DNA of 64,000 nt, taken from assembly GCA_004431415.1 (NCBI GenBank), contig QPMI01000106.1, positions 248,001-312,000 of the forward strand. The letters are read 5' to 3'. A program made the position numbers and the translations under genes. Below are positions 1 to 64,000 of this stretch, piece after piece. How positions within the stretch are numbered: the first letter of the stretch is position 1; the number at the start of each line of letters is the position of its first letter. The DNA is from Cyanophora paradoxa CCMP329. Taxonomy: Eukaryota > Plantae > Glaucophyta. The notes under the pieces were generated by a model. That model ran no database searches and had not been told where the DNA came from. It saw only the letters and a list, made by a program, of their open reading frames with translations.

Positions 1-182
1 CGCTATTTCTGCGCCTCGAGCTCGCGCAGCTAATTATAAGGATCGGCGCTCGAGAGCGCGGGCACCGCAGCGAAGGTCGGGAATTTGAGGGCGTCGTCGA
101 TCTCGCCGCCCGCGGCGCCGGCGCCGGAGGCCGCATCGTCGGATGGCGGCGGTAGGACCCAGTAAGTGCGCGCGCGCAGCAT
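1..182 (-). CDS. First exon of a tandem paralogue of the BTB gene at 850-4735 (runs off the window edge)
   Basis: ATG at 182 encodes MLRARTYWVLPPPSDDAA...EIDDALKFPTFAAVP, near-identical to the exon starting at 4735. Confidence 0.6.
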
Positions 183-780
183 CGCGTGGTCGCCGGGCGC
201 CCGATCGTTCGGAATTAATATTCGCGCTCCGGATGCTCTCTCTATAGCTACAAGCTCGTGGCGCCCACAGCCGCTCGCGATCGATTGAGCAAATTTCGCG
301 GCTGTCGCGAAAATCGCAAGTTCTCGTAGCTCAAATGGTTAGAGCGCCTCGAAGCTCTGGGCGATGCTCTTCGGATCGAGACCGGGTTCGAACCCGGGTT
401 CGGACCCGAGCGAGCCCCGAAGAGTTGAAAACAGTCACGAGATGATCCGGGTTCGACTCCCGGCGAGAACATCTTGCTGCCAAAGCTGCGTCTTCGAAGT
501 TGTCTTGAAAATCGTGATTTAATGATTCCTGGCGGGGTGCCCTGGCGCATCCGATGATCGCAATGACGCCGAGTCGATATCGATTCAATCGATATCGCGG
601 TAAAACACGTGCACCGTGCACGGCGCTTGCAACTGCGCGGACATGAATAATTGAAAACTATGCATTGAATCGCAAAACCGCATTAATATTCTATGCATCA
701 TTATAATTATTATTAAATCGCGCAGTACTTGGTTTTGCGTAGTTTCGCGAACTTGTTTAGCTTCGAAATTCGCCGGCGCC
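11..780. repeat. Diverged direct duplicate of 4568-5165 (tandem unit of about 4.5 kb: BTB gene start plus tRNA-like gene)
   Basis: Shared sequence such as gctaattataaggatcggc...cgaaggtcgggaatttgag...aaatcgcaagttctcgtagctcaaatgg...gtttcgcgaacttg in both places. Confidence 0.9.
320..471 (+). ncRNA. tRNA-like RNA gene (152 nt) with anticodon arm replaced by a long stem-loop; no assignable anticodon
   Basis: Perfect 7-bp acceptor stem GTTCTCG/CGAGAAC plus discriminator A, D-arm GCTC-AAATGGTTA-GAGC (A box), T-arm CCGGG-TTCGACT-CCCGG (B box). The central region contains stem CTCTTCGG/CCGAAGAG and extra GGTTCGAACCC hairpins. Confidence 0.7.
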
Positions 781-849
781 ATCGAATTCGAATTATATTA
801 GTGCTTACTGAGTCAACGAGGGCGGCCGCGCCGGCGGGGCGTTTCTGAG

Positions 850-3800
850 CGTGACCGCCAAAGGTCTGATCATATTTCGCCGAGTCGCCGGCGGATCCGA
901 TTCGGATCGAATATCCGGACCAGACTCTGAGAATTCGAAGATTTGCGCTCCGTCGCGAGTTTCTGCCCCGCAGGAGCTCGTGTACTTGCCAGCGGTACCG
1001 GTCCAAATTTTGAAAGGAAATCAATTGAGGGGCCTGGCCGCCCGCTCGTGTGGTCTAGCTATAGTCAACGCAGAGGTGTGCGTGCACATGTGCATGTCCG
1101 CGACGAGGCCTGACTCGGTGCTTGTCACAGTGTCCTGTATAGATATAACTACATAGCCGAGGCAAGCTGGCTTCTCTAGATCTTGGGGCCGCCGCGGGAG
1201 GCCGGGCCCTGGAATTCAAAGTCCTCGAGTGCGCGGGCGAGCTCGCGGGCGAGCTCGGGGTGGGAGGCGGGGAGGGCGCGGTACTGCCCACTGCGCACGG
1301 TCTGCCGGCGCGTCTCGACGGCGCGCCGCAGCGCCAGCGCCCGCAGCGGCTGGCACGCCTCCTGCTCGGCAAGCACCAGCGCCTCGATCGCCACCCCGCC
1401 CTGCCGCAATCATGCTCATGATCCTGAGCGCACCGCGAGGGTGCCAGGCGCACCGCGAGGGTGCCGCGGCGGGCGAGGCTCTCGAGCAGGGGCTGGAGAA
1501 AGGCGGGGGCCCCGAAGAAGCGGGCCGCGCGCACGGCGTCCAGGTGGGCCCGGGCCTTGTACGGCGCGGCCGCGTTCGCGAGCGCTGCGATCACGACGCG
1601 CGTTTGCGATGCAAGACAATGTTAGCTGAGGCAGGACTGGCCGCGCCCGGGCCCGGGCCCGGGCCCGGGCGCACACAGAACGTCGTCCATGCGGAGCCCC
1701 TTGCAATTGGAGTGGACTTTGCCCGTGCACATGTAGCAGAACCGGAGGAACGAGCGAACTGTGTCCAGGTCGAAGCCGTGAACCTGCTGGTGCGCCGGCG
1801 CCGGCGTCAATTCGAATTTCTGGGGAACTAGAACTGGTGCTCCGGCAGGTCTACATCTAGAATTCGAAGGTATGGACAAGCTTAGGACTGGGGAAAGGAC
1901 TGGGCAGGGACGGGGTACGTGCGCGCCTCAACAACGCGGCTCAGGGACTCGCGCATCCCGGAGCTGAGCACGGCGCGGAAGTACTCGCTGTGGGGCTGCG
2001 GGGAATGATTACTCGAAAGTCAATTCTCAGAGTCTGATAAAGGCCTAGGAACATGCTAAGGTTGGGACGGGAAGGGGCGGGAAGGAGCGGGAAGGCGGGG
2101 GGGGGGGGGGGGGGGGGGGGGAAGGAGGCCTAGGAAAAGGGGTTTTTTATATATATGGATGGGGTTAATAAAAGGATCCGGAGGGCCGGGGGGTGCACTT
2201 GAAGGACGGCGGAGTGGACCCGAAGGTCCACAGGGGCAGGGCCTTGTGAGGAGGGCGTTCCTGGGGCGGAGGAGCCCGCAGATGAGAGAGCTGCTACCGC
2301 GAACAGGACAACATAAAAATTAAAGGTATAAATTGCAAGCTTATGATAAATTATATTATTGGAGTTCTTGGCGCGCCTGGCTTGGGGTAGACGCGCAAGG
2401 TGACGTCGGGAGGAGGGAGTCCGGACGAGTTGAATGGGGCGCTGCGCATGCTGCCAGAGAGGACCGACTCCAGATCTAGAAGCTCGAGGGAGACCTGGTC
2501 ATACGGTTTGGTTCGGGGGGAAATCTTAAGAGGACGCAGATCACCTGAGCGGGAAAGGCACTGCTTTCGAATTCGCTGCTCTCCTGGTGCTGGCGCCGGG
2601 GCCCCTGCCGCCCGCCCACGGTCAGCCGGCACCCGCAAGGCCCGAGCTGCGCATGTCCAGGGCGCGCAGATCCAAATTTATATCAAAGGTGCACGCGCAC
2701 CGGCGGCAGCGGCGCCGCCGCCAAATCACCCTCATCAATGTCCTGATCAGGATCAGTTATTTTGCGGAGCTCGAGGAGCGGGTCACGGAAGGCCAACGGT
2801 AATTAACGGCGGTCCTGCCCTAATTCAATTTATATATATATAATATATTAAATTAGAGCCACTTCTACCGGCTCATCTGGAACGAGTAACAGCACTCGAG
2901 CTCGAGCTTGCGTACTCGCGGGCCGGCGTACGCCTGCGCATGCACCGGCGCCGAGGGCGCGCACCATGCTCTCCTCATAGACAAAGTCCCCGCCCCTCGC
3001 GATCCGCAGCTTCTCCTTGCACGCCGAGAAGCTGCGGATCGAAATCGATATCGAAATCCCGGACATGACCGCGCGCCCGACGGCGCAGCCTAGACTCAAG
3101 CAAGGGGTCGGGCGCTAGGCAGGTGCCGCATGCGCGCACGTGGTGTTGCGGACGCAGCCGGCCTCGACGATGTCGCCGGGAGGGCCCGCGAAGGCGACGC
3201 CCACCGCGCAGCCCCGCACCACGCTGTCCACCACCTGCATGCAGGAGATTATATACTGGTTAAAGGCCGCCCGTGGTCAGGCCTAGCTATAAGCCGTGCC
3301 CGTGCACGCGAGCTTAAGCTTGAGCTTATAATTAAAGCTTAAGGCACGCTAGTAATGAATGAATCTAATGGTGGACGCTGTCCACCACCTGCAGGAAGGC
3401 CGCCCAGCGCCGGCCGCGGCCCGCAGTGAGCCGCCCGCGCGCGCAATTGCAAGCGATGAATGAAGGAGTTCGATATTAGGTTGTGATCGCGCCTCGACGC
3501 GGCAAGTCCGATGCTTGAATCTGACGCCGTGGGTGCAATTGGAGATTTCGCTCCGGCTCACGCGCACGATTGCGCCGGGCTGGTTGCAGACGATGCCATG
3601 CTGCGCGCGTTCGCAGGCGGCCGATCACGATCAGATTCGGAGCAGGCGCGGGCGCGGCGCGGGCGGACTCCAGAGATCCGGAAGTTTGAATTTGCGCATG
3701 TCATTTTTGCAACAAATTTAAATATTGCGGCGTAGGCGGGGCGAATTCTGACCTGCGGCTTGCAGTCCGTGATGCGGCACGCTTCGAACGCGAGCGTGGA

Positions 3801-4735
3801 CTGGGGCTCGCGATCGAGGTTCCCCAGTTCCAATTGTGCGGCCTTGGGCTGCCGGGCTCGACACGTATTGCACCTTAAGCTTTCGAAGCCTTCGTGCACG
3901 GATGAGCTGAGCTCAAGGCGGCCTTGAACACGAGCGTACCCGTGGATTCGGGGAGCGCCGGCGCCAGGCCTAGGTCTGGCCCCGGGGAGCTCGATGTACA
4001 TGTGGCAAAGACCCCAGCGGAGCCCTGCCCGTCCACCACGCAGTTCTCGAAGCGGCTGTCGATTTCGATCAGGACCAGCGCCGATTTTATAATTAATTAG
4101 GACCAGCGCGAAATTTCTCAGAGGCGCCGGCGGCTGAGCATGCGGCTACCAGGTGACGCCACCGCCAGCAAGATGCGTGGAGCCGCGAAGCTCCAAGTCT
4201 CGGAACGTGACCTTGGCCTGGGCTCGGATAAAATTAATTCAGAGAAAGACCGCGCTTCGCAGCTGTATAGAGCGCGCACGGAGCTCCCGCGGACGACGAA
4301 GAGGACGCGCGACGACGAGTCGAGTGTCGGCTGCAAAATGGTCGAATTTGTGGGATCTCCAGCGATCGTGAGCTCGAGTTCGCGCTCAAGAGCGCGTTTT
4401 GCGACCTGCGCAGATCCGGAGCGCATGATTATCATCAATATCGGATGCATACATCTGCGCACCTGCAGCGTCGTGCGCTTCGGAAAGACATGCAAGCCCG
4501 AGAGCACGCGGATCTCGACCTTGTCGCAGCGGTCCCGCTGCGCTTGACTCCAGGCCTGCGCAATTCGCGCCTCGCGAAGCTAATTATAAGGATCGGCCCT
4601 CGAGAGCGTGGGCACCGCGGCGAAGGTCGGGAATTTGAGAGCGTCGTCGATCTCGCCGCCGGCGCCGGCGCCGGCGCCGGCGGCCGCGTCGTCGGATGGC
4701 GGCGGTAGGACCCAGTACGTGCGCGCGCGCAGCAT
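850..4735 (-). pseudogene. Multi-exon BTB/POZ-BACK domain gene, probably decayed (3' end approximate)
   Basis: Exons give PPDVTLRV (~2400), VDLRVHSAVL (~2210), SEYFRAVLSSGMRES (~1945-1990), VHGFDLDTVRSFLRFCY(MC)TG (~1720-1790) and AIEALVLAEQEACQPLRALAL (~1330-1390), the BTB-BACK order. Palindromic insertions and an apparent stop/frameshift near 3875. Confidence 0.7.
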
Positions 4736-5165
4736 CGTGTGGTCGCCGGGCGCTCGATCGCTCGGAATTCGCGCTCCGGATGCTCTGATCGAATTTCGCG
4801 GCTGCCGCAAAAATCGCAAGTTCTCGTAGCTCAAATGGTTAGAGCGCCTCAAAGATCTGGGCGATTTCCCAGGGGGGAAACCTGGTCACGAGATGACGCA
4901 GGTTCGATCCCTGAGGTTTGAAAACAGTCGCGAGATGATCCGGGTTCGACTCCCGGCGAGAACAGTGCGTCTTCTATTCCCGGCGGGGCGCACCCCACGC
5001 GCGGCCGGCGGCGATCAAAATCGGCGCCCACGAGGCCGGCTGCGTCCATCCGATGATCGCAATTGCGCTCATTCAAAATGACTGAATCGATGTAAAACGA
5101 GTTGAACTGCCGCAGTGCGTGGTTTCGCGAACTTGGAAGTTGGTTTCGCGCTCGCCGCCGAATTT
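4568..5165. repeat. Second copy of the duplicated segment at 11-780
   Basis: Direct alignment by eye with 11-780. Confidence 0.9.
4820..4964 (+). ncRNA. tRNA-like RNA gene (145 nt), second copy with a different central insert
   Basis: Acceptor, D and T arms are identical to 320-471. The insert contains a second tRNA-3'-half-like segment, GTCACGAGATGACGCAGGTTCGATCCCTG. Confidence 0.7.
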
Positions 5166-6371
5166 CGCGCTACTGCGGCGGCGGCGGTGGTAGGATCCAG
5201 TATGCAAGCGCGCGCAGCATCGCGTGCACGGGGTCTCGGGGCGCCGAAGGCTTCCAATCGGCGATCCGTAGACTATAGACGTCGCGATCAAATGATCAAA
5301 TTTTGCGGCGCCGGCTAATTTCGCGGCGCCGAGTTTTTCGCGGGAGCTCGAGGGGCGTGGAATCTGTTAGAGGCGGGGAGTGGAGGGGAGGGAAAGGGAG
5401 GGGCGTGGAAGGGAGGGAATTCGAATTCGAAGGGGAGGGGAGCGGAGGGGACTCCGGGAGGGAAGGTGAGGGGAGGGGAGGGGAGCTCGAGGCCCTATAG
5501 CTAGGTGAGGGGAGAAAGGGAAGGAGGGGAGGGGGGAGATAGGGGGGAATTATCAAAAGGAGGAGAGGAGAGATCTGATCGAATTGGATTCCCGCCACAA
5601 AATCGAGAGGAGCTTCTGCAGCTGCAACCTTGAGCTTCTGCAAGAAATTATCAAAAGGAAGAGAGATTAGTCATCTCGAGCTCGCGATCGCAATATATTC
5701 TCGCTACAAAATCTTTCCGGGATTCCAGGCTGGCCGCATTGAGATCTAGAGTTCGAGGCATTTTTAATATTAAAAGAAGGAGAGAGAGATCTGTAAAGGC
5801 CGGAGGTTCTCTAACAAATTGGTTCTCTAGATCGCGCAATATTCCGAAAGTTCCCGCCACAAAATCGCGACTTCTGCAGCCGGGTTTCCGGGCCGCACGC
5901 ACCGGCGCCGGCCGCGCGCCTATATACCAGGCTTCCAGGTGCGAGGTTCGGGCCACTTCTTCGCGCGGCAACTCGCTTTCGTCGCCCTAGGCTCGAAATG
6001 TGCATTTGAACGCCGCTCGCCGCCTCCTGAGCCGTTCCCAGCTGCAGGCGGATCTGCAGGAACTTTCCTAGACAAATTCACAGACGAGACGAGGAGAATC
6101 GTGAGGAGATATCGATCGTCTTCTTGCTAGGCGGGTTTCACAATTTACCGAATTCGCGCTCGCCATTAGTTCGCGTATTCGAATTAAAATGCGCTCCCAA
6201 CGCGTCACAGCTGCAGGGGCGATATCGATTGGAATTGCTGGGCGCGACCTCGAGAGCGATTTGATCTCACTTGGTCGGTTCCCGCGCGCATTAAAAGATT
6301 TTCGATAACGTTGGTTCGATCATTCTCTCGACTCGTGATCAGCGAGCGCTCATATGCGCATGCGCAGAAAA

Positions 6372-9300
6372 ATGGCGTCGGCTTCGAGTTCGACTTCGAA
6401 TTCAAATTCGCAAAAAAGAAGTGCGGACAGCGCATTCGGCGACATCGCACACGCGACAGTGGAGTTGCTCAGCAATATAAAGAGTCTATTGAAGTGCCCG
6501 GGGTGCTTGGAGGATTTCAACATGTACAACAAAGGAAACGTTCCTCGTCAGTTGCCAGCCTGCGAACACGCCCTGTGAGTCCGCTTAATATAATTTGCGC
6601 GTGCACTCTACATAGCATCTTGATTCAATCCCTTGATCACGATATTGATTCAGGTGCTCTTCATGTCTGGATGCGCGTGCGTTAACGTTATTCGAATTTT
6701 TTCTTCTCGGTGTTATCGTCGCAATTGATTAAACTGCAATAAATGTGTGCCGCGGCCGGCAGTGCGCAACCCGGAGGCCCACACAGTGGTCTGTCCGTCG
6801 TGCACAGAGGAGTCGACTGTTTCCGCAGTACAGGACATTCCTCTCTGTCTTTCGCTGGCCAGGAACGCCGAATTCGTCGGCAAATACGAGAAGGCCTTGA
6901 AAATGATGAGGTGCAGCAACTGCGAAGACAACGGCGTTCCTGCTGAGGCCTACTGCGCGGACTGCAACATGTATTTCTGCAAGTCCTGCTCCGATAAAGT
7001 TCACGAGGTCAACCTTGCTATAAACTTAATAAAGAATATCCTCCTTTTCGTATTGATGCTCCTTTTGTATTAAATTTGCAGCCCAAGGCATTGCATTTTC
7101 ACAACGTGCAGCGTTGCAAGTACGGCATCCCGGCACATACTTCGGCGCCCCTCCGCTCGATGTTTTTCTGCCCCGCCCACCCACAAGCGGTGGTCTCGCT
7201 CCTCTATTGCACCGAGATGCGGGCCGAGGTTCAAAGCTGCCCTGAATGGTGCGTGTAATTCCAATGTGCACGTGTAATATATCTAGATCTCCCCTATATT
7301 GCAGTTGTATTTAATTTCGCGTTTGATGCAGCGGTCCTGGGCTTGGAGATCTGCATCTGGGCCATCACCACGTGTGCCTCGCGGAAGGCGCCTCGCTTCT
7401 GCGAAAGCGGCTTGCGGAAGAGAATGCGAAGTACGAGGAGATGCTCTCGAAATTGGCGATCCGTGTCCGGGAGCTGTCGTACTACATTGGGGAGGCGCGC
7501 CGCAGTGCCGACATTTCAATTGAGAATTGTCGGCGGCGAATCGTGCAGGTGTGTACAATTGATGTCACATGCAATTAAATTTCATTTAGCGTATGCTATT
7601 AAATTCAAGCTCATGATCATGACTATAGCTTCTAAGCTAATAATCAAGCTTGTTATTTTGAAATTATATTTGCACAGATTCAGGCTGTACTGCAAGATGC
7701 ATTCGACGAAAGACTCACGGAAATCAAGAATCGAGCTTTCTTCATGTCTCGGCAGACCGATGAGCTTCGCTTCGCGAACGCCGACCTGCGGAAGACTGCG
7801 GCAGAAGGCAAGTCCGCGTTTCTCTCGGCTTTCAAGGACGCCGCCCACGCCGAGTACGAAAAGGTGTCCGTTTAATTTGGAGCCGTTTCATTAAAGAGAA
7901 GCTCATCGGGATTCCACGTCGTCGAACAGGTTCGGGCCGAAATCGACGACGCTCAAAACACATTGATTTCTCTCATCCATCAGAAAGCGAATGTCGCGAT
8001 GCGAATGCTCGAACAGCAGCTTACCATCACCAAATCTTCACAGTCAGAGCTCCAGAACATGAACCCGATATCGATGGACCGCATCGAGTTTCTTTGTGAT
8101 TATTTGACACCGGCCATCCAGATTATCCGCATGCAGGTTCTTATATACCTCGAATGTTAGATAATTAATATTACCCGTCCGACTGTCAGGATATCGATGC
8201 TGCGCAGGATTCGTTTCTCGCTCCTTTTATTGCAATTGCTCGAAAGCTCGGGGAGGCTGAGCAGCTCCTGCAACACAAAGTTGAAGTGACCCGCGTCCTG
8301 TTCAATCCAGCGGCAGTCGACATTCGGGAGATCGATCTTGGCGGACTTCGGGATCGACTGCGGCTGCGCACGACCGTGAACAGAGAGAGCGCCGTGTCCT
8401 GCATCAACGGAGACAGCGCAGTTGTGGCCAAACTCTCAATCGACTGGCGGCAGAACCTTCCAAAGGAAGCGGCATATTTGCCCGGCGCCGAGGAAGCGGT
8501 TTTCTTCTCCGAAGTTTTCAGCTGCGACGGCTTCCCGTGGAAGCTGCGAATCCACCCGACTGGCGCCCTCTCGGGAAGGGGGACCCACCTCTCGCTCTTC
8601 CTGCTCCCGGCTGTTGACTTGCCCAAGGTCAATGGCATTCTCTCTTTAATTTAGATAATCTCTTTATAATCTCGTTGACTCGCTTTGATTTCGCAGGGGG
8701 TGGGTATCCGCGCGACTTTCTCCGTTGTCTTTCCTCCAACCGGTCTCTTGGATTCAGCTTCATCGTCGCCTGCCGGCATTTCTTTCGGACCGAAGGACGG
8801 CTACTGGACAGCTGCGAACAGCCACGGCTGCGGCTGGAACGAAACGATTTCCTTGCAGAGCGTCCGAATTCCGGTGCGACTTTAATTTAATTATAATCAG
8901 CTCCGCTAACGTATGCATCCTCGCGATTGAAACAGAAGACGAACGGGAATTCAAAGCTGAATGTCCATGTACGAATCGAGAACGCAACCTTGCTGGGCAC
9001 TCGATCAAATGAGTGATGATGTGTTCCCATGTGAGGCCCATGGCCAGCCGGCGCCGCGGCCGCGCAGCCCATCGTGACCATTCTGATTTTCGTGATCATC
9101 CTCGCAACCGTAGTCTAGATCTAGAACCATGTGCATCGATTTAACCATCAACGCTTTTGAATAAAAGGTTTCGGAGTTTTGCGGATGGTATTTGCGTTGC
9201 AGCTATAGCTAGCTATAGTCGATAGATATGCATATGCTGTGCACGTACTACGGTACGCAATAAACCTATCTTTCTGCCCTCTCACCTTTGCAATTGAACG

Positions 9301-9640
9301 TGCACGTGTAACCTTGCCGAGAGTCTTGCTCGGGTTCACAATATAGACCCTGACCGACTAGCCCGCCTGCAATTTGCCGCTCAATCGACTACATATGCCG
9401 CAGTGCTTGACGTTGACTTGGGAGGGAATGGATCTTGTATTTATAATTACCGGCAGATTTTCGCCCTAGGGCCTTCTTTTATAATTATGAAATTCTTGCT
9501 GCCCATCTGCGCTCATGATCAGGCTCATTAATACTTCGATATCGATATTAATGTATAGCTTTCAAGTCTCCTCGTCTCGCCTCCGCAGGAGCCGATAGGA
9601 CGAGGCCGCTCAGCGTGGCGGCGTTCGCTCCAGAAACGTT
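6372..9640 (+). CDS. TRIM-like E3 ligase: RING, B-boxes, coiled coil, MATH (TRIM37-like architecture); multi-exon, 3' end uncertain
   Basis: CPGCLEDF...PRQLPACEHAL/CSSC...CPSC (RING); CSNCED...AYCADCNMYFCKSCSDKVH (B-box1); CPAHP...LYC (B-box2); helical exons; FSEVFSCDGFPWKLRIHPTG...HLSLFL...GWNETI (MATH). Confidence 0.8.
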
Positions 9641-10404
9641 AACGGCATCATGGCATACTGTGTGGCGATTCGAGAGCATTAAGCAATTTGCGTGCGCACA
9701 CTTATTCAAATGATTCCGAGATTAATTCATGATCAGGGCGCACAGATTTCCGTCGATGAATAATTGAGCAAATTCCAGTTAACGTTGCATTGCATTGACA
9801 ACGAGCCAGTTGCATTATATGCATGTTAGAGTTCATCAACAATATTCATGCATAGGGGCGGATGCAGGCACCGGGCCGGGCTCGAGCTTGGAGTGGGGCT
9901 TGGGCTCGGGGAGGGGCTTGCAGCTGAAGTAACGTTCTGCTCACGCGAATTCGAATCACACACGTGCACGTGCATGCACACCAGCTGCACGTGCAGGTTG
10001 GCTGAGGCCGATCGCCGCCTATTCATACTATGATACACCGGTACCGCCGGGCGCCGCCGCAGCGCCGGCGCCGGGCCGCTGGGCCGGCCCGCGGCCGGCC
10101 GCCAGCTGCAGGTTCCAGGCTTCCAGCTGCCTAGCAGCTGCAGTGCCTGCGCGCGCAGGGCTGCAGGCGCCGGCCGCGCCGCTACAGGTACGTATATTTA
10201 TAGTACGAAAGGTTTTTGGGCGATCAACTAAACATTTCCCGCCTGATAGACAGAGGGGCCGGAGAGCAAAGCCCTGAGGCCCCATGATCGCAGAGAGGCG
10301 GGCTATGAGCTTTGAAGGGCCGCGCATATGCATGTACGCGTGTAATGGGCTCCAGGGCTTCAGGGCGGATAGAAAGGGGGGGCGGAGACCAAGGCCCTTA
10401 GGCC

Positions 10405-12266
10405 TCACAGAGAGGCGGAGGCGGAGGTATCGACGACGGCGGGGGGCGGGGGCGAGGTGGGGGCGGATCCGGATCCGAGGGACCCCGGGCTCGGGGGGCG
10501 CGAGGAGGAGGAGGAGGGGGCGGCGGCGCGGCCGTCGACGGCCGGCGGCATGAGCTGCGGGGGCAGCGGTACCCCCGAGCCCCCGACGGGGAGGGGCTGG
10601 GGCGAGGCGGGGTCGGGCCCGGGGGGGGCCTCGGGGGGTACGGGAATGGGCGCCAGGCAGTCGGACAGGCGGGGGTTGAAGTAGAGGAGGAGGATCGCGA
10701 GGTAGACGAGGAGCTGCGGGGGGTACGGGAGATCAGCCGCGAGACCAGCCGGACGGAGAGAGGGGGTACCGAAACGCCAAAGACGGCGGCGGCGGCGGAG
10801 GCGGTGTACATGAGCGTCACGAAGTCTGAGGGAGGGTACGGGAAGTGACGTGAGCGGGGGGGAGGGGGGGTAAGGTGAGGGGGTCGAAGGGGGGGTACGT
10901 ACACTCGGCGCGCCTGTCGTGGGGGTCCGCGTTGAGGAGCATAGGGGCCTGCGAGGGGGCGAACCCGTACCGCCGCGACTGTTCCAGAGTCAGGGTGTAC
11001 GGGGCACGGGCCAAGGGCGGGGAGGGTGGGGACGGAGGGAGGGTACCATGATGAGCGCGGCGCCGCGGTAGCGAGCTACGTTCTCCACGGACGGCGTCTA
11101 AGGGGAGGGACGTGAGCGGGGGTACACGATGCGCGGGCGCAGGGGGAGAGGGAGGGGTGGGTACGATGGCGTGGCCCGGGAAGCCGTGCTCGAAGAGGGT
11201 GGGTACGACTTGGGCGGTAGGGGCCCTCGCTGCGAGCCAGAAGGAGACCTGGGATGAGGGGAATGAGACGGGGTACGAGCGAGCGGGGGGTACGGGGCAG
11301 GCCGCGCGCCTTCCCGACGGCCTTGTAGTTTTCGAGGCTCGGGGCGACCGGCGTGACGCAGAAATAGTCTACCGGGTCATCCTCGGTCCCTGGGGCTACG
11401 GTTGCCGGGCGGAAGGGGATGAAGCCACCCGGGGGCGAGCGGAAGGGGGGTACCTGACCAGGACAGGTCGTAGTCCTTGGCGCTGATGCAGTCTTCCGGG
11501 GCGAGAGTACCCTTCAGGATCTCCCCGTCCGTGAACTGAGGGAACAGCGTGAAGCCTGTACATACAGGGGCGCGTGAGGGGCCGGCGGACGCCGGAGGGG
11601 GGTACGGGAGCGGTGGGGGGTACCGTGGAGGACGTGGTTGGCGACCTCGGCGACGGAGATGGGCGGCGCGTAGAGGCCGGAGCCGTCGTCGTAGTTGACG
11701 TATCTGCGAGCGCGGGGCGCTCGGGGCCGGCGCGCGGGCTGCGGCGGCGGCCGCCGCGCGGGACGTACCCCACGAGCGCGTTCGCGAAGATCGGAGCGAT
11801 GACGGCCGCCCCGCCGGAGCTCAGCAGCGCGATGGAGAAGACCGCGACCCTGCGGCGCGTCAGGAAGGGGCTCGAGCGGGCGGATTTGATCGGCTGACTT
11901 GGCGCGGCGGGCCCACACGGCCTCCATCGGAGTCGCGGGGCGCTTCGTGTGCGGGAGGACCTTCCGAATGCCGACGTGCTCCTCCCGCAGCGAAACGTAG
12001 GAGAGCAGCAGGTAGAAGCCTCCGAAGATGACGCCGAAGCCGCTCCCGTAGATGATGGCCGCTGCGCCGCAACCGGCCAGTCAGCGGTTCGGAGCGGCGG
12101 GCGGCGGGCGCGGGCGGCGGGCCGGCCACGCACTGTTCATCGACCGCAAGCGCCAGCGGATGAATGCGGTGATGATGGTGTGCAGCGGCATCCAGCACAC
12201 GGCGGCGAAGCCGACCAGCACCGGTGCCTTGCACTCGCTGATGAGGTTCCTGAGCCACGCGAACAT
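10405..12266 (-). CDS. Multi-exon hypothetical membrane protein
   Basis: ATG at 12266. Hydrophobic exons VLVGFAAVCWMPLHTIITAFI, IIYGSGFGVIFGGFYLLLSY, VAVFSIALLSSGGAAVIAPIFANALVG and TLMYTASAAAAVFGVSV are separated by short GC-rich introns; GC3-biased codons; TGA at 10407-10405. Confidence 0.6.
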
Positions 12267-12329
12267 CGCTGCGGCGGCCCGAACAAGTTCTGCAGTTCAA
12301 ACGCGCCCCTAGCGAGCGCCTCTGGCTGC

Positions 12330-13130
12330 GAGCTACGATTCTTGGCGCCGCGCTAGAAGCATCTGGAATGCCGCCACCGAACGACGCTCGAGCAATCTAT
12401 TCCGACGCTGATCGAACCAGAGAACTGGCGCTCGAGCGTCGATATGCTTCCTGCGACGGGGTACAGGAGCTGACTGCAACTCGTGCAGGCGGCCGAGCAG
12501 GCGACCAGCGGGGTCAAAGAACGAGCCGAGCGCACCTCTCCGCCATTCTCGCAGGCTCAGCGAGCGTGGGCGCCGTTGGAAGATCGTTCTGCAAGCCAGC
12601 AAGTTCGACGCCAGCAAGCTTAAGAGAGCGGTTCGCCCGCAAGAATCGCCTCATTCTTAGGCCTTAGCGCGCTTTATGACCGCTTCAACGCGCAGGCCGT
12701 CTGCTCGCAAGCCCTCACGCACGTATATACGTATACGCGCGCCTCGCGTTTGGCGTGAAATCGGCCAAGGAACGGAGCGTACGTGCACACGAAGCGCTTC
12801 ACGGGTTTGTTTTAAAGCCTTTTCTGACCGCGTGCTTCCCGCAGTCGACGTCCGTCTGCTGGTCTCGCTGGGCCTCGAGCTCGTCAACGGATCGCGGCCG
12901 TGGCCGTGGCCGTGGCCCGTGTGCGTGCTCGCGCGCATCTCTCGCTTCAAGAGCACTGTTCTCCCGCCCTGACCGCTTGCTCAGTCCTCCTTCGATCGCG
13001 AAGTACTAATTCGATCCAACTGCGCATGCGCATGCGCAGGCCTAGGTCTGCCGGTGCAGCTGCAGCTGATCATGACGTGCATGTGCACGTGATGTCTCGA
13101 CGTCGCTGACGACCGGTGCGATCGCGACAA
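12330..13130 (-). pseudogene. Degenerate homologue of the 5' part of gene U (39700-40550 and 52625-53480)
   Basis: Shared blocks gagcgtggg(c/g)gccgt..ga..g..c..tctgcaagcc, gtctgctggtctcgc, cgtcaacgga, gtgtgcgtgctc, cgctgacgaccggtgcg; peptide GALGSFFDPAGRL versus DALGPLCDLAGRL. Confidence 0.6.
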
Positions 13131-13295
13131 GCTTAAGCGGGGCTTTCTGGCGCATCCTATAGCTAGGCCTGCAGCTGCTTAAGCTTCTTAAGCTTACGCC
13201 GGCGAGCACAGGGCCTTCAGTCGAAATTTTAAACTCGAGCCGCGATCGCGTGGACATGCTTAGCAGCCGCGCGCGGGGAATTTCGAACGGGAGAG

Positions 13296-16221
13296 ATGAA
13301 CCACTTTGCGCGGCTGCCAGACGAGCTCGTGCAGCGGATTTTCAGCGAACTCGAGGCGTGCGAAGCCTTCGAGAAGAGCCAGCTGCGCTCGGTCGATCGG
13401 CGCTTTCGGCGGCTCGTCCCGGACGTGCACTTTAAGGAGTTGAAGCTGCAGCCCGATGTTGAGTGCTTCGGCAGCGACTTCGAAGATCTGGAGGTCGTTG
13501 ATGCGCTGGAAGATTACAAAGCGCTTCTAGATCGGTTTGCAGCCCGCGTTCGCAGCAAGGAGCTGGCCGGTTCTCAGCGTCTCGTCGTCAGCTCAGCATA
13601 CAGTGTCTGGAAGTCTACGGCTCAGGTCGTGAACGCTGTCTTGGGTGTCTTCGGTGCCATTACGCGTGCGCTCTAGATTTTCACTTCTTTTCGAAGTTTG
13701 TGGTTAATTGTAAATTAAATAATTAGCTGATCAAGATGCCGCTCCCTGTTTGCAGAGCTTCTGGGGGAGCTATCGAAGGCGTCTCCGGCGCTGCAGTGCA
13801 TCAGCTTCGCTGGAGTTCGAGTCTCTCTCTCTCGTAGCTGGCCCAGCGTCGCGGAGCAACGCGCGCTGGGGATCGTCGCGCCGAGGACTCTGCAGGACGT
13901 TGCTCGCTCAGTCCTGGCAGCGCTTCCTTCATCGTCCATTTCGTCATTGCACGCGTACGTGAACGATTATGCCGTCTTCAGCGCATTACTCGCTGCAGCT
14001 GTGCCGGGCAGCCTCCCGCATCTGCGCGAGCTGGCGCTTGGAGACGACCGCCACGCGGGCTTCTGTCTATGTGCAAATGAGACGGTATGCCTAGCTATCG
14101 GCTATGCTCCTACGCCTGTTGCCTAATTTTTGACTTCATGATCATTGCTCCTACGCCTGTTGCCTAATTGTTGCCTGTCATTCTCGATCTGATCATGACT
14201 TGAATCCTCCCCCGCAGGCGAAGCTTGCTGAGATCTGGCCGCTCTCGAAGAAGATTCGCTGCGCTGTGCGGGACGGCTCTGCACTGCGGGAGCTGTCGGT
14301 GCTTCCACTGGAGGACATGCGCGTCGCCGTTCGCTCGACGGATGGCCTGGAAGAAGCGCTCGAGAGCCTGCAGCACAAGGCGGACAGCGTCCGAGAGCTG
14401 CGCCTTCCACTCGGTCGCCATGATGATCAGCCGATCCCCCGCGCCCTCACCTCGAGCTCTATCCTCCGTTTCCGCAACCTCGAGGAGCTAGTAGTGACGG
14501 AATGCCTCGGCCTTTTCGCATCGCGCGTTTAGTTTCTTTAATTTGACTCCCGGCCGACATGTACAGGCCGACCACGCATCGGGCGACCTGATTAGGGGCC
14601 TTGGCGCCCTAGAGAAGCTCCACAATCTCGAACTGGACCTCGATGTGCGTCTTCGAAATTCTCCGCCGCCCCTCGTGAGCACCACATCGCCGGCTGATAC
14701 CCTGGTCGCAGCTCTCCAAGGCTTCCGACGGCGGCGTGATGAACGCCCTTGCAGCGACGCTTGCGGCCGCCCGTTGGCGAGGCTCCTACGTATACCGCCT
14801 ATCTCTGTGTGTCAAGTTCCCAAGGAAGAGAGATTCCGGCTGGGATCCGACCCTGTCATCGCGATCAGACGCCGCCGGCTTGGCATCTTTCATACGTGCT
14901 GCCCGCCCAAGCCTCTCTGCGAATCCAGCCCTCTACGCGCCAGCATCCGGCTGGCACAACGTTTTCTGCGGCGAGAGCTTCAAATCTGGACCTCTTGTGC
15001 GCGTTTTGAGCTCCTGACCCAGCATGCGCAGCTGCCTACTAATCTAATGCTGCAGCTGCTGTCCCAGGTTCGCCTCTGGGCCTCTGGGCCTCTAGATCTG
15101 GCCCGGCATACGCATTTAATGTCCCGCCCGGTGCAGCGGACGGGCGTGGGTGCCGCTAGAACGTTAACCACCACAGCCGGCGTTTTGAGCTCGGCAAGCG
15201 CATCGGGGGTTTGCGCTGCATATGTCCCGCGCCCCTACCTAAATCCGCCCACTCCACGCACGCCCCTAACCGACCATATTGCAATTGCAGGGTGCCAGCG
15301 CCACCCAAGGCCCGGTCGCCCCGCAGACGCGCCGGCGAAGGCGCCGCGGCCGGCAAGCCCCGCCTAACGCCCCAGGCCCTTCCCCCGCCCCATCCGAGCT
15401 CAAGGTGCAAGACCCGCCCTTTCAGCTTGCAAACCCCGGCTGAATTCGAAGGCGCCTCGCAGGCCGGCGCCGCAGGTCCGATCGCAAGCGGGTCGTCGGG
15501 GCCCGCGGCCGGCCGCGACCCGCCCCCGGCCGATAGCGAGGAGCAACGGGCGCGCTTCGCTGCGCTGGAGGCGGAGCGGGACGCGCTGCGGGAGGTGCGC
15601 GGCCCGCGTCTCGCTGGCTTAAAAAAAATCTAAAAAGCTTTCGTGCCGGCGCCGGCGCCTCACGCCCGTTTGCAGGCGCTCTGTCGCGCGGCGGCCGTCG
15701 TGGGCCGCTCTGTGATCGACGCGAGCGGGGCCAGGGCCGCGAAGGATGCGGCAGAGAGGTCCGCGGCTCGGATCCGCAAGGAGCTCGAGGTCCGACCGCC
15801 CGACCTATAGCTAGGCCTCCCCGCCTCGCGATCGCGCCGCGCCGCGCCTCACCGCGCCCCTCAGGCGTCGCGGGCGGAGGCCGCGCGCCTGCGTGCCCGC
15901 GTCGCCGAGCTCGAGGCGGCCAGCGCGGAGCAGGAGGCCGACCTGGCCGCCCTCGCGGCCGCCGCCTCAGACGCGGCCGCGAAGGCCGCGAAGAAGCGCA
16001 AGCGCGACGAGCCTGCGTCGGCCAGCAGCGGCTCTGCGGCGCAGCCGGCCGCGGGCGCGGCGGGGGCGGCAGCGTCCGCGGCGGGCGGGCCGCGCGCCGC
16101 CGGAGGCCAGGAGAACGCTGACGCCGGCGGCGGGCGGGCTCCGGCCCCCGCTTCCGCCGGCGGCGGCAAGGCGGGGCGCCCGCGATCGGCCCCGAAGCCC
16201 CTCGCCACTCGCAACGAGTAG
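13296..16221 (+). CDS. F-box protein with LRR-like middle and coiled-coil/low-complexity tail (multi-exon)
   Basis: N-terminal FARLPDELVQRIFSEL...LRSVDRRFRRLV (F-box), LxxLxL repeats (LPHLRELAL, FRNLEELVV, LEKLHNLEL), basic KKRKR near the end, TAG at 16219-16221. Confidence 0.75.
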
Positions 16222-17206
16222 CGCCAGCGTCCCCACGTGCACCGGCCCGCGCGACTTTGATTCCCGACCCCAGCTGTTAGTTCTCTAGTACTAGTTCTCG
16301 CGATCGGCCCCCGGAAACGTCGACATTGATTTTCAAGTTTCGCGGGACGTCCGACGGTCTAGTCTTTCGCAGCCTTTTTCGTGCTCGTGCTTGCAAATAT
16401 CATGGCAATCGATTATTCATTTGCGCGTGCAAGACCAATTTGCAATCGCTACGTATGTATATATATACGTTTGATATGCAGTCCCGCCCAGAACCTTGCA
16501 TCAGTTTCATCAGTCAGAACCAGTCAGTCAGAACCTTTTATCAGTTTCGCTGCGCATGCTAGCTGTAGTTTTTGCGGCTTTTCGATTCATGATCTAGTAA
16601 GATCCAGTTTGCGTGAACCTTAATGCGAAACTAGCTATATAGCTAGCGCTAGATATAGTCTCGCCGCGGCACAGCGCGCAGAATTCGAACCAATGTGAAC
16701 CAATTTCCAGAACCATACTGGCAGTCAATATAATGCTGATCATGACGTCGATCCTCGCGATGGCCTCGACTCCATCGAGGCCTTGCCAATTGCAATTAAA
16801 TTTTGCACTCATTGAATTGCAAGTTGGCCATCATGATCATGGCCTACTATATAGCTAGGCAGCGCCCTCGATCGTCTGCGGCCGGCGGTATACGTACCGG
16901 TATACCGTACGATCGATACCGTACGGTATACCGTACGTATATCGATCGCGCCCGGCCCGCGGCCGGCGGCCGGCGCCGGCGTTTCCCGAGTTCTAGAGCC
17001 CTTGGCATCTGCCGCTTCCTTTCACCCCGCTCCCGCCATCGCGATACGTATACGAATACAACTCGAATACGAGCGCACGCGATACCCAGTAGGTGCATGC
17101 AGCCGCCCGCCGCCGTCGCGATACGCATATTTAGACATCGTACAGAACACAGCATCGGACGGCATGCCCCGCGGACCCGCGGCGCGCCCCGAGCGGCCCT
17201 GCCCCG

Positions 17207-20200
17207 TCAGCCCTTGAGCTTCTGGAGGTAGTTGATGACGCTCGTGGCGCGCATGATGTCGTTGAACGTGTCGGCGACCTTCTCCTGCGCCGTCCGCTCC
17301 GGGATCGAGATCGCCACCGAGTCGTCCGGCGGCTGGTACTTGTACCTGCGCGCCCGGATTCGAACGGCGCAAGCTTTAGACGTAGACGCGGTTCGCCGCG
17401 GCGCACCCGGGGTCGGTGAGGGGCAGGCGCTTCGGAATGCCCTCGTTCTTCTGCCCGCCGAAGCCCAGCTGCCCGCTCGAGCCGTTGCCCCACCCGTACA
17501 GCTGGCCCCCGTCTGCGGCCCGCGCCCCGCCCCTCAGCCGCCGCGCAGCGCGCGCCCGACCGGCAGCGCCGCCGCGGCCGCACCGGAGACGAGCATCGAG
17601 TGGCCGCCGCCGGAGCTGACGGCCGCCGCCGCCACGTCCTTCAGCGTCGTGAGGCGCGTCGGCTTGTACAGGTTCTGCGTCTTCCCGTTCCCCAGCCCCC
17701 TGCGGCGCCGGCGCGCCTCAGGAGAGGAAGGAGCGGGGTCGCAGAGCGGGGCGGGGCCCCACCCGAAGACGCCGCTGCCCCAGACGTAGGACGTGCCGCC
17801 GTCTGCGCGGCGTGAGGCGGGGCGGGGCGGCCCGGGCTCGGGGTGCGGGGCGCGGGGCCGGGGCGGACCGGAGAGGGCCATGCATATGTAGTGGCCGGCG
17901 GCGACGGAGCTGACGTGGACCTTGGCGAGGGCCTCCACGCGGCGCGGGGCCGTCGCCGCCTCCGCCGCCTCGCTCGAGCCGCCCTTGCCGTGGCCCAGCT
18001 GCCCGGGGGCCCCCACCCCCCACGTGAAGACCTCCCCCTGGTCTGCGCAGCACTCAGAAGACGAAGAAGAAGGGAGAGCAGGCGCGGGCACCGGAGGCGG
18101 CGACGAAGCAGCGGGAGCCGCAGGCGAGGGAGGCGGCGCGGGCGCCGCCGGGGAGCTCGACGCGGGCGAGCTGGACGCGCTCGGTGGCGGCGGCGAGCTG
18201 GATGCCGGCCTGGCTGCCCCGCCGGCTCCGCGAGAGCGTCGCCTTGATCGCTTTCAACGCCGCCGACGTCACGTTCGACCCGCGCCGCGGCAGCGCGTCC
18301 TTGCCCGAGGGGCTCCCCGGCGCCGCCAGCGCCCGCGGCGTCGGGCTCGCCGCCGCCGCCGCGAACGCCGCCAGCGCCGCCGCCGACGCCGCCGGCTTCG
18401 CAGCCGCCCACGACTCCTGTGGAGGCGTCAGACGCGCGGGAGGGAAGGGATGGGGGGAGGAAGGGAGGGGGGTACCAGCTCCTCCTCGCGGAAGGCGACG
18501 CGGCTGCTCCAGATCCAGACTTGGCCGTCGGCCGTCAGCACGGCGATCGAGGCGGCGCCGCAGGAGACGTGCGTCGGCCGCGGCGGGCTCGCCTCCACCG
18601 GCGCCGGCTCCATCTGCGTCGCCCCGCCCTCCACGCGGCCCCACGCCCACACCTCCCCGTCCGCTGCCGCACGTCAAGAGAAAGAGAATGAGAAGAAGAC
18701 AAGGGGGCGCACCCGTGATGGCGGCGGTGTGGGCGGAGCCGAGGGCGACGGCGGTGACGCGCTTCTCGGAGATGGGGCCCCGCTCGAGGGGCACGGGGAC
18801 CTCGACGTCCTCGCAGTGGCCGAGGCCCAGGCAGCCGTACAGGTTGGAGCCCCAGACGAAGAGGCGGCCGGCCTCCGTCAGCGCCGCCGCGTGCTGCCCG
18901 CCGGCCGCCACCCGCACCACGCGCTGCTCCCAGAGCGACCGCAGCGGCTGCGGCTCCAGCCGCAGCTCCCGCACCCCCGTACCCAGGCCCAGCTGCGGGG
19001 CGCGGTCTCAGGGCGCGGACGGACGCGCGTGGTGCCGGGGGCCGGGGGCGCCGCACCGCGCCGAACTCGCCGTTGCCCCAGGACCAGACCTCGCCCGTGT
19101 CCGTGAGGGCCAGCGTGAACGCCAGGCCGCAGGCCACAGAGACGACCCGCTTGTGCGCCCGCGCCGCCGTCGGCCTGTCCGGCGATAAGGAGGCGGAGGG
19201 GAGAAGGAAGGGGGTAGAGGGAGGGAAGGCGGACCAGTACCCCGCGACGGGGACGAGGGGGGACGAGACGAGGCCCAGCTGGCCCTGGGCGCCCAGGCCG
19301 AACGAGTAGAGCCTACCCGTCACTGAGAAAAGGGGGGGAGGGGGGTGAGCCGGGGTACAGGAGAAGAAGCGGCCGGGGGTACCGGTGGCGGCGAAGGAGT
19401 GGGAGCCGCCGGCGGTGACGAAGACGACGCCCTTGCCGCTCAGGCGCTCCACTCTCCTCGGCTCGTACGCCACCTGCGGGGGGTACGCTCGACAAAGCGG
19501 AAGGGGGGGGGGAAAGAACGAAAGAGGGGGTAGCGCACCGTCCAGGAGCCGACGCCGAGCTCGCCGTGCTGGCCCCGCCCGAACGCGTACACGTGCCGAT
19601 CCGCTACCCCCCCGAGGCTCGGCGCCGGAGGGGAAAGAGGGGGGGGGAAGAGCGGAAGGGGGATACCGACGAGGACAAGGGTGTGGTAGGCCCCCGCGGC
19701 GACGGAGGTCACCTGCTTGCCCTCCAGGGCGCCCCCCACGGGCCGGGGTACAAGCTGGCTCGCCTCTGTACCCAGCCCCGTGGCCCCGTAGCTCCCCTGG
19801 CCCCACGTGTAGCACTTCCCCGCCACTGCGCCCCCGCCGCCCCGCGTCGGAACAGCACGCGCAAGGGGAACGGGGGCGCGGCGACCGGCGCCGGGGCTCA
19901 CCCGAGTGGGCGACGGTGTGCTGGGAGCCGCAGGCGATGCCGGCGATGTGTACCCCCGCGAGGGCCTCGACGCGGGCCGGCTCGTCCTTGTTTCCGGTGG
20001 TACCCAGGCCGAGCTGGCCGTACTCGCCGTTGCCCCAGGCCCACACCGAGCCGTCGTCTGGCCGGGGCCGGGCCTCAGGGTCGGCGGGGCGGCGGGGGGC
20101 GGGCGGGGGCGCACGGGCGAGGGCGACGGAGTGGGCGGAGCCGCAGGCGACGGCGCGGATGCCGACGTTGGCGGCGCCGTAGGGCATCGACACGGGCACC

Positions 20201-22086
20201 AGCTCGTGCGCGAACCGCTGCGCCGGCGGGCTCTGGGACCGGCGAAGAAGACGACGGATCAGCAGCGGGCGGGGCGGGGCGGGGCGGGGAGGGGATGAAG
20301 AAAGGGGCCGCGCACGGAGCCGACTCCGAGCTGCCCGCACGAGTGCTGCCCCGCCGCGTAGATCTGCGGGGTACGTGGGCGGGCAGCGGGGGCTCTTCGG
20401 GAAGGGTACAGCACCTTCCCGGAGCGCGTGAGGAAGAGGCTGTGGCGCTCGCCGAGGGCGGCGCCGGCGGCCGGCTCGGCGTCGGGCAGGGCGAGGCGCC
20501 TGGGCATGGGCTCCTCGCCGTGGCCCAGGAAGCCCAGCTGGCCGTACGCGTTGTGGCCCCAGACGAGGAGCTCGCCCACGTCGGTCACGGCCGCCGAGTG
20601 CTGCGCCCCGGCCGCCGCCACCCGCACCCGCCGCTTCTCGAGCTCGCCGCGGACGCGCTTGGGCGCGCCGTCGGTGGCGTACTCGCCGGCGCCGAGCTGG
20701 CCGTGCACATCCAGGCCGCAGGCGAAGAGCGCGCCCTCGTCGGTGACCAGCAGCGAGTGGAAGCGCCCGGCCGCCGCCGAGACGACGCGCGTGCCCTCCA
20801 GGAAGTCGACGGCGCAGGGCTTCGCCTGGTTCTCCCGGTCCTCGGTCGCCGAGTGCGCCGAGCCCGTCATTGAGTTCACGAAGTAGCCGCTCGCATCCTC
20901 GCCCCACGCCGCGCGGTAGGACTTGCGCCCGAAGGTCGACGGCGGAGGCAGGCGCTGCGGCCGCTCCATCGAGCGCCCCACGATGTAGCGCTGCGTGTGG
21001 TGCTCGATCGCCGCCGACACGGGCGGCGTTTTCGTCCGGGGCTTGACGCTCATGTACTGCAGCTCCCCGCTGCGGTGCGGCGGAGCCGGGGGCGGGCTTT
21101 AGAAAGGTCGCGGGCGGGCGCGCCGGGCGGGCGCCGGAGCGGGCGGACCTCGCGGAGAGGGGCCGGCGGCTCTCGACCCAGCGCTTCACGTCGCCGCGGA
21201 GCCCGTCGAGGCTCGCCGCGGGGGACCGATCCTCCCGTTGCGCTGCGCGGCCGGCGCGTCGGGCCGGGCGCACGCGGCGCGGCGCGGCGGAGGCGGAGGC
21301 GGAGGAGGGGCGCACCGCTTCGCGTGCGCGCCTCTTCGCGCGCCGCCTCAGACTCCGTCGGCACGTACGGGATCACGGGGTACGACCCGTCGAGTACCGC
21401 ACGCGCTCGCCCCGCGCCGACCCGGGCCGCTTGGCCCGCCTGGCCCCGCCGCGCTTCGGAGAGGTTGGGCTCCGCGATCCGGGGCGCCCGGGCGACGTCC
21501 GCGTCGCGTCCCGGGCGGGGCCGCCATCCGCCGCGCCCGCGTCGCCCGGCGCCGGACTCTCCTTCCCGCGCGCGGCTCGGCTGGAGGTCGGGGGCGGCCG
21601 GCTGAAGTCCAGCTTCAGCTTGGGCTCCGCTTTGGGCGGCGGAGGGGCCTGGGGCCGGGCGGCTGCGGTGCTGGAGGGGCTGACGTGGGCGGGGGCGGAC
21701 GCTGCGGCGGAGGCGGATCCTGCGGTTGCTGATGCGGGCGAGGAGGGAGTGGAGGGGAAAGAGATCGGGCGGGATGCTGTGACGGATGAGGGGGGCGTCG
21801 ACGCTGCGCTTGGGCTGGGCTCCGCAACGACAGTGGGGGCGGGCGGGCTGGGCGGCGGCCTGAGCGCCGGCTTGAGCGCCGGCTTCAAAGGCGCGCGCCC
21901 CTGAGGCGTCACCGGCCGCTCCGGCTCCTGCACCGTGGCCGGAGCGGGCGCTGGGGCGTCCGGGGTGCCGGCAGCTGGGCCTGTGCCCGTCGGACTTCGG
22001 GAAGGCCCAGCGCTCGTGGGGCGCGGGGGCAGCCCGGACGACGAAGACCTCGGAGAGATCATCGGCGCTGGGCTTTGCGCCGACAT
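17207..22086 (-). CDS. RCC1-repeat (RLD beta-propeller) protein with Pro/Ser-rich N-terminus; many short introns
   Basis: Many RCC1 blades: AAGRFHSLLVTDEGALFACGLDVHGQLG, AAGAQHSAAVTDVGELLVWGHNAYGQLG, ACGSAHSVAL..DGSVWAWGNGEYGQLG, AAGGQHAAALTEAGRLFVWGSNLYGCLG, GEVFTWGVGAPGQLG. ATG 22086, TGA 17209-17207. Confidence 0.9.
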
Positions 22087-22322
22087 CTCAACCGGCTTGC
22101 GGCCAACCGCGCCGGCGGCGGAGCTAGAACCAACTCTGACAACTCAAGGGCTAGGATATCGTCGACACGAGCGTTGCTCCCGCTCAAGCGCTGTTGCGCT
22201 ACTTGCGTATTCCCTCTAGCTATCGTTATCCGAGGTTGCGGTGCCGTTCGAACCAAGAGTCACGTACCCGGGTCCCGGCGGCGCAAAGTTCTCGCAGCTT
22301 TCAGCGGCCGCAGCAGAGGTTC
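22087..22322. promoter_or_regulatory. Probable bidirectional promoter
   Basis: Only 236 bp separate the divergent start codons of the RCC1-repeat gene and CAP. Confidence 0.55.
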
Positions 22323-24421
22323 ATGGCCACGGACGGACAATCGGAGACAGCGCTCCCTAGCCTGCTCAACCGGCTCGACGCCGTCACGCACAGGCTGGAA
22401 AAGGTTGTCGGCGTGTCTGGTTCGTCGCCCTCTGCGTGCCTTCCCGCGCCTCAATGGGCGCCGACGTACGGTCGACACAGCTGGTCCGGCCGGAATGGGC
22501 GAGGCGCGCGACTCCGAGATTGTGCTGCAGTATGAGTCCATGCTCAAGGAGGTGCTCGAGCCGTGGGTCAGCATCAGCGAGACCGTCGGCGGCGAGGTTG
22601 CGGAGCAGGCGCGCCCGCCCCACACGACCGTTGCTCCCACCGTCCCGCCGCTGAGCGCCGCCGCGCCCTCAGGCGAAGCAAGTGAAGCAGGCGTTCCAGA
22701 ACCAGCGCGACATGCTTGCGGTCGTCGCCTCGTGCAAGAAGCCGACGCAGCAGGGCGCCGTGGAGAAGCTCATTGAGCCGACCTCGCACACCCTGGCCGC
22801 CGTTGCGAACATAAAGGACAAGGCCCGCAACAGCCGCCTCTGGAACCACCTATCCGCTGTCAACGAGGGCATCCAGGCGCTCGGCTGGATCTGCGTCGTG
22901 CGCCCCTCCTTTTCTTCTTCCTTTCTTCCTCTCTGTGCTCAGCGGGCCGGCAGGACCGGAGCCCCGTCGCATTCATCGCAGAGGTCTCGCAGGCGTCCGA
23001 GTTCTACTTGAACAAGGTCCTCCTGGAGTTCAAGCTGACGTGCGCTGCGCCGCCCCGCCCTCGCGCCCCGCGCTCATCGCCTGAACCGCCGCTGCGCAGG
23101 GACCCGCTCTCCGTCTCCTGGGTGCAGGCATTCCGTGAGCTTCTGAATGGACTCCGCATCTACGTACAGGTGCCGTGCCGCCGCCCGCCCGCCCGTCTCC
23201 CGCGCGCTCACCGTGCCGCCCGCGGCCCGGCAGACCTACCACCCCGTTGCCCTGACCTGGAACGCTATCGTGCGCACGCTTCCTGCCGTGCTGTCCACGT
23301 GCGCCGCCGACCCGCCCGCCTCCCGCGCAGGGCGGCGACGTGTCTAAGTACATTGGTCTGCCGCGCCGCCCGCCGCCGCTTCGGCCGCAGCCGCCGCCGC
23401 CGCTGACGCCGGCGCGGCAGGCGGCCCGGCGGCGGTCACCTCTCCTCAGAAGACGCTCGCGGCGCGGCCGTCGGGCGCCATGACGGACGGCTCGGCGGAC
23501 CCGCGCGCCTCCCTCTTCGCTCAGATCTCGGGCGCCGGCCCCAGTGCGTCCGCCCCGCCGGCCGCGTTCGTTCCTCGCAGCGTGCCGACCATCCGCCCTC
23601 CCACGCAGACCTGCGGCACGTCGACCGGAAGAACCCGCCGCCGCCGCCGCCGGTGCCGGGCAGCTTCAACGCGCCCCCGCCCGGCAGCTTCGGCGCGCCC
23701 CCGCCGCCGGCCGCGGCCCCGGCCGGCCCGCAGTCCTTCATCGGCCGGCCGCGGGGCCCGCCGCGCATGGAGCTGCAGGGGAACAAGTGGGTGATCGAGA
23801 ACCAGCAGGGCGGCCAGTTCACGGTCGGCGAGACGCAGCTGCGGCAGGCCGTCTACATCGCCAACTGCTCTGGCATCTCCGTCACCATCGTGGGCAAGGT
23901 CACCAACGTCTCGATGGAGGAGTGCAAGAACTGCGGCGTCGTGTTCGACTCCCTGGTCGGCCTTCTCGTTTTCGATGCCGGCGTACCCCCGGATTCGACT
24001 CCCTGACGTACCCCGCGCAGGTGTCGTCGTGCGAGCTCACGAACTGCCAGGGCTGCAAGATCCAGGCCACCGGCAAGCTCCCCACCCTCTCCGTCCAGAA
24101 GAGCGACGGCACCCAGGTGCTCCCCCCCCCCTTCCGCCCGCTGTACCCCCCTGACCCTGCGCCAGGCGTACCTCTCGCGGGCGTGCCTGGACGAGCCCAG
24201 CATCGAGATCCTCACCTCGAAGATCTCCGAGTTCAACGTCCTCATCCCCAACCCCGCCGACCCCGAAGACTTCGTGCGGGCCCCGTACCCCCCCCCCCCG
24301 ACCTTCCCGCCGTTCTGACCGCGTACCCCCCTGCCCGCAGAACGAGCTGCCGATGCCGGAGCAGTACCGCACCACCATCCGCAACGGGCGCCTCTTCACG
24401 GAGGCCGTCCGCTACGGCTGA
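22323..24421 (+). CDS. CAP1: Adenylyl cyclase-associated protein (CAP/Srv2), multi-exon
   Basis: N-terminal LLNRLDAVTHRLE motif; HFD NHLSAVNEGIQALGW, SEFYLNKVLLEFK, YHPVALTWN; WH2-like ASLFAQI...LRHV; poly-Pro; CARP domain GNKWVIEN...VYIANC..GKVTNVSMEECKNCGVVFDSL...EILTSKISEFNV...ELPMPEQY. Confidence 0.95.
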
Positions 24422-25040
24422 GCTGTACCCCGCATCTCCCCTTCGCTTTTGAGTGCACATGAACAGCCTTTTTGCATGCTGGGGTGGGATCATTGCGCAT
24501 GCAGTGGGGAAGAGGGGCCACTCGCCTGCGCAGGCTGCGCACGACCGTCGAACCTTTTTGAAGGGCCGGAAGAAGCTTAGAAAAATGATTATTCGAAATT
24601 CTTGGGCACAAGTGAACTGCGCGCATGCGGCACTGCAGATGCGGCGCGGCGCCGGCCGCCGTCGACGTCGCGCCCCCTATATATATAAAATTACCCGCGG
24701 CCTCATCTTGACTCGGCGATCTCCCCCCCTCGCGCTAGCTATATATAGCTCCCATATATATATGCATATGCATGCGCATGCACTCCCACCTCCCCGCGGC
24801 CCCTAGATCGAGCTCGAGCTCGGCCAATTAATGCAATCGATATCCCACCGGTACCTCCTCTCCCGTAATTCCCCTGTCCCTCCTTCGAATTTCCTCCGAT
24901 CGATATCGCGATCGCGAGTATACAGCTGACGTCGACCGCGCATCGATATCGGAAAGCTCGAGCACTGCGCAGCGAGCTCGTGGCAGCGAATTTTCGAATT
25001 CGAAGTGTCGCGGCGAGAAGATAGAGCAGCCGATCGCGAG

Positions 25041-28000
25041 ATGGCCGCAGCTGCGCATGCAGCGCCCGACGTCGACTCGCTGGACTGTTGCGTATGTCTG
25101 GAGCAGCTCCGGCAGCCCTCGACGCTCTCATGCAACCACACGTTCTGCCGGGACTGCATTCTCGCGCTCCCCGGCGTGCGCGAGGCCGTCGGCCGCCGCG
25201 AGACGGCGCGGGCGACTTGTCCACTGTGCCGGCAGCAGGCCCAAGTGCCTCCCGATGTGCCATGGCCCGTGCGTGCCCTGCGCATGCGCGCATGCGCTCC
25301 CTTGTCCATGTGCAGATCGAAATTTAAACTCTGATCATGAAATATTTTAATCTAGCCTATAGCTAGTATACGTAGATCGACGTCGATATTATCATGCATG
25401 ATCATGATCATGATGATATGCATGACGTCGACGCCTTTTGCCATTTTCAGAGGCAGCACGAGCTCGATGCGCGCCGAGCCAGGTGCTTGCCACCGAGATT
25501 CCGGCGGGGGAAATCATCCGCGGCCCCGGTGCGTATCGTAATCAAATCAAATCAAAATCAAATTAAAGCGTATTTTACGTACGCTCGCTTGCATGCACGT
25601 GATCTTTAAGACGAATATTGAATATAATATCAATATTGACGCGCCGCGGCGAGAGCAGAGATCGGCCGCGGGGCGATGGGGACCGTGTTTGCGGGGACGT
25701 GGGGCGGGCGGCCGGTCGCCTTGAAGGTCATCGAGGCGGCGGCGCTCGGCTCGGCAGGGGACCGCGAGGCAGCCGCGCGGCGCCTACGACGCGAAGCAGC
25801 GATCTTGAGGTGCGAATTCGAATATATATAATAAATTGAGACATCATTCGCACCCGCTCTAGACCTCTGCAGCAGCAGCTTTAATTTCTCACTTTCATTA
25901 ATTTTGCGGGCAGCATGGTGCGTCACCCCGGCGTGGTGCAGTTCTATGGAGTGGTGCGGGAGGCGGGCGGCGGGGTGACTTTAGTGACGGAGCGGGCGGA
26001 CACAAGCCTGCGGGCGCTGCTGGCGGATCCAGATCCGCGTCGGCGTCTGAGCCTCGCCGAGAGCCTCGACCTCGGTGCGCCGCCGCGCGCGTCTTAAGCT
26101 GCAAATTATAATTAGATGCGAATTTAATATTCGATTGGCTGCGCATGCGCGCGTGCGCGAATCGAGTTTCGAATACAGAAAGAAATTAAAAAGCCCTTCG
26201 AATTCGGATATCTAATTCGCATGTACATGTGCAGGGGAGCAGGTGCTGGCGGCGCTGGCGCATCTGCATTCGCGCAACATCGTTCATCGCGACGTCAAGC
26301 CGGGCAACATCCTAGTGCGCGCCATTCGAATTCCGGCCATGGCCACGGCTAGGCGCCGGCTTCTTAAGCTTGGACATTTAAAGCTTGCTGACGGGTTCTC
26401 GGTGTCGACAGCGACGGCGGCTGTTGGCACTTTCGCATACGCGGCACCGGAGGCCCTGAGGGGGGAGGTCCGGTGCGGTCGCGAGGCGGAAGCTGCAGCT
26501 CTAGACCTTTAATTAGATCTAGATTTAGATCTAGATCTAGAGAGGCGCTGCAACGGAATTTCTGATCATGATCATGAGCAACGGGGCCCACGCGCAGGCC
26601 GGATTTTGCTGCGGACGTATATGGGGCGGCAGTTGTGTTGAACGAGGCGCTGTCGAAAAAGGTTCCCTTTGCGGGCGTGCACCTCTATCAGGTCAGCAAA
26701 CATAAATAATAAGTTTGATTTTGCGATATTAATGCGATTCAACCGGTACCGAGATGCGGGTTTGCACACTCCGGTCGGCGCGCCCCTTCTTAGGCGCGGG
26801 CGGCAGGTAATGCAACGCGTGCTGGGGGGCCAGCGTCCGGCGCTCGCGACGGAGGGTGCGTTTGCCTGGTTGTTTCGTGCGTGTGAATTAAAGTTCGGGC
26901 CGGGCTCACGCACTGCGGCATGGGCCGGCAGGAGTGCCGTCAGCGGTGCGGGCGCTGGTGCAGCGCATGTGGACGGCGGAAGCAGCGGCGCGGCCCTCTG
27001 CGGAGGATGCGCGCCGCGCGCTCGTGGCTGCAGCTGCCTCATCATTGCAATCGGAACAGGTTTAATTTCCAGTTTCGCTTGTAATTATACAATATATCGC
27101 TCACGCGGGCTCATCTCGCGCACCCAAGGATTTTCCGGAAACGATCCAAGAATTCTCAGCGCGGCTGTCCATCCGGCATCAGAACAGCGGGGCAGTTTAC
27201 GAGTTTTCTGCACGGCATCGCGCGTTTGACGATCGCAATATCGTTTACGGAGGTGGCGATCGAGGCCCTAACGTTCAACACATTGATCGTGATCTATAGC
27301 TATATCTTTTCCGTAATGAGTGGGCGACGTTCAAAAATGCCTTCTCCTTCGTCTCCAGGATGATGATCAGCTCCTGCATCTACGGTGGCGACGTCGGACA
27401 AAGTACAGTGAGGGCCGAATCGGACATCAGCCGTCCGTTGAATTCTTGGTTTTCTTTTCGGAGATTTTTGCAGGGGCAATTGCAAGGCATTGTCCAGTTC
27501 CGTGCCCGTGCATCCGATTCGAGCAACTGGATCGACGTCAGCCGCACCAACGTTAACCCCGTCGTCCGGCTTCAGTGCGTTCATGATCAGCCGCAGCTGA
27601 ATTTAAGTAGAGTGCGGGGCTCATGATCATACTGCAATTTATATAATTACAGGGAGGGCGGAGAACTTCTGCTCGAAGTGTTGCTTGAGCGAGACCTCAC
27701 GGAAGAGCTTGATCGCTTCCGAACCTCACGCATCCTTGTCCGGACTCTAACAGGTACACGTATATACTTTGTTGGCTTCGAATTCCACATTAATATAGTA
27801 TATATTTGGAATCGCAGGGGAAACCCTGGAGTTGAACGTGCCCCTTCAATCGTTGGTGGAGGATGTTAAAAGGGGTCATCTGGGTAGTGCATGGCGCCAT
27901 CCCACGTGAGCTTGCGCTATAGCTATATATATCAATATCGTTTTATTCAGCATATGCATGGCCTTGCAATTGAATTCTCAACGCTGATCATGAATCCGCG

Positions 28001-28131
28001 GCCCTTCATGATCAGATCAGCAACGCTTGCAGTTTGAAGGAACACAACTCGCAAATGACTGCACGCTGACTGATTTCAACATACAAGAAGGGAGCACATT
28101 GTATTTAATCTTAGAACTTCGAGGAAATTAA
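25041..28131 (+). pseudogene. RING, TKL-type protein kinase, C-terminal ubiquitin-like fusion gene; probably degenerate
   Basis: CCVCLEQLRQPSTLSCNHTFCRDC...CPLCR; IGRGAMGTVF..VALK; HPGVVQFYG; IVHRDVKPGNIL; GTFAYAAPE; ADVYG; ubiquitin-like VRTLT-GKTLELNV...[12 protein letters not shown]...[20 protein letters not shown] is missing and there is an apparent frameshift in the ubiquitin exon. Confidence 0.75.
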
Positions 28132-28671
28132 ACTGGTACGCAGACTTGATTTGCAATTAAATCGGTTGCTTATGTTCTAGCTATATATAGGTTGTGCGAA
28201 TTTGCCGCGTGCGCAGTATACGTACCGTAGTACTAGTGCACGATCATTCAAATTAAATTTGTTCATGCTGCCAGGCTGCTAGTACGTTTCGACAGCTCGG
28301 TTTCTTTAGGATAAAATGTATATTTCGACCCACTGCGCCCGGGCGCCCCCCCTCCCCCCCCTCCCCTCCGGGATATCGATCCCCCCGCGGGCCGGCCCCC
28401 CCCTCCCGGGTCCCCCCGCCCCCCCGGCCCATGCGCACTCCCCCACCTAGTACCCGCACTAGTACTAGGCGCCGGCGCCCACTCGCCACCGCCGCCCACC
28501 GGTATGTATACCTGGGCACGGGCAGGTCCCAGCCCTGCCACTGATATCGATCATGACGCAGGTCCCCGCGCGCAAAGCGCTATCTTCATCGGTGATCATC
28601 GGATATCGATATTAATTACTACGAAGTCATACACACACACACACACACAATTACTGTCAGTGTATACGTCT

Positions 28672-28706
<35 letters not shown>

Positions 28707-28750
28707 TATAATACGTATACCCGAGCTAGCTAGCTTTTTTTAAGAGACAA

Positions 28751-29013
28751 CCGTCGGGCACTAAATTACTGCGGCGTTAATTAACGCGGTTTCAAAAATG
28801 GCCCTCCTCTGAGCGAAATACCGCGGTACCAAATTAACGCGAGTTAAACAATTTGAGGCTTGTATGGGGGTAGTAATTTCAGGGGGTACTGTATGGGGCG
28901 ACTTCTCAGCAGCAAATTACCGCGGCACCAAATTACCGCGTTTTAACAAACTTTTGGCGCATTAATTTGGTACCGCGTTAGTTAAGTGCCCGCGGTACTT
29001 AAGTGCCCTACGG
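28751..29013. mobile_element. MITE with CCGT- termini (pogo/Tc1-mariner-like)
   Basis: TIRs ccgtcgggcactaaa / ttaagtgccctacgg, followed by TA on the right; internal repeated aaattaccgcg(gtacc) motifs in both orientations. Confidence 0.65.
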
Positions 29014-30644
29014 TACGGCGCGGGCCGGCGCCGCGCCGCGCGCGGCCCTATAGCTAGGCCTGCGCATGCGCATGCAGGCAGCAGGCTGCAGGCTGCAGCT
29101 GCCTCATAAATCAGCCGGAGTCAGGCAGCCGGAGCTCGCGATCGAGCGCTAGCTCGCCCCCGCGGCCGCGGCCGAGGGCCAAGCGCTAGCGTTAGCATAT
29201 AGCCCGCGCGCGGCCTCACTGACCAGTGAGTCGGTGCCGCGGCACTAGTACTGCGCATGCCGCCTCACCACTGCCTCACCACTACTAGCTAGTATACTGG
29301 CATGGGCTATACTACTATATATAGCTACTATGGCCCTTCAAAGGCTCGCGCGCAGTGCCGCGCACTATAGCTAGTACTCATGATCATGATCAGTGACTAG
29401 CGCTAGCTGGGCATTGGGTCGAGTCTCCGGCGACTCTAGATCTCCGCCGACTCTCCGCCGAGTCTCCGGTCAACCGGTGAAGGGAAACAAAAAACACTGA
29501 ACGATAACAAATTAAAGTTTTTTAAAAGTCGAGTCAAGGGATCCGGAAGAAAAAGGATAAAGGGATTAAAAAAACCACTCCGGATCCAGATCGAGTGAAG
29601 GGAAGAAAAAGCACAAAAAATGTTTTTTGTTTGAAGACTTGCTCCTAACCACATGTATCAATGATGTATGATTAATTTTGTTAGTCGCGCCGGTCGATAT
29701 CGACGTTCCGGAATCCGGATCCCGGGCCACTGCAGTCTGCAGTCTGCAGCTGCAGCTGGCACTGGCCGGGCTGGGGCCGGGCGCTCCCGGCGTCCCGCGG
29801 CCCGCGGGCCGCAGCCGGTCGTTCGAATTCATGATCGGATATCGCGATCGATCCGGATTCGCGCATCGATCGCGATACTATGATATCCCGATATATCGAT
29901 CGATATCGATACCGATACTGGTAACGTATACGTACTAGTATAATTTAACAGAACGATTCGATTTCGATCGGGGCCGGGGAACTTCGAACTCGAATTCGAA
30001 GAAAAAGAGCTAGGACGCTCGTAACCACGTCTTATTACCTTGTTGTCCTGACGTCATATTGGAAAAACTATAGCGCTAGCGCCGCTAGCTGAGATGCGAC
30101 TGGTTGCATGCGCATATATATATATATATACGCATGCCGCAGTGCGCGCAGCGCGCGCATGCGCAGTGCCACGTGCACGGTGACATATATATGCTACTAC
30201 TAGTACTAGTAGTACTAGCTATATATATAGCTAGTGCCGCCGCACTGCCGGGCGCCGGCGCCGGGCGCCGCTGCATGCCGCGGCGGCGCGGGCCGGCCGG
30301 ATCGGAGCCTGGCCCCGCGATCGCGATCGCGAGGCGCCGGGCGCCGGCCGGCCGCGGGAGCTCGATCGCGAGCTCGCATGCGCAGTGCACTTGCCTCGCT
30401 CGCACTCGCGTCGATCGAGCTCCCATGGCCAGAACTAGAATTCGAATAGCTCGCGCTCCTAGGACGCGCCGGCGCCGCGGGCCTCGAGCTCGCACTCGAG
30501 CTCCCAGAATAGCTCGTGCTCCTAGGACGCACTGTACATGTCCCGGCCCGCAGCGAGCTGTGCGCGCGCCGCAGCTCTCCTCATTCTGCTTCAGCGTCCC
30601 GCTGCTGCGTAAAACCCGCGCTCCTCCCGCTTTCCCGCTCTAAC

Positions 30645-32032
30645 ATGCCTTGCTTCGCCGGTATCCTCAAGAGCCTGCAGCGGGCGACGGCCGTCGTCGA
30701 CCGCACCTGCAGCCTAGCCCTCGACAGTTTCGTCGACGTCGTCGAGAAACTGTTCGGGCAAGCACCAAAGCCGCAGCCGCAGCCGCAGCCGCAGCCGAAG
30801 CAGCCGCAGCCCGACTCCGACTCCGAGCCCGAGGTGAGCGACAGCGGCTCGGAGTCGGAGTCCCGGAGTGAGGTGCGCGCGCGTTGCGTCCCTTTTCCAC
30901 TTCAGTAAAACTCGCCTGATCATGACGCCGGCCGCCTCCTCGTCCGCAGACTCTGGTGAAGATCTCAACAGACGTCGACGAGGTGTGTGCACGCGAACGC
31001 CTACGTATACGCGCGCGCGCATGCGCGCGCTAGCGCTGCCGCTAAAGCTTTACACATATATTTATATTTCAGGCGTATACGTATACGTATACGTAATATT
31101 GATACGTAAACGTCGTTATAAAATACTTACACTTCAAAGACTTGTACGTACGCGTACGTATACGTATACGTAATAATTATACGCGTACGTATACGTATAC
31201 GTCGACGTCGTTAAACAATACGTATACGTACACTTGTACATACGTACGCGTATACGTATACGTATTCGTATATATATATATAAACGTATCGACCGGACCG
31301 CCGCTGCAGCTGACGCGCACTTCTCCTTTTTCGTTGCGCAGCTGCAGCTGCAGGACAATTCAGCGGACAGCGATGTGGAGGTGTGTGTTGCACGTTGCAA
31401 TTGCGCTGCGCTACTAGCAGCGCTAGCTATAGCCCTTTCTCGCGTTTTTTCGCTGACGTCGATCCGTCCGCGTATATCAGATCACAGCTGCAGCTCCGGC
31501 CGCGGCCGAGGATCCAGCGATCGACGACGCAGCTGCAGCCCCGACCACAGCAGCAGCTGCAGCGCCGGCGCCGGCCGCGGATGCAGCTGCAGCAGTCAAC
31601 GACGTCGACGCAGCAGCGGCCCCGGCCTCAGCAGCTGCAGCGCCAGCGCCGGCGCCGGCCGCGGATCCTGCAGCCGAAGAGTGCAGCCAGCGGCCGGTCC
31701 TCTACGGGATGATGACGAATATTAATATTGATTCGAAGCTGCAGCGGGGCTCCCGGCTCCCCAAGCCCGTCAGCCCCGAGATGGCAGCCCTTAGGGGCGC
31801 CTTCCTAGCCGTCGGCAACAACTCCAGCGATGTCGACGAGTCCGGCATGCGCGTGCGCAGCTGGTGCAACTGGCACGGCGCCGTAGCGGTGGAGCTGGCC
31901 TGCCAGATTGCAGCCATGCCATCAGCGCCGCGGCCGGGGCGGCTCAGCAAGCCCAGCTCGGCAGCCTCCTGCAGCAACGCGGCGCAAGAGCTGGCATGCG
32001 TCCTCGCAGCCATCCGGACAGCTGCAGCCTGA
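30645..32032 (+). CDS. Hypothetical, probably decayed multi-exon gene
   Basis: ATG 30645 exon MPCFAGILKSLQRATAVVDRTCSLALDSFVDVVEKLFG ending at a GT donor; final coding-like exon 31740-32032; no recognisable domain. Confidence 0.35.
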
Positions 32033-32067
32033 GGCCCCGGCCCAACCCAGCGAGCAGCTGCAGCCTC

Positions 32068-33212
32068 TGGCCGCTGAAGCTCGCTCCTCCATCGGGGCGG
32101 GCGGATTTGGTCTCTTGTTTGGCCTCTGAAGCCTGCTCCTCCATCGGGGCGGGCGGATTTGGTCTTGTTTTGGCCTCTGAAGTTTGCTCCTGCTTCGGAG
32201 CAAGCGGATTTGGTCTTGTTTTGGCCTCTGAAGCTCGTCCCTTCTTCGGGGCGAGCGGATTTGGTCTTGTTTGGCCTCTGAAGCTCGTCCCTTCTTCGGG
32301 TCGAGCGGATTTGGTCTTGTTTGGCCTCTGAAGCCCGTCCCTTCTTCGGGTCGAGCGGATTTGGTCTTGTTTTGGCCTCTGAAGCTCGTCCCTTCTTCGG
32401 GGCGGGCGGATTTGGTCTTGTTTGGCCTCTGAAGCTCGTCCCTTCTTCGGGGCGGGCGGATTTGGTCTTGTTTGGCCTCTGAAGCTCGTCTCTTCTTCGG
32501 GGCGGGCGGATTTGGTCTTGTTTGGCCTCTGAAGCTCGTCCCTTCTTCGGGGCGGGCGGATTTGGTCTTGTTTGGCCTCTGAAGCTCGTCCCTTCTTCGG
32601 GGCGGGCGGATTTGGTCTTGTTTGGCCTCTGAAGCTCGTCCCTTCTTCGGGGCGGGCGGATTTGGTCTTGTTTGGCCTCTGAAGCTCGTCCCTTCTTCGG
32701 GGCGGGCGGATTTGGTCTTGTTTGGCCTCTGAAGCTCGTCCCTTCTTCGGGGCGGGCGGATTTGGTCTTGTTTGGCCTCTGAAGCCCGCCCCTCCATCGG
32801 GGCGGGCGGATTTGGTCTTGTTTGGCCTCTGAAGCTCGTCCCTTCTTCGGGTCGAGCGGATTTGGGCTTGTTGCAATTGGGCCTCTGAAGCTCGTCCCTT
32901 CTTCGGGGCGGGCGGATTTGGTCTTGTTGGGCCTCTGAAGCTCGTCCCTTCTTCGGGGCGGGCGGATTTGGTCTTGTTTGGCCTCTGAAGCTCGTCCCTT
33001 CTTCGGGTCGAGCGGATTTGGTCTTGTTTGGCCTCTGAAGCTCGTCCCTTCTTCGGGGCGGGCGGATTTGGTCTTGTTGGGCCTCTGAAGCTCGTCCCTT
33101 CTTCGGGGCGGGCGGATTTGGTCTTGTTTGGCCTCTGAAGCCCGCCCCTCCATCGGGGCGAGTGAATTTGGTCTCATTTTCTGCTGAAAGCTCGCCCCTC
33201 CGTCGGGGCGGG
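32068..33212. repeat. Minisatellite, about 23 copies of a 50-bp unit
   Basis: Unit gaagctcgtcccttcttcggggcgggcggatttggtcttgtttggcctct repeated head-to-tail with few variants. Confidence 0.97.
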
Positions 33213-33323
33213 CCGAGGCGTCGCTGAAGTGGTTTTTCGCCGCAACAGCGATTCTTTGCATGCCATGATGCCACTAAATTTTAATTGCAATAGTACCGGC
33301 CGCAGACACTAGATAATGACAGT

Positions 33324-34446
33324 GCCCCCAATTCACAAGCTTACCAGGAGGGGACCCCGCCGGGGTCGATTGCGATTGCAGGCACACACCTCTATCTACG
33401 CGACCGAGGGGTGCCACGCGACGGCCCCCGCGCCTCGCCGGGAGGGGCGTAGGGCCACAAGACTGTAGCCTAGTAGTGGACTACTGTGAGCTGATAAAAC
33501 CGACGCAAATATACATATCCGGAACGGGGCTGAGAGTATATGGGGCTAATCAGATGGGCTGGGCGTCGAAGGCTGCGGTCGCGTGCGTCGCGATCGAATA
33601 TAGAGCTGCCGGACCGGACCCGTCGGGGCATGGGGACGCCCGCTAGAGGGCTGGGACGTCGGGGCCGCCAAGGGCCGCCCCGCGACCCTAATCCGCCACG
33701 CGGCGAGTAGAGCTGACGCCCCCTAACGGGCGCCAGGTGCTCGTCTCCGGAATGCTAGAGCAGGCGACTGAAAAAGAGCGTACTATGTCTCGTTATATCT
33801 CTGAGCCTATTTACAAGTGAGAGTAGACGTTGACGGAAACGTGCTATTGGCGCTAGCTGAGGAACGGAACGGGGAAGCGAAGGGGGCGAGGGCTTTGAAG
33901 GGAGGGGAAGGCCCGAATAAAAAGGAAAGGGGGACGCCCGGCCGCAGGGGCCTGAGGCCCACCCCGTGGCCGGCGTGGCCGCGGGCCGCGCAGCCGCACG
34001 CCGCGGGCGCGGAGATCGGGAGGGTCGGGAGGGCGGAGGCCGCGGACGTGGCCGCGGGCGCGCCGGCGGGGATGGTCGCCGCTTGCGCGGGGCCCGAGAG
34101 GAGGTGAAGCACAAAGCCCGGGTCGCCGCCTGGCGGGGAAGGCCGGGCGAAGGGGGGCGGGGGGCGTGGGCAGGGCGGGGGGCTGGGGTGGATCGATGGA
34201 GCAAGAACCTGAGGCCTGGGGCGCAGAAAAGTGAGGCGCACGCCATGGCGGTCGACGTCCGGCGCCGGCGGAAAAGCGAGAAGCGGTGGCGCAGGCACGC
34301 TGCTAGTGCAGCAATGCTAGAAAGCGCCATGTCTCTTTCTGGCAGCTCGAAGGGCCTCCCGGGACGGCAATATGCACAGCGCCTCTTCGATAGGCAGGCC
34401 GAGCGCCGTCGGGGCAGGCCACGTCGCCCCCAATTCACAAGCTTAC
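33324..34446. mobile_element. 1.08-kb insertion bounded by 21-bp perfect direct repeats
   Basis: gcccccaattcacaagcttac at 33324-33344 and 34426-34446; the interior has few of the palindromic expansions seen in the flanks. Confidence 0.55.
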
Positions 34447-34461
34447 TAAATTAAAGTTAAG

Positions 34462-35032
34462 TGCCCCCCTGGGCAATTAAAGTGCGGCAGCCCTTGCAGT
34501 GCTGGCCATGGCCGGTAATTCATGATCACCAAGAATAATGTTTTTTTGGGAATATATTAATGCTCTCGATCATAGTCGACGCGTACGCTTGTCATTTCAT
34601 GCCTTGTTCGAATCGTAGTCGACGGGGGCGATGTTCGAATCGCCCTGCTCATGCAATGAGAATCACGCCTTCAAATCCCACCCGTCCCTGCCGATCATGC
34701 CCGATCGATCATGATCATGCCCCACCTTGCCGCAGTGCCCCACCTTGCATGAATATTAATTAATACGCCCCCACAGTGCTGGAGCCCGAGTAGGCTAGCT
34801 ATAGAGCTCGAGGCTGTGGCCGGTAATTCAACAAAAAAATAATTTGGTCGGTAGGGCTGTGGCCGGTAGAGTGCAACTCTATCTGGCAAGTGTGCACGCG
34901 CTCTTCGAATTCTACTGTATATATATATAGATCTGATCATGATTATTCTACTCGCGATCGAGCTATTTTTTTTTGGTGAATTACCGGCCACAGTCTCTAG
35001 ACACCAGCACTGCGGGGGCTGCCCAGGGGGCA
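34462..35032. mobile_element. Degenerate MITE/foldback element with an internal extra TIR copy
   Basis: Left tgcccccctgggca...gcagtgctgg..tggccggtaattca; right (reverse complement) tgccccctgggcagcccccgcagtgctgg..ctgtggccggtaattcacc; third copy at about 34768-34841. Confidence 0.6.
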
Positions 35033-35223
35033 TAAAGACAAAAAAGCAAAATAACTAAGACAAGAGCACGAAGAAAGATAAGACAAAGAGCCAAAATCGA
35101 CAATAATAAAGAAAAGACACAGAGCTCGAGACAGATCGAGAAGAGCTAGCTCATGCAGCTCGTTCGTCATTAATATAATTATATAAGTATTTGCTGCGTT
35201 CCCGTGTCCCTTATCGTAACCCG

Positions 35224-35314
35224 ACCTTTGCTGTATCTTTGATTTGTGATTGCTTTGTTGTCCTTAATATCACTACCTACGGGGGGTTCGCCCCACCGTA
35301 GGCTCTCATAAAAA
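35224..35314 (+). mobile_element. 5'-truncated non-LTR retroelement 3' end with 14-bp target-site duplication
   Basis: TSD cttatcgtaacccg at 35210-35223 and 35315-35328; the insert matches the 3' UTR, hairpin and A-tail at about 46285-46374. Confidence 0.85.
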
Positions 35315-35999
35315 CTTATCGTAACCCGCCGCCAGCCGTAATTTCAAGTTTCCCTCGGAGCTCTTACTTGGAATTGTGTTCGTTACTTGTGATTATCCAG
35401 TTCATGCATGAGCGCATCAAGCTTGCACATCAAGAGGCACATAAAACGGAACCGTTCTCAAACTCGTGCCCAGGCGGGGGGACGTGCCCACCTTCCGTTT
35501 TTAGGCGGGGGCGGGGGCGTATGTGTGGCGGGGCAGGGCAGGGCGGGCGGGCGGGAGGGGCGGAGGGCGCAGGGGGCCGGGGCAGGGCGCCTGGGGCGGA
35601 AGTGCCCCTGCCCGGCCGCCTGCCGGCCGTTCGCGGGAGCGGCGGGGTGCGCCAGTGGGGCGGAAGTGGGGCGGCGTGGACGATTCCGCGCGAGCCCCCT
35701 GCGGTGGCGGCGGCGCGTGCCGGGGCAGGCGGGGGCGTAGACGCGGGAAGGGTACGCCGCCTCGCCGAACCGGTGTCCGGGGAGGGGGCGGCCGAGGGGG
35801 GGTAGGGGGAGTGGCTGGGGGTACGGGTCTGCGCACCGTCCCGAGCTTCAATGCCGCAGGCTGTGCGGCCGCAGCCTGGCAGAGCCTCTCCTCGCGCCGC
35901 GCGCCGGCCGTTTGAGGGACGAGGACAGAGCCTGCGGGGTACGGCTCTGCCCAACGCCGTCCTGCGCTTCGACGCCGCCGGCTGTACCCCCGCCGAGCC

Positions 36000-38900
36000 T
36001 CGGCCCGCGCCGCCCGTTTAGAGAACGAGGACGAAGCCTGCGGGGGATGCTCGATGGCGGGGCGCGGCAGCGGGGGCGCGGGGCGGGGCACCGCACCCTT
36101 GCCGCTTAGCCCTGCTAACGCGCCCTCTGCGCCCGCCTAAGTGCCGAAGTGGGCCGCCGATCAGCGCGGGCCGCGCGAGAGGGGAAGAAGGGCGCTCGCC
36201 GGCAGAGGCGGCGCGGGTCGGCGAGGCGGGACCGCCGCCGCCGGGAGCTGCAGGCAGCGCGCCACTGGCCGAGCGCCAGCGCTGCGGGCGGGTCGAAGGG
36301 GCCTCGGGGAAACGAACGGGGCGAGCGCCGACGGGCGGCGGGCGGACCCTCGAGGGCTCTGAGCCTGCCGATGCGGAGCCCGATGCGGAGCCTGGAGCGC
36401 CGGGGCCGCCCCGCCCGAGGCCGCACAAGCAGCCGGCGGCGGCGACGGCCAGGGGCTGGGCACGCCGGTCCGGCGGGCGCTGAGCTGTCTGAGGGACCGC
36501 GGGAGCTGCCGCCGCGTCAGAGCCGCAGGGCGCAGACGGGGCGCGGGCGGGCGGGCGGCGGCCGGCCCCGCGCACCGTACTCGCGCTCTGAGTTGCGCGT
36601 GGCGGACAGTGGATGCAGGCGGGCCGCGGGCGCCTCGGGGGGTGCAGAGGCGCGGTCGGAGGCGAGGGAGGGACGGGCGGGGCGAGGCCGTGGGGCACCG
36701 CGAGGGTACAGGCGCGCGGGCCGCGGGCCTCGGCGGGGGGGCGGCCCAGAGGGGCCAGGGGCGGGGGGAGTGGCAGGGGAGTACGTCCGCCCCGCAGCGA
36801 CTGGAACCGGGGGAGAGGGAGGTGCGGGCGGCCCAGAGCGGGGCGGGGAAAGTGGCAGGGGGGTTGGTGAAGAGAGATCAGGGGAGGAGGAGGAGGAGGG
36901 AGTGGCAGGGGCCGCGGTCTCGGCGTGGGTAAAGCACACGCGGAGTCACAGCATGAACCCCGCCGTTGAGGAAGAAGCCTGCCGGCGATGGTCAAGGGCG
37001 GGGCGGGGTACACGAGGCGCGGGGCGGGGTACGGCATCCTCGGCCCCCTCGGCCCCCGAGCGGGCCCCCGCGGGAAGCGCGGAGTGAGCTGGCGGGAGGA
37101 GGGGGGGAAGCGGGAAGCGCGAGGAGGGCGGTTGAGGGGGCCTGCAGGAGCTGATTAAGAGAGACCGGGGGGGAGGAAGGAGGGGTGGTGGTGGGGGAAC
37201 AGGGATCGGGGACCAGGGAGGGGAACGGCACTTCCTCGTGTCGCGGCCGCGGTTGGCGAGGTGGACGGGGAGGGGCGGGGCGGCGGGTACCGAGGCGGGG
37301 GAGCAGCCTCCGAGCAGGAGCAGGCGCTCGCCGCAGGCGGCGGACGCCCCCGGCGGCGGACGCCCCCGGCGGCTCGACGTCCGTCCCCGAGACGAAGCAG
37401 TCGATCTGGGGGGCGTCAGGGGGGTACGGGAGGGAAAGAATTCGAGCGGGGCGGACGGATCCGGACCTCGGTTCCCCACGCGGAGCATGATCGGGGCCAG
37501 GCGTGTGCACGCCAGTACCGTCGACTCTGGCTCGGTGCGGGTACGCGAGCAGTGCGGGGGGGGGGGTACACGGCCGCGCCGCCCATGGCGCTGACGTTGG
37601 GGAAGTACGCGAGGGCGAACCGACGTAGGGCCTAGGGGAAGGGGGGGGAGGGGCAGGGGGTACAGGGGGGTCCTCAAGGGGGAGGGGCGTGAGGGGGGTT
37701 CATGTCGGGAAAGAGGTACGGGGGCACCTTGGGGAGGCGCCCTCGATGGGTACCGGTGCGTCAGCACACCCCCGAAGCCGTTCGTGTCGTACCCGGCCTG
37801 CAGGCCGCGGGTGGGGGGTGTGGGACGGCGGGGCGAGACGGGGCCGGGGGCGGGGCGAGGCCAGGGGGTACGGGAACGGGGGCCCCCGGTAGGGCGCCTT
37901 CTCCTTCTTCTCGAGGATCTCGTCACGTGGAACCGCTCCTGCGCGGGCCTAGATCCGGCCGTGTTCCCCCCCCCCCCCCCTCCCCCCCCCCCCCCCCCCC
38001 CCCCGGGCGGGCTCGCCTGCAGGGCGCGGACGAATTCCCTGGGGCCATGGGCGAGTCCTCGATCCAGGTGCCGCTGGGGTACCGGATGCCGCAGGGGTAC
38101 AGGGCGAGAACCGGGGGGGGAAGAAAGGGGGGGAAGGTTCTCCACAACGGCGACGCGCTTAGGGCCGAGGTAGCTCTTGATGGACATTCCCGCACCCGCA
38201 CCGCGCAGGAGCGTACTTGCGGGCCTTGACGCCCGTGTACTCAGCAGGCGGGCGGGCTCAGCAGCCCCGGTGCGGCCCGGTTAGCGGCGGCCCGGTTAGC
38301 GGCGGTGCGGGCGGGCTCAGCAGCCCCGCCCCGCCTGCCCGCCCCGCTGAGCGGAAGGACGGTCGAGCGGGGCGGGGCCGTGGGCACCGCGAGGGTACGG
38401 CACCCGCAGAGGCCGCCGGGCGCGAGCCCCTGCCCGGCCGCCTCCCGGCCGTACCAGCCGCGCTACTTTGATTTTCGCCGCCGCCAGTGGGGGCGGGCCC
38501 AGGTTCAGAGGCAGCGGGGCGGGCGGGGCGGGGGGGCGGAGGAGCGCGGCGGGCGGTTCGGGCCTGAGAGCCCGGGTCGATGCAGGGGGCGTAGAAGAAC
38601 TGGTCGAGCCTCAAGCCGTAGACACAACGAGGGGACGGCCGGCGGGTACGGTGTCGTCGAAGAAGGGGCGGGGGCGGGGCGGGGCGGCCTCGCGGGCGCC
38701 TGGGGCGCCGGGCGCGTGCCGGGACGGGCGGGGGCGTCTTGACGGCGCCCTCCAGGGAGCCGGCGGGCCCGGTCGTGCAGCGCGGGCCCGGCGGCAGGTC
38801 TCCGCGGGATGGAGATCAGCAACGCGCTCCGCGGCCGCTCATCGTCTGCGGTGCCGCCGCGCGTCGGGGCGCGAGAGCGCGTCGGGCGGGGGGACGGGCC

Positions 38901-40550
38901 GCACGGAGAGACGGCAGGAGCGCCGATCGGAGAGCGTTGCGAGGACGGCGGGTCTGACCGACGGTGGGGCCAAGCTGCGCGGGGTCCGCATGAGGCGAAT
39001 TCTGAACTCTGAACTCCGCATGAACCACAGTTGCGTGAACTCTGTAGCAGCGGCGCGCGCGGGGGCTTGCAATTGATTAGATCGGCGAGCTTGAGTGAGC
39101 GGAGCCGGAGCGGAGGCGGAGCCCCGAGGTGCAATTGATTAAATCGGCGAGGCGAGGCGAGCCTCGGAGGCGCCCGCGAGGCGGGCGAGCGCCAGTCGCG
39201 GCGTAGGCCGACGGGAAGTCCAGCACGCCTCCGGGTCACCTGCGATCTAGATGAAAACTCGGTGCGGATGAGACGCCACGAAGGGCGGGCGATCTTGATC
39301 GGCGAGCTTGAGTGAGCGGAGAGGAAATGCTTCATCGAACGAGCCGGTCCCGCCTGCGCGCCGGCCGCTCAGACTTCCGCACCGCTCACAGCGGGCCGCT
39401 TGGACCGCCGCGGCGTCCGCCGGCGCGCCGCTCGCCGCGCAGGTCGACGAAAGGTTTCAGCCAGGCGCCCCGAATTCACTGCCAGCTGCAGAGGCTGAGG
39501 GACACCGGCGTCACTGCCAGCTGCAGAGGCTGGGGGACAGCAGACGGGGCGCGCGTCTAGCTATAGCAGCCCGAGCCGCGCGCAGACGCGCGAGCTCTGA
39601 TGGCTGAGGAGGGCGCACGGCGAGCTTGATCGGAGACAAGACGGGCATGCACAGCGCGCCTGTGCCGGAGCGTAGAGGAAGCGCCGCGTCGAACGCGCCG
39701 GCCGCGGTGCACCTGCGCGGCGGCAGCTCGGACAACGCTTGACGCGCGAATCCGATGATCGCACGATGCCGGCGTCCCGCACCCGGCTCATCCGGCGCAT
39801 CGATATCCACTCGAGTTTGATGGCGACGTCGATCGCGCGCCTTGGAGCATCCACTGCTTCTCCGGCCCCCCCCCCCCCCCCCCAACTCTTCCCTCCTGGG
39901 GTATACAAGCCGGCAGTCGAATCGCTCGGACTCTCCAGCGGGTGGGGCGGGCAGACGACCAGCAAGGTCGCAGAGTGGCCCAAGCGCATCCTCCACGTTC
40001 CCGGCGGCGCATGAGCGTGGGGGCCGTCGGGAGAGCGATCTGCAAGCCCGAACGCTGTTCGGCGCCTGCAAGGGAGCGGTGCGTTCGCGAGAAGCGCCTC
40101 GCTTTTCGGCATCGGAGCGCTTTCTGACCGCTTCCTCGCGCAGGTCGTCTGCCTGCTCCTTTTCCAGGTCGACTTCGCCAGGTTCGCCCACGCCTCGGCG
40201 TGAATTCTGCCAAGGAGTGGAACGTACGCAGGAGGCGCTCTAAAATTGTGCTTTAAAGCGTTTGCTCATGGTGTGGCTCCCGCAGGCTGTCTGCTGGTCT
40301 CGCCTGGGCTTCGTCAACGGACGGAGTGGGCTTCTTCCGGATCCAGCAACGGATCCAGCGGTCGTGTGCGTGCTCACATGCTCCTTGATTGAAGATCTCT
40401 GTTTGCTTGCCTCGCCTGATCGCTTGCTGGGCCCTCGGTCGTGGTGCTGATTCGATCCCATTGCAGGTGCGGCGGAACTGTGGACGTGCCGCCCGCGGCC
40501 TACGACTGACGAGCAGCTGATGGCTCGCTGACGACCGGTGCGGCAAGCGT
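36000..40550 (-). pseudogene. Gene U copy 1: intron-rich gene of unknown function, rearranged and decayed
   Basis: Exons YGLRLDQFFYAPCIDPGSQ, MSIKSYLGPK, RHLDRGLAHGPREFVRALQ, AGYDTNGFGGVLTH and IDCFVSGTDVE; the first four recur in copy 2 (54230-54830); frameshifts are present. Confidence 0.5.
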
Positions 40551-40729
40551 GCCCACCAGCGCTTCTAGATCTGCTTCTAACGATGCCGCAGTGACGCGTT
40601 CTGCTGAGCAGGCGTATTCTAGGACGGCTTCTCGGCCACCAAGAAGATCGTTTGGTGACGCATGTCGCACTCCGGAACATCCAGGCCGTGGAAGATCCGC
40701 GGGCCCCGGGGTGCTGATGTCGGCCCACT

Positions 40730-43700
40730 ACGTTCTCGTCTGGCTGGAGTCGTGACTGGATGCGGCATCACGAATGTACGTCGCGGGAATGCGCATAGAG
40801 GTGCTCTTCGCTCTCTTTGACGCTTTGATAAACAGGAGCATTCCTATGTCTTCGTTGGCGGCGAGAACGAACTCCGCGTCACGCGCATCAGCAAGAAGGG
40901 CGAGTTCATGTCTGGACAGCATCTCCCGCATCACCACGTGATGAACTGGAGTGGTCATAAAAGCCGGCGTGGTCGCGTATGTATCGGATATTGGTTCGCA
41001 TGTGCTGTACCGGTTCTTGTTCTCCGTAATCTGTTCCTCCAGGGTCCTCGACAAGGACGAAATCAGAGCCTGGATGAACGACGGTTGCGAGCTCTCCATC
41101 AAGTTCAAGCCCAATGCAAATGGCATTGCCGACAGAATCCATGTCAGACACGATCTCGTTGGCTGGGCTTTCCCGAGGGAATGGCAAGACGCTCTGAAGG
41201 CCGACAAGCTTGTGCTGGTACTCCTTTTCCTTCCTTTTCCGTGGACTTCTTTGCGCTGCCTCCGACATTGATCTTTTGCTCCAGAGTACTAATCGCTTCC
41301 TTTACGAGCTGAAGGGCCGTGTGACGCTCGTCAACAAGGAGGACAAGCAGCTCGAATGCATTTTCGAGGCCGTCGCGGGCGTGACGGTCACCTGCATGGC
41401 AGTCGTGAGCTTCAATTCTTTCGTGCAACCGCTGCGCGCGAGCCATGCGCTGATTTCTCGCGCAGGACGACCGCGTCGCTACTTTCGCCACGGCAGGGCC
41501 CGCGGGATTCAAGCTTGTGATCTGGCACTCGCCGGACGAGCACTTCACCATGGACTTGGCAGCGGCCAACACGCCCATCAGCGCGATGTGTCTCGTGAAG
41601 GTGAGCCTCGTATTTCCTTCCCCGAGCACAAAGCCCGCAGCCGTCGTCTCATTTTCCGCTTGCTCGGCAGGGCGGCAGCTTCGTTCTCTTCGCAGAGGCG
41701 GGCGACACCCGCATTCGTTTGGTCGAGTTGAACGAGGAGAGCATTTGCCGCGGGTACAGGGGAATCGAAGTCTTCGACGTCGCGCGCTGCCCCGCCGCGG
41801 TCAAGAGCCTGTCGATCTCCCCCGTGAGCCGCTTCGCCGGCCGTGTCGCGGTCCTGCGGCTGCCCCTCACGCCCGACGCAGAGCGGCGGCATGATCTGCG
41901 CCGTCGACGTGAACGGAGACGCCTGGGGGTTCATCGCGGGCACCGAGGGCGCCGCCGGCCCCTTCGGCTCCGGTGCTGCGCCCCTTCCGCTGGTGCGCCG
42001 CCCCCGCCCCCTCGCCGGCGGGCAGCGCCGCCGCCGACTGCGAACTCCCCAGGGCCCCGCCCCCGTCGCCTCCACCTCGTCAGCGCCATCCAGCGCCCTC
42101 GCACTCTCCTCCGCCCCCGTCGCCTCGAGCTCGTCGGCATCCGGCGCCCTCGCCTCCGCCTCGTTGGTGCCTATCGCTGCCCGCGCCCTCGGCCCCGCCC
42201 CCGCCCCCGCCACCTCCGCCGCCCCCTCCGCCGCCCCCGCCCCCGCCCCTGCACTCGCCCCCGCCCTCGCCCCCGATCTCACGGCATTATGCATGCAGGG
42301 CGGGAGAAAGGTTTCCGTCGGCTCCGCTGCCCGCGGCGCCCGGACCAACCTGGCCCCGCCCCTCAAGCGCCGCGCACGGACGCCGCCGCGCCCCCGCCCA
42401 GCGCCGGTTCGCCCTATCGTTTCCACAATCGCTTTCTCAGGCTTAAGATCGCGATCGCAGGCGGTTGGTGCTGGGCGCAGCGGCGACCGGCGCCAACCGC
42501 CTGCGATCGAGTTCGGCTCCCCCGTCTCGCCGTGCTCCCCCGTCTCCCCGGATTCCTCGCCCCGCAATGAGCCCCTTCCGCTGGTGCGCGGCCCCTGCCC
42601 TCTCGCCGCCGGGTGGCGCGGCGCCGCCGACGACCGCGAATTCCTCAGTGCCCCGCACCTCCCGCCCTCGCCCCCGCCGCCAGCGCCCAGCCAGCTGCAG
42701 CCGCTGTGAGGCCCTCTGCGAGCTCCCGCTCCGCCCCCGCCCCCGCCCCCTCCGCCCCCTCCGTCCCCTCCGCCGCCCTCTCCGCCGCCCCCGCCCCGCC
42801 CCGCCCCCGCCCCGCCCCCGCCCCGCCCCCGCCCCAGCCCCGCCCCGCCCCGCCCCGCCTCCGCCCCGCCCCCTCCGCCGCCCCCGCCGTTTCCCCCGCC
42901 CTCGCCCTCGCCCTCTCCGTCGCCCCGCCGCCTCGTCGGCGGCATCCAGCGCCCAGCCCGTCTTTGCGGCTGCGGGCCCAGCCTCGCCGCTTTCCCCCGG
43001 CGGCCCGGGCGAGCCGCTGGTGCCCGCCGCTGGCATCGACGTTGCGGCGCCGGCAGCCGCGAGCTCGCCCATCGCCCGCCCCGCCTCGCCGGCCGCTGCC
43101 GTCCAGGACTCGCCGCTCGCCGGCGGCCGCCAGCTGGAGCCGCCGGCCTTGGCTGATGAGGTCGCGGCGTCGGCTCCGCCAGTCGCTGCGAGCTCGCCCA
43201 TCGCCCGCCCCGCCTCGCCGGCCGCTGCCGTCCAGGACTCGCCGCTCGCCGGCGGCCGCCAGCTGGAGCCGCCGGCCTTGGCTGATGAGGTCGCGGCGTC
43301 GGCTCCGCCAGTCGCTGCGAGCTCGCCCGTCGCCCGCCCCGTCTCGCCGGCCGCTGCCGTCCAGGACTCGCCGCTCGCCGGCGGCCGCCAGCTGGAGTCG
43401 CTGGGGCCCGCCGAGGGATCGAGCGCCGTCCTGGTGCTTTGCTCCCCCCCGCAGCTCTCACCCACCTCACGCTGCGGATTCACGGGGCAGGGGCGCGCGT
43501 CTGGCTCGCCCCGCGCCCCGGCGGCCGACGCCAACCTCCGCCTGGACCCCCGCCCCGAGGTTCGGGCCCCCGTCTATCGTTTTTGTACCTGCGTCTAGTG
43601 ACGGCATTGCAGGTGGAGGTCGCGTCAGCCAACGCCCAAATCACCAAGTTCAAGAAGGGCCTCCAAAAGGTGCGAATGCGCGGCGCCGGGCGCGGGGCAC

Positions 43701-44594
43701 CGATCGCGAACCGTCCCGTGGCCTCACGCCGCCGGGGGCCGGGACGGCAGATGGCGGGAATCTTCGACCTCGACGGCGAGCTGCAGCTGGGCGACAAGCT
43801 CGACGACTCCAACGCAGTCGTCGGCGCGGTCCGCGGCCCCTCTAGATCTAGATCTTGGGGCCGGGCCGGCTCCCTTGCCCCGTTGAATCTTGCCCCTCCT
43901 TCCGCAGGCGCGCCAGCTTCGGGACGGCATTGTTGCCAAGGTCCGCCCCGGCCCGGCCCGCCCGCCTGTCCTCGACCCGCTCTATCGGCCCTCCGGCGCC
44001 TCCACTGAGACCGCTGCAGATCTCCAAGCGCGAGCGCGAGCAAGCTGCGCGCGATGCAAAGCGCGCCGCGGCACGCACCGCACTCGCCGCCGCCGCGGCC
44101 GCAACCGCCAGCGCCTCCACCAAAGCCGCCAAGGCGGCCGCCAAGGCCGCCAGCGAGGCCGCCAAGGCCGCCAGCGCGGCCGCCGATGCCGCCAGCGCGG
44201 CCGAGACCCTCAAGAAGCTCGCCGCCCCGGGGCCCGCCGAGCCCCCCGCGGCCCGCGCGCAGCCCGCCGCCGCCGCGGGGCCTCTGCGGAAGCGGGCGGC
44301 CGCGGAGGGAACCGCGCCGGCGGCCGCCCCCGGGGGCCCGTCGAGGCTTCGCAGGCACCGGCAGCGAAGCGCGCGCGGCCGCGAGCCGGCGCTGCGGCCG
44401 GCCGGGCGCCCCCGGCTCCCGCCGCCGCCCTCGGGGAGGCGAACAAGGAGAACGAGCTCGCGGGGAGCTCGGGCGAGGCCGGCGCCTCGAAAGGCCGCGC
44501 CGCCGGCGCCCCGGGCCAGGAGCAGGCCTCGAGCTCCGCCCTCCGCCCCCGGCAGCCAGCCGGAGCCGCAGCCGCGGGGGTGCCAGCGGGCTAG
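40730..44594 (+). CDS. Gene V copy 1: beta-strand-rich (propeller-like) N-terminus, Ala/Pro/Ser linker, coiled-coil tail; possibly disrupted
   Basis: Exons HSYVFVGGENELRVTRI, VATFATAGPAGFKLVIW, FVLFAEAGDTRIRLVEL, AVKSLSISP, MICAVDVNGDAWGF; tail exons VEVASANAQITKFKKGLQK and IFDLDGELQLGDKLDDSNAVV; TAG at 44592-44594. Confidence 0.5.
43058..43397 (+). repeat. In-frame 129-bp (43-aa) tandem repeat, about 2.6 copies
   Basis: gagctcgccc starts at 43061, 43190 and 43319; encodes ASSPIARPASPAAAVQDSPLAGGRQLEPPALADEVAASAPPVA. Confidence 0.95.
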
Positions 44595-44871
44595 AGGATC
44601 TCTTCGCCTCTTTGCTTTCCATTTGCAGACCTTTGTCGACGATTCGCTTGCTCCAAGCCAATTCATGTCTTAGATTTCGCGAGACAGTTTCCCCATGCAG
44701 CTCTAGCTCCGGATTTCGCAGCTCAGCTTCGAATTTTCGCAGCTGCTCTAGTCTTTGTACAGCGATGCACAGTGCACAGCGTCCGGCTCTAGTCGTTCCG
44801 TCGACTCTGTGATGTTCAGCTTTCGTTGCTCTTTGCTGGGATGTTCTCTGTATCAGGGGTATTTAGTGCTT

Positions 44872-46438
44872 CATCGATGTTAGTTAGGAGCACTGGCCCC
44901 CTCCACCTTCCAGTTCCTCGTGTATTCCATGCCTTCCCTGTACCTTTGATTCCGTTCCCTTTGTCGTTAGCTCTGCCTCTTCCTCCTCCATCTCTCACTG
45001 TTAGCCCTCAGGCAGTTCCGCCTCTTTATCTTCAGCGACCGTCAGACCGTATAGTTTTTGGCAGCGAGTATTTTGTGTATGGTGACGTTCCTCGTGTGTA
45101 CCCTTCTCTCTCTTCTACTTCGCTATATTTGCCTCTCCCGCCTGGTTCAGCCCCATCGTCTGCCTTCCCTGTCACTACTGGCTTGCGTTTCGCCCCTCCT
45201 CTTATACTGCCGATTCCGAGTCTGCACCCGAGCTCTGCCCCTTTCCTCGTGTCGTCCCCAGTTCCTCAGATTAGTCTTCAGCCGTCCATTGTTTTACCAA
45301 CTCTACAATCTCGATTCCGTTTAGACACTCCGCCAGCTTCGACTTTCCCCTCTAGTGGTGTCCTACGTTTCGCCTCTCCTACTGTTCTACCGCCTTTGCC
45401 TCCTGCGACTACGTCTTCTAGTTCTGCTGTTAGCTCTGTCTTGTCGTCTTCGTCTAGATCTTCGTCTTCGACTGTAGTTCCTCGTGCTCGTTCTCCTTAT
45501 TTGCTGCGTCCCCGTGCTCCTCGTCGTTCTAGTGTGACTAGTACTTCTGCATCGACGCCCTTGAGCTCTTCTACTCCTTCTCCTCGTGCTCGTTCTCCTT
45601 ATCTTTTGCGTTCTTCTGATCGTGTCCTTTCTCGTGATCCCTCTTGATTCTGTATATATTTTGTGCTAGTTTACTGTATCTTTGATTTGTGATTGCTTTG
45701 TCGTTCCTCGTGTGTACCCTTCTCTCTCTTCTACTTCGCTATATTTGCCTCTCCCGCCTGGTTCAGCCCCATCGTCTGCCTTCCCTGTCACTACTGGCTT
45801 GCGTTTCGCCCCTCCTCTTATACTGCCGATTCCGAGTCTGCACCCGAGCTCTGCCCCTTTCCTCGTGTCGTCCCCAGTTCCTCAGATTAGTCTTCAGCCG
45901 TCCATTGTTTTACCAACTCTACAATCTCGATTCCGTTTAGACACTCCGCCAGCTTCGACTTTCCCCTCTAGTGGTGTCCTACGTTTCGCCTCTCCTACTG
46001 TTCTACCGCCTTTGCCTCCTGCGACTACGTCTTCTAGTTCTGCTGTTAGCTCTGTCTTGTCGTCTTCGTCTAGATCTTCGTCTTCGACTGTAGTTCCTCG
46101 TGCTCGTTCTCCTTATTTGCTGCGTCCCCGTGCTCCTCGTCGTTCTAGTGTGACTAGTACTTCTGCATCGACGCCCTTGAGCTCTTCTACTCCTTCTCCT
46201 CGTGCTCGTTCTCCTTATCTTTTGCGTTCTTCTGATCGTGTCCTTTCTCGTGATCCCTCTTGATTCTGTATATATTTTGTGCTAGTTTACTGTATCTTTG
46301 ATTTGTGATTGCTTTGTTGTCTTTAATATCACTACCTACGGGGGGTTCGCCCCACCGTAGTCTCTCAAAAAAAATTTGTTGTCTTTAATATCACTACCTA
46401 CGGGGGGTTCGCCCCACCGTAGTCTCTCAAAAAAAAAA
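44872..46438 (+). mobile_element. 5'-truncated poly(A) retroelement insertion with internal 616-bp tandem duplication and doubled 3' end
   Basis: Absent from the homologous site at about 48660-48670. 45086-45701 is repeated at 45702-46317. The 3' hairpin ctacggggggttcgccccaccgtag plus A-tract occurs twice (46313-46374, 46375-46438). Ser/Pro-rich ORF end with PRARSPYLLR twice per unit. Confidence 0.85.
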
Positions 46439-48941
46439 TTGCGTTTTGAAATTTCGATGTTGCTGCAGATCCTTGCCATGGCCAGCCGTAGTGTTTCGGC
46501 TGCTGCAAGCCTTGTACAGTCTCCTTCTGCGCCGCCAGCCTGGCGGCCGCTAGTCGCGCGGCCCGGCCCCGTCGCTTGTTCCCGTGATTATGACTAGAGC
46601 CCCAGCCCCTGGCCCCAACCTTTAAGATGCGTGTGGCATGCAGGTCCAAGATCAGGCAGAGTTCGAGGAGTAGGAATACCAGCTGCAGGTCGATTTGGAT
46701 TTGCGAAGGCGTAGAACCACTTTTGAGCTTATAATTAGCTATAGATCTAAAACTTCGAGAGACAGCTGTTTGAGCTTCTATCAAGGACTTCGAAAGACAG
46801 ATCTAGCTGTAGAGCTCAAGTGCAGTTTCAGCTCGGAGATCTAGACTAGCTATATAGTTGTAGATAGCCCCAGACCGTAGCACCTAGATACCGATACCGA
46901 TACCGATACCGCCGGGAAGATGCATCGAAGCTAGCGAGCTTCGAGGCTCCAGATCCCCTATTGCGACCGCGGCCGCGCGGAATCGAACCCAATCATTTTG
47001 GCACGTGTCAGGGCCTGAATTCGAAGCCTCGGACGTTGACGCAGAGCCTCTAAATAAAATCGCGAGAATAGCCTCGCGACCCCCTCCTCCCCTCGAACCG
47101 CAGCTGCAGGGCTTGGAGCAAGAATTAAATTGCGGTAATCCGAAGTTCGGATCATCGGGTTTTCCGAGTACTAGTTTGCAATTGGAAATTAAATGTAAAC
47201 CGGTACCGTGGTTTTCAAAACCTCACCCGGTCCAAAACAAGCCAATTAATTGCAACTTCCTTAATTCGAAGGTGAACGCTTAAAGGGAGTCTTTGGCAAG
47301 ATCTAGAGCTGAGGCGTGCAACGACTCTCAGTCCTTGACTATGGCTCACTGAGTCAGTAACTCATGATCAGTGACTTGTGCTTGGCGGGCTCCGCCCGCC
47401 GGCCTACCAATTTTTTACAATGAACTCCTGCCTAAGTCTATATATTCTGAGCGTTCGGCCGCGGCGGCGAAATAGCACGAGAGGGATCGCATAAATCTGA
47501 GAGGAGCGAGGGGGCCTCTCCTCTTCCCCATTATCCCTCTCATCCCTCTCAGCTCCATCCCGGAGGCGTACGCGGCGTGCCCCGGGCCCGCCGGCGCGGC
47601 CGTCGCCCCCGCCCCGGCCCCCGCCCGCCCATGGCCAGCTGCAGGCCCCAGCTCGCGCCTCATGATCAGGTGCCCGCGAGGCGGCACGCCCCTCCCCGCC
47701 CATACTGCGCGCCCCTCTCACCGGCGCAGCAGGGAGCTATATATATGCCGATTGAGGCACGAGGAAGTCTGGTCCCCAATCCCTGCATCCCCTCCCCCTC
47801 CCGCCGGGGCGCGACTTCGCCCTCTTCCCCCCCTCCCCCCCCCTTCAAACCCCCCCTCCTCCCCCTTCAACCCCCCCCCCTTCTCCTCCCCCCTTCAAAC
47901 CCCTACGGATCCTGCCCCGCCCCCCTCCCCCCTCCGTCCATCGCCAACCCCGTCGCTCCAGACCGTCGTTGCGCGGCGCGGGCTGCTCGGCCCTACGATC
48001 GTGAGCTCGCGGACGTCGACCCTACGTATACGGCCCGGGCACCGTCTGAAGATTGACGCGGTGGACGGCGTGCGCCCCCGGCCACGCCAGGGGCTAATTC
48101 ATCGACATCGATCTCATGCTGATGCGATGATGGGCTATAGGGGATCTGGAGCCTCGGAGCTCGCTAGCTTCGATGCATCTTCCCGGCGGTATCGGTATCG
48201 GTATCGGTATCTAGGCGCTACGGTCTGGGGCTATCTACAACTATATAGCTAGTCTAGATCTCCGAGCTGAAACTGCACTTGAGCTCTACAGCTAGATCTG
48301 TCTTTCGAAGTCCTTGATAGAAGCTCAAACAGCTGTCTCTCGAAGTTTTAGATCTATAGCTAATTATAAGCTCAAAAGTGGTTCTACGCCTTCGCAAATC
48401 CAAATCGACCTGCAGCTGGTATTCCTACTCCTCGAACTCTGCCTGATCTTGGACCTGCATGCCACACGCATCTTAAAGGGGGGCCAGGGGCTGGGGCTCT
48501 AGTCATAATCACGGGAACAAGCGACGGGGCCGGGCCGCGCGACTAGCGGCCGCCAGGCTGGCGCAGAAGGAGACTGTACAAGGCTTGCAGCAGCCGAAAC
48601 ACTACGGCTGGCCATATGCATGGCAAGGATCTGCAGCAACATCGAAATTTCAAAACGCAATTGAAAGCACTAAATACCCCTGATACAGAGAACATCCCAG
48701 CAAAGAGCAACGAAAGCTGAACATCACAGAGTCGACGGAACGACTAGAGCCGGACGCTGTGCACTGTGCATCGCTGTACAAAGACTAGAGCAGCTGCGAA
48801 AATTCGAAGCTGAGCTGCGAAATCCGGAGCTAGAGCTGCATGGGGAAACTGTCTCGCGAAATCTAAGACATGAATTGGCTTGGAGCAAGCGAATCGTCGA
48901 CAAAGGTCTGCAAATGGAAAGCAAAGAGGCGAAGAGATCCT

Positions 48942-49985
48942 CTAGCCCGCTGGCACCCCCGCGGCTGCGGCTCCGGCTGGCTGCCGGGGGCGGAGGGCGG
49001 AGCTCGAGGCCTGCTCCTGGCCCGGGGCGCCGGCGGCGCGGCCTTTCGAGGCGCCGGCCTCGCCCGAGCTCCCCGCGAGCTCGTTCTCCTTGTTCGCCTC
49101 CCGAGGGCGGCGGCGGGAGCCGGGGGCGCCCGGCCGGCCGCAGCGCCGGCTCGCGGCCGCGCGCGCTTCGCTGCCGGTGCCTGCGAAGCCTCGATGGGCC
49201 CCCGGGGCGGCCGCCGGCGCGGTTCCCTCCGCGGCCGCCCGCTTCCGCAGAGGCCCACGGCGGCGGCGGGCTGCGCGCGGGCCGCGGGGGGCTCGGCGGG
49301 CCCGGGCGGCGAGCTTCTTGAGGGTCTCGGCCGCGCTGGCGGCATCGGCGGCCGCGCTGGCGGCCTTGGCGGCCTCGCTGGCGGCCTTGGCGGCTTTGGT
49401 GGAGGCGGCGAGCGTGGCGCGCTCCACGGCGCGCGCAGCTCGCTCCTGCTCGGCCTCCGCCTGCGACGCTGTCTGCCGGGGGCCGCGCAGGGCCGCCGCG
49501 CGCACGCCGCACCTTGCGGGCTGCCTTCCACTCGGAAATCTGCAGCGGTTTCAGCGGATCCGGAGGCGCCGGAGGCCCGATAGAGCGGGTCGAGGACAGG
49601 CGGGAGGGCCGGGCCGGGGCGGACCTTGGCAACAATGCCGTCCCGAAGCTGGCGCGCCTGCGGAAGGAGGGGCAAGATTCAAGGGGGCAAGGGAGCCGGC
49701 TTGGCCCCAAGATCTAGATCTAGAGGGGCCGCGGACCGCGCCGACGACTGCGTTGGAGTCGTCGAGCTTGTCGCCCAGCTGCAGCTCTCCGTCGAGGTCG
49801 AAGATTTCCGCGATCTGCCGTCCGGGATCCCCGCGGGCGGCGTCGGCGTGAGGTCACGACACAGCCTGGTGCCCCGCGCGCGGCGTCGCCCATGCGCACT
49901 TCTTCGAGGCTCTTCTCGAGCTCCGCGATTTCGGCGTTGAATGATTCGACCTCCGGATCCGGATCCGCCTGCAATGCCGTCACGA
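48942..49985 (-). CDS. 3' exons of gene V copy 2 (coiled-coil/low-complexity tail)
   Basis: Inverted homologue of 43600-44594 (IFDLDGELQLGDKLDDSNAVVGA, ARQLRDGIVAK, ANKENELAG). Confidence 0.5.
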
Positions 49986-50438
49986 TCGCGAGGCGCCCGC
50001 GGCGACTTCCCGCGGCCGGCGGGCTCTCTCATTCTAATTGTAATGATCGCATACCTCGTGATCGTTCTCGAGCTCAAGCATGGTTTCCTGCCGAGGTACG
50101 ATCGCGAGGGCTCAGAGTTAGAGGCCGCGGCGCGGTCCGGCCCGGAGCCGCCGGGAAAAATTCGATCGCGAAGGGCGGGGCGGCAATGTGCAAGCGGCGC
50201 ACGTCGTTGGCGTGCTTCTGGTTATGTTGCTTTGACGTGTTCACGATCATCTGTGCGCGGGACGAGAAAGCCTAGGGTGAGGTTGCGGATCGGTCAAGAA
50301 ATCAAACACCCGACAGACGAACCTCGCGGGGATCCGGAATCGCTTCGAATTCGCCCGAGGCGGCCGCGGGGATCCGGAGGTCGAACCGCTGCGCACTTAG
50401 AATTAGACGAAGCTGACGGCCGCAGACGAATTTTAAAA

Positions 50439-51653
50439 TTATACAGACGGAGGCACAAACCCCGCGGCCGGCGACGCCTCCGCAGGAGCTCCATAGTCGT
50501 CGCTTCTGCTGGAGCTCCGCAGTCGTCGCCTGCGAACAGCGAGCTGTGAGCCGCGGCCGGGGAGGAGCGGCCGGCGGCGGAGGCGCACGGCCCGAAGGGC
50601 GGGCCCCGGGGGACGCACTATAGCTACGGCAGCGCCGCTGGATGCCGCCGACGAAACGGAGCCCCCTGGGGAGAGGGAAGGGGAGAAGGAGGGGACGGGG
50701 GCGGCGTGGGAGCTCGCGGCTGCCGGCGCCGCGGCTTCGATGCCGGCGGCGGGCACCAGTGGCTCGCCCAGGCCGCCGGGGGGAGGCGGCGAGGCTGAGC
50801 CCGCAGCCGCAGAGACGGCCGCGGGCTGGGCGCTGGATGCTGCCGACGAGGCGGCGGGGGCGACGGAGGGGACTGGGGCGGGGGCGGGGGCGGGGGCGCA
50901 GAAGAAACTCGAGGCGGCTGCAGCTGGCGCCGCGACAACGCCGGAGTCGTGTCCAGCTCCTGGAGGCCATGCAGGGGGCGTGGACGTCCAGAGGGCGCGG
51001 GCAATTCGCCTCCGAAGCTGCTGGCACTGGGCCCCCGTTCCGGTGAACGGGTGGGCTGGGTGGTTGAGGATGGAGCGCTCCTCCCCGTGCATGATGCGCT
51101 CCACGATCGTGCAGACGAAGACGCCGCAGCTGAAGCCGTCTACCTGCTCGGGAATGTCGCGCTTGGGGCGCGCCAGCTCGCAGGTCCACGTCTCCACCTC
51201 CGGGTCAGGCAAATTCTTGAACTTGCAGTGGTCCGACACGAAACGCTTCAGGGTGCGCAGGACTTCTTCCTGTCGCTGGTCGTAGTTGAGGAGGAGGCCG
51301 TCGTAGTGCTGGAACAGCCGCTGTTTCGGGCGGATGACGGCCAGGGTCCAGTGCGTGTTGCCGTGATTCACGACGACAAAGATGCGATCGTACTGGAACA
51401 TGTTCTTCACGTATTTCCAGAACTTCATTATTTTATAGCCGTGAGAAGGCCAATTCAACTGCGAGTAAAAGGTGGTAGGGCAGATGAAGAAATCGAAGCG
51501 ACCGGAGCCGCGACAGGCAAGTTTCAGAAGGCGAAGGTAGACTTCGATGGCCGCGCCGGTGAGCCATTTCTCGTCCAGAACACTGTCGATGTCTCGTTGC
51601 GACACCTGCATTGCGCCGGCGCCCTGAGAGGTCGAGGTGGGCGTCATGATCAT
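50439..51653 (-). CDS. Ulp1/SENP-family (peptidase C48) SUMO protease domain fused to the gene V linker
   Basis: WLTGAAIEVYL, FFICPTTFYSQL, YDRIFVVVNHGNTHWTLAVI (His), QHYDGL (Asp), IPEQVDGFSCGVFV (Gln, Cys); catalytic residues intact and the domain is uninterrupted by introns. Confidence 0.92.
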   Translation of the reverse strand: MIMTPTSTSQGAGAMQVSQRDIDSVLDEKWLTGAAIEVYLRLLKLACRGSGRFDFFICPTTFYSQLNWPSHGYKIMKFWKYVKNMFQYDRIFVVVNHGNTHWTLAVIRPKQRLFQHYDGLLLNYDQRQEEVLRTLKRFVSDHCKFKNLPDPEVETWTCELARPKRDIPEQVDGFSCGVFVCTIVERIMHGEERSILNHPAHPFTGTGAQCQQLRRRIARALWTSTPPAWPPGAGHDSGVVAAPAAAASSFFCAPAPAPAPVPSVAPAASSAASSAQPAAVSAAAGSASPPPPGGLGEPLVPAAGIEAAAPAAASSHAAPVPSFSPSLSPGGSVSSAASSGAAVAIVRPPGPALRAVRLRRRPLLPGRGSQLAVRRRRLRSSSRSDDYGAPAEASPAAGFVPPSV

Positions 51654-52624
51654 GAGGTGGGCGTCATGATCATGATCGTGATCAGGAAGGATATTTAAAA
51701 GGGAAGCTTTATTTCGAGTGCGCCCTCGCCATATGGCCAGTGCCGGTAATTAATATTATAATCAAATTACATAAACACATCTCGCGCGCGGGCTCGCACC
51801 TGGAGAACTTGCGCGTAGCTGGCCATATGCATGGCCGTCGGACGCGGCGGGGCGGGGGCGGGGGCAGCTGCAGCGCCGCGCGCTTCCTCGAGCTCGAGCT
51901 CACAGAGCTTCTCGATATCGATCACAAGCCCGGCGGGGGCCGCCGGCTCAGCGACGGCGGCGGCCTGCATGCGCAGCGCCGCGTCACGCGCTACATATAT
52001 AGCTGGGACGCGATAGAGCTAGACCGCGTCGCGTCAGCGAGGCGGGCGATATATATATGGGCATACCGGAGCAGCGTGCTCAGCCATTATCCGAGCTTTG
52101 ATTGCCAGCGCCTGCAACTGCCGCAGCTGCAGCAGGATCCGGACGCGTCACCGAGGCCCTGCGCAGGCCGACTTCAGATGCAGGGAGCGCGAGCGGGCCG
52201 CAATTGTCGTACCGTTCAACAGCGCTGCATCAGCCCCGGCCCATGCACAGATCTAGATGCACAATCCACCAGTCTCCTAATTGGAATCGATCAAATCATG
52301 ATCGGTACCTCAACAAATACCTAGCAAGCGGCCAGGAACAACGAACGGTACCCGGCGTTCGCTAAGGGATAATTGTAAACAGAAAAGAGCACGCACAGGG
52401 GCTCGGGATCCGCCGCTGGATGTATATCTCGATGCAAACGGCCGCGGCCTGCGCGAAGCAAGCGTCAAGGACGCGCTGTGAAATAAGCTCGTATACAAGG
52501 CGACAAACCTCACGTGCACGTGCACGCCTTGGGTGCGCATACGGGAGAATACGAGTTAACGATGATCATTAGACAGTGCGCTCGCGATGTTATAATCAAA
52601 GCAGACACGCTAGCTATAGCGGCT

Positions 52625-55600
52625 TCCCTTGACGAACCGGTCGTCAGCTCATCAGTTGCGCGTTAGTCGCATGCGCAGGCCGCGGGCGGAACGTCCACAG
52701 TTTCCCGCCCCACCTGCACGTGCACTGGGATCGAATCAGCATCTCGACCGAGGGCCCATGGGCCGGCAATCGATCAAGCGAGGCATGCAAACAGAGATAT
52801 TGAATCAAGGAACATTTGAAAACGCACGCACGCGGGCGCTGGATCCGGTCCGTCGCTGGATCCGGAAGAAGCTTAAGCTTAAGCCCGCTCCGTCCGCGCG
52901 CGGCCGTTTAACGAAGTCTAGGCGCGCGAGACCAGCAGACAGCCTGCGGAAGCCAAACTATTAGCAAGCGCTTCAGAGCACACTCGTTAAGCGCCTCGTG
53001 CGTACGTTCCGCGAGTTCACGCCGAGGCGTGGGCGAACCTGCAGCTGGCGAAGTCGACCTGGAAAAGGAGCAGGCAGACGACCTGAGAAAGCGGTCAGAC
53101 AGCGCTCCGAATTCAAAAAGCGAGGCGCATCTTGCGAACGCACCGCTCCTTGCAGGCGCCGAACAGCGATCGGCTTGCAGAACGCTCTCCCGACGGCCCC
53201 CACTCTCGATGCGCCTCCGAGAAGGTGGAGGATGCGCTCAAGTCGCTCTGCGACCTCGCTGGTCGCCTGCCCGCCCCGCCCGCTAGAAAGTCCGAGCACC
53301 GGCTCCTATACCCCGGGGGGGGGGCGGGAGGGGGGGAGGAGGCCGGAGCGAAGCGAAAGCGGATGCTCCAAGGCGCGCGATCGACGTCGCCATCAAACTC
53401 GAGTGGATATCGATGCGCCGGATCGATGAGCCGGGTGCGGGACGCCGGCAGCGTGCGATAATCGGATGAGCGCGTCAAGTGTTGTCCGAGCTGCCGGCGC
53501 GCACGTGGGACCGGCGCGTTAGACGCGGTGCTTCCCCTCTGCGTGCAATGTTGGTACAGGCGCTCCGCCCGCTCATGTCTCCGATCAAGCTCGCCCGTCG
53601 TACCTGACTGCCCACCGCGCTCTTATCGTGCCGCGCCCTCTCAGCCATCGAAGCTCGCGCGTCTGCGGCTCGGGCTGCTGGACGCGCGCCCCGTCTGCTG
53701 TCCCCCAGCCTCTGCAGCTGGCAGTGACGCCGGTGTCCCCCAGCCTCTGCAGCTGGCAGTGAATTCGGGGCACCTGGCTGAAACCTTTCGTCGACCTGCG
53801 CGGCGAGCGGCGCGCCGGCGGATGCCGCGGCGGTCCAAGCGGCCCGCGCATGCGCAGCGGCCCGCACTCCACGCCCCGCGCCGTCCCTGCGCCTCATGCG
53901 GACCCCGCGCAGCTTGGCCCCACCGTCGGTCAGCCCCGCCGTCCTCGCAACCCTCTCCGATCGGCGCTCCTGCCGTCTCTCCGTGCGGCCCGTCCCCCCG
54001 CCCGACGCGCTCTCGCGCCCCGACGCGGGGCGGCCCCGCAGACGATGAGCAGGGCCCTCGCTACCGGCGCCCCGCCGGCACCGCGAGGGCGCCGTCAAGA
54101 CGCCTCCGCCGCCCGGCGCCCCAGGTGCCCGCGAGGCCGCCCGCCCGCCTCGCCCGCCCGCCCCGCCCCTGCTCCGACGGCGCCGTACACCCCGGCCCTC
54201 CCCTCGTTTTGTCCGAGCCGCGGCGCGCAGGACGTCGAGTGGGGTACGGCTTCAGGCTCGACCGGTTCTTCTACGCCCCCTGCATCGACCCGGGCTCGCA
54301 GGCCCGCCCGCCCCGCCCCTCCGCTCCCCAAGCCCCGCTCGCCCCGCCGCCTCTGAACCTGGGCCCGCCCCCACAGGCGGCGGCGATGATCAAAGTAGCG
54401 CGGCAGACGACGGCGATCTGGGCGGGTGCGGGAATGTCCATCAAGAGCTACCTCGGCCCTAAGCGCGTCGCCGTTGTGGAGAACCTTCCCCCCCCTTTCT
54501 TCCCCCCCCGGTTCTCGCCCTGTACCCCTGCCGTCCGCCCGCTCATCTGGTATCCCAGCGGCACCTGGATCAAGGACTCGCCCATGGCCCAGGGACTTCG
54601 TCGGCGCCCTGCAGGCGAGCCCACCCGGGGGGGGGGGGGTACACGGGCCGGATCTAGGCCCGCGCAGGAGCGGGTCCACGTGACGGAGGTCCTCGAGAAG
54701 AAGGAGAAGGCTCCCCTATATATCCCCGGCTTCGTCCCCCCCCCCCCCCCCCCCCCTCCGGCCTCGCAGGCCGGGTACGACACGGAGGGCTTCGGGTGGG
54801 TGCTGACGCACCCATCGAGGGCGGCTCCCTCCAGGTGACCCCGTACCCCCTTCCCGGCCTGTACCCCCTGCCCCTCCCCCCCTTCCCCAGGCCTAGGTCG
54901 GTTCGCCTCGCGTACTTCCCGACGTAGGCCCATGGACAGTGCACGTGCGGCCCTGTAACCCCTGGCTGGGGCGTACCCCGCCGACCCCTAGCCCCAAGGT
55001 CGATGGTGCTGGTGTGCACTGTGCACGTGCCCGCAGGGTCGACGGTCGCTCCTGCTCGGAGGCTGCTCCCCGGCCTCGGTACCCCCCTCCCCGCCCCCTC
55101 CAGGCCGCCCCGCCATCTGCGCGGCGGCAGCGCGCAGGGGCGCCGCTCCCGCACCAGGCCGCCGGCGGCGCCCTCCCGCGCTTCTGCGCGTGGCGCGCAC
55201 AAGGCGGACACCCCTCTCGTCCCCCCGCCGCCCTCGCCGGCTCCTTCCTGAGGAAGCTGCGCCTGCTGAGGTGCTGCGCCTCGTGCCCGCTGCTGAAGAA
55301 GCTGCGGGCGGTGCTGGGGCGCGTGAAGCGGCCCCGCACGGCTCCTTCCTCTTCCTCAAGCAGGCGCCCCCGCCCCTGGCTTCCGCCCGCCCCTTGAGCT
55401 TTCCCCCTCCGGGCCTGATCGCGACTGGCCGGCAGATGGCGGAGGCGGTGGGGGGCCTGGGGAGCTTGGAGCCCGCCTTTAACGTCGGGCACGTCTGCAC
55501 TGGGGCCCGCTGGGGAGCTTGGAGCGTCTGCCTCTAGCTCGTCGACCAGGCCCGCACCCGCCCGCGCGCCCTCCCCCGCCCGTGCCGCCCGCCCGCGCAG

Positions 55601-56330
55601 CCCGCGCCTTCCTCGACTCGCTCCCCTGGAAACGGCCACACCACCCCTGCCCCCGCTCTGAGGGCCTGCCCCCGTCCGTTCTGAGGGCCGCCCTTCAACC
55701 TGCGCGCAGGCGGTGGCGGGCGGGGCAGGCTTCTACGCCTTTGGTCCGCCCCGCCCCGCCCTGCCCCGCCCCGCCTTCTCCGCTCCGCTGCGGCTGACGC
55801 CTCCGCGCGCGTGCGCGCGTGCAGGCTGGGGCCGTCGAGCAGCTCGAGCTCCGCAGGGTCCGCTCGCGCCGCCCTGACCCCGGGGCGGGGCGGGCCAGGC
55901 GGGGATGGCGGAGCTGGCGGCGGACACAGACGCCGCCTTCCTTTTGCATCGCCGAGGACCGCGTGCCTCTTTCGCCTTCCTCTGCCGCCCGTACCCCCCC
56001 GCCCCGGGCGAGCCCGCGCCCCAACCCGAACCCCCGCCCCGCCCCAGCGCCTTCTATGAGTCGCCCCTGCGCGGCGCGCGCGCCGTCGACGTCCAGAAGC
56101 AGGGTGGGCCCTCCCCCCCCCCCCCCCCCCCCCCCCCCCGCTCTCGGCGGGTGTACAGCTGAGGGGCGGGGCGGGGCAGGTGTTCGGGAAGGCGGGGCGG
56201 CTGGGGCGCTCGGTGCTGGCGGCCTCGTTCGAGTTCCTCGTTGACCGCCGTCCGCCCGCCCGCCCCGCCCTCCACGTCCTCCCAGCCCCGCCCGCCCGAG
56301 CCCGGCGCTGAGGGCCGGAGGGGCTGCCAC
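52625..56330 (+). pseudogene. Gene U copy 2
   Basis: Inverted homologue of about 37260-40540; exons YGFRLDRFFYAPCIDPGSQ, IKVARQTTAIWAGAGMSIKSYLGPK, ERVHVTEVLEKKEK, AGYDTEGFGWVLTH. Confidence 0.5.
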
Positions 56331-56929
56331 CCTCCTCCTCCCCCGCACGCCCCCCCCCCCCCCCCCCCCCCACACACACACGTAGCAGTCCCGACTCGGC
56401 AAACTCGGCTGTCACACGTGCACGTACGTCACCGTATTATAATTAATAATATTAATTTAAAAAACCCTGTAAGCGGCTATAGCTACTGGCGCCGGCCGGG
56501 TTTGAACCCAGGTTCTTCCAGAATCGAACGTCCTGGCCGGCGCCGGCGCCGGCGCCGGCGCAGCGCGTTCCACTAACGCGCCGCAAGCGCGCGGTCGACG
56601 TCCGGCAACAAAGAGAACGTTGCGCCGCGGCCGAACCAGCCCCAAAGCGCGCCGTACGCGTCGGCGAGCTCGAGCGAATTCGAATTCGAATTTCGAACTG
56701 CACGCCCTTGCTCCCGGGCCCGCCCGGAGCCATCCAATGAACAGCAATCCATCCAATTTCGTCGCTGAAACTCGTTGAGCACGCCCCCCAACTCGGTGCT
56801 TCGCGCTTACTGACTTGAATGCGTGCACTGCAGCTGCGGCACGTGCCGCACTGCGGCAGTGCGCCGCGCTGCTCTAGCGCGCGCGGGCCGCCGGGCGTCC
56901 TCTAGCGGCCCGCGCAGCGGCCTGCGCCC

Positions 56930-58600
56930 CTCGCCCCTTGCCATCCCCGAGCCTCATACGCACCGCCCGCAGCTCGTGATCTCTCCGTGCACCTGCGGCC
57001 GGGCCGGGCCCGGCCCGTTCCCCCGCCCGACGCGCTTTCGTCCCCCGACGCGGAGTGGCCCCGCAAACGATGAGCAACCGAGGAGCGCGTTAGGGCCCCG
57101 CAGACGATGAGCGGTTCCTTCGCCGGAGCCCTAGGCCTGCCGCCGGGCCCCCGCTGCCAGCGCCCCGCTGGCTCCCTCTGAAGGGCGCCGTCAAGACGCC
57201 CGGCGGCCCCCGCCCGCCCCGGCACGCGCCCGGCGCTCCAGGCGCCCGCAAGCTTAAGGCCGCCCTGCCCCGCCCCCGCACCTTCTCCGTCGGTGCCGTC
57301 CCCCCCCGGCCCTCCCCTATTTGTGTTCGAGCCGCAGCGCAGGACTTCGTGGAGTACGGCTTCAGGCTCGACCAGCTCTTACGCCCGGCCCCCTGCATGG
57401 ACCCGGACTCGCAGGCCCGCCCGCCCCGCCCCGCCCGCCCCCTTACCTCTGACCCTGGGCCCGCCGCCTCTGACCCTGGGCCGGCCCCCACAGGCGGCGG
57501 AGAAGATCAAGGCGGTCGGGCAGACGAAGACGATCTGGGCGGGAACGGGAATCTCCATCAAGAGCTACCTCGGCCCCAAGCGCACATATACCCCTCCCCC
57601 CCCGCCGCTAGGCTCGCCCTGTACCCCTGCGGCCCGCCCGCTCATCCGGTAACCCCCACCCCACTTTCCCCCGAACGGCCGGCAGGAAGCAGGGGCTCAC
57701 AACTGGCGGTCTCTGTGGGAAGCGTACCCCCGTTCCCGCGGCCCGCGCGCCTGTACCCTCGCGGTGCCCCACGGCCTCGCCCCGCCCGTCCCTCCCTCGC
57801 CTCCACTCAGCGGGGCGGCCAGGCGGAGGCGGGGCTCAGCGGCTGCCGCCCGCAGCTCCAATCCCGCCCGTCCCGTCGCGTGCGGCGACCGGCGGCTCCC
57901 GCCGGCGGCGGTCCCGCCTCGCCTCGCCTGTACGCCCCCGGCCCCGTTGGCCGCCCCGAGGCGCCCGCGGCCCGCCTGCATCCACTGTCCGCCACGCGCA
58001 ACTCAGAGCGCGAGTGCGGTGCGCGGAGCCGGCCGCCGCCCGCCCGCCCGCGCCCCGCCTGCGCCCTGCGGCTCTAACGCGGCGGCAGCTCCCGCGGTCC
58101 CTCGGACAGCTCAGCGCCGGCCGGACCGGCGCGCGCAGCCCCTGGCCTCGGGCGGGGCGGCCCCGGCGCTCCAGGCTCCGCATCGGAAGCTTGGAGCAGG
58201 GGCGGGCGGGCACGGCCCGCACCCTCGCTGCCCTCGAGCTCGTTTCCCCGAGGCCCATCCGGCCTGCTCGCAGCGCTGGCGCGCGCTCGGGCGGTGACGC
58301 GCCGCCCCGCCGCCCCACCGCCCACCGCCCGCCGCCCCGCCGCCCCGCCGCCCCGCCGCCACCGCCCGCCCCTCTAGATCTCGAGAGCTCTGCCGCCGGC
58401 AGCTCGAGCTCCAATTCCGCCCGTGCCGTCGCGTGCTGCGAGCGGCGGCTCCAGATCCGGCGCCGGCCGGCGCCGCGGCGGCGTGGGCCGCGCCCCCTCG
58501 CCCCGCCGCGGCGCCCCGAGGGTGCGGTACCTCGCCCCGCGCCTCCGCTGCCGCGCGCGCCCCGCTCCCCGCGCGCCCTCGAGCATCGATATCCCCCACA
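56930..58600 (+). pseudogene. Gene U copy 3, internally deleted fragments
   Basis: DFVEYGFRLDQL and AAEKIKAVGQTKTIWAGTGISIKSYLGPK exons, then sequence inverse-homologous to about 35990-36740. Confidence 0.5.
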
Positions 58601-59436
58601 GGCTTAAGCTTCGAATTCGACCTCGTACGGGCGGCCGCCGGGCGTGCGGCGCCATCCCCCGCCGGCTGAGATGGCGCCGGTGGACGTATACGTAGGCAGT
58701 AGTACATACGTAGGCAAGGTTTCGCTCTAAAGTAAGGTGCTAGCTATAGGCCTACGTACCGTGGCAGCTAGCGCTAGCGCTATAGTACGCGTGAAAGTGA
58801 TATCTAAGTGCTAGGTTGTCGGGTCCATCAGCTGTCTGTTGCTCTTCGAGTTCTAGATCTATCTAATGCTGGAGCTACCTGTGAATGCAGACGCGCGGAT
58901 CAGTGAAACAAGCGGCCGCACGACTAACGGCTGGCACAAAAAGGTTTTGCTGGTGCTTGCAGAAGCCGAAACTCTACGGCTCTCCATGGCAAGAACTTGC
59001 TGCGAAACGCAAGAAAACTGCACACCCAGAGAAATTCCCAAGAGGCTCTATCTGAAATCAAGCTGCGGTAATGCGGACTGAAAAGGCAGCGACTGAAAAG
59101 GCGGCAACGAGATCATCTGCATGCGAGAAGAAATTCGAAGCGGGCTGAAAAGGGGCTGTACACAGACCAAACAAACACTGAACAAGCAGAAGAGAAGGGG
59201 CATCGACTACATATGCCGCTGCACGCTGGCTTTGTACAAGAATCTGCAGCCTAGAGAGGAGGATAAAACTCTGCAGCCTAAAGAGGAGGAAGTAGTTGAA
59301 ACCGAGCTACAAGAAGTTCACCTACACTTCGAGTTCTGTCCAGCGGGGAGAAGGGAAGCCTAAAAGGAGGAGAGAGGGAAAGCGGAAGGGGAGGGAGAGG
59401 CGGGGGCGCCCGGGGCGGACGAGCAGGACCGAGGAC

Positions 59437-62400
59437 TCAGCGGAATTCGTTGACGGGGCTGCGGAGCAGGGCGAGCGCCGCGCGTGCCGGGGTCGCGGCC
59501 CCCCCGGCCCCCTTGGAGGGGGACGGCGCCGGGCGGCGTGCGGGCGTCGAGGCCGCCGACCCCCCGGCATTCTCGCCCTCGGGCTCCGGCGCCTTGCGCT
59601 TCCGCGCGCTCTCGCGCCCGAGCGCGGCGGCAGCCTCGGCGGCGTCCTTCGCCGCCTGCGGCGAAGCGCGATCAGGCCGGCTGAGGCGCGGCGGCCGCCC
59701 CGGGCGAGGCCCGCCGGGAAGGGGCGAAAGGACCTCGCTTCCGCCCAGCTGCTGCTGCTGCTGGATCTCCGCGCCGCTCACCTGCGCGGCGAGCAGTCAT
59801 AATCAGGCGCGTGAGACTTTCAGAAGTTGGCCGAGAAGAACACGCCTCGACGGCCGCGACGCTGCCCTGGGAAGCGTCGAGCTGCTCCTGCTCCTCCTCG
59901 TCTCCCGCCTCGTCGTCCGGCAGCGCCTCGGAGCGCTCGCTCTCCTTGCCCTTGGCGGCGAGCGCCGCGAGACGCTCCTGGCGGCGGCCGCGATTGGGCC
60001 GCCAGCGCTTAGGGACGTCCGCGAGCTCGCCGTGCTGGGGATTGAACGGGTCGGCTCCCTCCTTCTTGTCCTGCTCCGCATCCTCGGCCGGCGGCAGACA
60101 GTGCTGGCCTGGCGTCAGCGAGAGCGAGGCCGGCGGCACTTGCCGGCAGCGCAGGCGGACCGGCGAGTGGCTCAGGATGGGTGCCGGCGGCGCCCCCTGC
60201 GCTGGCGTTAGGTGTTGGAGGGGAGGAGGAAGGCTGCGCATGCTGACCGGCGCCGAGAAGCTCAAAGAGAGGCTGCTGGGCGAGGGCTGCAGGAAAAGAG
60301 GCCGGCGTGAGCCGGGCGCCAGCCCGGAGGGGGGCGCGGGGCGGCGCACCGTCGCAGGCCCGCACTCAGGGCCGTAGCGGCCTTCGGAAGCGCCGGCGCG
60401 GGGCGGGGACCGATGCGAGAGGATCCCGGCGGGCGACGCGAGGAGAACGTCGCTGCCGGAGATGCTGGCGCTGAGCCCCGCGCACAGGAAGCCCTCGGAC
60501 TTCGCGGGCGATCCGAGAATCACGCTTCCATCCATGCTGAGGCGCCCCAGGCTGCTGCTGGGCCGGGAGGAGGAAGACGCCTCCGCGCCGGGGCCGCTCA
60601 AAGACGCGGCGCCGGCCGCGCTGGCCGCGACGATGCCGTCGCGGCCGAAGTGCTGCGAGTGCACAACGGTGCTCCCGAGACCGCCCAGACCGCCCACGAC
60701 TGGAAAATCTGACGGCGACCGACGGCGTCAGCACTTGGAGGGGAGAAGGGAGGCGGCGGGCGAGGGCGTACTTGGATGCTTTGTTTCCAAGCACGGAGGG
60801 CCGCGATCACGTCCGCGCCTGACTTGCGGGCGAGGTCCGGATCCAGCTGCATGAAGTGGACGATCTGCCGCCCCACGATGAGCCCGCGGAGGGACCCAAG
60901 GGGGACAGGCGCGCGCACGTCCTGCTTGAGCGCGGTCAGCTTGTGCGTGTAACTGTCGAGGAGCTCCTTCGTGGCCGAGTGCTCCTCCTGCGCAGAAGTG
61001 CGATCAGCGCGACCGAAGTGCAGCGGGCTGGGAGGGAGACCTTCTTCCTCTCGTAGTCGGCCGCCGCGAAATCGAGAATGCCGACCGCAACCCGCCGCGC
61101 GGTCTTGCAGTCAGCGAGCATCTTCTCGAGCGCCCCCTTCTCCTCCTGCGGAGCCCCAGTGATCATGAGGCGTCGCCTCGGGAGAATCCAGGGACGGCCC
61201 GCACCGCGTGCCGGGCGCTCGCAGCCTCGAGTTCCTGCTGAAGCGTGCGCGCCTGCGCCTGCACGTCGGCCGCCAGGGTGAGCGCCGACTCCCGCTCCTG
61301 CTCCAGGGTCTGCATGGAAGACTGCAAAGACGCGCGATCAAAAGCCAGGACCCGCATCATTCGAAGTCAACGGGAACGAGTCGCGGGCCGAACCTTGCTA
61401 GCGTCCAGCTTCCGCTCGAATTCGGCGGCACGCGCCTGCGCGGGGGCGAGCTGTCAGACGCGGCAGGCGGCGAAAGCTACGGCCCGCCGCGAGTGAGAGG
61501 CAGGCGCACAGTTGCCACCTCGAGCGACCCTGCGCCAGAGCCCCGGCGGAGCGGTGAGCTAAAGAGGGGCCGCGCGAGGAGAATCCGGGCCGGGCCGCAC
61601 CTGGACGTCGTCCAGCTCCGCCTGGAGCGTCGCGGCCATTACCTGCGCGAGCTGTGAGAGCGGGCGGCCCCCAACACGGGCCGGGCCCGCACCAGCTGCT
61701 CGGCGGCCGCCCGCGCGATGTCCCCATCGGCCGTGGCAAGCTTCGCGCGCAGCGCGCCGAGCTCCTGGTGCTCGCCCGCCGCCGCCGCCGCCTCGCGGGC
61801 GCGCGCCTCCGCGAGCTCCCGTTCCTTGTTTGCGGCGCTGGCCTCGGCGATGCCCTTGGCCTCCTGCCGGGCGGCGAGTTCAAGCGGGCCAAGACCCGCT
61901 CGCGGCGGGGCCTGCGGAAAAACGAAGAACCGGACCTCCATAGCGAGCAGCTTCTGCTTGAGCTCCTCGACTTCGGCCTTGAGCTTCTGCGGAGCGAAGC
62001 AAGATCAGCGGCCCTCCACGGCCAGGGCCTGCCCGGAGGTGGGAGCTGACCTCGCTCTCGAGCAGCTTCTGCAGGAGCTCCGCAGTCGTCGCCTGCGAAC
62101 AGCGAGCTGTGAGCCGCGGCCGGGGAGGAGCGGCCGGCGGCGGAGGGGCACGGCCCGAAGGGCGGGCCCCGGGGGACGCACTACGGCAGCGCCGGCGCTG
62201 GATCCCGCCGACGAAACGGAGCCCCTGGGGAGAGGGAAGGGGAGAAGGAGGGGACGGGGCGGCGGGGGAGCTCGCGGCTGCCGGCGCCGCAACGTCGATG
62301 CCGGCGGCGGGCACGGGTGGCTCGCCCAGGCCGCCGGGGGAGGCGGCGAGGCCGAGCCCGCAGCGGCAGAGACGGCCGCGGGCTGGGTGCTGGATGCCGC

Positions 62401-64000
62401 CGGCGAGGCGGTGGGGGCGACGGAGGGGCGGGGGCGGGGCGAGGGCGGGCCGGGGGCGGGGGCGGGGCGGGGGCGGGGCGGGGCGGGGGCGGGGCGGGGG
62501 CGGGCGGCGGAGGGGGCGGCGGAGGTGGCGGGGCGGGGGCGGGCCGAGGGCGCGGGCAGCGATAGGCACCAACGAGGCGGAGGCGAGGGCGCCGGATGCC
62601 GACGAGCTCGAGGCGACGGGGGCGGAGGAGAGTGCGAGGGCGCTGGATGGCGCTGCCGAGGTGGAGGCGACTGGGGCGGGGCCCTGGGGCGTTCGCGGTC
62701 GTCGGCGGCGCTGCCCGCCGGCGAGAGGGCGGGGGCGGCGCACCAGCGGAAGGGGCGCAGCACCGGAGCCGAAGGGGCCGGCGGCGCTCTCGGGACCCGT
62801 GATGAACCCCCAGGCGTCTCCGTTCACGTCGACGGCGCAGATCATGCGGCCGCTCTGCGTCGGGCGTGAGGGGCAGTCGCAGGACCGCGACACGGCCGGC
62901 GAAGCGGCTCACGGGGAGATCGACAGGCTCTTGACCGCGGCGGGGCAGCGCGCGACGTCGAAGACTTCGATTCCCCTGTACCCGCGGCAAATGCTCTCCT
63001 CGTTCAACTCGACCAAGCGAATGCGGGTGTCGCCCGCCTCTGCGAAGAGAACGAAGCTGCCGCCCTGCCGAGCAAGCGGGAGTTGAGACGACGGCTGCGG
63101 GCTTTGTGCTCAGGGAAGGAAATACGAGGCTCACCTTCACGAGACACATCGCGCTGATGGGCGTGTTGGCCGCTGCCAAGTCCATGGTGAAGTGCTCGTC
63201 CGGCGAGTGCCAGATCACAAGCTTGAATCCCGCGGGCCCTGCCGTGGCGAAAGTAGCGACGCGGTCGTCCTGCGCGAGAAATCAGCGCATGGCTCGCGCG
63301 CAGCGGTTGCACGAAAGAATTGAAGCTCACGACTGCCATGCAGGTGACCGTCACGCCCGCGACGGCTTCGAAGATGCATTCGAACTGGTTGTCCTCCTTG
63401 TTAACGAGCGTCACACGGCCCTCAGCTCGTAAAGGAAGCGATTAGTACTCTGGAGCAAACGATCAATGTCGGAGGCAGCGCAAAGAAGTCCACGGAAAAG
63501 GAAGCAAAAGGAGCACCAGCACAAGCTTGTCGGCCTTCCTGCATGCCTCGCGCCATTTGTTCGGGAGGCCGGCGCCCGCGCGTACGGACTCGTGGTGAAC
63601 TTCGATCTTGTCGCCACTCGCCCAAGTCTTCAACGTGATGGACAGCTCGACTCCGTCGCGGGTCCAGGCTCTGATTTCATCCTTGTCGAGGACCCTGAAG
63701 GAACAGATTACGGAGAGCAAGAACCGGTACAGGTACAGCAAGCGAACCAGGAAGCTCTCGCATAGTAATCAAAAGGTTTCCCTCCAGACGGTGGTGATGC
63801 GGGAGATGCAGTCCAGTCATGAATACGCCCTTCTTGCTGATGCGAGTGGCGCAGAGTTCGCTCTCGCCGCAGACGAAGACGTAGGTGTGCCCTGTTTATC
63901 AAAGCGTCAAAGAGAGCGAAGAGCACCTCTATGCGCATTCCCGCGACGTACATTCGTGATGCCGCATCCAGTCACAACTCCAGCCAGACGAGAACGTAGT
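59437..64000 (-). CDS. Gene V copy 3 (propeller-like N-terminus as in copy 1, different coiled-coil/low-complexity C-terminal exons); 5' end outside window
   Basis: About 62270-64000 is inverse-homologous to 40727-43070. Unique exons KLKAEVEELKQKLLAME and QIVHFMQLDPDLARKSGADVIAALRAWKQSIQ; TGA at 59439-59437. The downstream tail 58800-59250 resembles 48200-48800. Confidence 0.5.

What the first reader, a model, noticed from the sequence alone, without database searches (positions are those of the whole stretch)
320..471. tRNA-shaped RNA with the anticodon arm replaced by a long variable hairpin domain
Seen: perfect acceptor, D and T arms identical in two copies (320-471, 4820-4964), while the flanks have diverged. 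A conserved core CCTC(G/A)AAG(C/A)TCTGGGCGAT...TTGAAAACAGTC(A/G)CGAGATGAT can pair CTCG/CGAG and CTG/CAG around a purine-rich internal loop. Between these lie unrelated 50-60 nt inserts that both fold back. Removing a canonical 37/38 intron gives no U33 and different triplets in the two copies (GCT vs GAT). Inference: a natural tRNA-scaffold ncRNA family transcribed by Pol III (tRNA mimic or carrier of a variable RNA domain), or a tRNA with non-canonical multiple introns.
Basis: partly seen in the sequence, partly recalled or inferred. Interest (0 to 1): 0.8.

Follow-up and report, generated by a model that had tools for sequence, protein, structure and literature searches.

The report
tRNA-derived gene pair lacking an anticodon
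Two neighbouring copies of a tRNA-derived gene keep a perfect tRNA body. Where the anticodon should be they carry about 80 bases made of a decayed second copy of the gene's own 3' part plus palindromic insertions, so they cannot decode, and whether they are still used is suggested but not shown.

Summary
Copies at 320-471 and 4820-4964 share an identical tRNA body (64/64 bases). Copy 1 scores 44.7 bits on the Rfam tRNA model with 86 extra bases in the anticodon loop.

- **Duplication.** The copies lie in a local segmental duplication.
- **Inserts are related.** Each holds a decayed direct copy of the gene's own anticodon-stem 3' strand, variable loop and T arm. Copy 1 also carries a 6-mer X-revcomp(X)-X scar of the kind that fills this genome.
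- **No decoding tRNA.** No single excision gives a 5-bp stem with U33 and a purine at 37 in either copy. Copy 2 has no two-intron solution either, and the copies share no bulge-helix-bulge site.
- **Constraint.** The outer body has not changed while flank, core and inner copy have (Fisher p about 0.02). This suggests constraint, from one pair only.
- **Expression.** Untested: no RNA-run contig covers the genes.

Most likely this is a non-decoding tRNA-derived Pol III unit that is still under selection. A young pseudogene pair is the main rival. An earlier unchecked note of this scan (s1-512738) describes a similar set of four genes elsewhere in the same genome.

The parts
320..471 (+). Copy 1 of the tRNA-derived gene (152 nt)
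   Evidence: Rfam RF00005 scores 44.7 bits, E 1.3e-8, model positions 1-71, with 86 nt inside the anticodon loop. Sequence read. DNA run X1 holds 93% of its sampled words.
4820..4964 (+). Copy 2 of the tRNA-derived gene (145 nt)
   Evidence: Body identical to copy 1. Not found full-length by Rfam. DNA-run contigs cover 4660-4839 and 4810-5304 with no differences.
320..349 (+). 5' body of copy 1: acceptor 5' strand, D arm with A-box-like TAGCTCAAATGG (327-338), start of the anticodon stem. Copy 2 equivalent is 4820-4849.
   Evidence: 30/30 identical between the copies. The match to the A-box consensus TRGCNNAGTGG rests on my own knowledge.
438..471 (+). Outer 3' body of copy 1: CGAGA, 4-nt variable loop, T arm with B box GGTTCGACTCC (450-460), acceptor 3' strand, discriminator A, no encoded CCA. 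Copy 2 equivalent is 4931-4964.
   Evidence: 34/34 identical between the copies. The inner copies of the same sequence differ by 4-5 substitutions and 6-10 gap columns.
352..437 (+). 86-nt insert of copy 1 between CCTCG (347-351) and CGAGA (438-442)
   Evidence: Rfam alignment shows *[86]*. MFE of 351-437 is -39.2 kcal/mol, in the 2.7% tail of same-G+C stretches of this window.
4852..4930 (+). 79-nt insert of copy 2 between CCTCA (4847-4851) and CGAGA (4931-4935)
   Evidence: MFE of 4851-4930 is -28.9 kcal/mol, in the 5.7% tail.
377..397 (+). Inner decayed copy of the 3' part in copy 1 (CGAGA, variable loop lost, CCGGGTTCGA-ACCCGG)
   Evidence: Local alignment to the outer 3' part. 2.2% of dinucleotide shuffles score as well.
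4885..4911 (+). Inner decayed copy of the 3' part in copy 2 (GTCACGAGATGACGCAGGTTCGA-TCCC)
   Evidence: 23/27 identical to the outer GTCGCGAGATGATCCGGGTTCGACTCCC. 0 of 2000 shuffles reach the score.
384..401 (+). 6-mer inverted triplication GGGTTC-GAACCC-GGGTTC inside the insert of copy 1
   Evidence: The window holds 15 such 6-mer cases against 0 in shuffles.
366..425 (+). Long hairpin of copy 1, arms GCTCTTCGG (366-374) and CCGAAGAGT (417-425)
   Evidence: Folds.
20..319 (.). Upstream block duplicated with the gene (copy 2 equivalent about 4570-4819). It includes AAAATCGCAA directly before the gene (310-319) and a divergent 50-aa ORF (30-182, minus strand).
   Evidence: 230 matches and 17 mismatches. 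ORF comparison.

Best explanation
Origin (well supported, about 0.85). A class-I tRNA gene first suffered an internal direct duplication of its 3' part: anticodon-stem 3' strand, variable loop, T arm and probably part of the acceptor strand. Prokaryotic tRNAs sharing its acceptor stem and the start of its D arm are mostly tRNA-Arg. After the duplication the 5' half pairs with the outer 3' part, and the inner copy is looped out where the anticodon loop used to be. A local segmental duplication then made two copies 4.5 kb apart. Since then the looped-out part has been reshaped by indels and by the X-revcomp(X)-X insertions typical of this genome, which is why it folds into hairpins.

Present state (inferred, about 0.5). 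The gene can no longer give a decoding tRNA, but its tRNA body is still under selection. The most likely mechanism is that the intact A and B boxes still drive RNA polymerase III. The perfect acceptor/T elbow then lets RNase P, RNase Z and the CCA-adding enzyme treat the transcript like a tRNA. The product would be a tRNA-shaped RNA of about 150 nt with a long, freely evolving arm in place of the anticodon arm. What that RNA does is unknown. Transcription and processing are inferred, not shown.
For: - **tRNA body.** Rfam tRNA 44.7 bits for copy 1. The stems are perfect and the cloverleaf-constrained fold equals the free fold.
- **Internal duplication.** In copy 2 the inner copy is 23/27 identical to the outer 3' part, and 0 of 2000 shuffles reach the score. 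Copy 1 has the same element at the same place (2.2% of shuffles).
- **Palindromic remodelling.** Copy 1 holds GGGTTC-GAACCC-GGGTTC. The window holds 607 3-mer inverted triplications against about 34 in shuffles. A dated example, ATT to ATT-AAT-ATT, distinguishes the two flanks.
- **Segmental duplication.** The upstream 300 nt are 90-93% identical, and the duplication continues beyond the window start.
- **Non-decoding.** No one-intron solution in either copy and no two-intron solution in copy 2. No shared bulge-helix-bulge site. ARAGORN with introns gives discordant Phe/Leu calls with poor stems.
- **Constraint.** Body 0/64 changes against 17/247 in the flank, 3/29 in the core and 4-5 in 23-27 positions of the inner copy. 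Fisher p is 0.028, 0.019 pooled, and 0.014-0.022 for the inner-copy control.
- **Gene context fits a Pol III tRNA-type unit.** A CAA triplet lies directly upstream in both copies, 7-8 T lie in the first 25 nt downstream, and no CCA is encoded. The review PMC13578239 describes CAA triplets at -10 to -3 as Pol III enhancers in land plants and yeast, weaker in algae, and reports about 8 T per 25 nt for algal tRNA genes.
- **Arg-type acceptor.** 117 of 130 prokaryotic and metagenomic tRNAs with the same acceptor stem, D-arm start and A73 are tRNA-Arg.
Against: - There is only one pair of sequences, so the constraint test is weak (p about 0.01-0.03). It also assumes the flank evolves neutrally.
- No RNA evidence exists. 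Contigs of the two laid runs guessed to be RNA do not cover the genes, and those runs may not capture small RNAs.
- No run of four or more T lies within 260 nt (copy 1) or 336 nt (copy 2) downstream.
- Copy 2 has lost a pair of the anticodon stem (A at 4851 opposite C at 4931), and its best fold closes the arm with a different partner than copy 1.
- The core is no better conserved than the flank.
- The parent isotype is not certain. The Arg assignment rests on prokaryotic tRNAs, and the D loop lacks the A20 that the best-matching prokaryotic tRNA-Arg genes fetched here carry in their D loop (GGATAGAGC).
Confidence: 0.5

Rival explanations
1. These are young, functionless pseudogenes. A tRNA gene was killed by the internal duplication and then copied by the segmental duplication. 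The identical body is chance, or is kept by gene conversion from intact members of the parent tRNA family.
For: - There is no usable anticodon arm.
- The anticodon stem is weakened in copy 2, and the two copies fold differently.
- The core evolves at the flank rate.
- No RNA contigs cover the genes, and no T4 terminator lies nearby.
- A possible decayed relic lies at 46935-46995.
- The genome makes hairpins everywhere.
Against: - 0/64 changes in the body against 7-10% in the flank and core, and about 17-19% plus indels in the inner copy of the same sequence.
- Two separate conversion tracts of about 30 nt that stop exactly at the borders of the tRNA halves are unlikely (inference).
- An earlier, unchecked note (s1-512738) reports the same pattern in four other genes.
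Confidence: 0.3
2. The element works at the DNA level only. The A and B boxes are kept as a TFIIIC/Pol III site that is part of a two-way promoter or boundary for the divergent gene upstream. The precedent is the companion tRNA or tRNA-like genes of trypanosome small-RNA genes. The RNA itself does not matter.
For: - A short ORF runs the other way, with its ATG 137 nt upstream. It is duplicated with the gene and shows 5 synonymous against 3 non-synonymous changes plus an in-frame indel.
- The upstream block has few indels, whereas the downstream flank differs mainly by indels.
- An earlier unchecked note (s1-636747) describes tRNA/mRNA divergent promoter modules in this genome.
- The trypanosome precedent is cited in PMC13578239 (Nakaar et al. 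1994).
Against: - The 41 body positions outside the two boxes are also unchanged. The chance of that is about 1-5% at the flank rate (my arithmetic).
- Both strands of the acceptor stem stay complementary.
- No RNA contigs lie on the divergent ORF.
Confidence: 0.12
3. It is a real pre-tRNA with one or more unusual introns that is spliced to a decoding tRNA. One candidate in copy 1 is a tRNA-Arg(UCG) built from the internal CUUCGGA-UCGAG.
For: - Copy 1 contains CUUCGGA followed by UCGAG, which could pair with CUCGA at 348-352.
- The acceptor stem is Arg-type.
Against: - That reading needs an extra base between the D and anticodon stems plus two introns without bulge-helix-bulge motifs.
- It is absent from copy 2, which has no solution at all.
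- CUUCGGA is simply the 5' arm of a 9-bp inverted repeat with CCGAAGAG.
- The literature reports only canonical introns, in three isoacceptor families, for Cyanophora paradoxa (PMC13578239).
Confidence: 0.05
4. The two copies are the tRNA-derived parts of a mobile element, either the two LTRs of a non-autonomous LTR element (Helenus/Cassandra type) or SINE copies.
For: - Two direct repeats of at least 650 bp lie 4.5 kb apart, each holding the tRNA-like gene.
Against: - Identity along the repeat is very uneven: 98% far upstream, 90% upstream, and alignable downstream only as short identical islands between indels (51% in the MAFFT alignment). An LTR pair would not look like this.
- No TGG-type primer site follows the repeat end near 606.
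- There are no long ORFs between the copies.
- The flanks are homologous, so the copies are not independent retrocopies, and there is no tail.
Confidence: 0.03

Closest known systems
tRNA-like sequences and tRNA pseudogenes of nuclear genomes (the 'tRNA-like' class of PlantRNA 2.0, bioRxiv 10.1101/2021.12.21.473619)
   Same: It derives from a tRNA gene, keeps A and B boxes and most of the cloverleaf, and cannot decode. PlantRNA states that this class mixes true pseudogenes with divergent molecules of unknown function.
   Different: The defect is not scattered decay. It is a self-derived insert (a second copy of the 3' part) confined to the anticodon region, while the rest is unchanged between the paralogues.
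Intron-containing tRNA genes with long structured introns (O. tauri about 64 nt; tricRNA-producing animal tRNA introns; multi-intron genes of Cyanidioschyzon merolae)
   Same: A long, hairpin-forming stretch interrupts the anticodon region of an otherwise normal tRNA gene.
   Different: No excision restores a 5-bp stem with a 7-nt loop carrying U33 and R37, and the copies share no bulge-helix-bulge motif.
Engineered tRNA scaffolds, and natural tRNA-shaped non-decoders such as mascRNA or the bacterial YrlA Y RNAs
   Same: A tRNA elbow (acceptor/T plus D) is used without an anticodon function. In scaffolds the anticodon arm is replaced by a foreign hairpin.
   Different: Nothing shows that this RNA exists. 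It has normal tRNA topology, unlike the permuted YrlA (Rfam YrlA 15.8 bits against a cutoff of 69). The arm is decayed self-sequence, not a conserved cargo.
Companion tRNA or tRNA-like genes that serve as promoter elements of divergent genes in trypanosomes (Nakaar et al. 1994, cited in PMC13578239)
   Same: A tRNA-type A/B-box unit lies head-to-head with another gene a short distance away.
   Different: The neighbour here is a putative short protein-coding ORF with no expression evidence, and the dependence is untested.
The four 'tRNA-Arg-derived genes with an inserted hairpin' noted earlier in this scan on another piece of the same genome (s1-512738, unchecked)
   Same: A tRNA body said to be strictly conserved, a hairpin of tens of bases in the anticodon arm, and a link to arginine tRNA.
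   Different: I could not read those sequences, so I do not know whether they share this body or the internal 3'-part duplication.

Membership tests
tRNA (Rfam RF00005) | Acceptor, D and T arms with the conserved elbow bases | tested here: met
   Model positions 1-71 align to copy 1 at 44.7 bits. Perfect 7/4/5-bp stems in both copies.
tRNA (Rfam RF00005) | Score at or above the gathering cutoff in a standard scan | tested here: inconclusive
   Nothing passes in the whole-window gathering scan. Copy 1 reaches 44.7 bits (cutoff 29) only with lax filters on 291 nt. Copy 2 gives only a 12.8-bit partial match.
Decoding tRNA | 5-bp anticodon stem and 7-nt loop with U33 and a purine at 37, directly or after intron removal | tested here: not met
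   No single-excision solution in either copy. No two-excision solution in copy 2, and only contrived ones in copy 1.
Eukaryotic canonical intron-containing tRNA | [quoted passage not shown] | tested here: not met
   Excision there leaves AAGCUCA in copy 1 and AAGAUCG in copy 2: A33 and different triplets.
tRNA with archaeal or C. merolae-type introns | Bulge-helix-bulge motif at the exon-intron borders | tested here: not met
   My own scan (4-bp central helix, 3-nt bulges, flanking helices) finds only scattered relaxed hits. None is shared by the copies at borders that would restore an anticodon arm.
RNA polymerase III type 2 gene | Internal A and B boxes | tested here: met
   TAGCTCAAATGG at 327-338 and GGTTCGACTCC at 450-460, identical in copy 2. 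The consensus is from my own knowledge.
RNA polymerase III type 2 gene | Oligo-T terminator just downstream | tested here: not met
   The first run of four T lies 262 nt (copy 1) and 337 nt (copy 2) downstream. There are 8 and 7 scattered T in the first 25 nt.
RNA polymerase III type 2 gene | Transcribed by Pol III | not testable with these tools
   All listed runs are held only as contigs. In the two guessed-RNA runs laid (X4, X7) no contig lies on the genes.
tRNA-derived SINE | Independent insertions with target-site duplications and a 3' tail | tested here: not met
   The two copies share homologous flanks on both sides, so this is a segmental duplication, and there is no tail.
LTR element with tRNA-derived LTRs (Helenus/Cassandra type) | Two LTRs of even divergence, with a primer-binding site after the 5' LTR | tested here: inconclusive
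   Identity runs from 98% and 90% upstream to short identical islands between indels downstream (51% in the MAFFT alignment). No TGG primer site follows the repeat end. The left end lies outside the window.
YrlA / Y RNA-like | Match to the Rfam model with permuted tRNA-like topology | tested here: not met
   RF02553 scores 15.8 bits against a cutoff of 69. RF01053 scores 21.9 against 80. The topology here is not permuted.
tRNA-Arg | Arg anticodon and Arg identity bases | tested here: inconclusive
   117/130 tRNAs with the same acceptor stem and D-arm start are Arg. All of those are prokaryotic or metagenomic, no anticodon survives here, and the D loop differs (GGTTAGAGC instead of GGATAGAGC).

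The most novel reading that the evidence does not exclude
The alga (reported by earlier notes as the glaucophyte Cyanophora paradoxa) maintains a lineage-specific family of Pol III genes. In these genes a strictly conserved tRNA body carries, in place of the anticodon arm, a long and fast-evolving hairpin, making a natural 'tRNA scaffold'. The elbow would recruit the tRNA processing, export and stability machinery for the hairpin, for example as a source of small or circular RNAs. The six genes seen so far (two here, four in s1-512738) would be its first members.
Probability: 0.15. Interest if true: 0.75.

Novelty: new variant of a known kind. Interest (0 to 1): 0.4.

Why it matters
If the unchanged body reflects selection, this would be a eukaryotic tRNA-shaped RNA kept for something other than decoding, with a clear origin story: self-duplication of the 3' part, then looping out. 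It would also show how a genome that constantly makes small palindromes grows hairpin domains inside non-coding genes. If the genes are only young pseudogenes, they still matter in two ways. They are a dated example of that mutational process. They are also a warning for tRNA annotation in this genome: Rfam scores copy 1 well above the tRNA cutoff although it cannot decode.

Tried and rejected
- **Finding more copies.**
  - The exact 27-mer of the 5' body gave no match in metagenome or prokaryote genome contigs.
  - A protein-level trick, using the antisense ORF 248-550 as query to fish out ORFs called over paralogues, found nothing.
  - The findings look-up by sequence was blank.
  - An exact-product look-up for ORF 31705-33261 was not on record.
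  - So no third copy could be read, and no covariation test was possible.
- **Expression.**
  - One run search and one read layout were available. The holders X1-X3 behave like low-coverage DNA runs. The contigs of the two laid runs guessed to be RNA (X4, X7) touch only a GCC/GGC low-complexity stretch at 4654-4696.
- **ARAGORN with introns.** It calls Phe(GAA) for copy 1 and Leu(GAG) for copy 2, with 3/5-pair stems and different intron positions. Rejected as inconsistent.
- **tRNA-Arg(UCG) reading of copy 1.** Rejected, see rivals.
- **Thr reading.** The loop-register triplets AGU (outer) and GGU (inner, copy 2) fit Thr. Rejected because position 33 is C in the outer copy and position 37 is C in all.
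- **Class II reading.** GUC(A/G)-CGAGA-UGAU could be a variable arm, and the A-to-G change keeps a pair. Rejected because no U-rich partner exists for an A-rich anticodon stem.
- **Compensatory change.** G351/C408 in copy 1 becoming A4851/U4912 in copy 2 was noted. It is a single event, and the same base also fits two other partners, so it does not count as evidence.
- **Relic at 46935-46995.** Too weak for blastn-short.
- **Spliced models.** Trial excisions were made only inside a script and checked against structural rules.

Full report
**What is there**

Two stretches on the plus strand, 320-471 (152 nt) and 4820-4964 (145 nt), begin with the same 27-mer and end with the same 21-mer. Each of these occurs exactly twice in the window, against none expected. 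Read as RNA, both have a 7-bp acceptor stem, a 4-bp D stem with a 9-nt loop (G18 G19 present), a 5-bp T stem with loop UUCGACU, discriminator A and no encoded CCA.

The Rfam tRNA model aligns copy 1 end to end at 44.7 bits (E 1.3e-8), with 86 nt where the 7-nt anticodon loop should be. This hit appears only with lax filters on a short stretch. The whole-window gathering scan finds nothing, default ARAGORN finds nothing, and copy 2 is not recovered full-length. Forcing the cloverleaf body costs 0.3 kcal/mol in copy 1 and nothing in copy 2. The tRNA shape is therefore real and far beyond chance.

**Setting**

Neighbouring ORFs carry eukaryotic-type domains: RCC1 repeats, Ulp1 protease, B-box and MATH. 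ORFs are fragmented and G+C is 55-74%. This fits a nuclear eukaryotic genome. Earlier notes of this scan name it Cyanophora paradoxa. I could not check that name myself.

**The copies are paralogues in a segmental duplication**

Alignment of 1-900 with 4500-5400 shows about 300 nt of upstream flank at 90-93% identity, with 17 mismatches in 247 well-aligned positions at 20-319. Downstream, short identical islands are separated by indels. A contig of a DNA run joins window position 1 to a 98% copy of 4460-4562, so the duplication continues beyond the window start. The same runs confirm both copies, so they are not assembly artefacts. The homologous flanks rule out independent SINE-like insertion. 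The very uneven identity along the repeat argues against an LTR pair.

**What is conserved and what is not**

| Region | Result |
|---|---|
| tRNA body (320-349, 438-471) | 64/64 identical |
| Middle 59 / 52 nt | 35% identical in a global alignment |

**The inserts are related**

- In copy 2, 4885-4911 (GTCACGAGATGACGCAGGTTCGA-TCCC) matches the outer 3' part (GTCGCGAGATGATCCGGGTTCGACTCCC) at 23 of 27 positions. None of 2000 dinucleotide shuffles reach that score.
- In copy 1, 377-397 (CGAGA, gap, CCGGGTTCGA-ACCCGG) is the same element at the same place. This match is weaker, reached by 2.2% of shuffles.
- The similarity seems to extend to the bases before CGAGA (GUCA) and perhaps to the acceptor strand.

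So before the two copies separated, the gene had duplicated its own 3' part in tandem. The 5' half now pairs with the outer copy, and the inner copy is looped out.

**Why the insert is a hairpin**

This window holds 607 three-base inverted triplications (X, reverse complement of X, X) against about 34 in shuffles, and 15 six-base ones against none. Copy 1 carries one at 384-401 (GGGTTC-GAACCC-GGGTTC), built from the inner T-arm copy. One 6-bp case (ATT to ATT-AAT-ATT, 214-222) distinguishes the two upstream flanks, so the process has acted since the duplication. The inserts fold better than most stretches of this window with the same G+C, but not extremely so (2.7% and 5.7% tails). The two copies also close the arm differently. 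Copy 1 uses CUCG/CGAG of the outer part plus CUG/CAG and a 9-bp stem at 366-374/417-425. Copy 2 uses GCCUCA/UGAGGU with the tail of the inner copy. I therefore read the hairpins as a product of the mutation process acting on unconstrained sequence, not as a conserved domain.

**Can it become a normal tRNA?**

- I enumerated every single excision that leaves a 5-bp stem (at least 4 pairs), a 7-nt loop with U33 and a purine at 37, and a 4-5-nt variable loop. There is none in either copy.
- With two excisions there is none in copy 2 and only contrived ones in copy 1.
- A scan for bulge-helix-bulge motifs gives scattered relaxed hits but none shared at useful borders.
- ARAGORN with introns gives Phe for one copy and Leu for the other, with poor stems.
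- The review PMC13578239 reports only canonical introns in three isoacceptor families for C. paradoxa.

The trial excisions were made inside a script only.

**Parent tRNA**

I fetched 130 tRNAs from metagenome and prokaryote genome contigs that share the acceptor stem, D-arm start and A73. Of these, 117 are tRNA-Arg. The evidence is indirect: it comes from prokaryotic tRNAs, the D loop differs, and the anticodon is lost. Some features (GCGCC at positions 24-28, loop-register triplets AGU/GGU) would also fit Thr. I leave the isotype open, with Arg as the likeliest.

**Is it still used?**

The only evidence is comparative.

- The body has 0 changes in 64 positions.
- The flank has 17 in 247, and the core 3 in 29.
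- The inner copy, which is the same sequence and so serves as an internal control for mutability, has 4-5 changes in 23-27 positions plus 6-10 gap columns.
- Fisher tests give p = 0.028 (body vs flank), 0.019 (pooled) and 0.014-0.022 (outer vs inner).

This is suggestive but rests on one pair. Gene conversion limited to two 30-nt blocks seems unlikely but cannot be excluded.

The gene context is compatible with a Pol III tRNA-type unit. The A and B boxes are intact, a CAA triplet lies right before the gene in both copies, and 7-8 T lie in the first 25 nt downstream. [quoted passage not shown] However, there is no run of four T for more than 260 nt. An unchecked note (s1-636802) says a tRNA-Leu gene of this genome also lacks an oligo-T. 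No RNA-run contig lies on either gene, but the runs are held as contigs and are probably not suited to small RNAs, so expression is untested.

**Divergent neighbour**

A 50-51-codon ORF on the minus strand (30-182 and 4580-4735) starts 137 nt upstream of each copy. It differs between the copies by 5 synonymous and 3 non-synonymous changes and one in-frame indel. This hints that the upstream block is a real 5' exon or promoter region. It keeps alive the idea that the tRNA-type unit is part of a two-way promoter, with precedents in trypanosome companion tRNA genes and in note s1-636747.

**Verdict**

The origin is well supported: a tRNA gene with an internal direct duplication of its 3' part, copied by a segmental duplication and then remodelled by palindromic indels.

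| Reading | Estimate |
|---|---|
| Non-decoding tRNA-shaped Pol III product, still under selection | about 0.5 |
| Young pseudogenes | about 0.3 |
| DNA-only promoter or boundary role | about 0.12 |
| Unusual pre-tRNA | about 0.05 |
| Part of a mobile element | about 0.03 |

It is best filed as a new variant of the known class of tRNA-like or tRNA-derived genes. The scan has seen a similar thing before on other DNA of this genome (s1-512738).

Noticed in passing
window 214-222 (against 4762-4777): A 6-bp inverted triplication, ATT to ATT-AAT-ATT, is present in the flank of copy 1 and absent from the flank of copy 2. It is a dated instance of the genome-wide X-revcomp(X)-X process. The window holds 607 three-base cases against about 34 in shuffles, and 15 six-base cases against 0.
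   Followed up: partly
window 30-182 (-) and 4580-4735 (-): A short divergent ORF of 50-51 aa (MLRARTYWVLPPPSDD...) has its ATG 137 nt upstream of each tRNA-like gene. The copies differ by 5 synonymous and 3 non-synonymous changes and one in-frame 3-nt indel. No RNA contigs lie on it.
   Followed up: partly
window 5183-5226 and 5291-5319: A third, partial copy of the upstream block (86% and 69% identity) lies about 480 nt after copy 2's block, with no tRNA-like gene behind it.
   Followed up: no
window 46935-46995 (-): A T-arm-like ATGATTGGGTTCGATTCC is followed about 30 nt later by GCCTCGAAGCTC, the same 12-mer as the 5' core of copy 1. It may be a decayed relic of a related gene, but it is too weak for blastn-short.
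   Followed up: partly
upstream of window position 1: A DNA-run contig joins window 1-350 through 19 other bases to a 98% copy of 4460-4562. The duplication therefore continues outside the window, and more copies may lie there.
   Followed up: no
window 575-597: A near-perfect 23-nt palindrome (CGATATCGATTCAATCGATATCG) lies about 105 nt downstream of copy 1. No run of four T follows either gene for more than 260 nt.
   Followed up: no
window 4654-4696: A GCC/GGC low-complexity stretch attracts many unrelated contigs of the runs guessed to be RNA. This gives a false depth peak (125-158) in the read layout.
   Followed up: yes
window 18538-21315 (-), 50442-51653 (-), 6747-7070 (+), 8286-8651 (+): Neighbouring ORFs carry RCC1 repeats, a Ulp1 (C48) protease domain, a B-box zinc finger and a MATH domain. 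These are eukaryotic-type genes, apparently with introns.
   Followed up: partly

Follow-up and report, generated by a model that had tools for sequence, protein, structure and literature searches.

Across the 64-kb window, by which we mean the whole stretch of DNA analysed here, the sequence is interspersed with short scars of the form X-rc(X)-X, in which a 3-mer X is followed by its reverse complement and by a second copy of itself, and comparison of paralogues and of tandem-array units shows directly that such scars stand where their relatives carry a lone X, a gain of 6 bp. The excess depends on the inverted segment being 3 nt long, a second class of scars carries an additional C and G, the flanking bases are symmetrically biased, and the scars are present, and in places polymorphic, in independent sequencing runs. 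We propose that they are probably hairpin-type excision footprints of a CACTA/En-Spm (CMC)-like transposon that duplicates a 3-bp target and terminates in C...G. An earlier sequence-only reading of this DNA had named a hairpin-forming, break-repair or replication activity; its hairpin component stands, and it had not committed itself to a transposon. The C/G class and the symmetric flank bias, both absent from that reading, point to a C...G-ended element with a 3-bp target duplication.

Perfect X-rc(X)-X 9-mers occur 607 times in the window and merge into 444 chains covering 7.2% of the sequence. The Markov background against which the sequence-only reading had proposed to count them predicts 48-80 at orders 1-3 and 218 at order 5, the latter being a background that already reproduces the hexamer content; the observation is thereby confirmed and is statistically overwhelming. 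Almost every 3-mer is found as X (63 of the 64, with only a mild composition bias), and for X containing A or T the excess reaches 20-100-fold. When the filler between the two copies of X is varied, the reverse complement gives 458 matches, compared with 111 for the complement only, 41 for the reverse only and 134 for a direct copy; the excess of scars, approximately 8-fold, is confined to the full 3-nt reverse complement. The length of the inverted segment (k) is equally constrained: 594 matches are observed against 71 expected for k=3, 17 against 3-5 for k=4 and 5 against 0.3-0.6 for k=5 (absolute excesses of about 520, 12-14 and 4-5, respectively), and the 167 matches for k=2, with 100 expected at order 1, show no excess at order 3. 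Two earlier claims are thus borne out, namely that a mechanism and not a motif is at work, X being almost any 3-mer and the insertions being visible in paralogues and in the array, and that its register is fixed at 3 nt. Palindromic hexamers outside the chains (1605) are at chance level, indicating that the palindrome richness of the window comes entirely from scar events, and the excess of one-mismatch forms (600-860) is about equal to that of perfect forms (about 550), which fits a long, steady accumulation of scars accompanied by mutational decay.

The polarity of the event is given by paralogues within the window (Table 1). Half of the clean 6-bp indels between them (7 of 14) are X versus X-rc(X)-X, and further cases are split by the aligner, in agreement with the earlier claim that paralogues repeatedly differ by this step; the positions given there for the scars at 15-23, 214-222, 32871-32879 and 52669-53047 were all correct on re-checking. 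In the alignment of the paralogous arms 39391-40547 and 53847-52628, the segment 52669-53047 holds five scars, each opposite a lone 3-mer in the segment 40179-40500, and every scar adds 6 bases (12 for the one with two rounds), some of them divided by the aligner. In all these comparisons, and in the array units, both copies of X flank the inverted nucleotides where the relative has a lone X, as an excision footprint should. The window contains large, nested duplications, both inverted and direct, of 75-100% identity (36250-44870 versus 48665-58300, 40727-43083 versus 62255-64000, and 50502-50894 versus 62065-62449). Palindromic 4-bp indels between paralogues (GCGC, GATC and CGCG, at 39580, 39789, 40137 and 40305) were also seen; they match the same grammar with a 2-nt X and show no statistical excess over an order-3 background. 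At about 52759-52772, a 7-nt inverted duplication has produced the 12-bp palindrome GGCCCATGGGCC where the paralogue reads only TGGGCC; this palindromic addition has no flanking repeat, suggesting a different footprint type or another element family.

The 50-bp tandem array shows the same polarity. The units adjoining the scar at 32871-32879 carry plain TTG at the corresponding place, and hence the 6-bp insertion is the derived state, as the sequence-only reading had held for this one unit. The array sits within long minus-strand open reading frames (ORFs) of up to 519 codons, for which no Pfam family was found.

Table 1. Scars, scar-bearing stretches and reference features in the window.
Feature	Positions	Strand	Remark
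CTCGAGCTC (CTC-GAG-CTC)	15-23	.	CTC in paralogue at ~4571
ATTAATATT (ATT-AAT-ATT)	214-222	.	ATT in paralogue at ~4767; alignment gap is the 6-bp ATTAAT
ATA-C-TAT-G-ATA	10025-10035	.	Example of X-C-rc(X)-G-X; others at 1123, 9245 and 47346
RCC1-repeat gene	17213-22062	-	Exon model verified against EukProt tig00000430_g653.t1
Four in-frame scars (26325, 26337, 26352, 26363)	26325-26371	+	In a protein-kinase reading frame
1083-bp stretch with 33 X-rc(X)-X matches	28987-30069	.	No other letters and no gaps in the contig of each of four runs
Polymorphic 7-bp insertion CCTAGGG behind 30622	30616-30630	.	In contigs of X1, X2 and X9; variant is CCT-AGG-G-CCT, a scar plus an additional G
Multi-round chains and (TACGTA)n-type arrays	31075-31282	.	
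AAT-ATT-AAT-ATT chain (AATATTAATATT)	31718-31729	.	One 6-bp unit missing in X1 and X9, kept in X2 and X16
50-bp tandem array	32068-33213		22.7 copies, 92% matches
TTGCAATTG (TTG-CAA-TTG)	32871-32879		Sole X-rc(X)-X 9-mer within 32060-33220
TAG-CTA-TAG	39558-39566	.	Further case in the alignment 39391-40547 versus 53847-52628; left arm only
CAT-ATG-CAT	48613-48621	.	One of two indels between the 97.5%-identical inverted arms 46437-46961 and 48137-48662
CTA-TAG-CTA	50618-50626	.	Missing from direct paralogue 62065-62449
GCATGCGCA	from 52669	.	Single 3-mer in paralogue arm 40.1-40.5 kb
CACGTGCAC	from 52717	.	Single 3-mer in paralogue arm 40.1-40.5 kb
AAGCTTAAGCTTAAG	52869-52883	.	Two rounds; single 3-mer in paralogue arm 40.1-40.5 kb
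CTGCAGCTG	53039-53047	.	Single 3-mer in paralogue arm 40.1-40.5 kb

The form X-C-rc(X)-G-X makes up the second class, with 43 occurrences against 8.7 expected; the C/G pair is the only one in excess, the other 15 letter pairs in X-N-rc(X)-N-X being at chance level, and its X is diverse (e.g. ATA, TGT, TCA and GTA). One-sided forms were considered and dropped as evidence: X-C-rc(X)-X and X-rc(X)-G-X are enriched only about twofold, and so is X-G-rc(X)-X. The same two letters recur beside the isolated scars, where C is found at -1 with a frequency of 0.43 (background 0.32) and G at +1 with 0.41 (background 0.33), a twofold-symmetric bias of the kind usually shown by dimeric integrases or transposases working across a 3-bp stagger. 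The product itself is remarkably uniform, since plain X-X duplications are at 1.0 times expectation in the window and the partial palindromic additions tested there reach 1.06-1.4 times, no more than unrelated fillers. Heterogeneous donor-site repair is expected of excision footprints, and enrichment was found only for the full 3-nt inverted copy; in this uniformity the scars are unlike known excision repair.

A route by which a transposon could leave such scars can be proposed. Insertion would double the target 3-mer to give L-X-[C...G]-X-R, and excision by the transposase would leave a covalently closed hairpin on each flank. A host nuclease would then open the hairpins off the tip, yielding L-X-rc(X) from the left flank and rc(X)-X-R from the right one; as both flanks end in the same X, the palindromic tails would share exactly rc(X), 3 nt, through which they could anneal, and filling of the gaps would give L-X-rc(X)-X-R with a net gain of 6 bp. 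Working through the strands, opening 3 nt from the tip leaves a 3-bp overlap and opening 2 nt from it a 1-bp overlap, both leading to the same product, which implies that the register would be set by the length of the target duplication and not by the nuclease. If the first nick fell one base inside the element, a terminal C would remain unpaired at each tip and X-C-rc(X)-G-X would result, on both strands, so the C/G class is what a C...G-ended element would leave. Of the origins suggested by the sequence-only reading, a hairpin, P-nucleotide-like one fits the scars best. Against the proposed route, X-C-rc(X)-G-X occurs far more often than it would if each end kept its C independently of the other, suggesting that the two ends are coordinated or that a second element family contributes.

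The attributes of the presumed element have to be read from the scars themselves and not from resident copies: the duplicated target would be 3 bp long and sequence-unspecific, and of the CACT(A/G)...(C/T)AGTG ends the scars imply, through the second class, the outermost C and G only. A search of the 64 kb for CACT(A/G)...(C/T)AGTG pairs with a matching 3-mer returned 10 against 6.8 expected and yielded no pair of terminal inverted repeats that was convincing. In the same window, CACTA...TAGTG and CAC...GTG pairs flanked by matching 3-mers, as well as exact 11-nt inverted repeat pairs with 2-9-bp duplications, were at chance level, and no intact element combining a 3-bp duplication with C...G or CACTA ends was recovered. 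A Pfam scan of 20 window ORFs returned RCC1, an Ulp1 protease and a weak CAP_C and no transposase domain, and no element-occupied allele of a scar site was seen among the window's paralogues or at the contig joints of four runs over 26100-32060. As neither such an element nor a transposase was found in the window, the participation of a transposon, like the hairpins and the joining route, is an inference.

Several other insertions and ORFs were noted along the way. A ~265-bp element at 28750-29014 has inverted ends (ACCGTnGGGCACT...) and subterminal repeats, and its contig depth in four runs, which exceeds that of the adjacent sequence 20-100 times, indicates that it is high-copy in the genome; it was rejected as the source of the scars, for in spite of an internal CACT motif its flanks are ACA/ACG (GGG/CCC if cut at CACT), with no clean 3-bp duplication. 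The larger insertions at paralogue-block breakpoints (38997-39391, 38199-38457 and 57804-57954) were likewise rejected as elements, having neither inverted ends nor a duplication. A 1.56-kb insertion at 44872-46436 is present in one arm of an inverted duplication, with the empty site at 48663-48664 in the other; its poly-A end gives it the look of a retroposon, unrelated to the scars, and it holds perfect tandem duplications of 616 bp (two copies) and 62 bp (two copies), with a further copy of the 62-bp unit at 35254-35314. An Ulp1-protease-like ORF on the minus strand (50439-51653) lies in a segment present in three copies; a protein search gave no close relative of it, and exact-match contig look-ups came back empty. 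A tRNA-like sequence with D-arm and T-arm motifs occurs at 318-400 and 4818-4890 within a 450-bp direct repeat; ARAGORN and Rfam scans were both empty, with no tRNA called, and a tRNA-derived element and a tRNA gene broken by small insertions are both conceivable.

That the scars could have been created during assembly or sequencing is an explanation to which we assign practically no weight. Sampled 31-mers of 24500-30500 were present at 92-93% in twenty DNA runs from twenty studies (one of 2019, the rest of 2024), and over 26100-32060 the contigs of four runs (X1, X2, X9 and X16) reproduce scar-rich stretches with zero differences. The sequence-only reading had wanted raw reads from independent chemistries; ours are Logan contigs, which match the scars and show presence and allelic or paralogous variation rather than frequencies, and an assembly artefact is excluded for the stretch tested. 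The same contigs reveal polymorphism at 30616-30630 and 31718-31729 (Table 1), and near 31483 a 6-bp palindromic insertion is found in X2 only. The variable unit at 31718 belongs to a two-unit chain, in which slippage is possible, and chains of 12-29 nt and (TACGTA)n arrays do exist in the window; the chains and arrays at 31075-31282 record either repeated events or scar units that slipped afterwards. As the origin of the scars, nevertheless, slippage or tandem duplication acting on palindromic hexamers already present, with no special process behind it, is very improbable: isolated 9-mers account for 357 of the 444 chains, the inserted unit in these cases adjoins a lone X and does not duplicate an identical neighbour, the paralogues offer no adjacent rc(X) to be copied, palindromic hexamers outside scars are no commoner than chance predicts, and slippage can do no more than lengthen an existing scar. 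The paralogue alignments refute it as the primary cause, and it is likely a secondary process. Replication template switching, in which the nascent strand copies 3 nt of the complementary strand and returns to leave a micro inverted triplication, is a known source of short inverted copies of adjacent sequence and would suit the local clustering of the scars (75 inter-chain gaps of 1-10 nt against 41 expected). It predicts a spread of lengths, yet among inverted segments of k=2-5 no broad distribution was found and 3 nt dominates by a factor of over 30 in absolute excess; template switching also leaves the C/G class and the symmetric flank bias unexplained, and 3-nt pairing is too weak for reliable priming. 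We therefore regard it as improbable, and the fork template-switching option of the sequence-only reading is disfavoured by the sharp 3-nt preference.

A stronger competitor, which we consider unlikely overall, is a host activity independent of any transposon, in which a domesticated transposase or hairpin nuclease makes 3-bp staggered breaks at loosely C-NNN-G sites, caps them as hairpins and lets them be joined in the same way. Some 450 scars in a window where no resident element or transposase was found, an extremely uniform outcome and the symmetric flank bias all speak for it, and the failure to find an element or a transposase, the uniformity of the product and the C/G excess are the reasons for keeping a host hairpin nuclease as a live rival. 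Such an activity would, however, leave the additional C and G of the second class without an origin, its staggered break would need fill-in on both ends before capping in order to give X twice, and no activity of this kind has been described. We also entertain, as a speculative idea with a fairly small chance of being right, that this genome possesses a dedicated route for sealing hairpin-capped breaks, one that is close to deterministic and invariably converts X to X-rc(X)-X, either coupled to an unusual transposase or as an element-free host mutator; it would then rank among the chief sources of intergenic DNA and of two-residue protein insertions.

The scars are unevenly spread. Their density is 4.4 per kb in bins above 70% G+C and 7.6-9.6 per kb otherwise. 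The only gene with a verified model, the RCC1-repeat gene, has exon blocks essentially identical to its EukProt counterpart, most at 100%, and holds 10 scar matches in 4.85 kb, near chance, against 7-22 chains per kb in intergenic stretches. Introns in this gene are numerous and very short (about 50-65 nt), and since several preserve the frame, a 926-codon ORF reads through them. A protein-kinase reading frame was recognised at 26250-26460 on the plus strand (HRDVKPGNILV ... KLADGF), and its four in-frame scars lie between the HRDxKxxN and DFG-like motifs, where about 8 residues are added to the spacer.

The pair counts allow an estimate of the rate. In the arm pair at 39.4-40.5 kb, 6 scar events accompany about 90 substitutions; the 97.5%-identical pair 46437/48662 has 1 scar event and 2 substitutions, and other paralogue pairs have few or no scar events. 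Taken with the equilibrium density, these counts suggest a scar rate of about 1-7% of the per-site substitution rate, which for a 100-Mb genome would amount to about one event per thousand generations or fewer, so that ordinary sustained transposon activity would be enough. The very high rate postulated by the sequence-only reading is therefore not needed to account for the density.

Should the scars prove to be excision footprints, past transposition would be recorded in this genome as a readable and datable ledger of about 7 perfect entries per kb, together with a similar number that have one mismatch, from which the flux of elements could be measured directly. The ledger would also offer genome-scale evidence on how CACTA donor sites are cut, in that the flanks would form hairpins and the first nick would fall at the junction or one base inside it; as far as we know, this cutting is not settled biochemically. 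Since scars add 6 bp, reading frames are kept, and the old idea that transposon footprints generate useful sequence diversity would become testable. Perfect scars make up at least 7% of the window and, together with decayed ones, could make up about 10-25%; such DNA would escape repeat annotation, and the dense restriction-site-like palindromes affect alignment, variant calling and bisulfite analysis.

The sequence-only reading knew of no described process of this density. We found no description of the X-rc(X)-X signature in the literature, and the 2019 Cyanophora paradoxa genome paper, which puts the repeat content at 29.4%, has no word that starts with 'palindrom'. There is nonetheless a precedent for the type of scar. 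Among plant superfamilies, CACTA is the one listed with CACT(A/G) ends and a 3-bp target of variable sequence (PMC4423477, Table 1), and the carnation CACTA element dTac1, with the duplication TGG, left the footprints TGCATGG and TGGCCGG (PMC3859356), which we read as trimmed versions of TGG-CCA-TGG and thus of the same structure. We are therefore dealing with a known type of scar, the uniformity and density of which we could not find described.

Among known systems, template-switch mutations and quasi-palindrome correction also make an inverted copy of adjacent sequence, but they have neither a fixed length nor a C/G class or symmetric target bias, unlike the scars described here. The CACTA/En-Spm footprints of plants (dTac1 of carnation, Tdv1 of dahlia, Tam1 and Spm) share with them the 3-bp duplication, the retention of both copies and the inverted flank nucleotides in between, and the elements concerned have C...G ends, as implied by the second scar class. 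Those footprints are heterogeneous and usually trimmed by 1-2 bases, whereas here the full rc(X) is almost always kept, at about 7 chains per kb in a window in which no donor element was seen. For hAT, Transib, MULE and RAG, the formation of flank hairpins is established (PMC5499845). Excision of hAT, Transib and MULE elements, like the P nucleotides of V(D)J recombination, gives palindromic additions from the flank ends through hairpin opening, as proposed here; the duplications in these systems are 8, 5 or 9 bp or none, and the P tracts vary, mostly between 1 and 4 nt, in contrast to the fixed 3 nt of the present scars, which we attribute to a microhomology limited by the target duplication.
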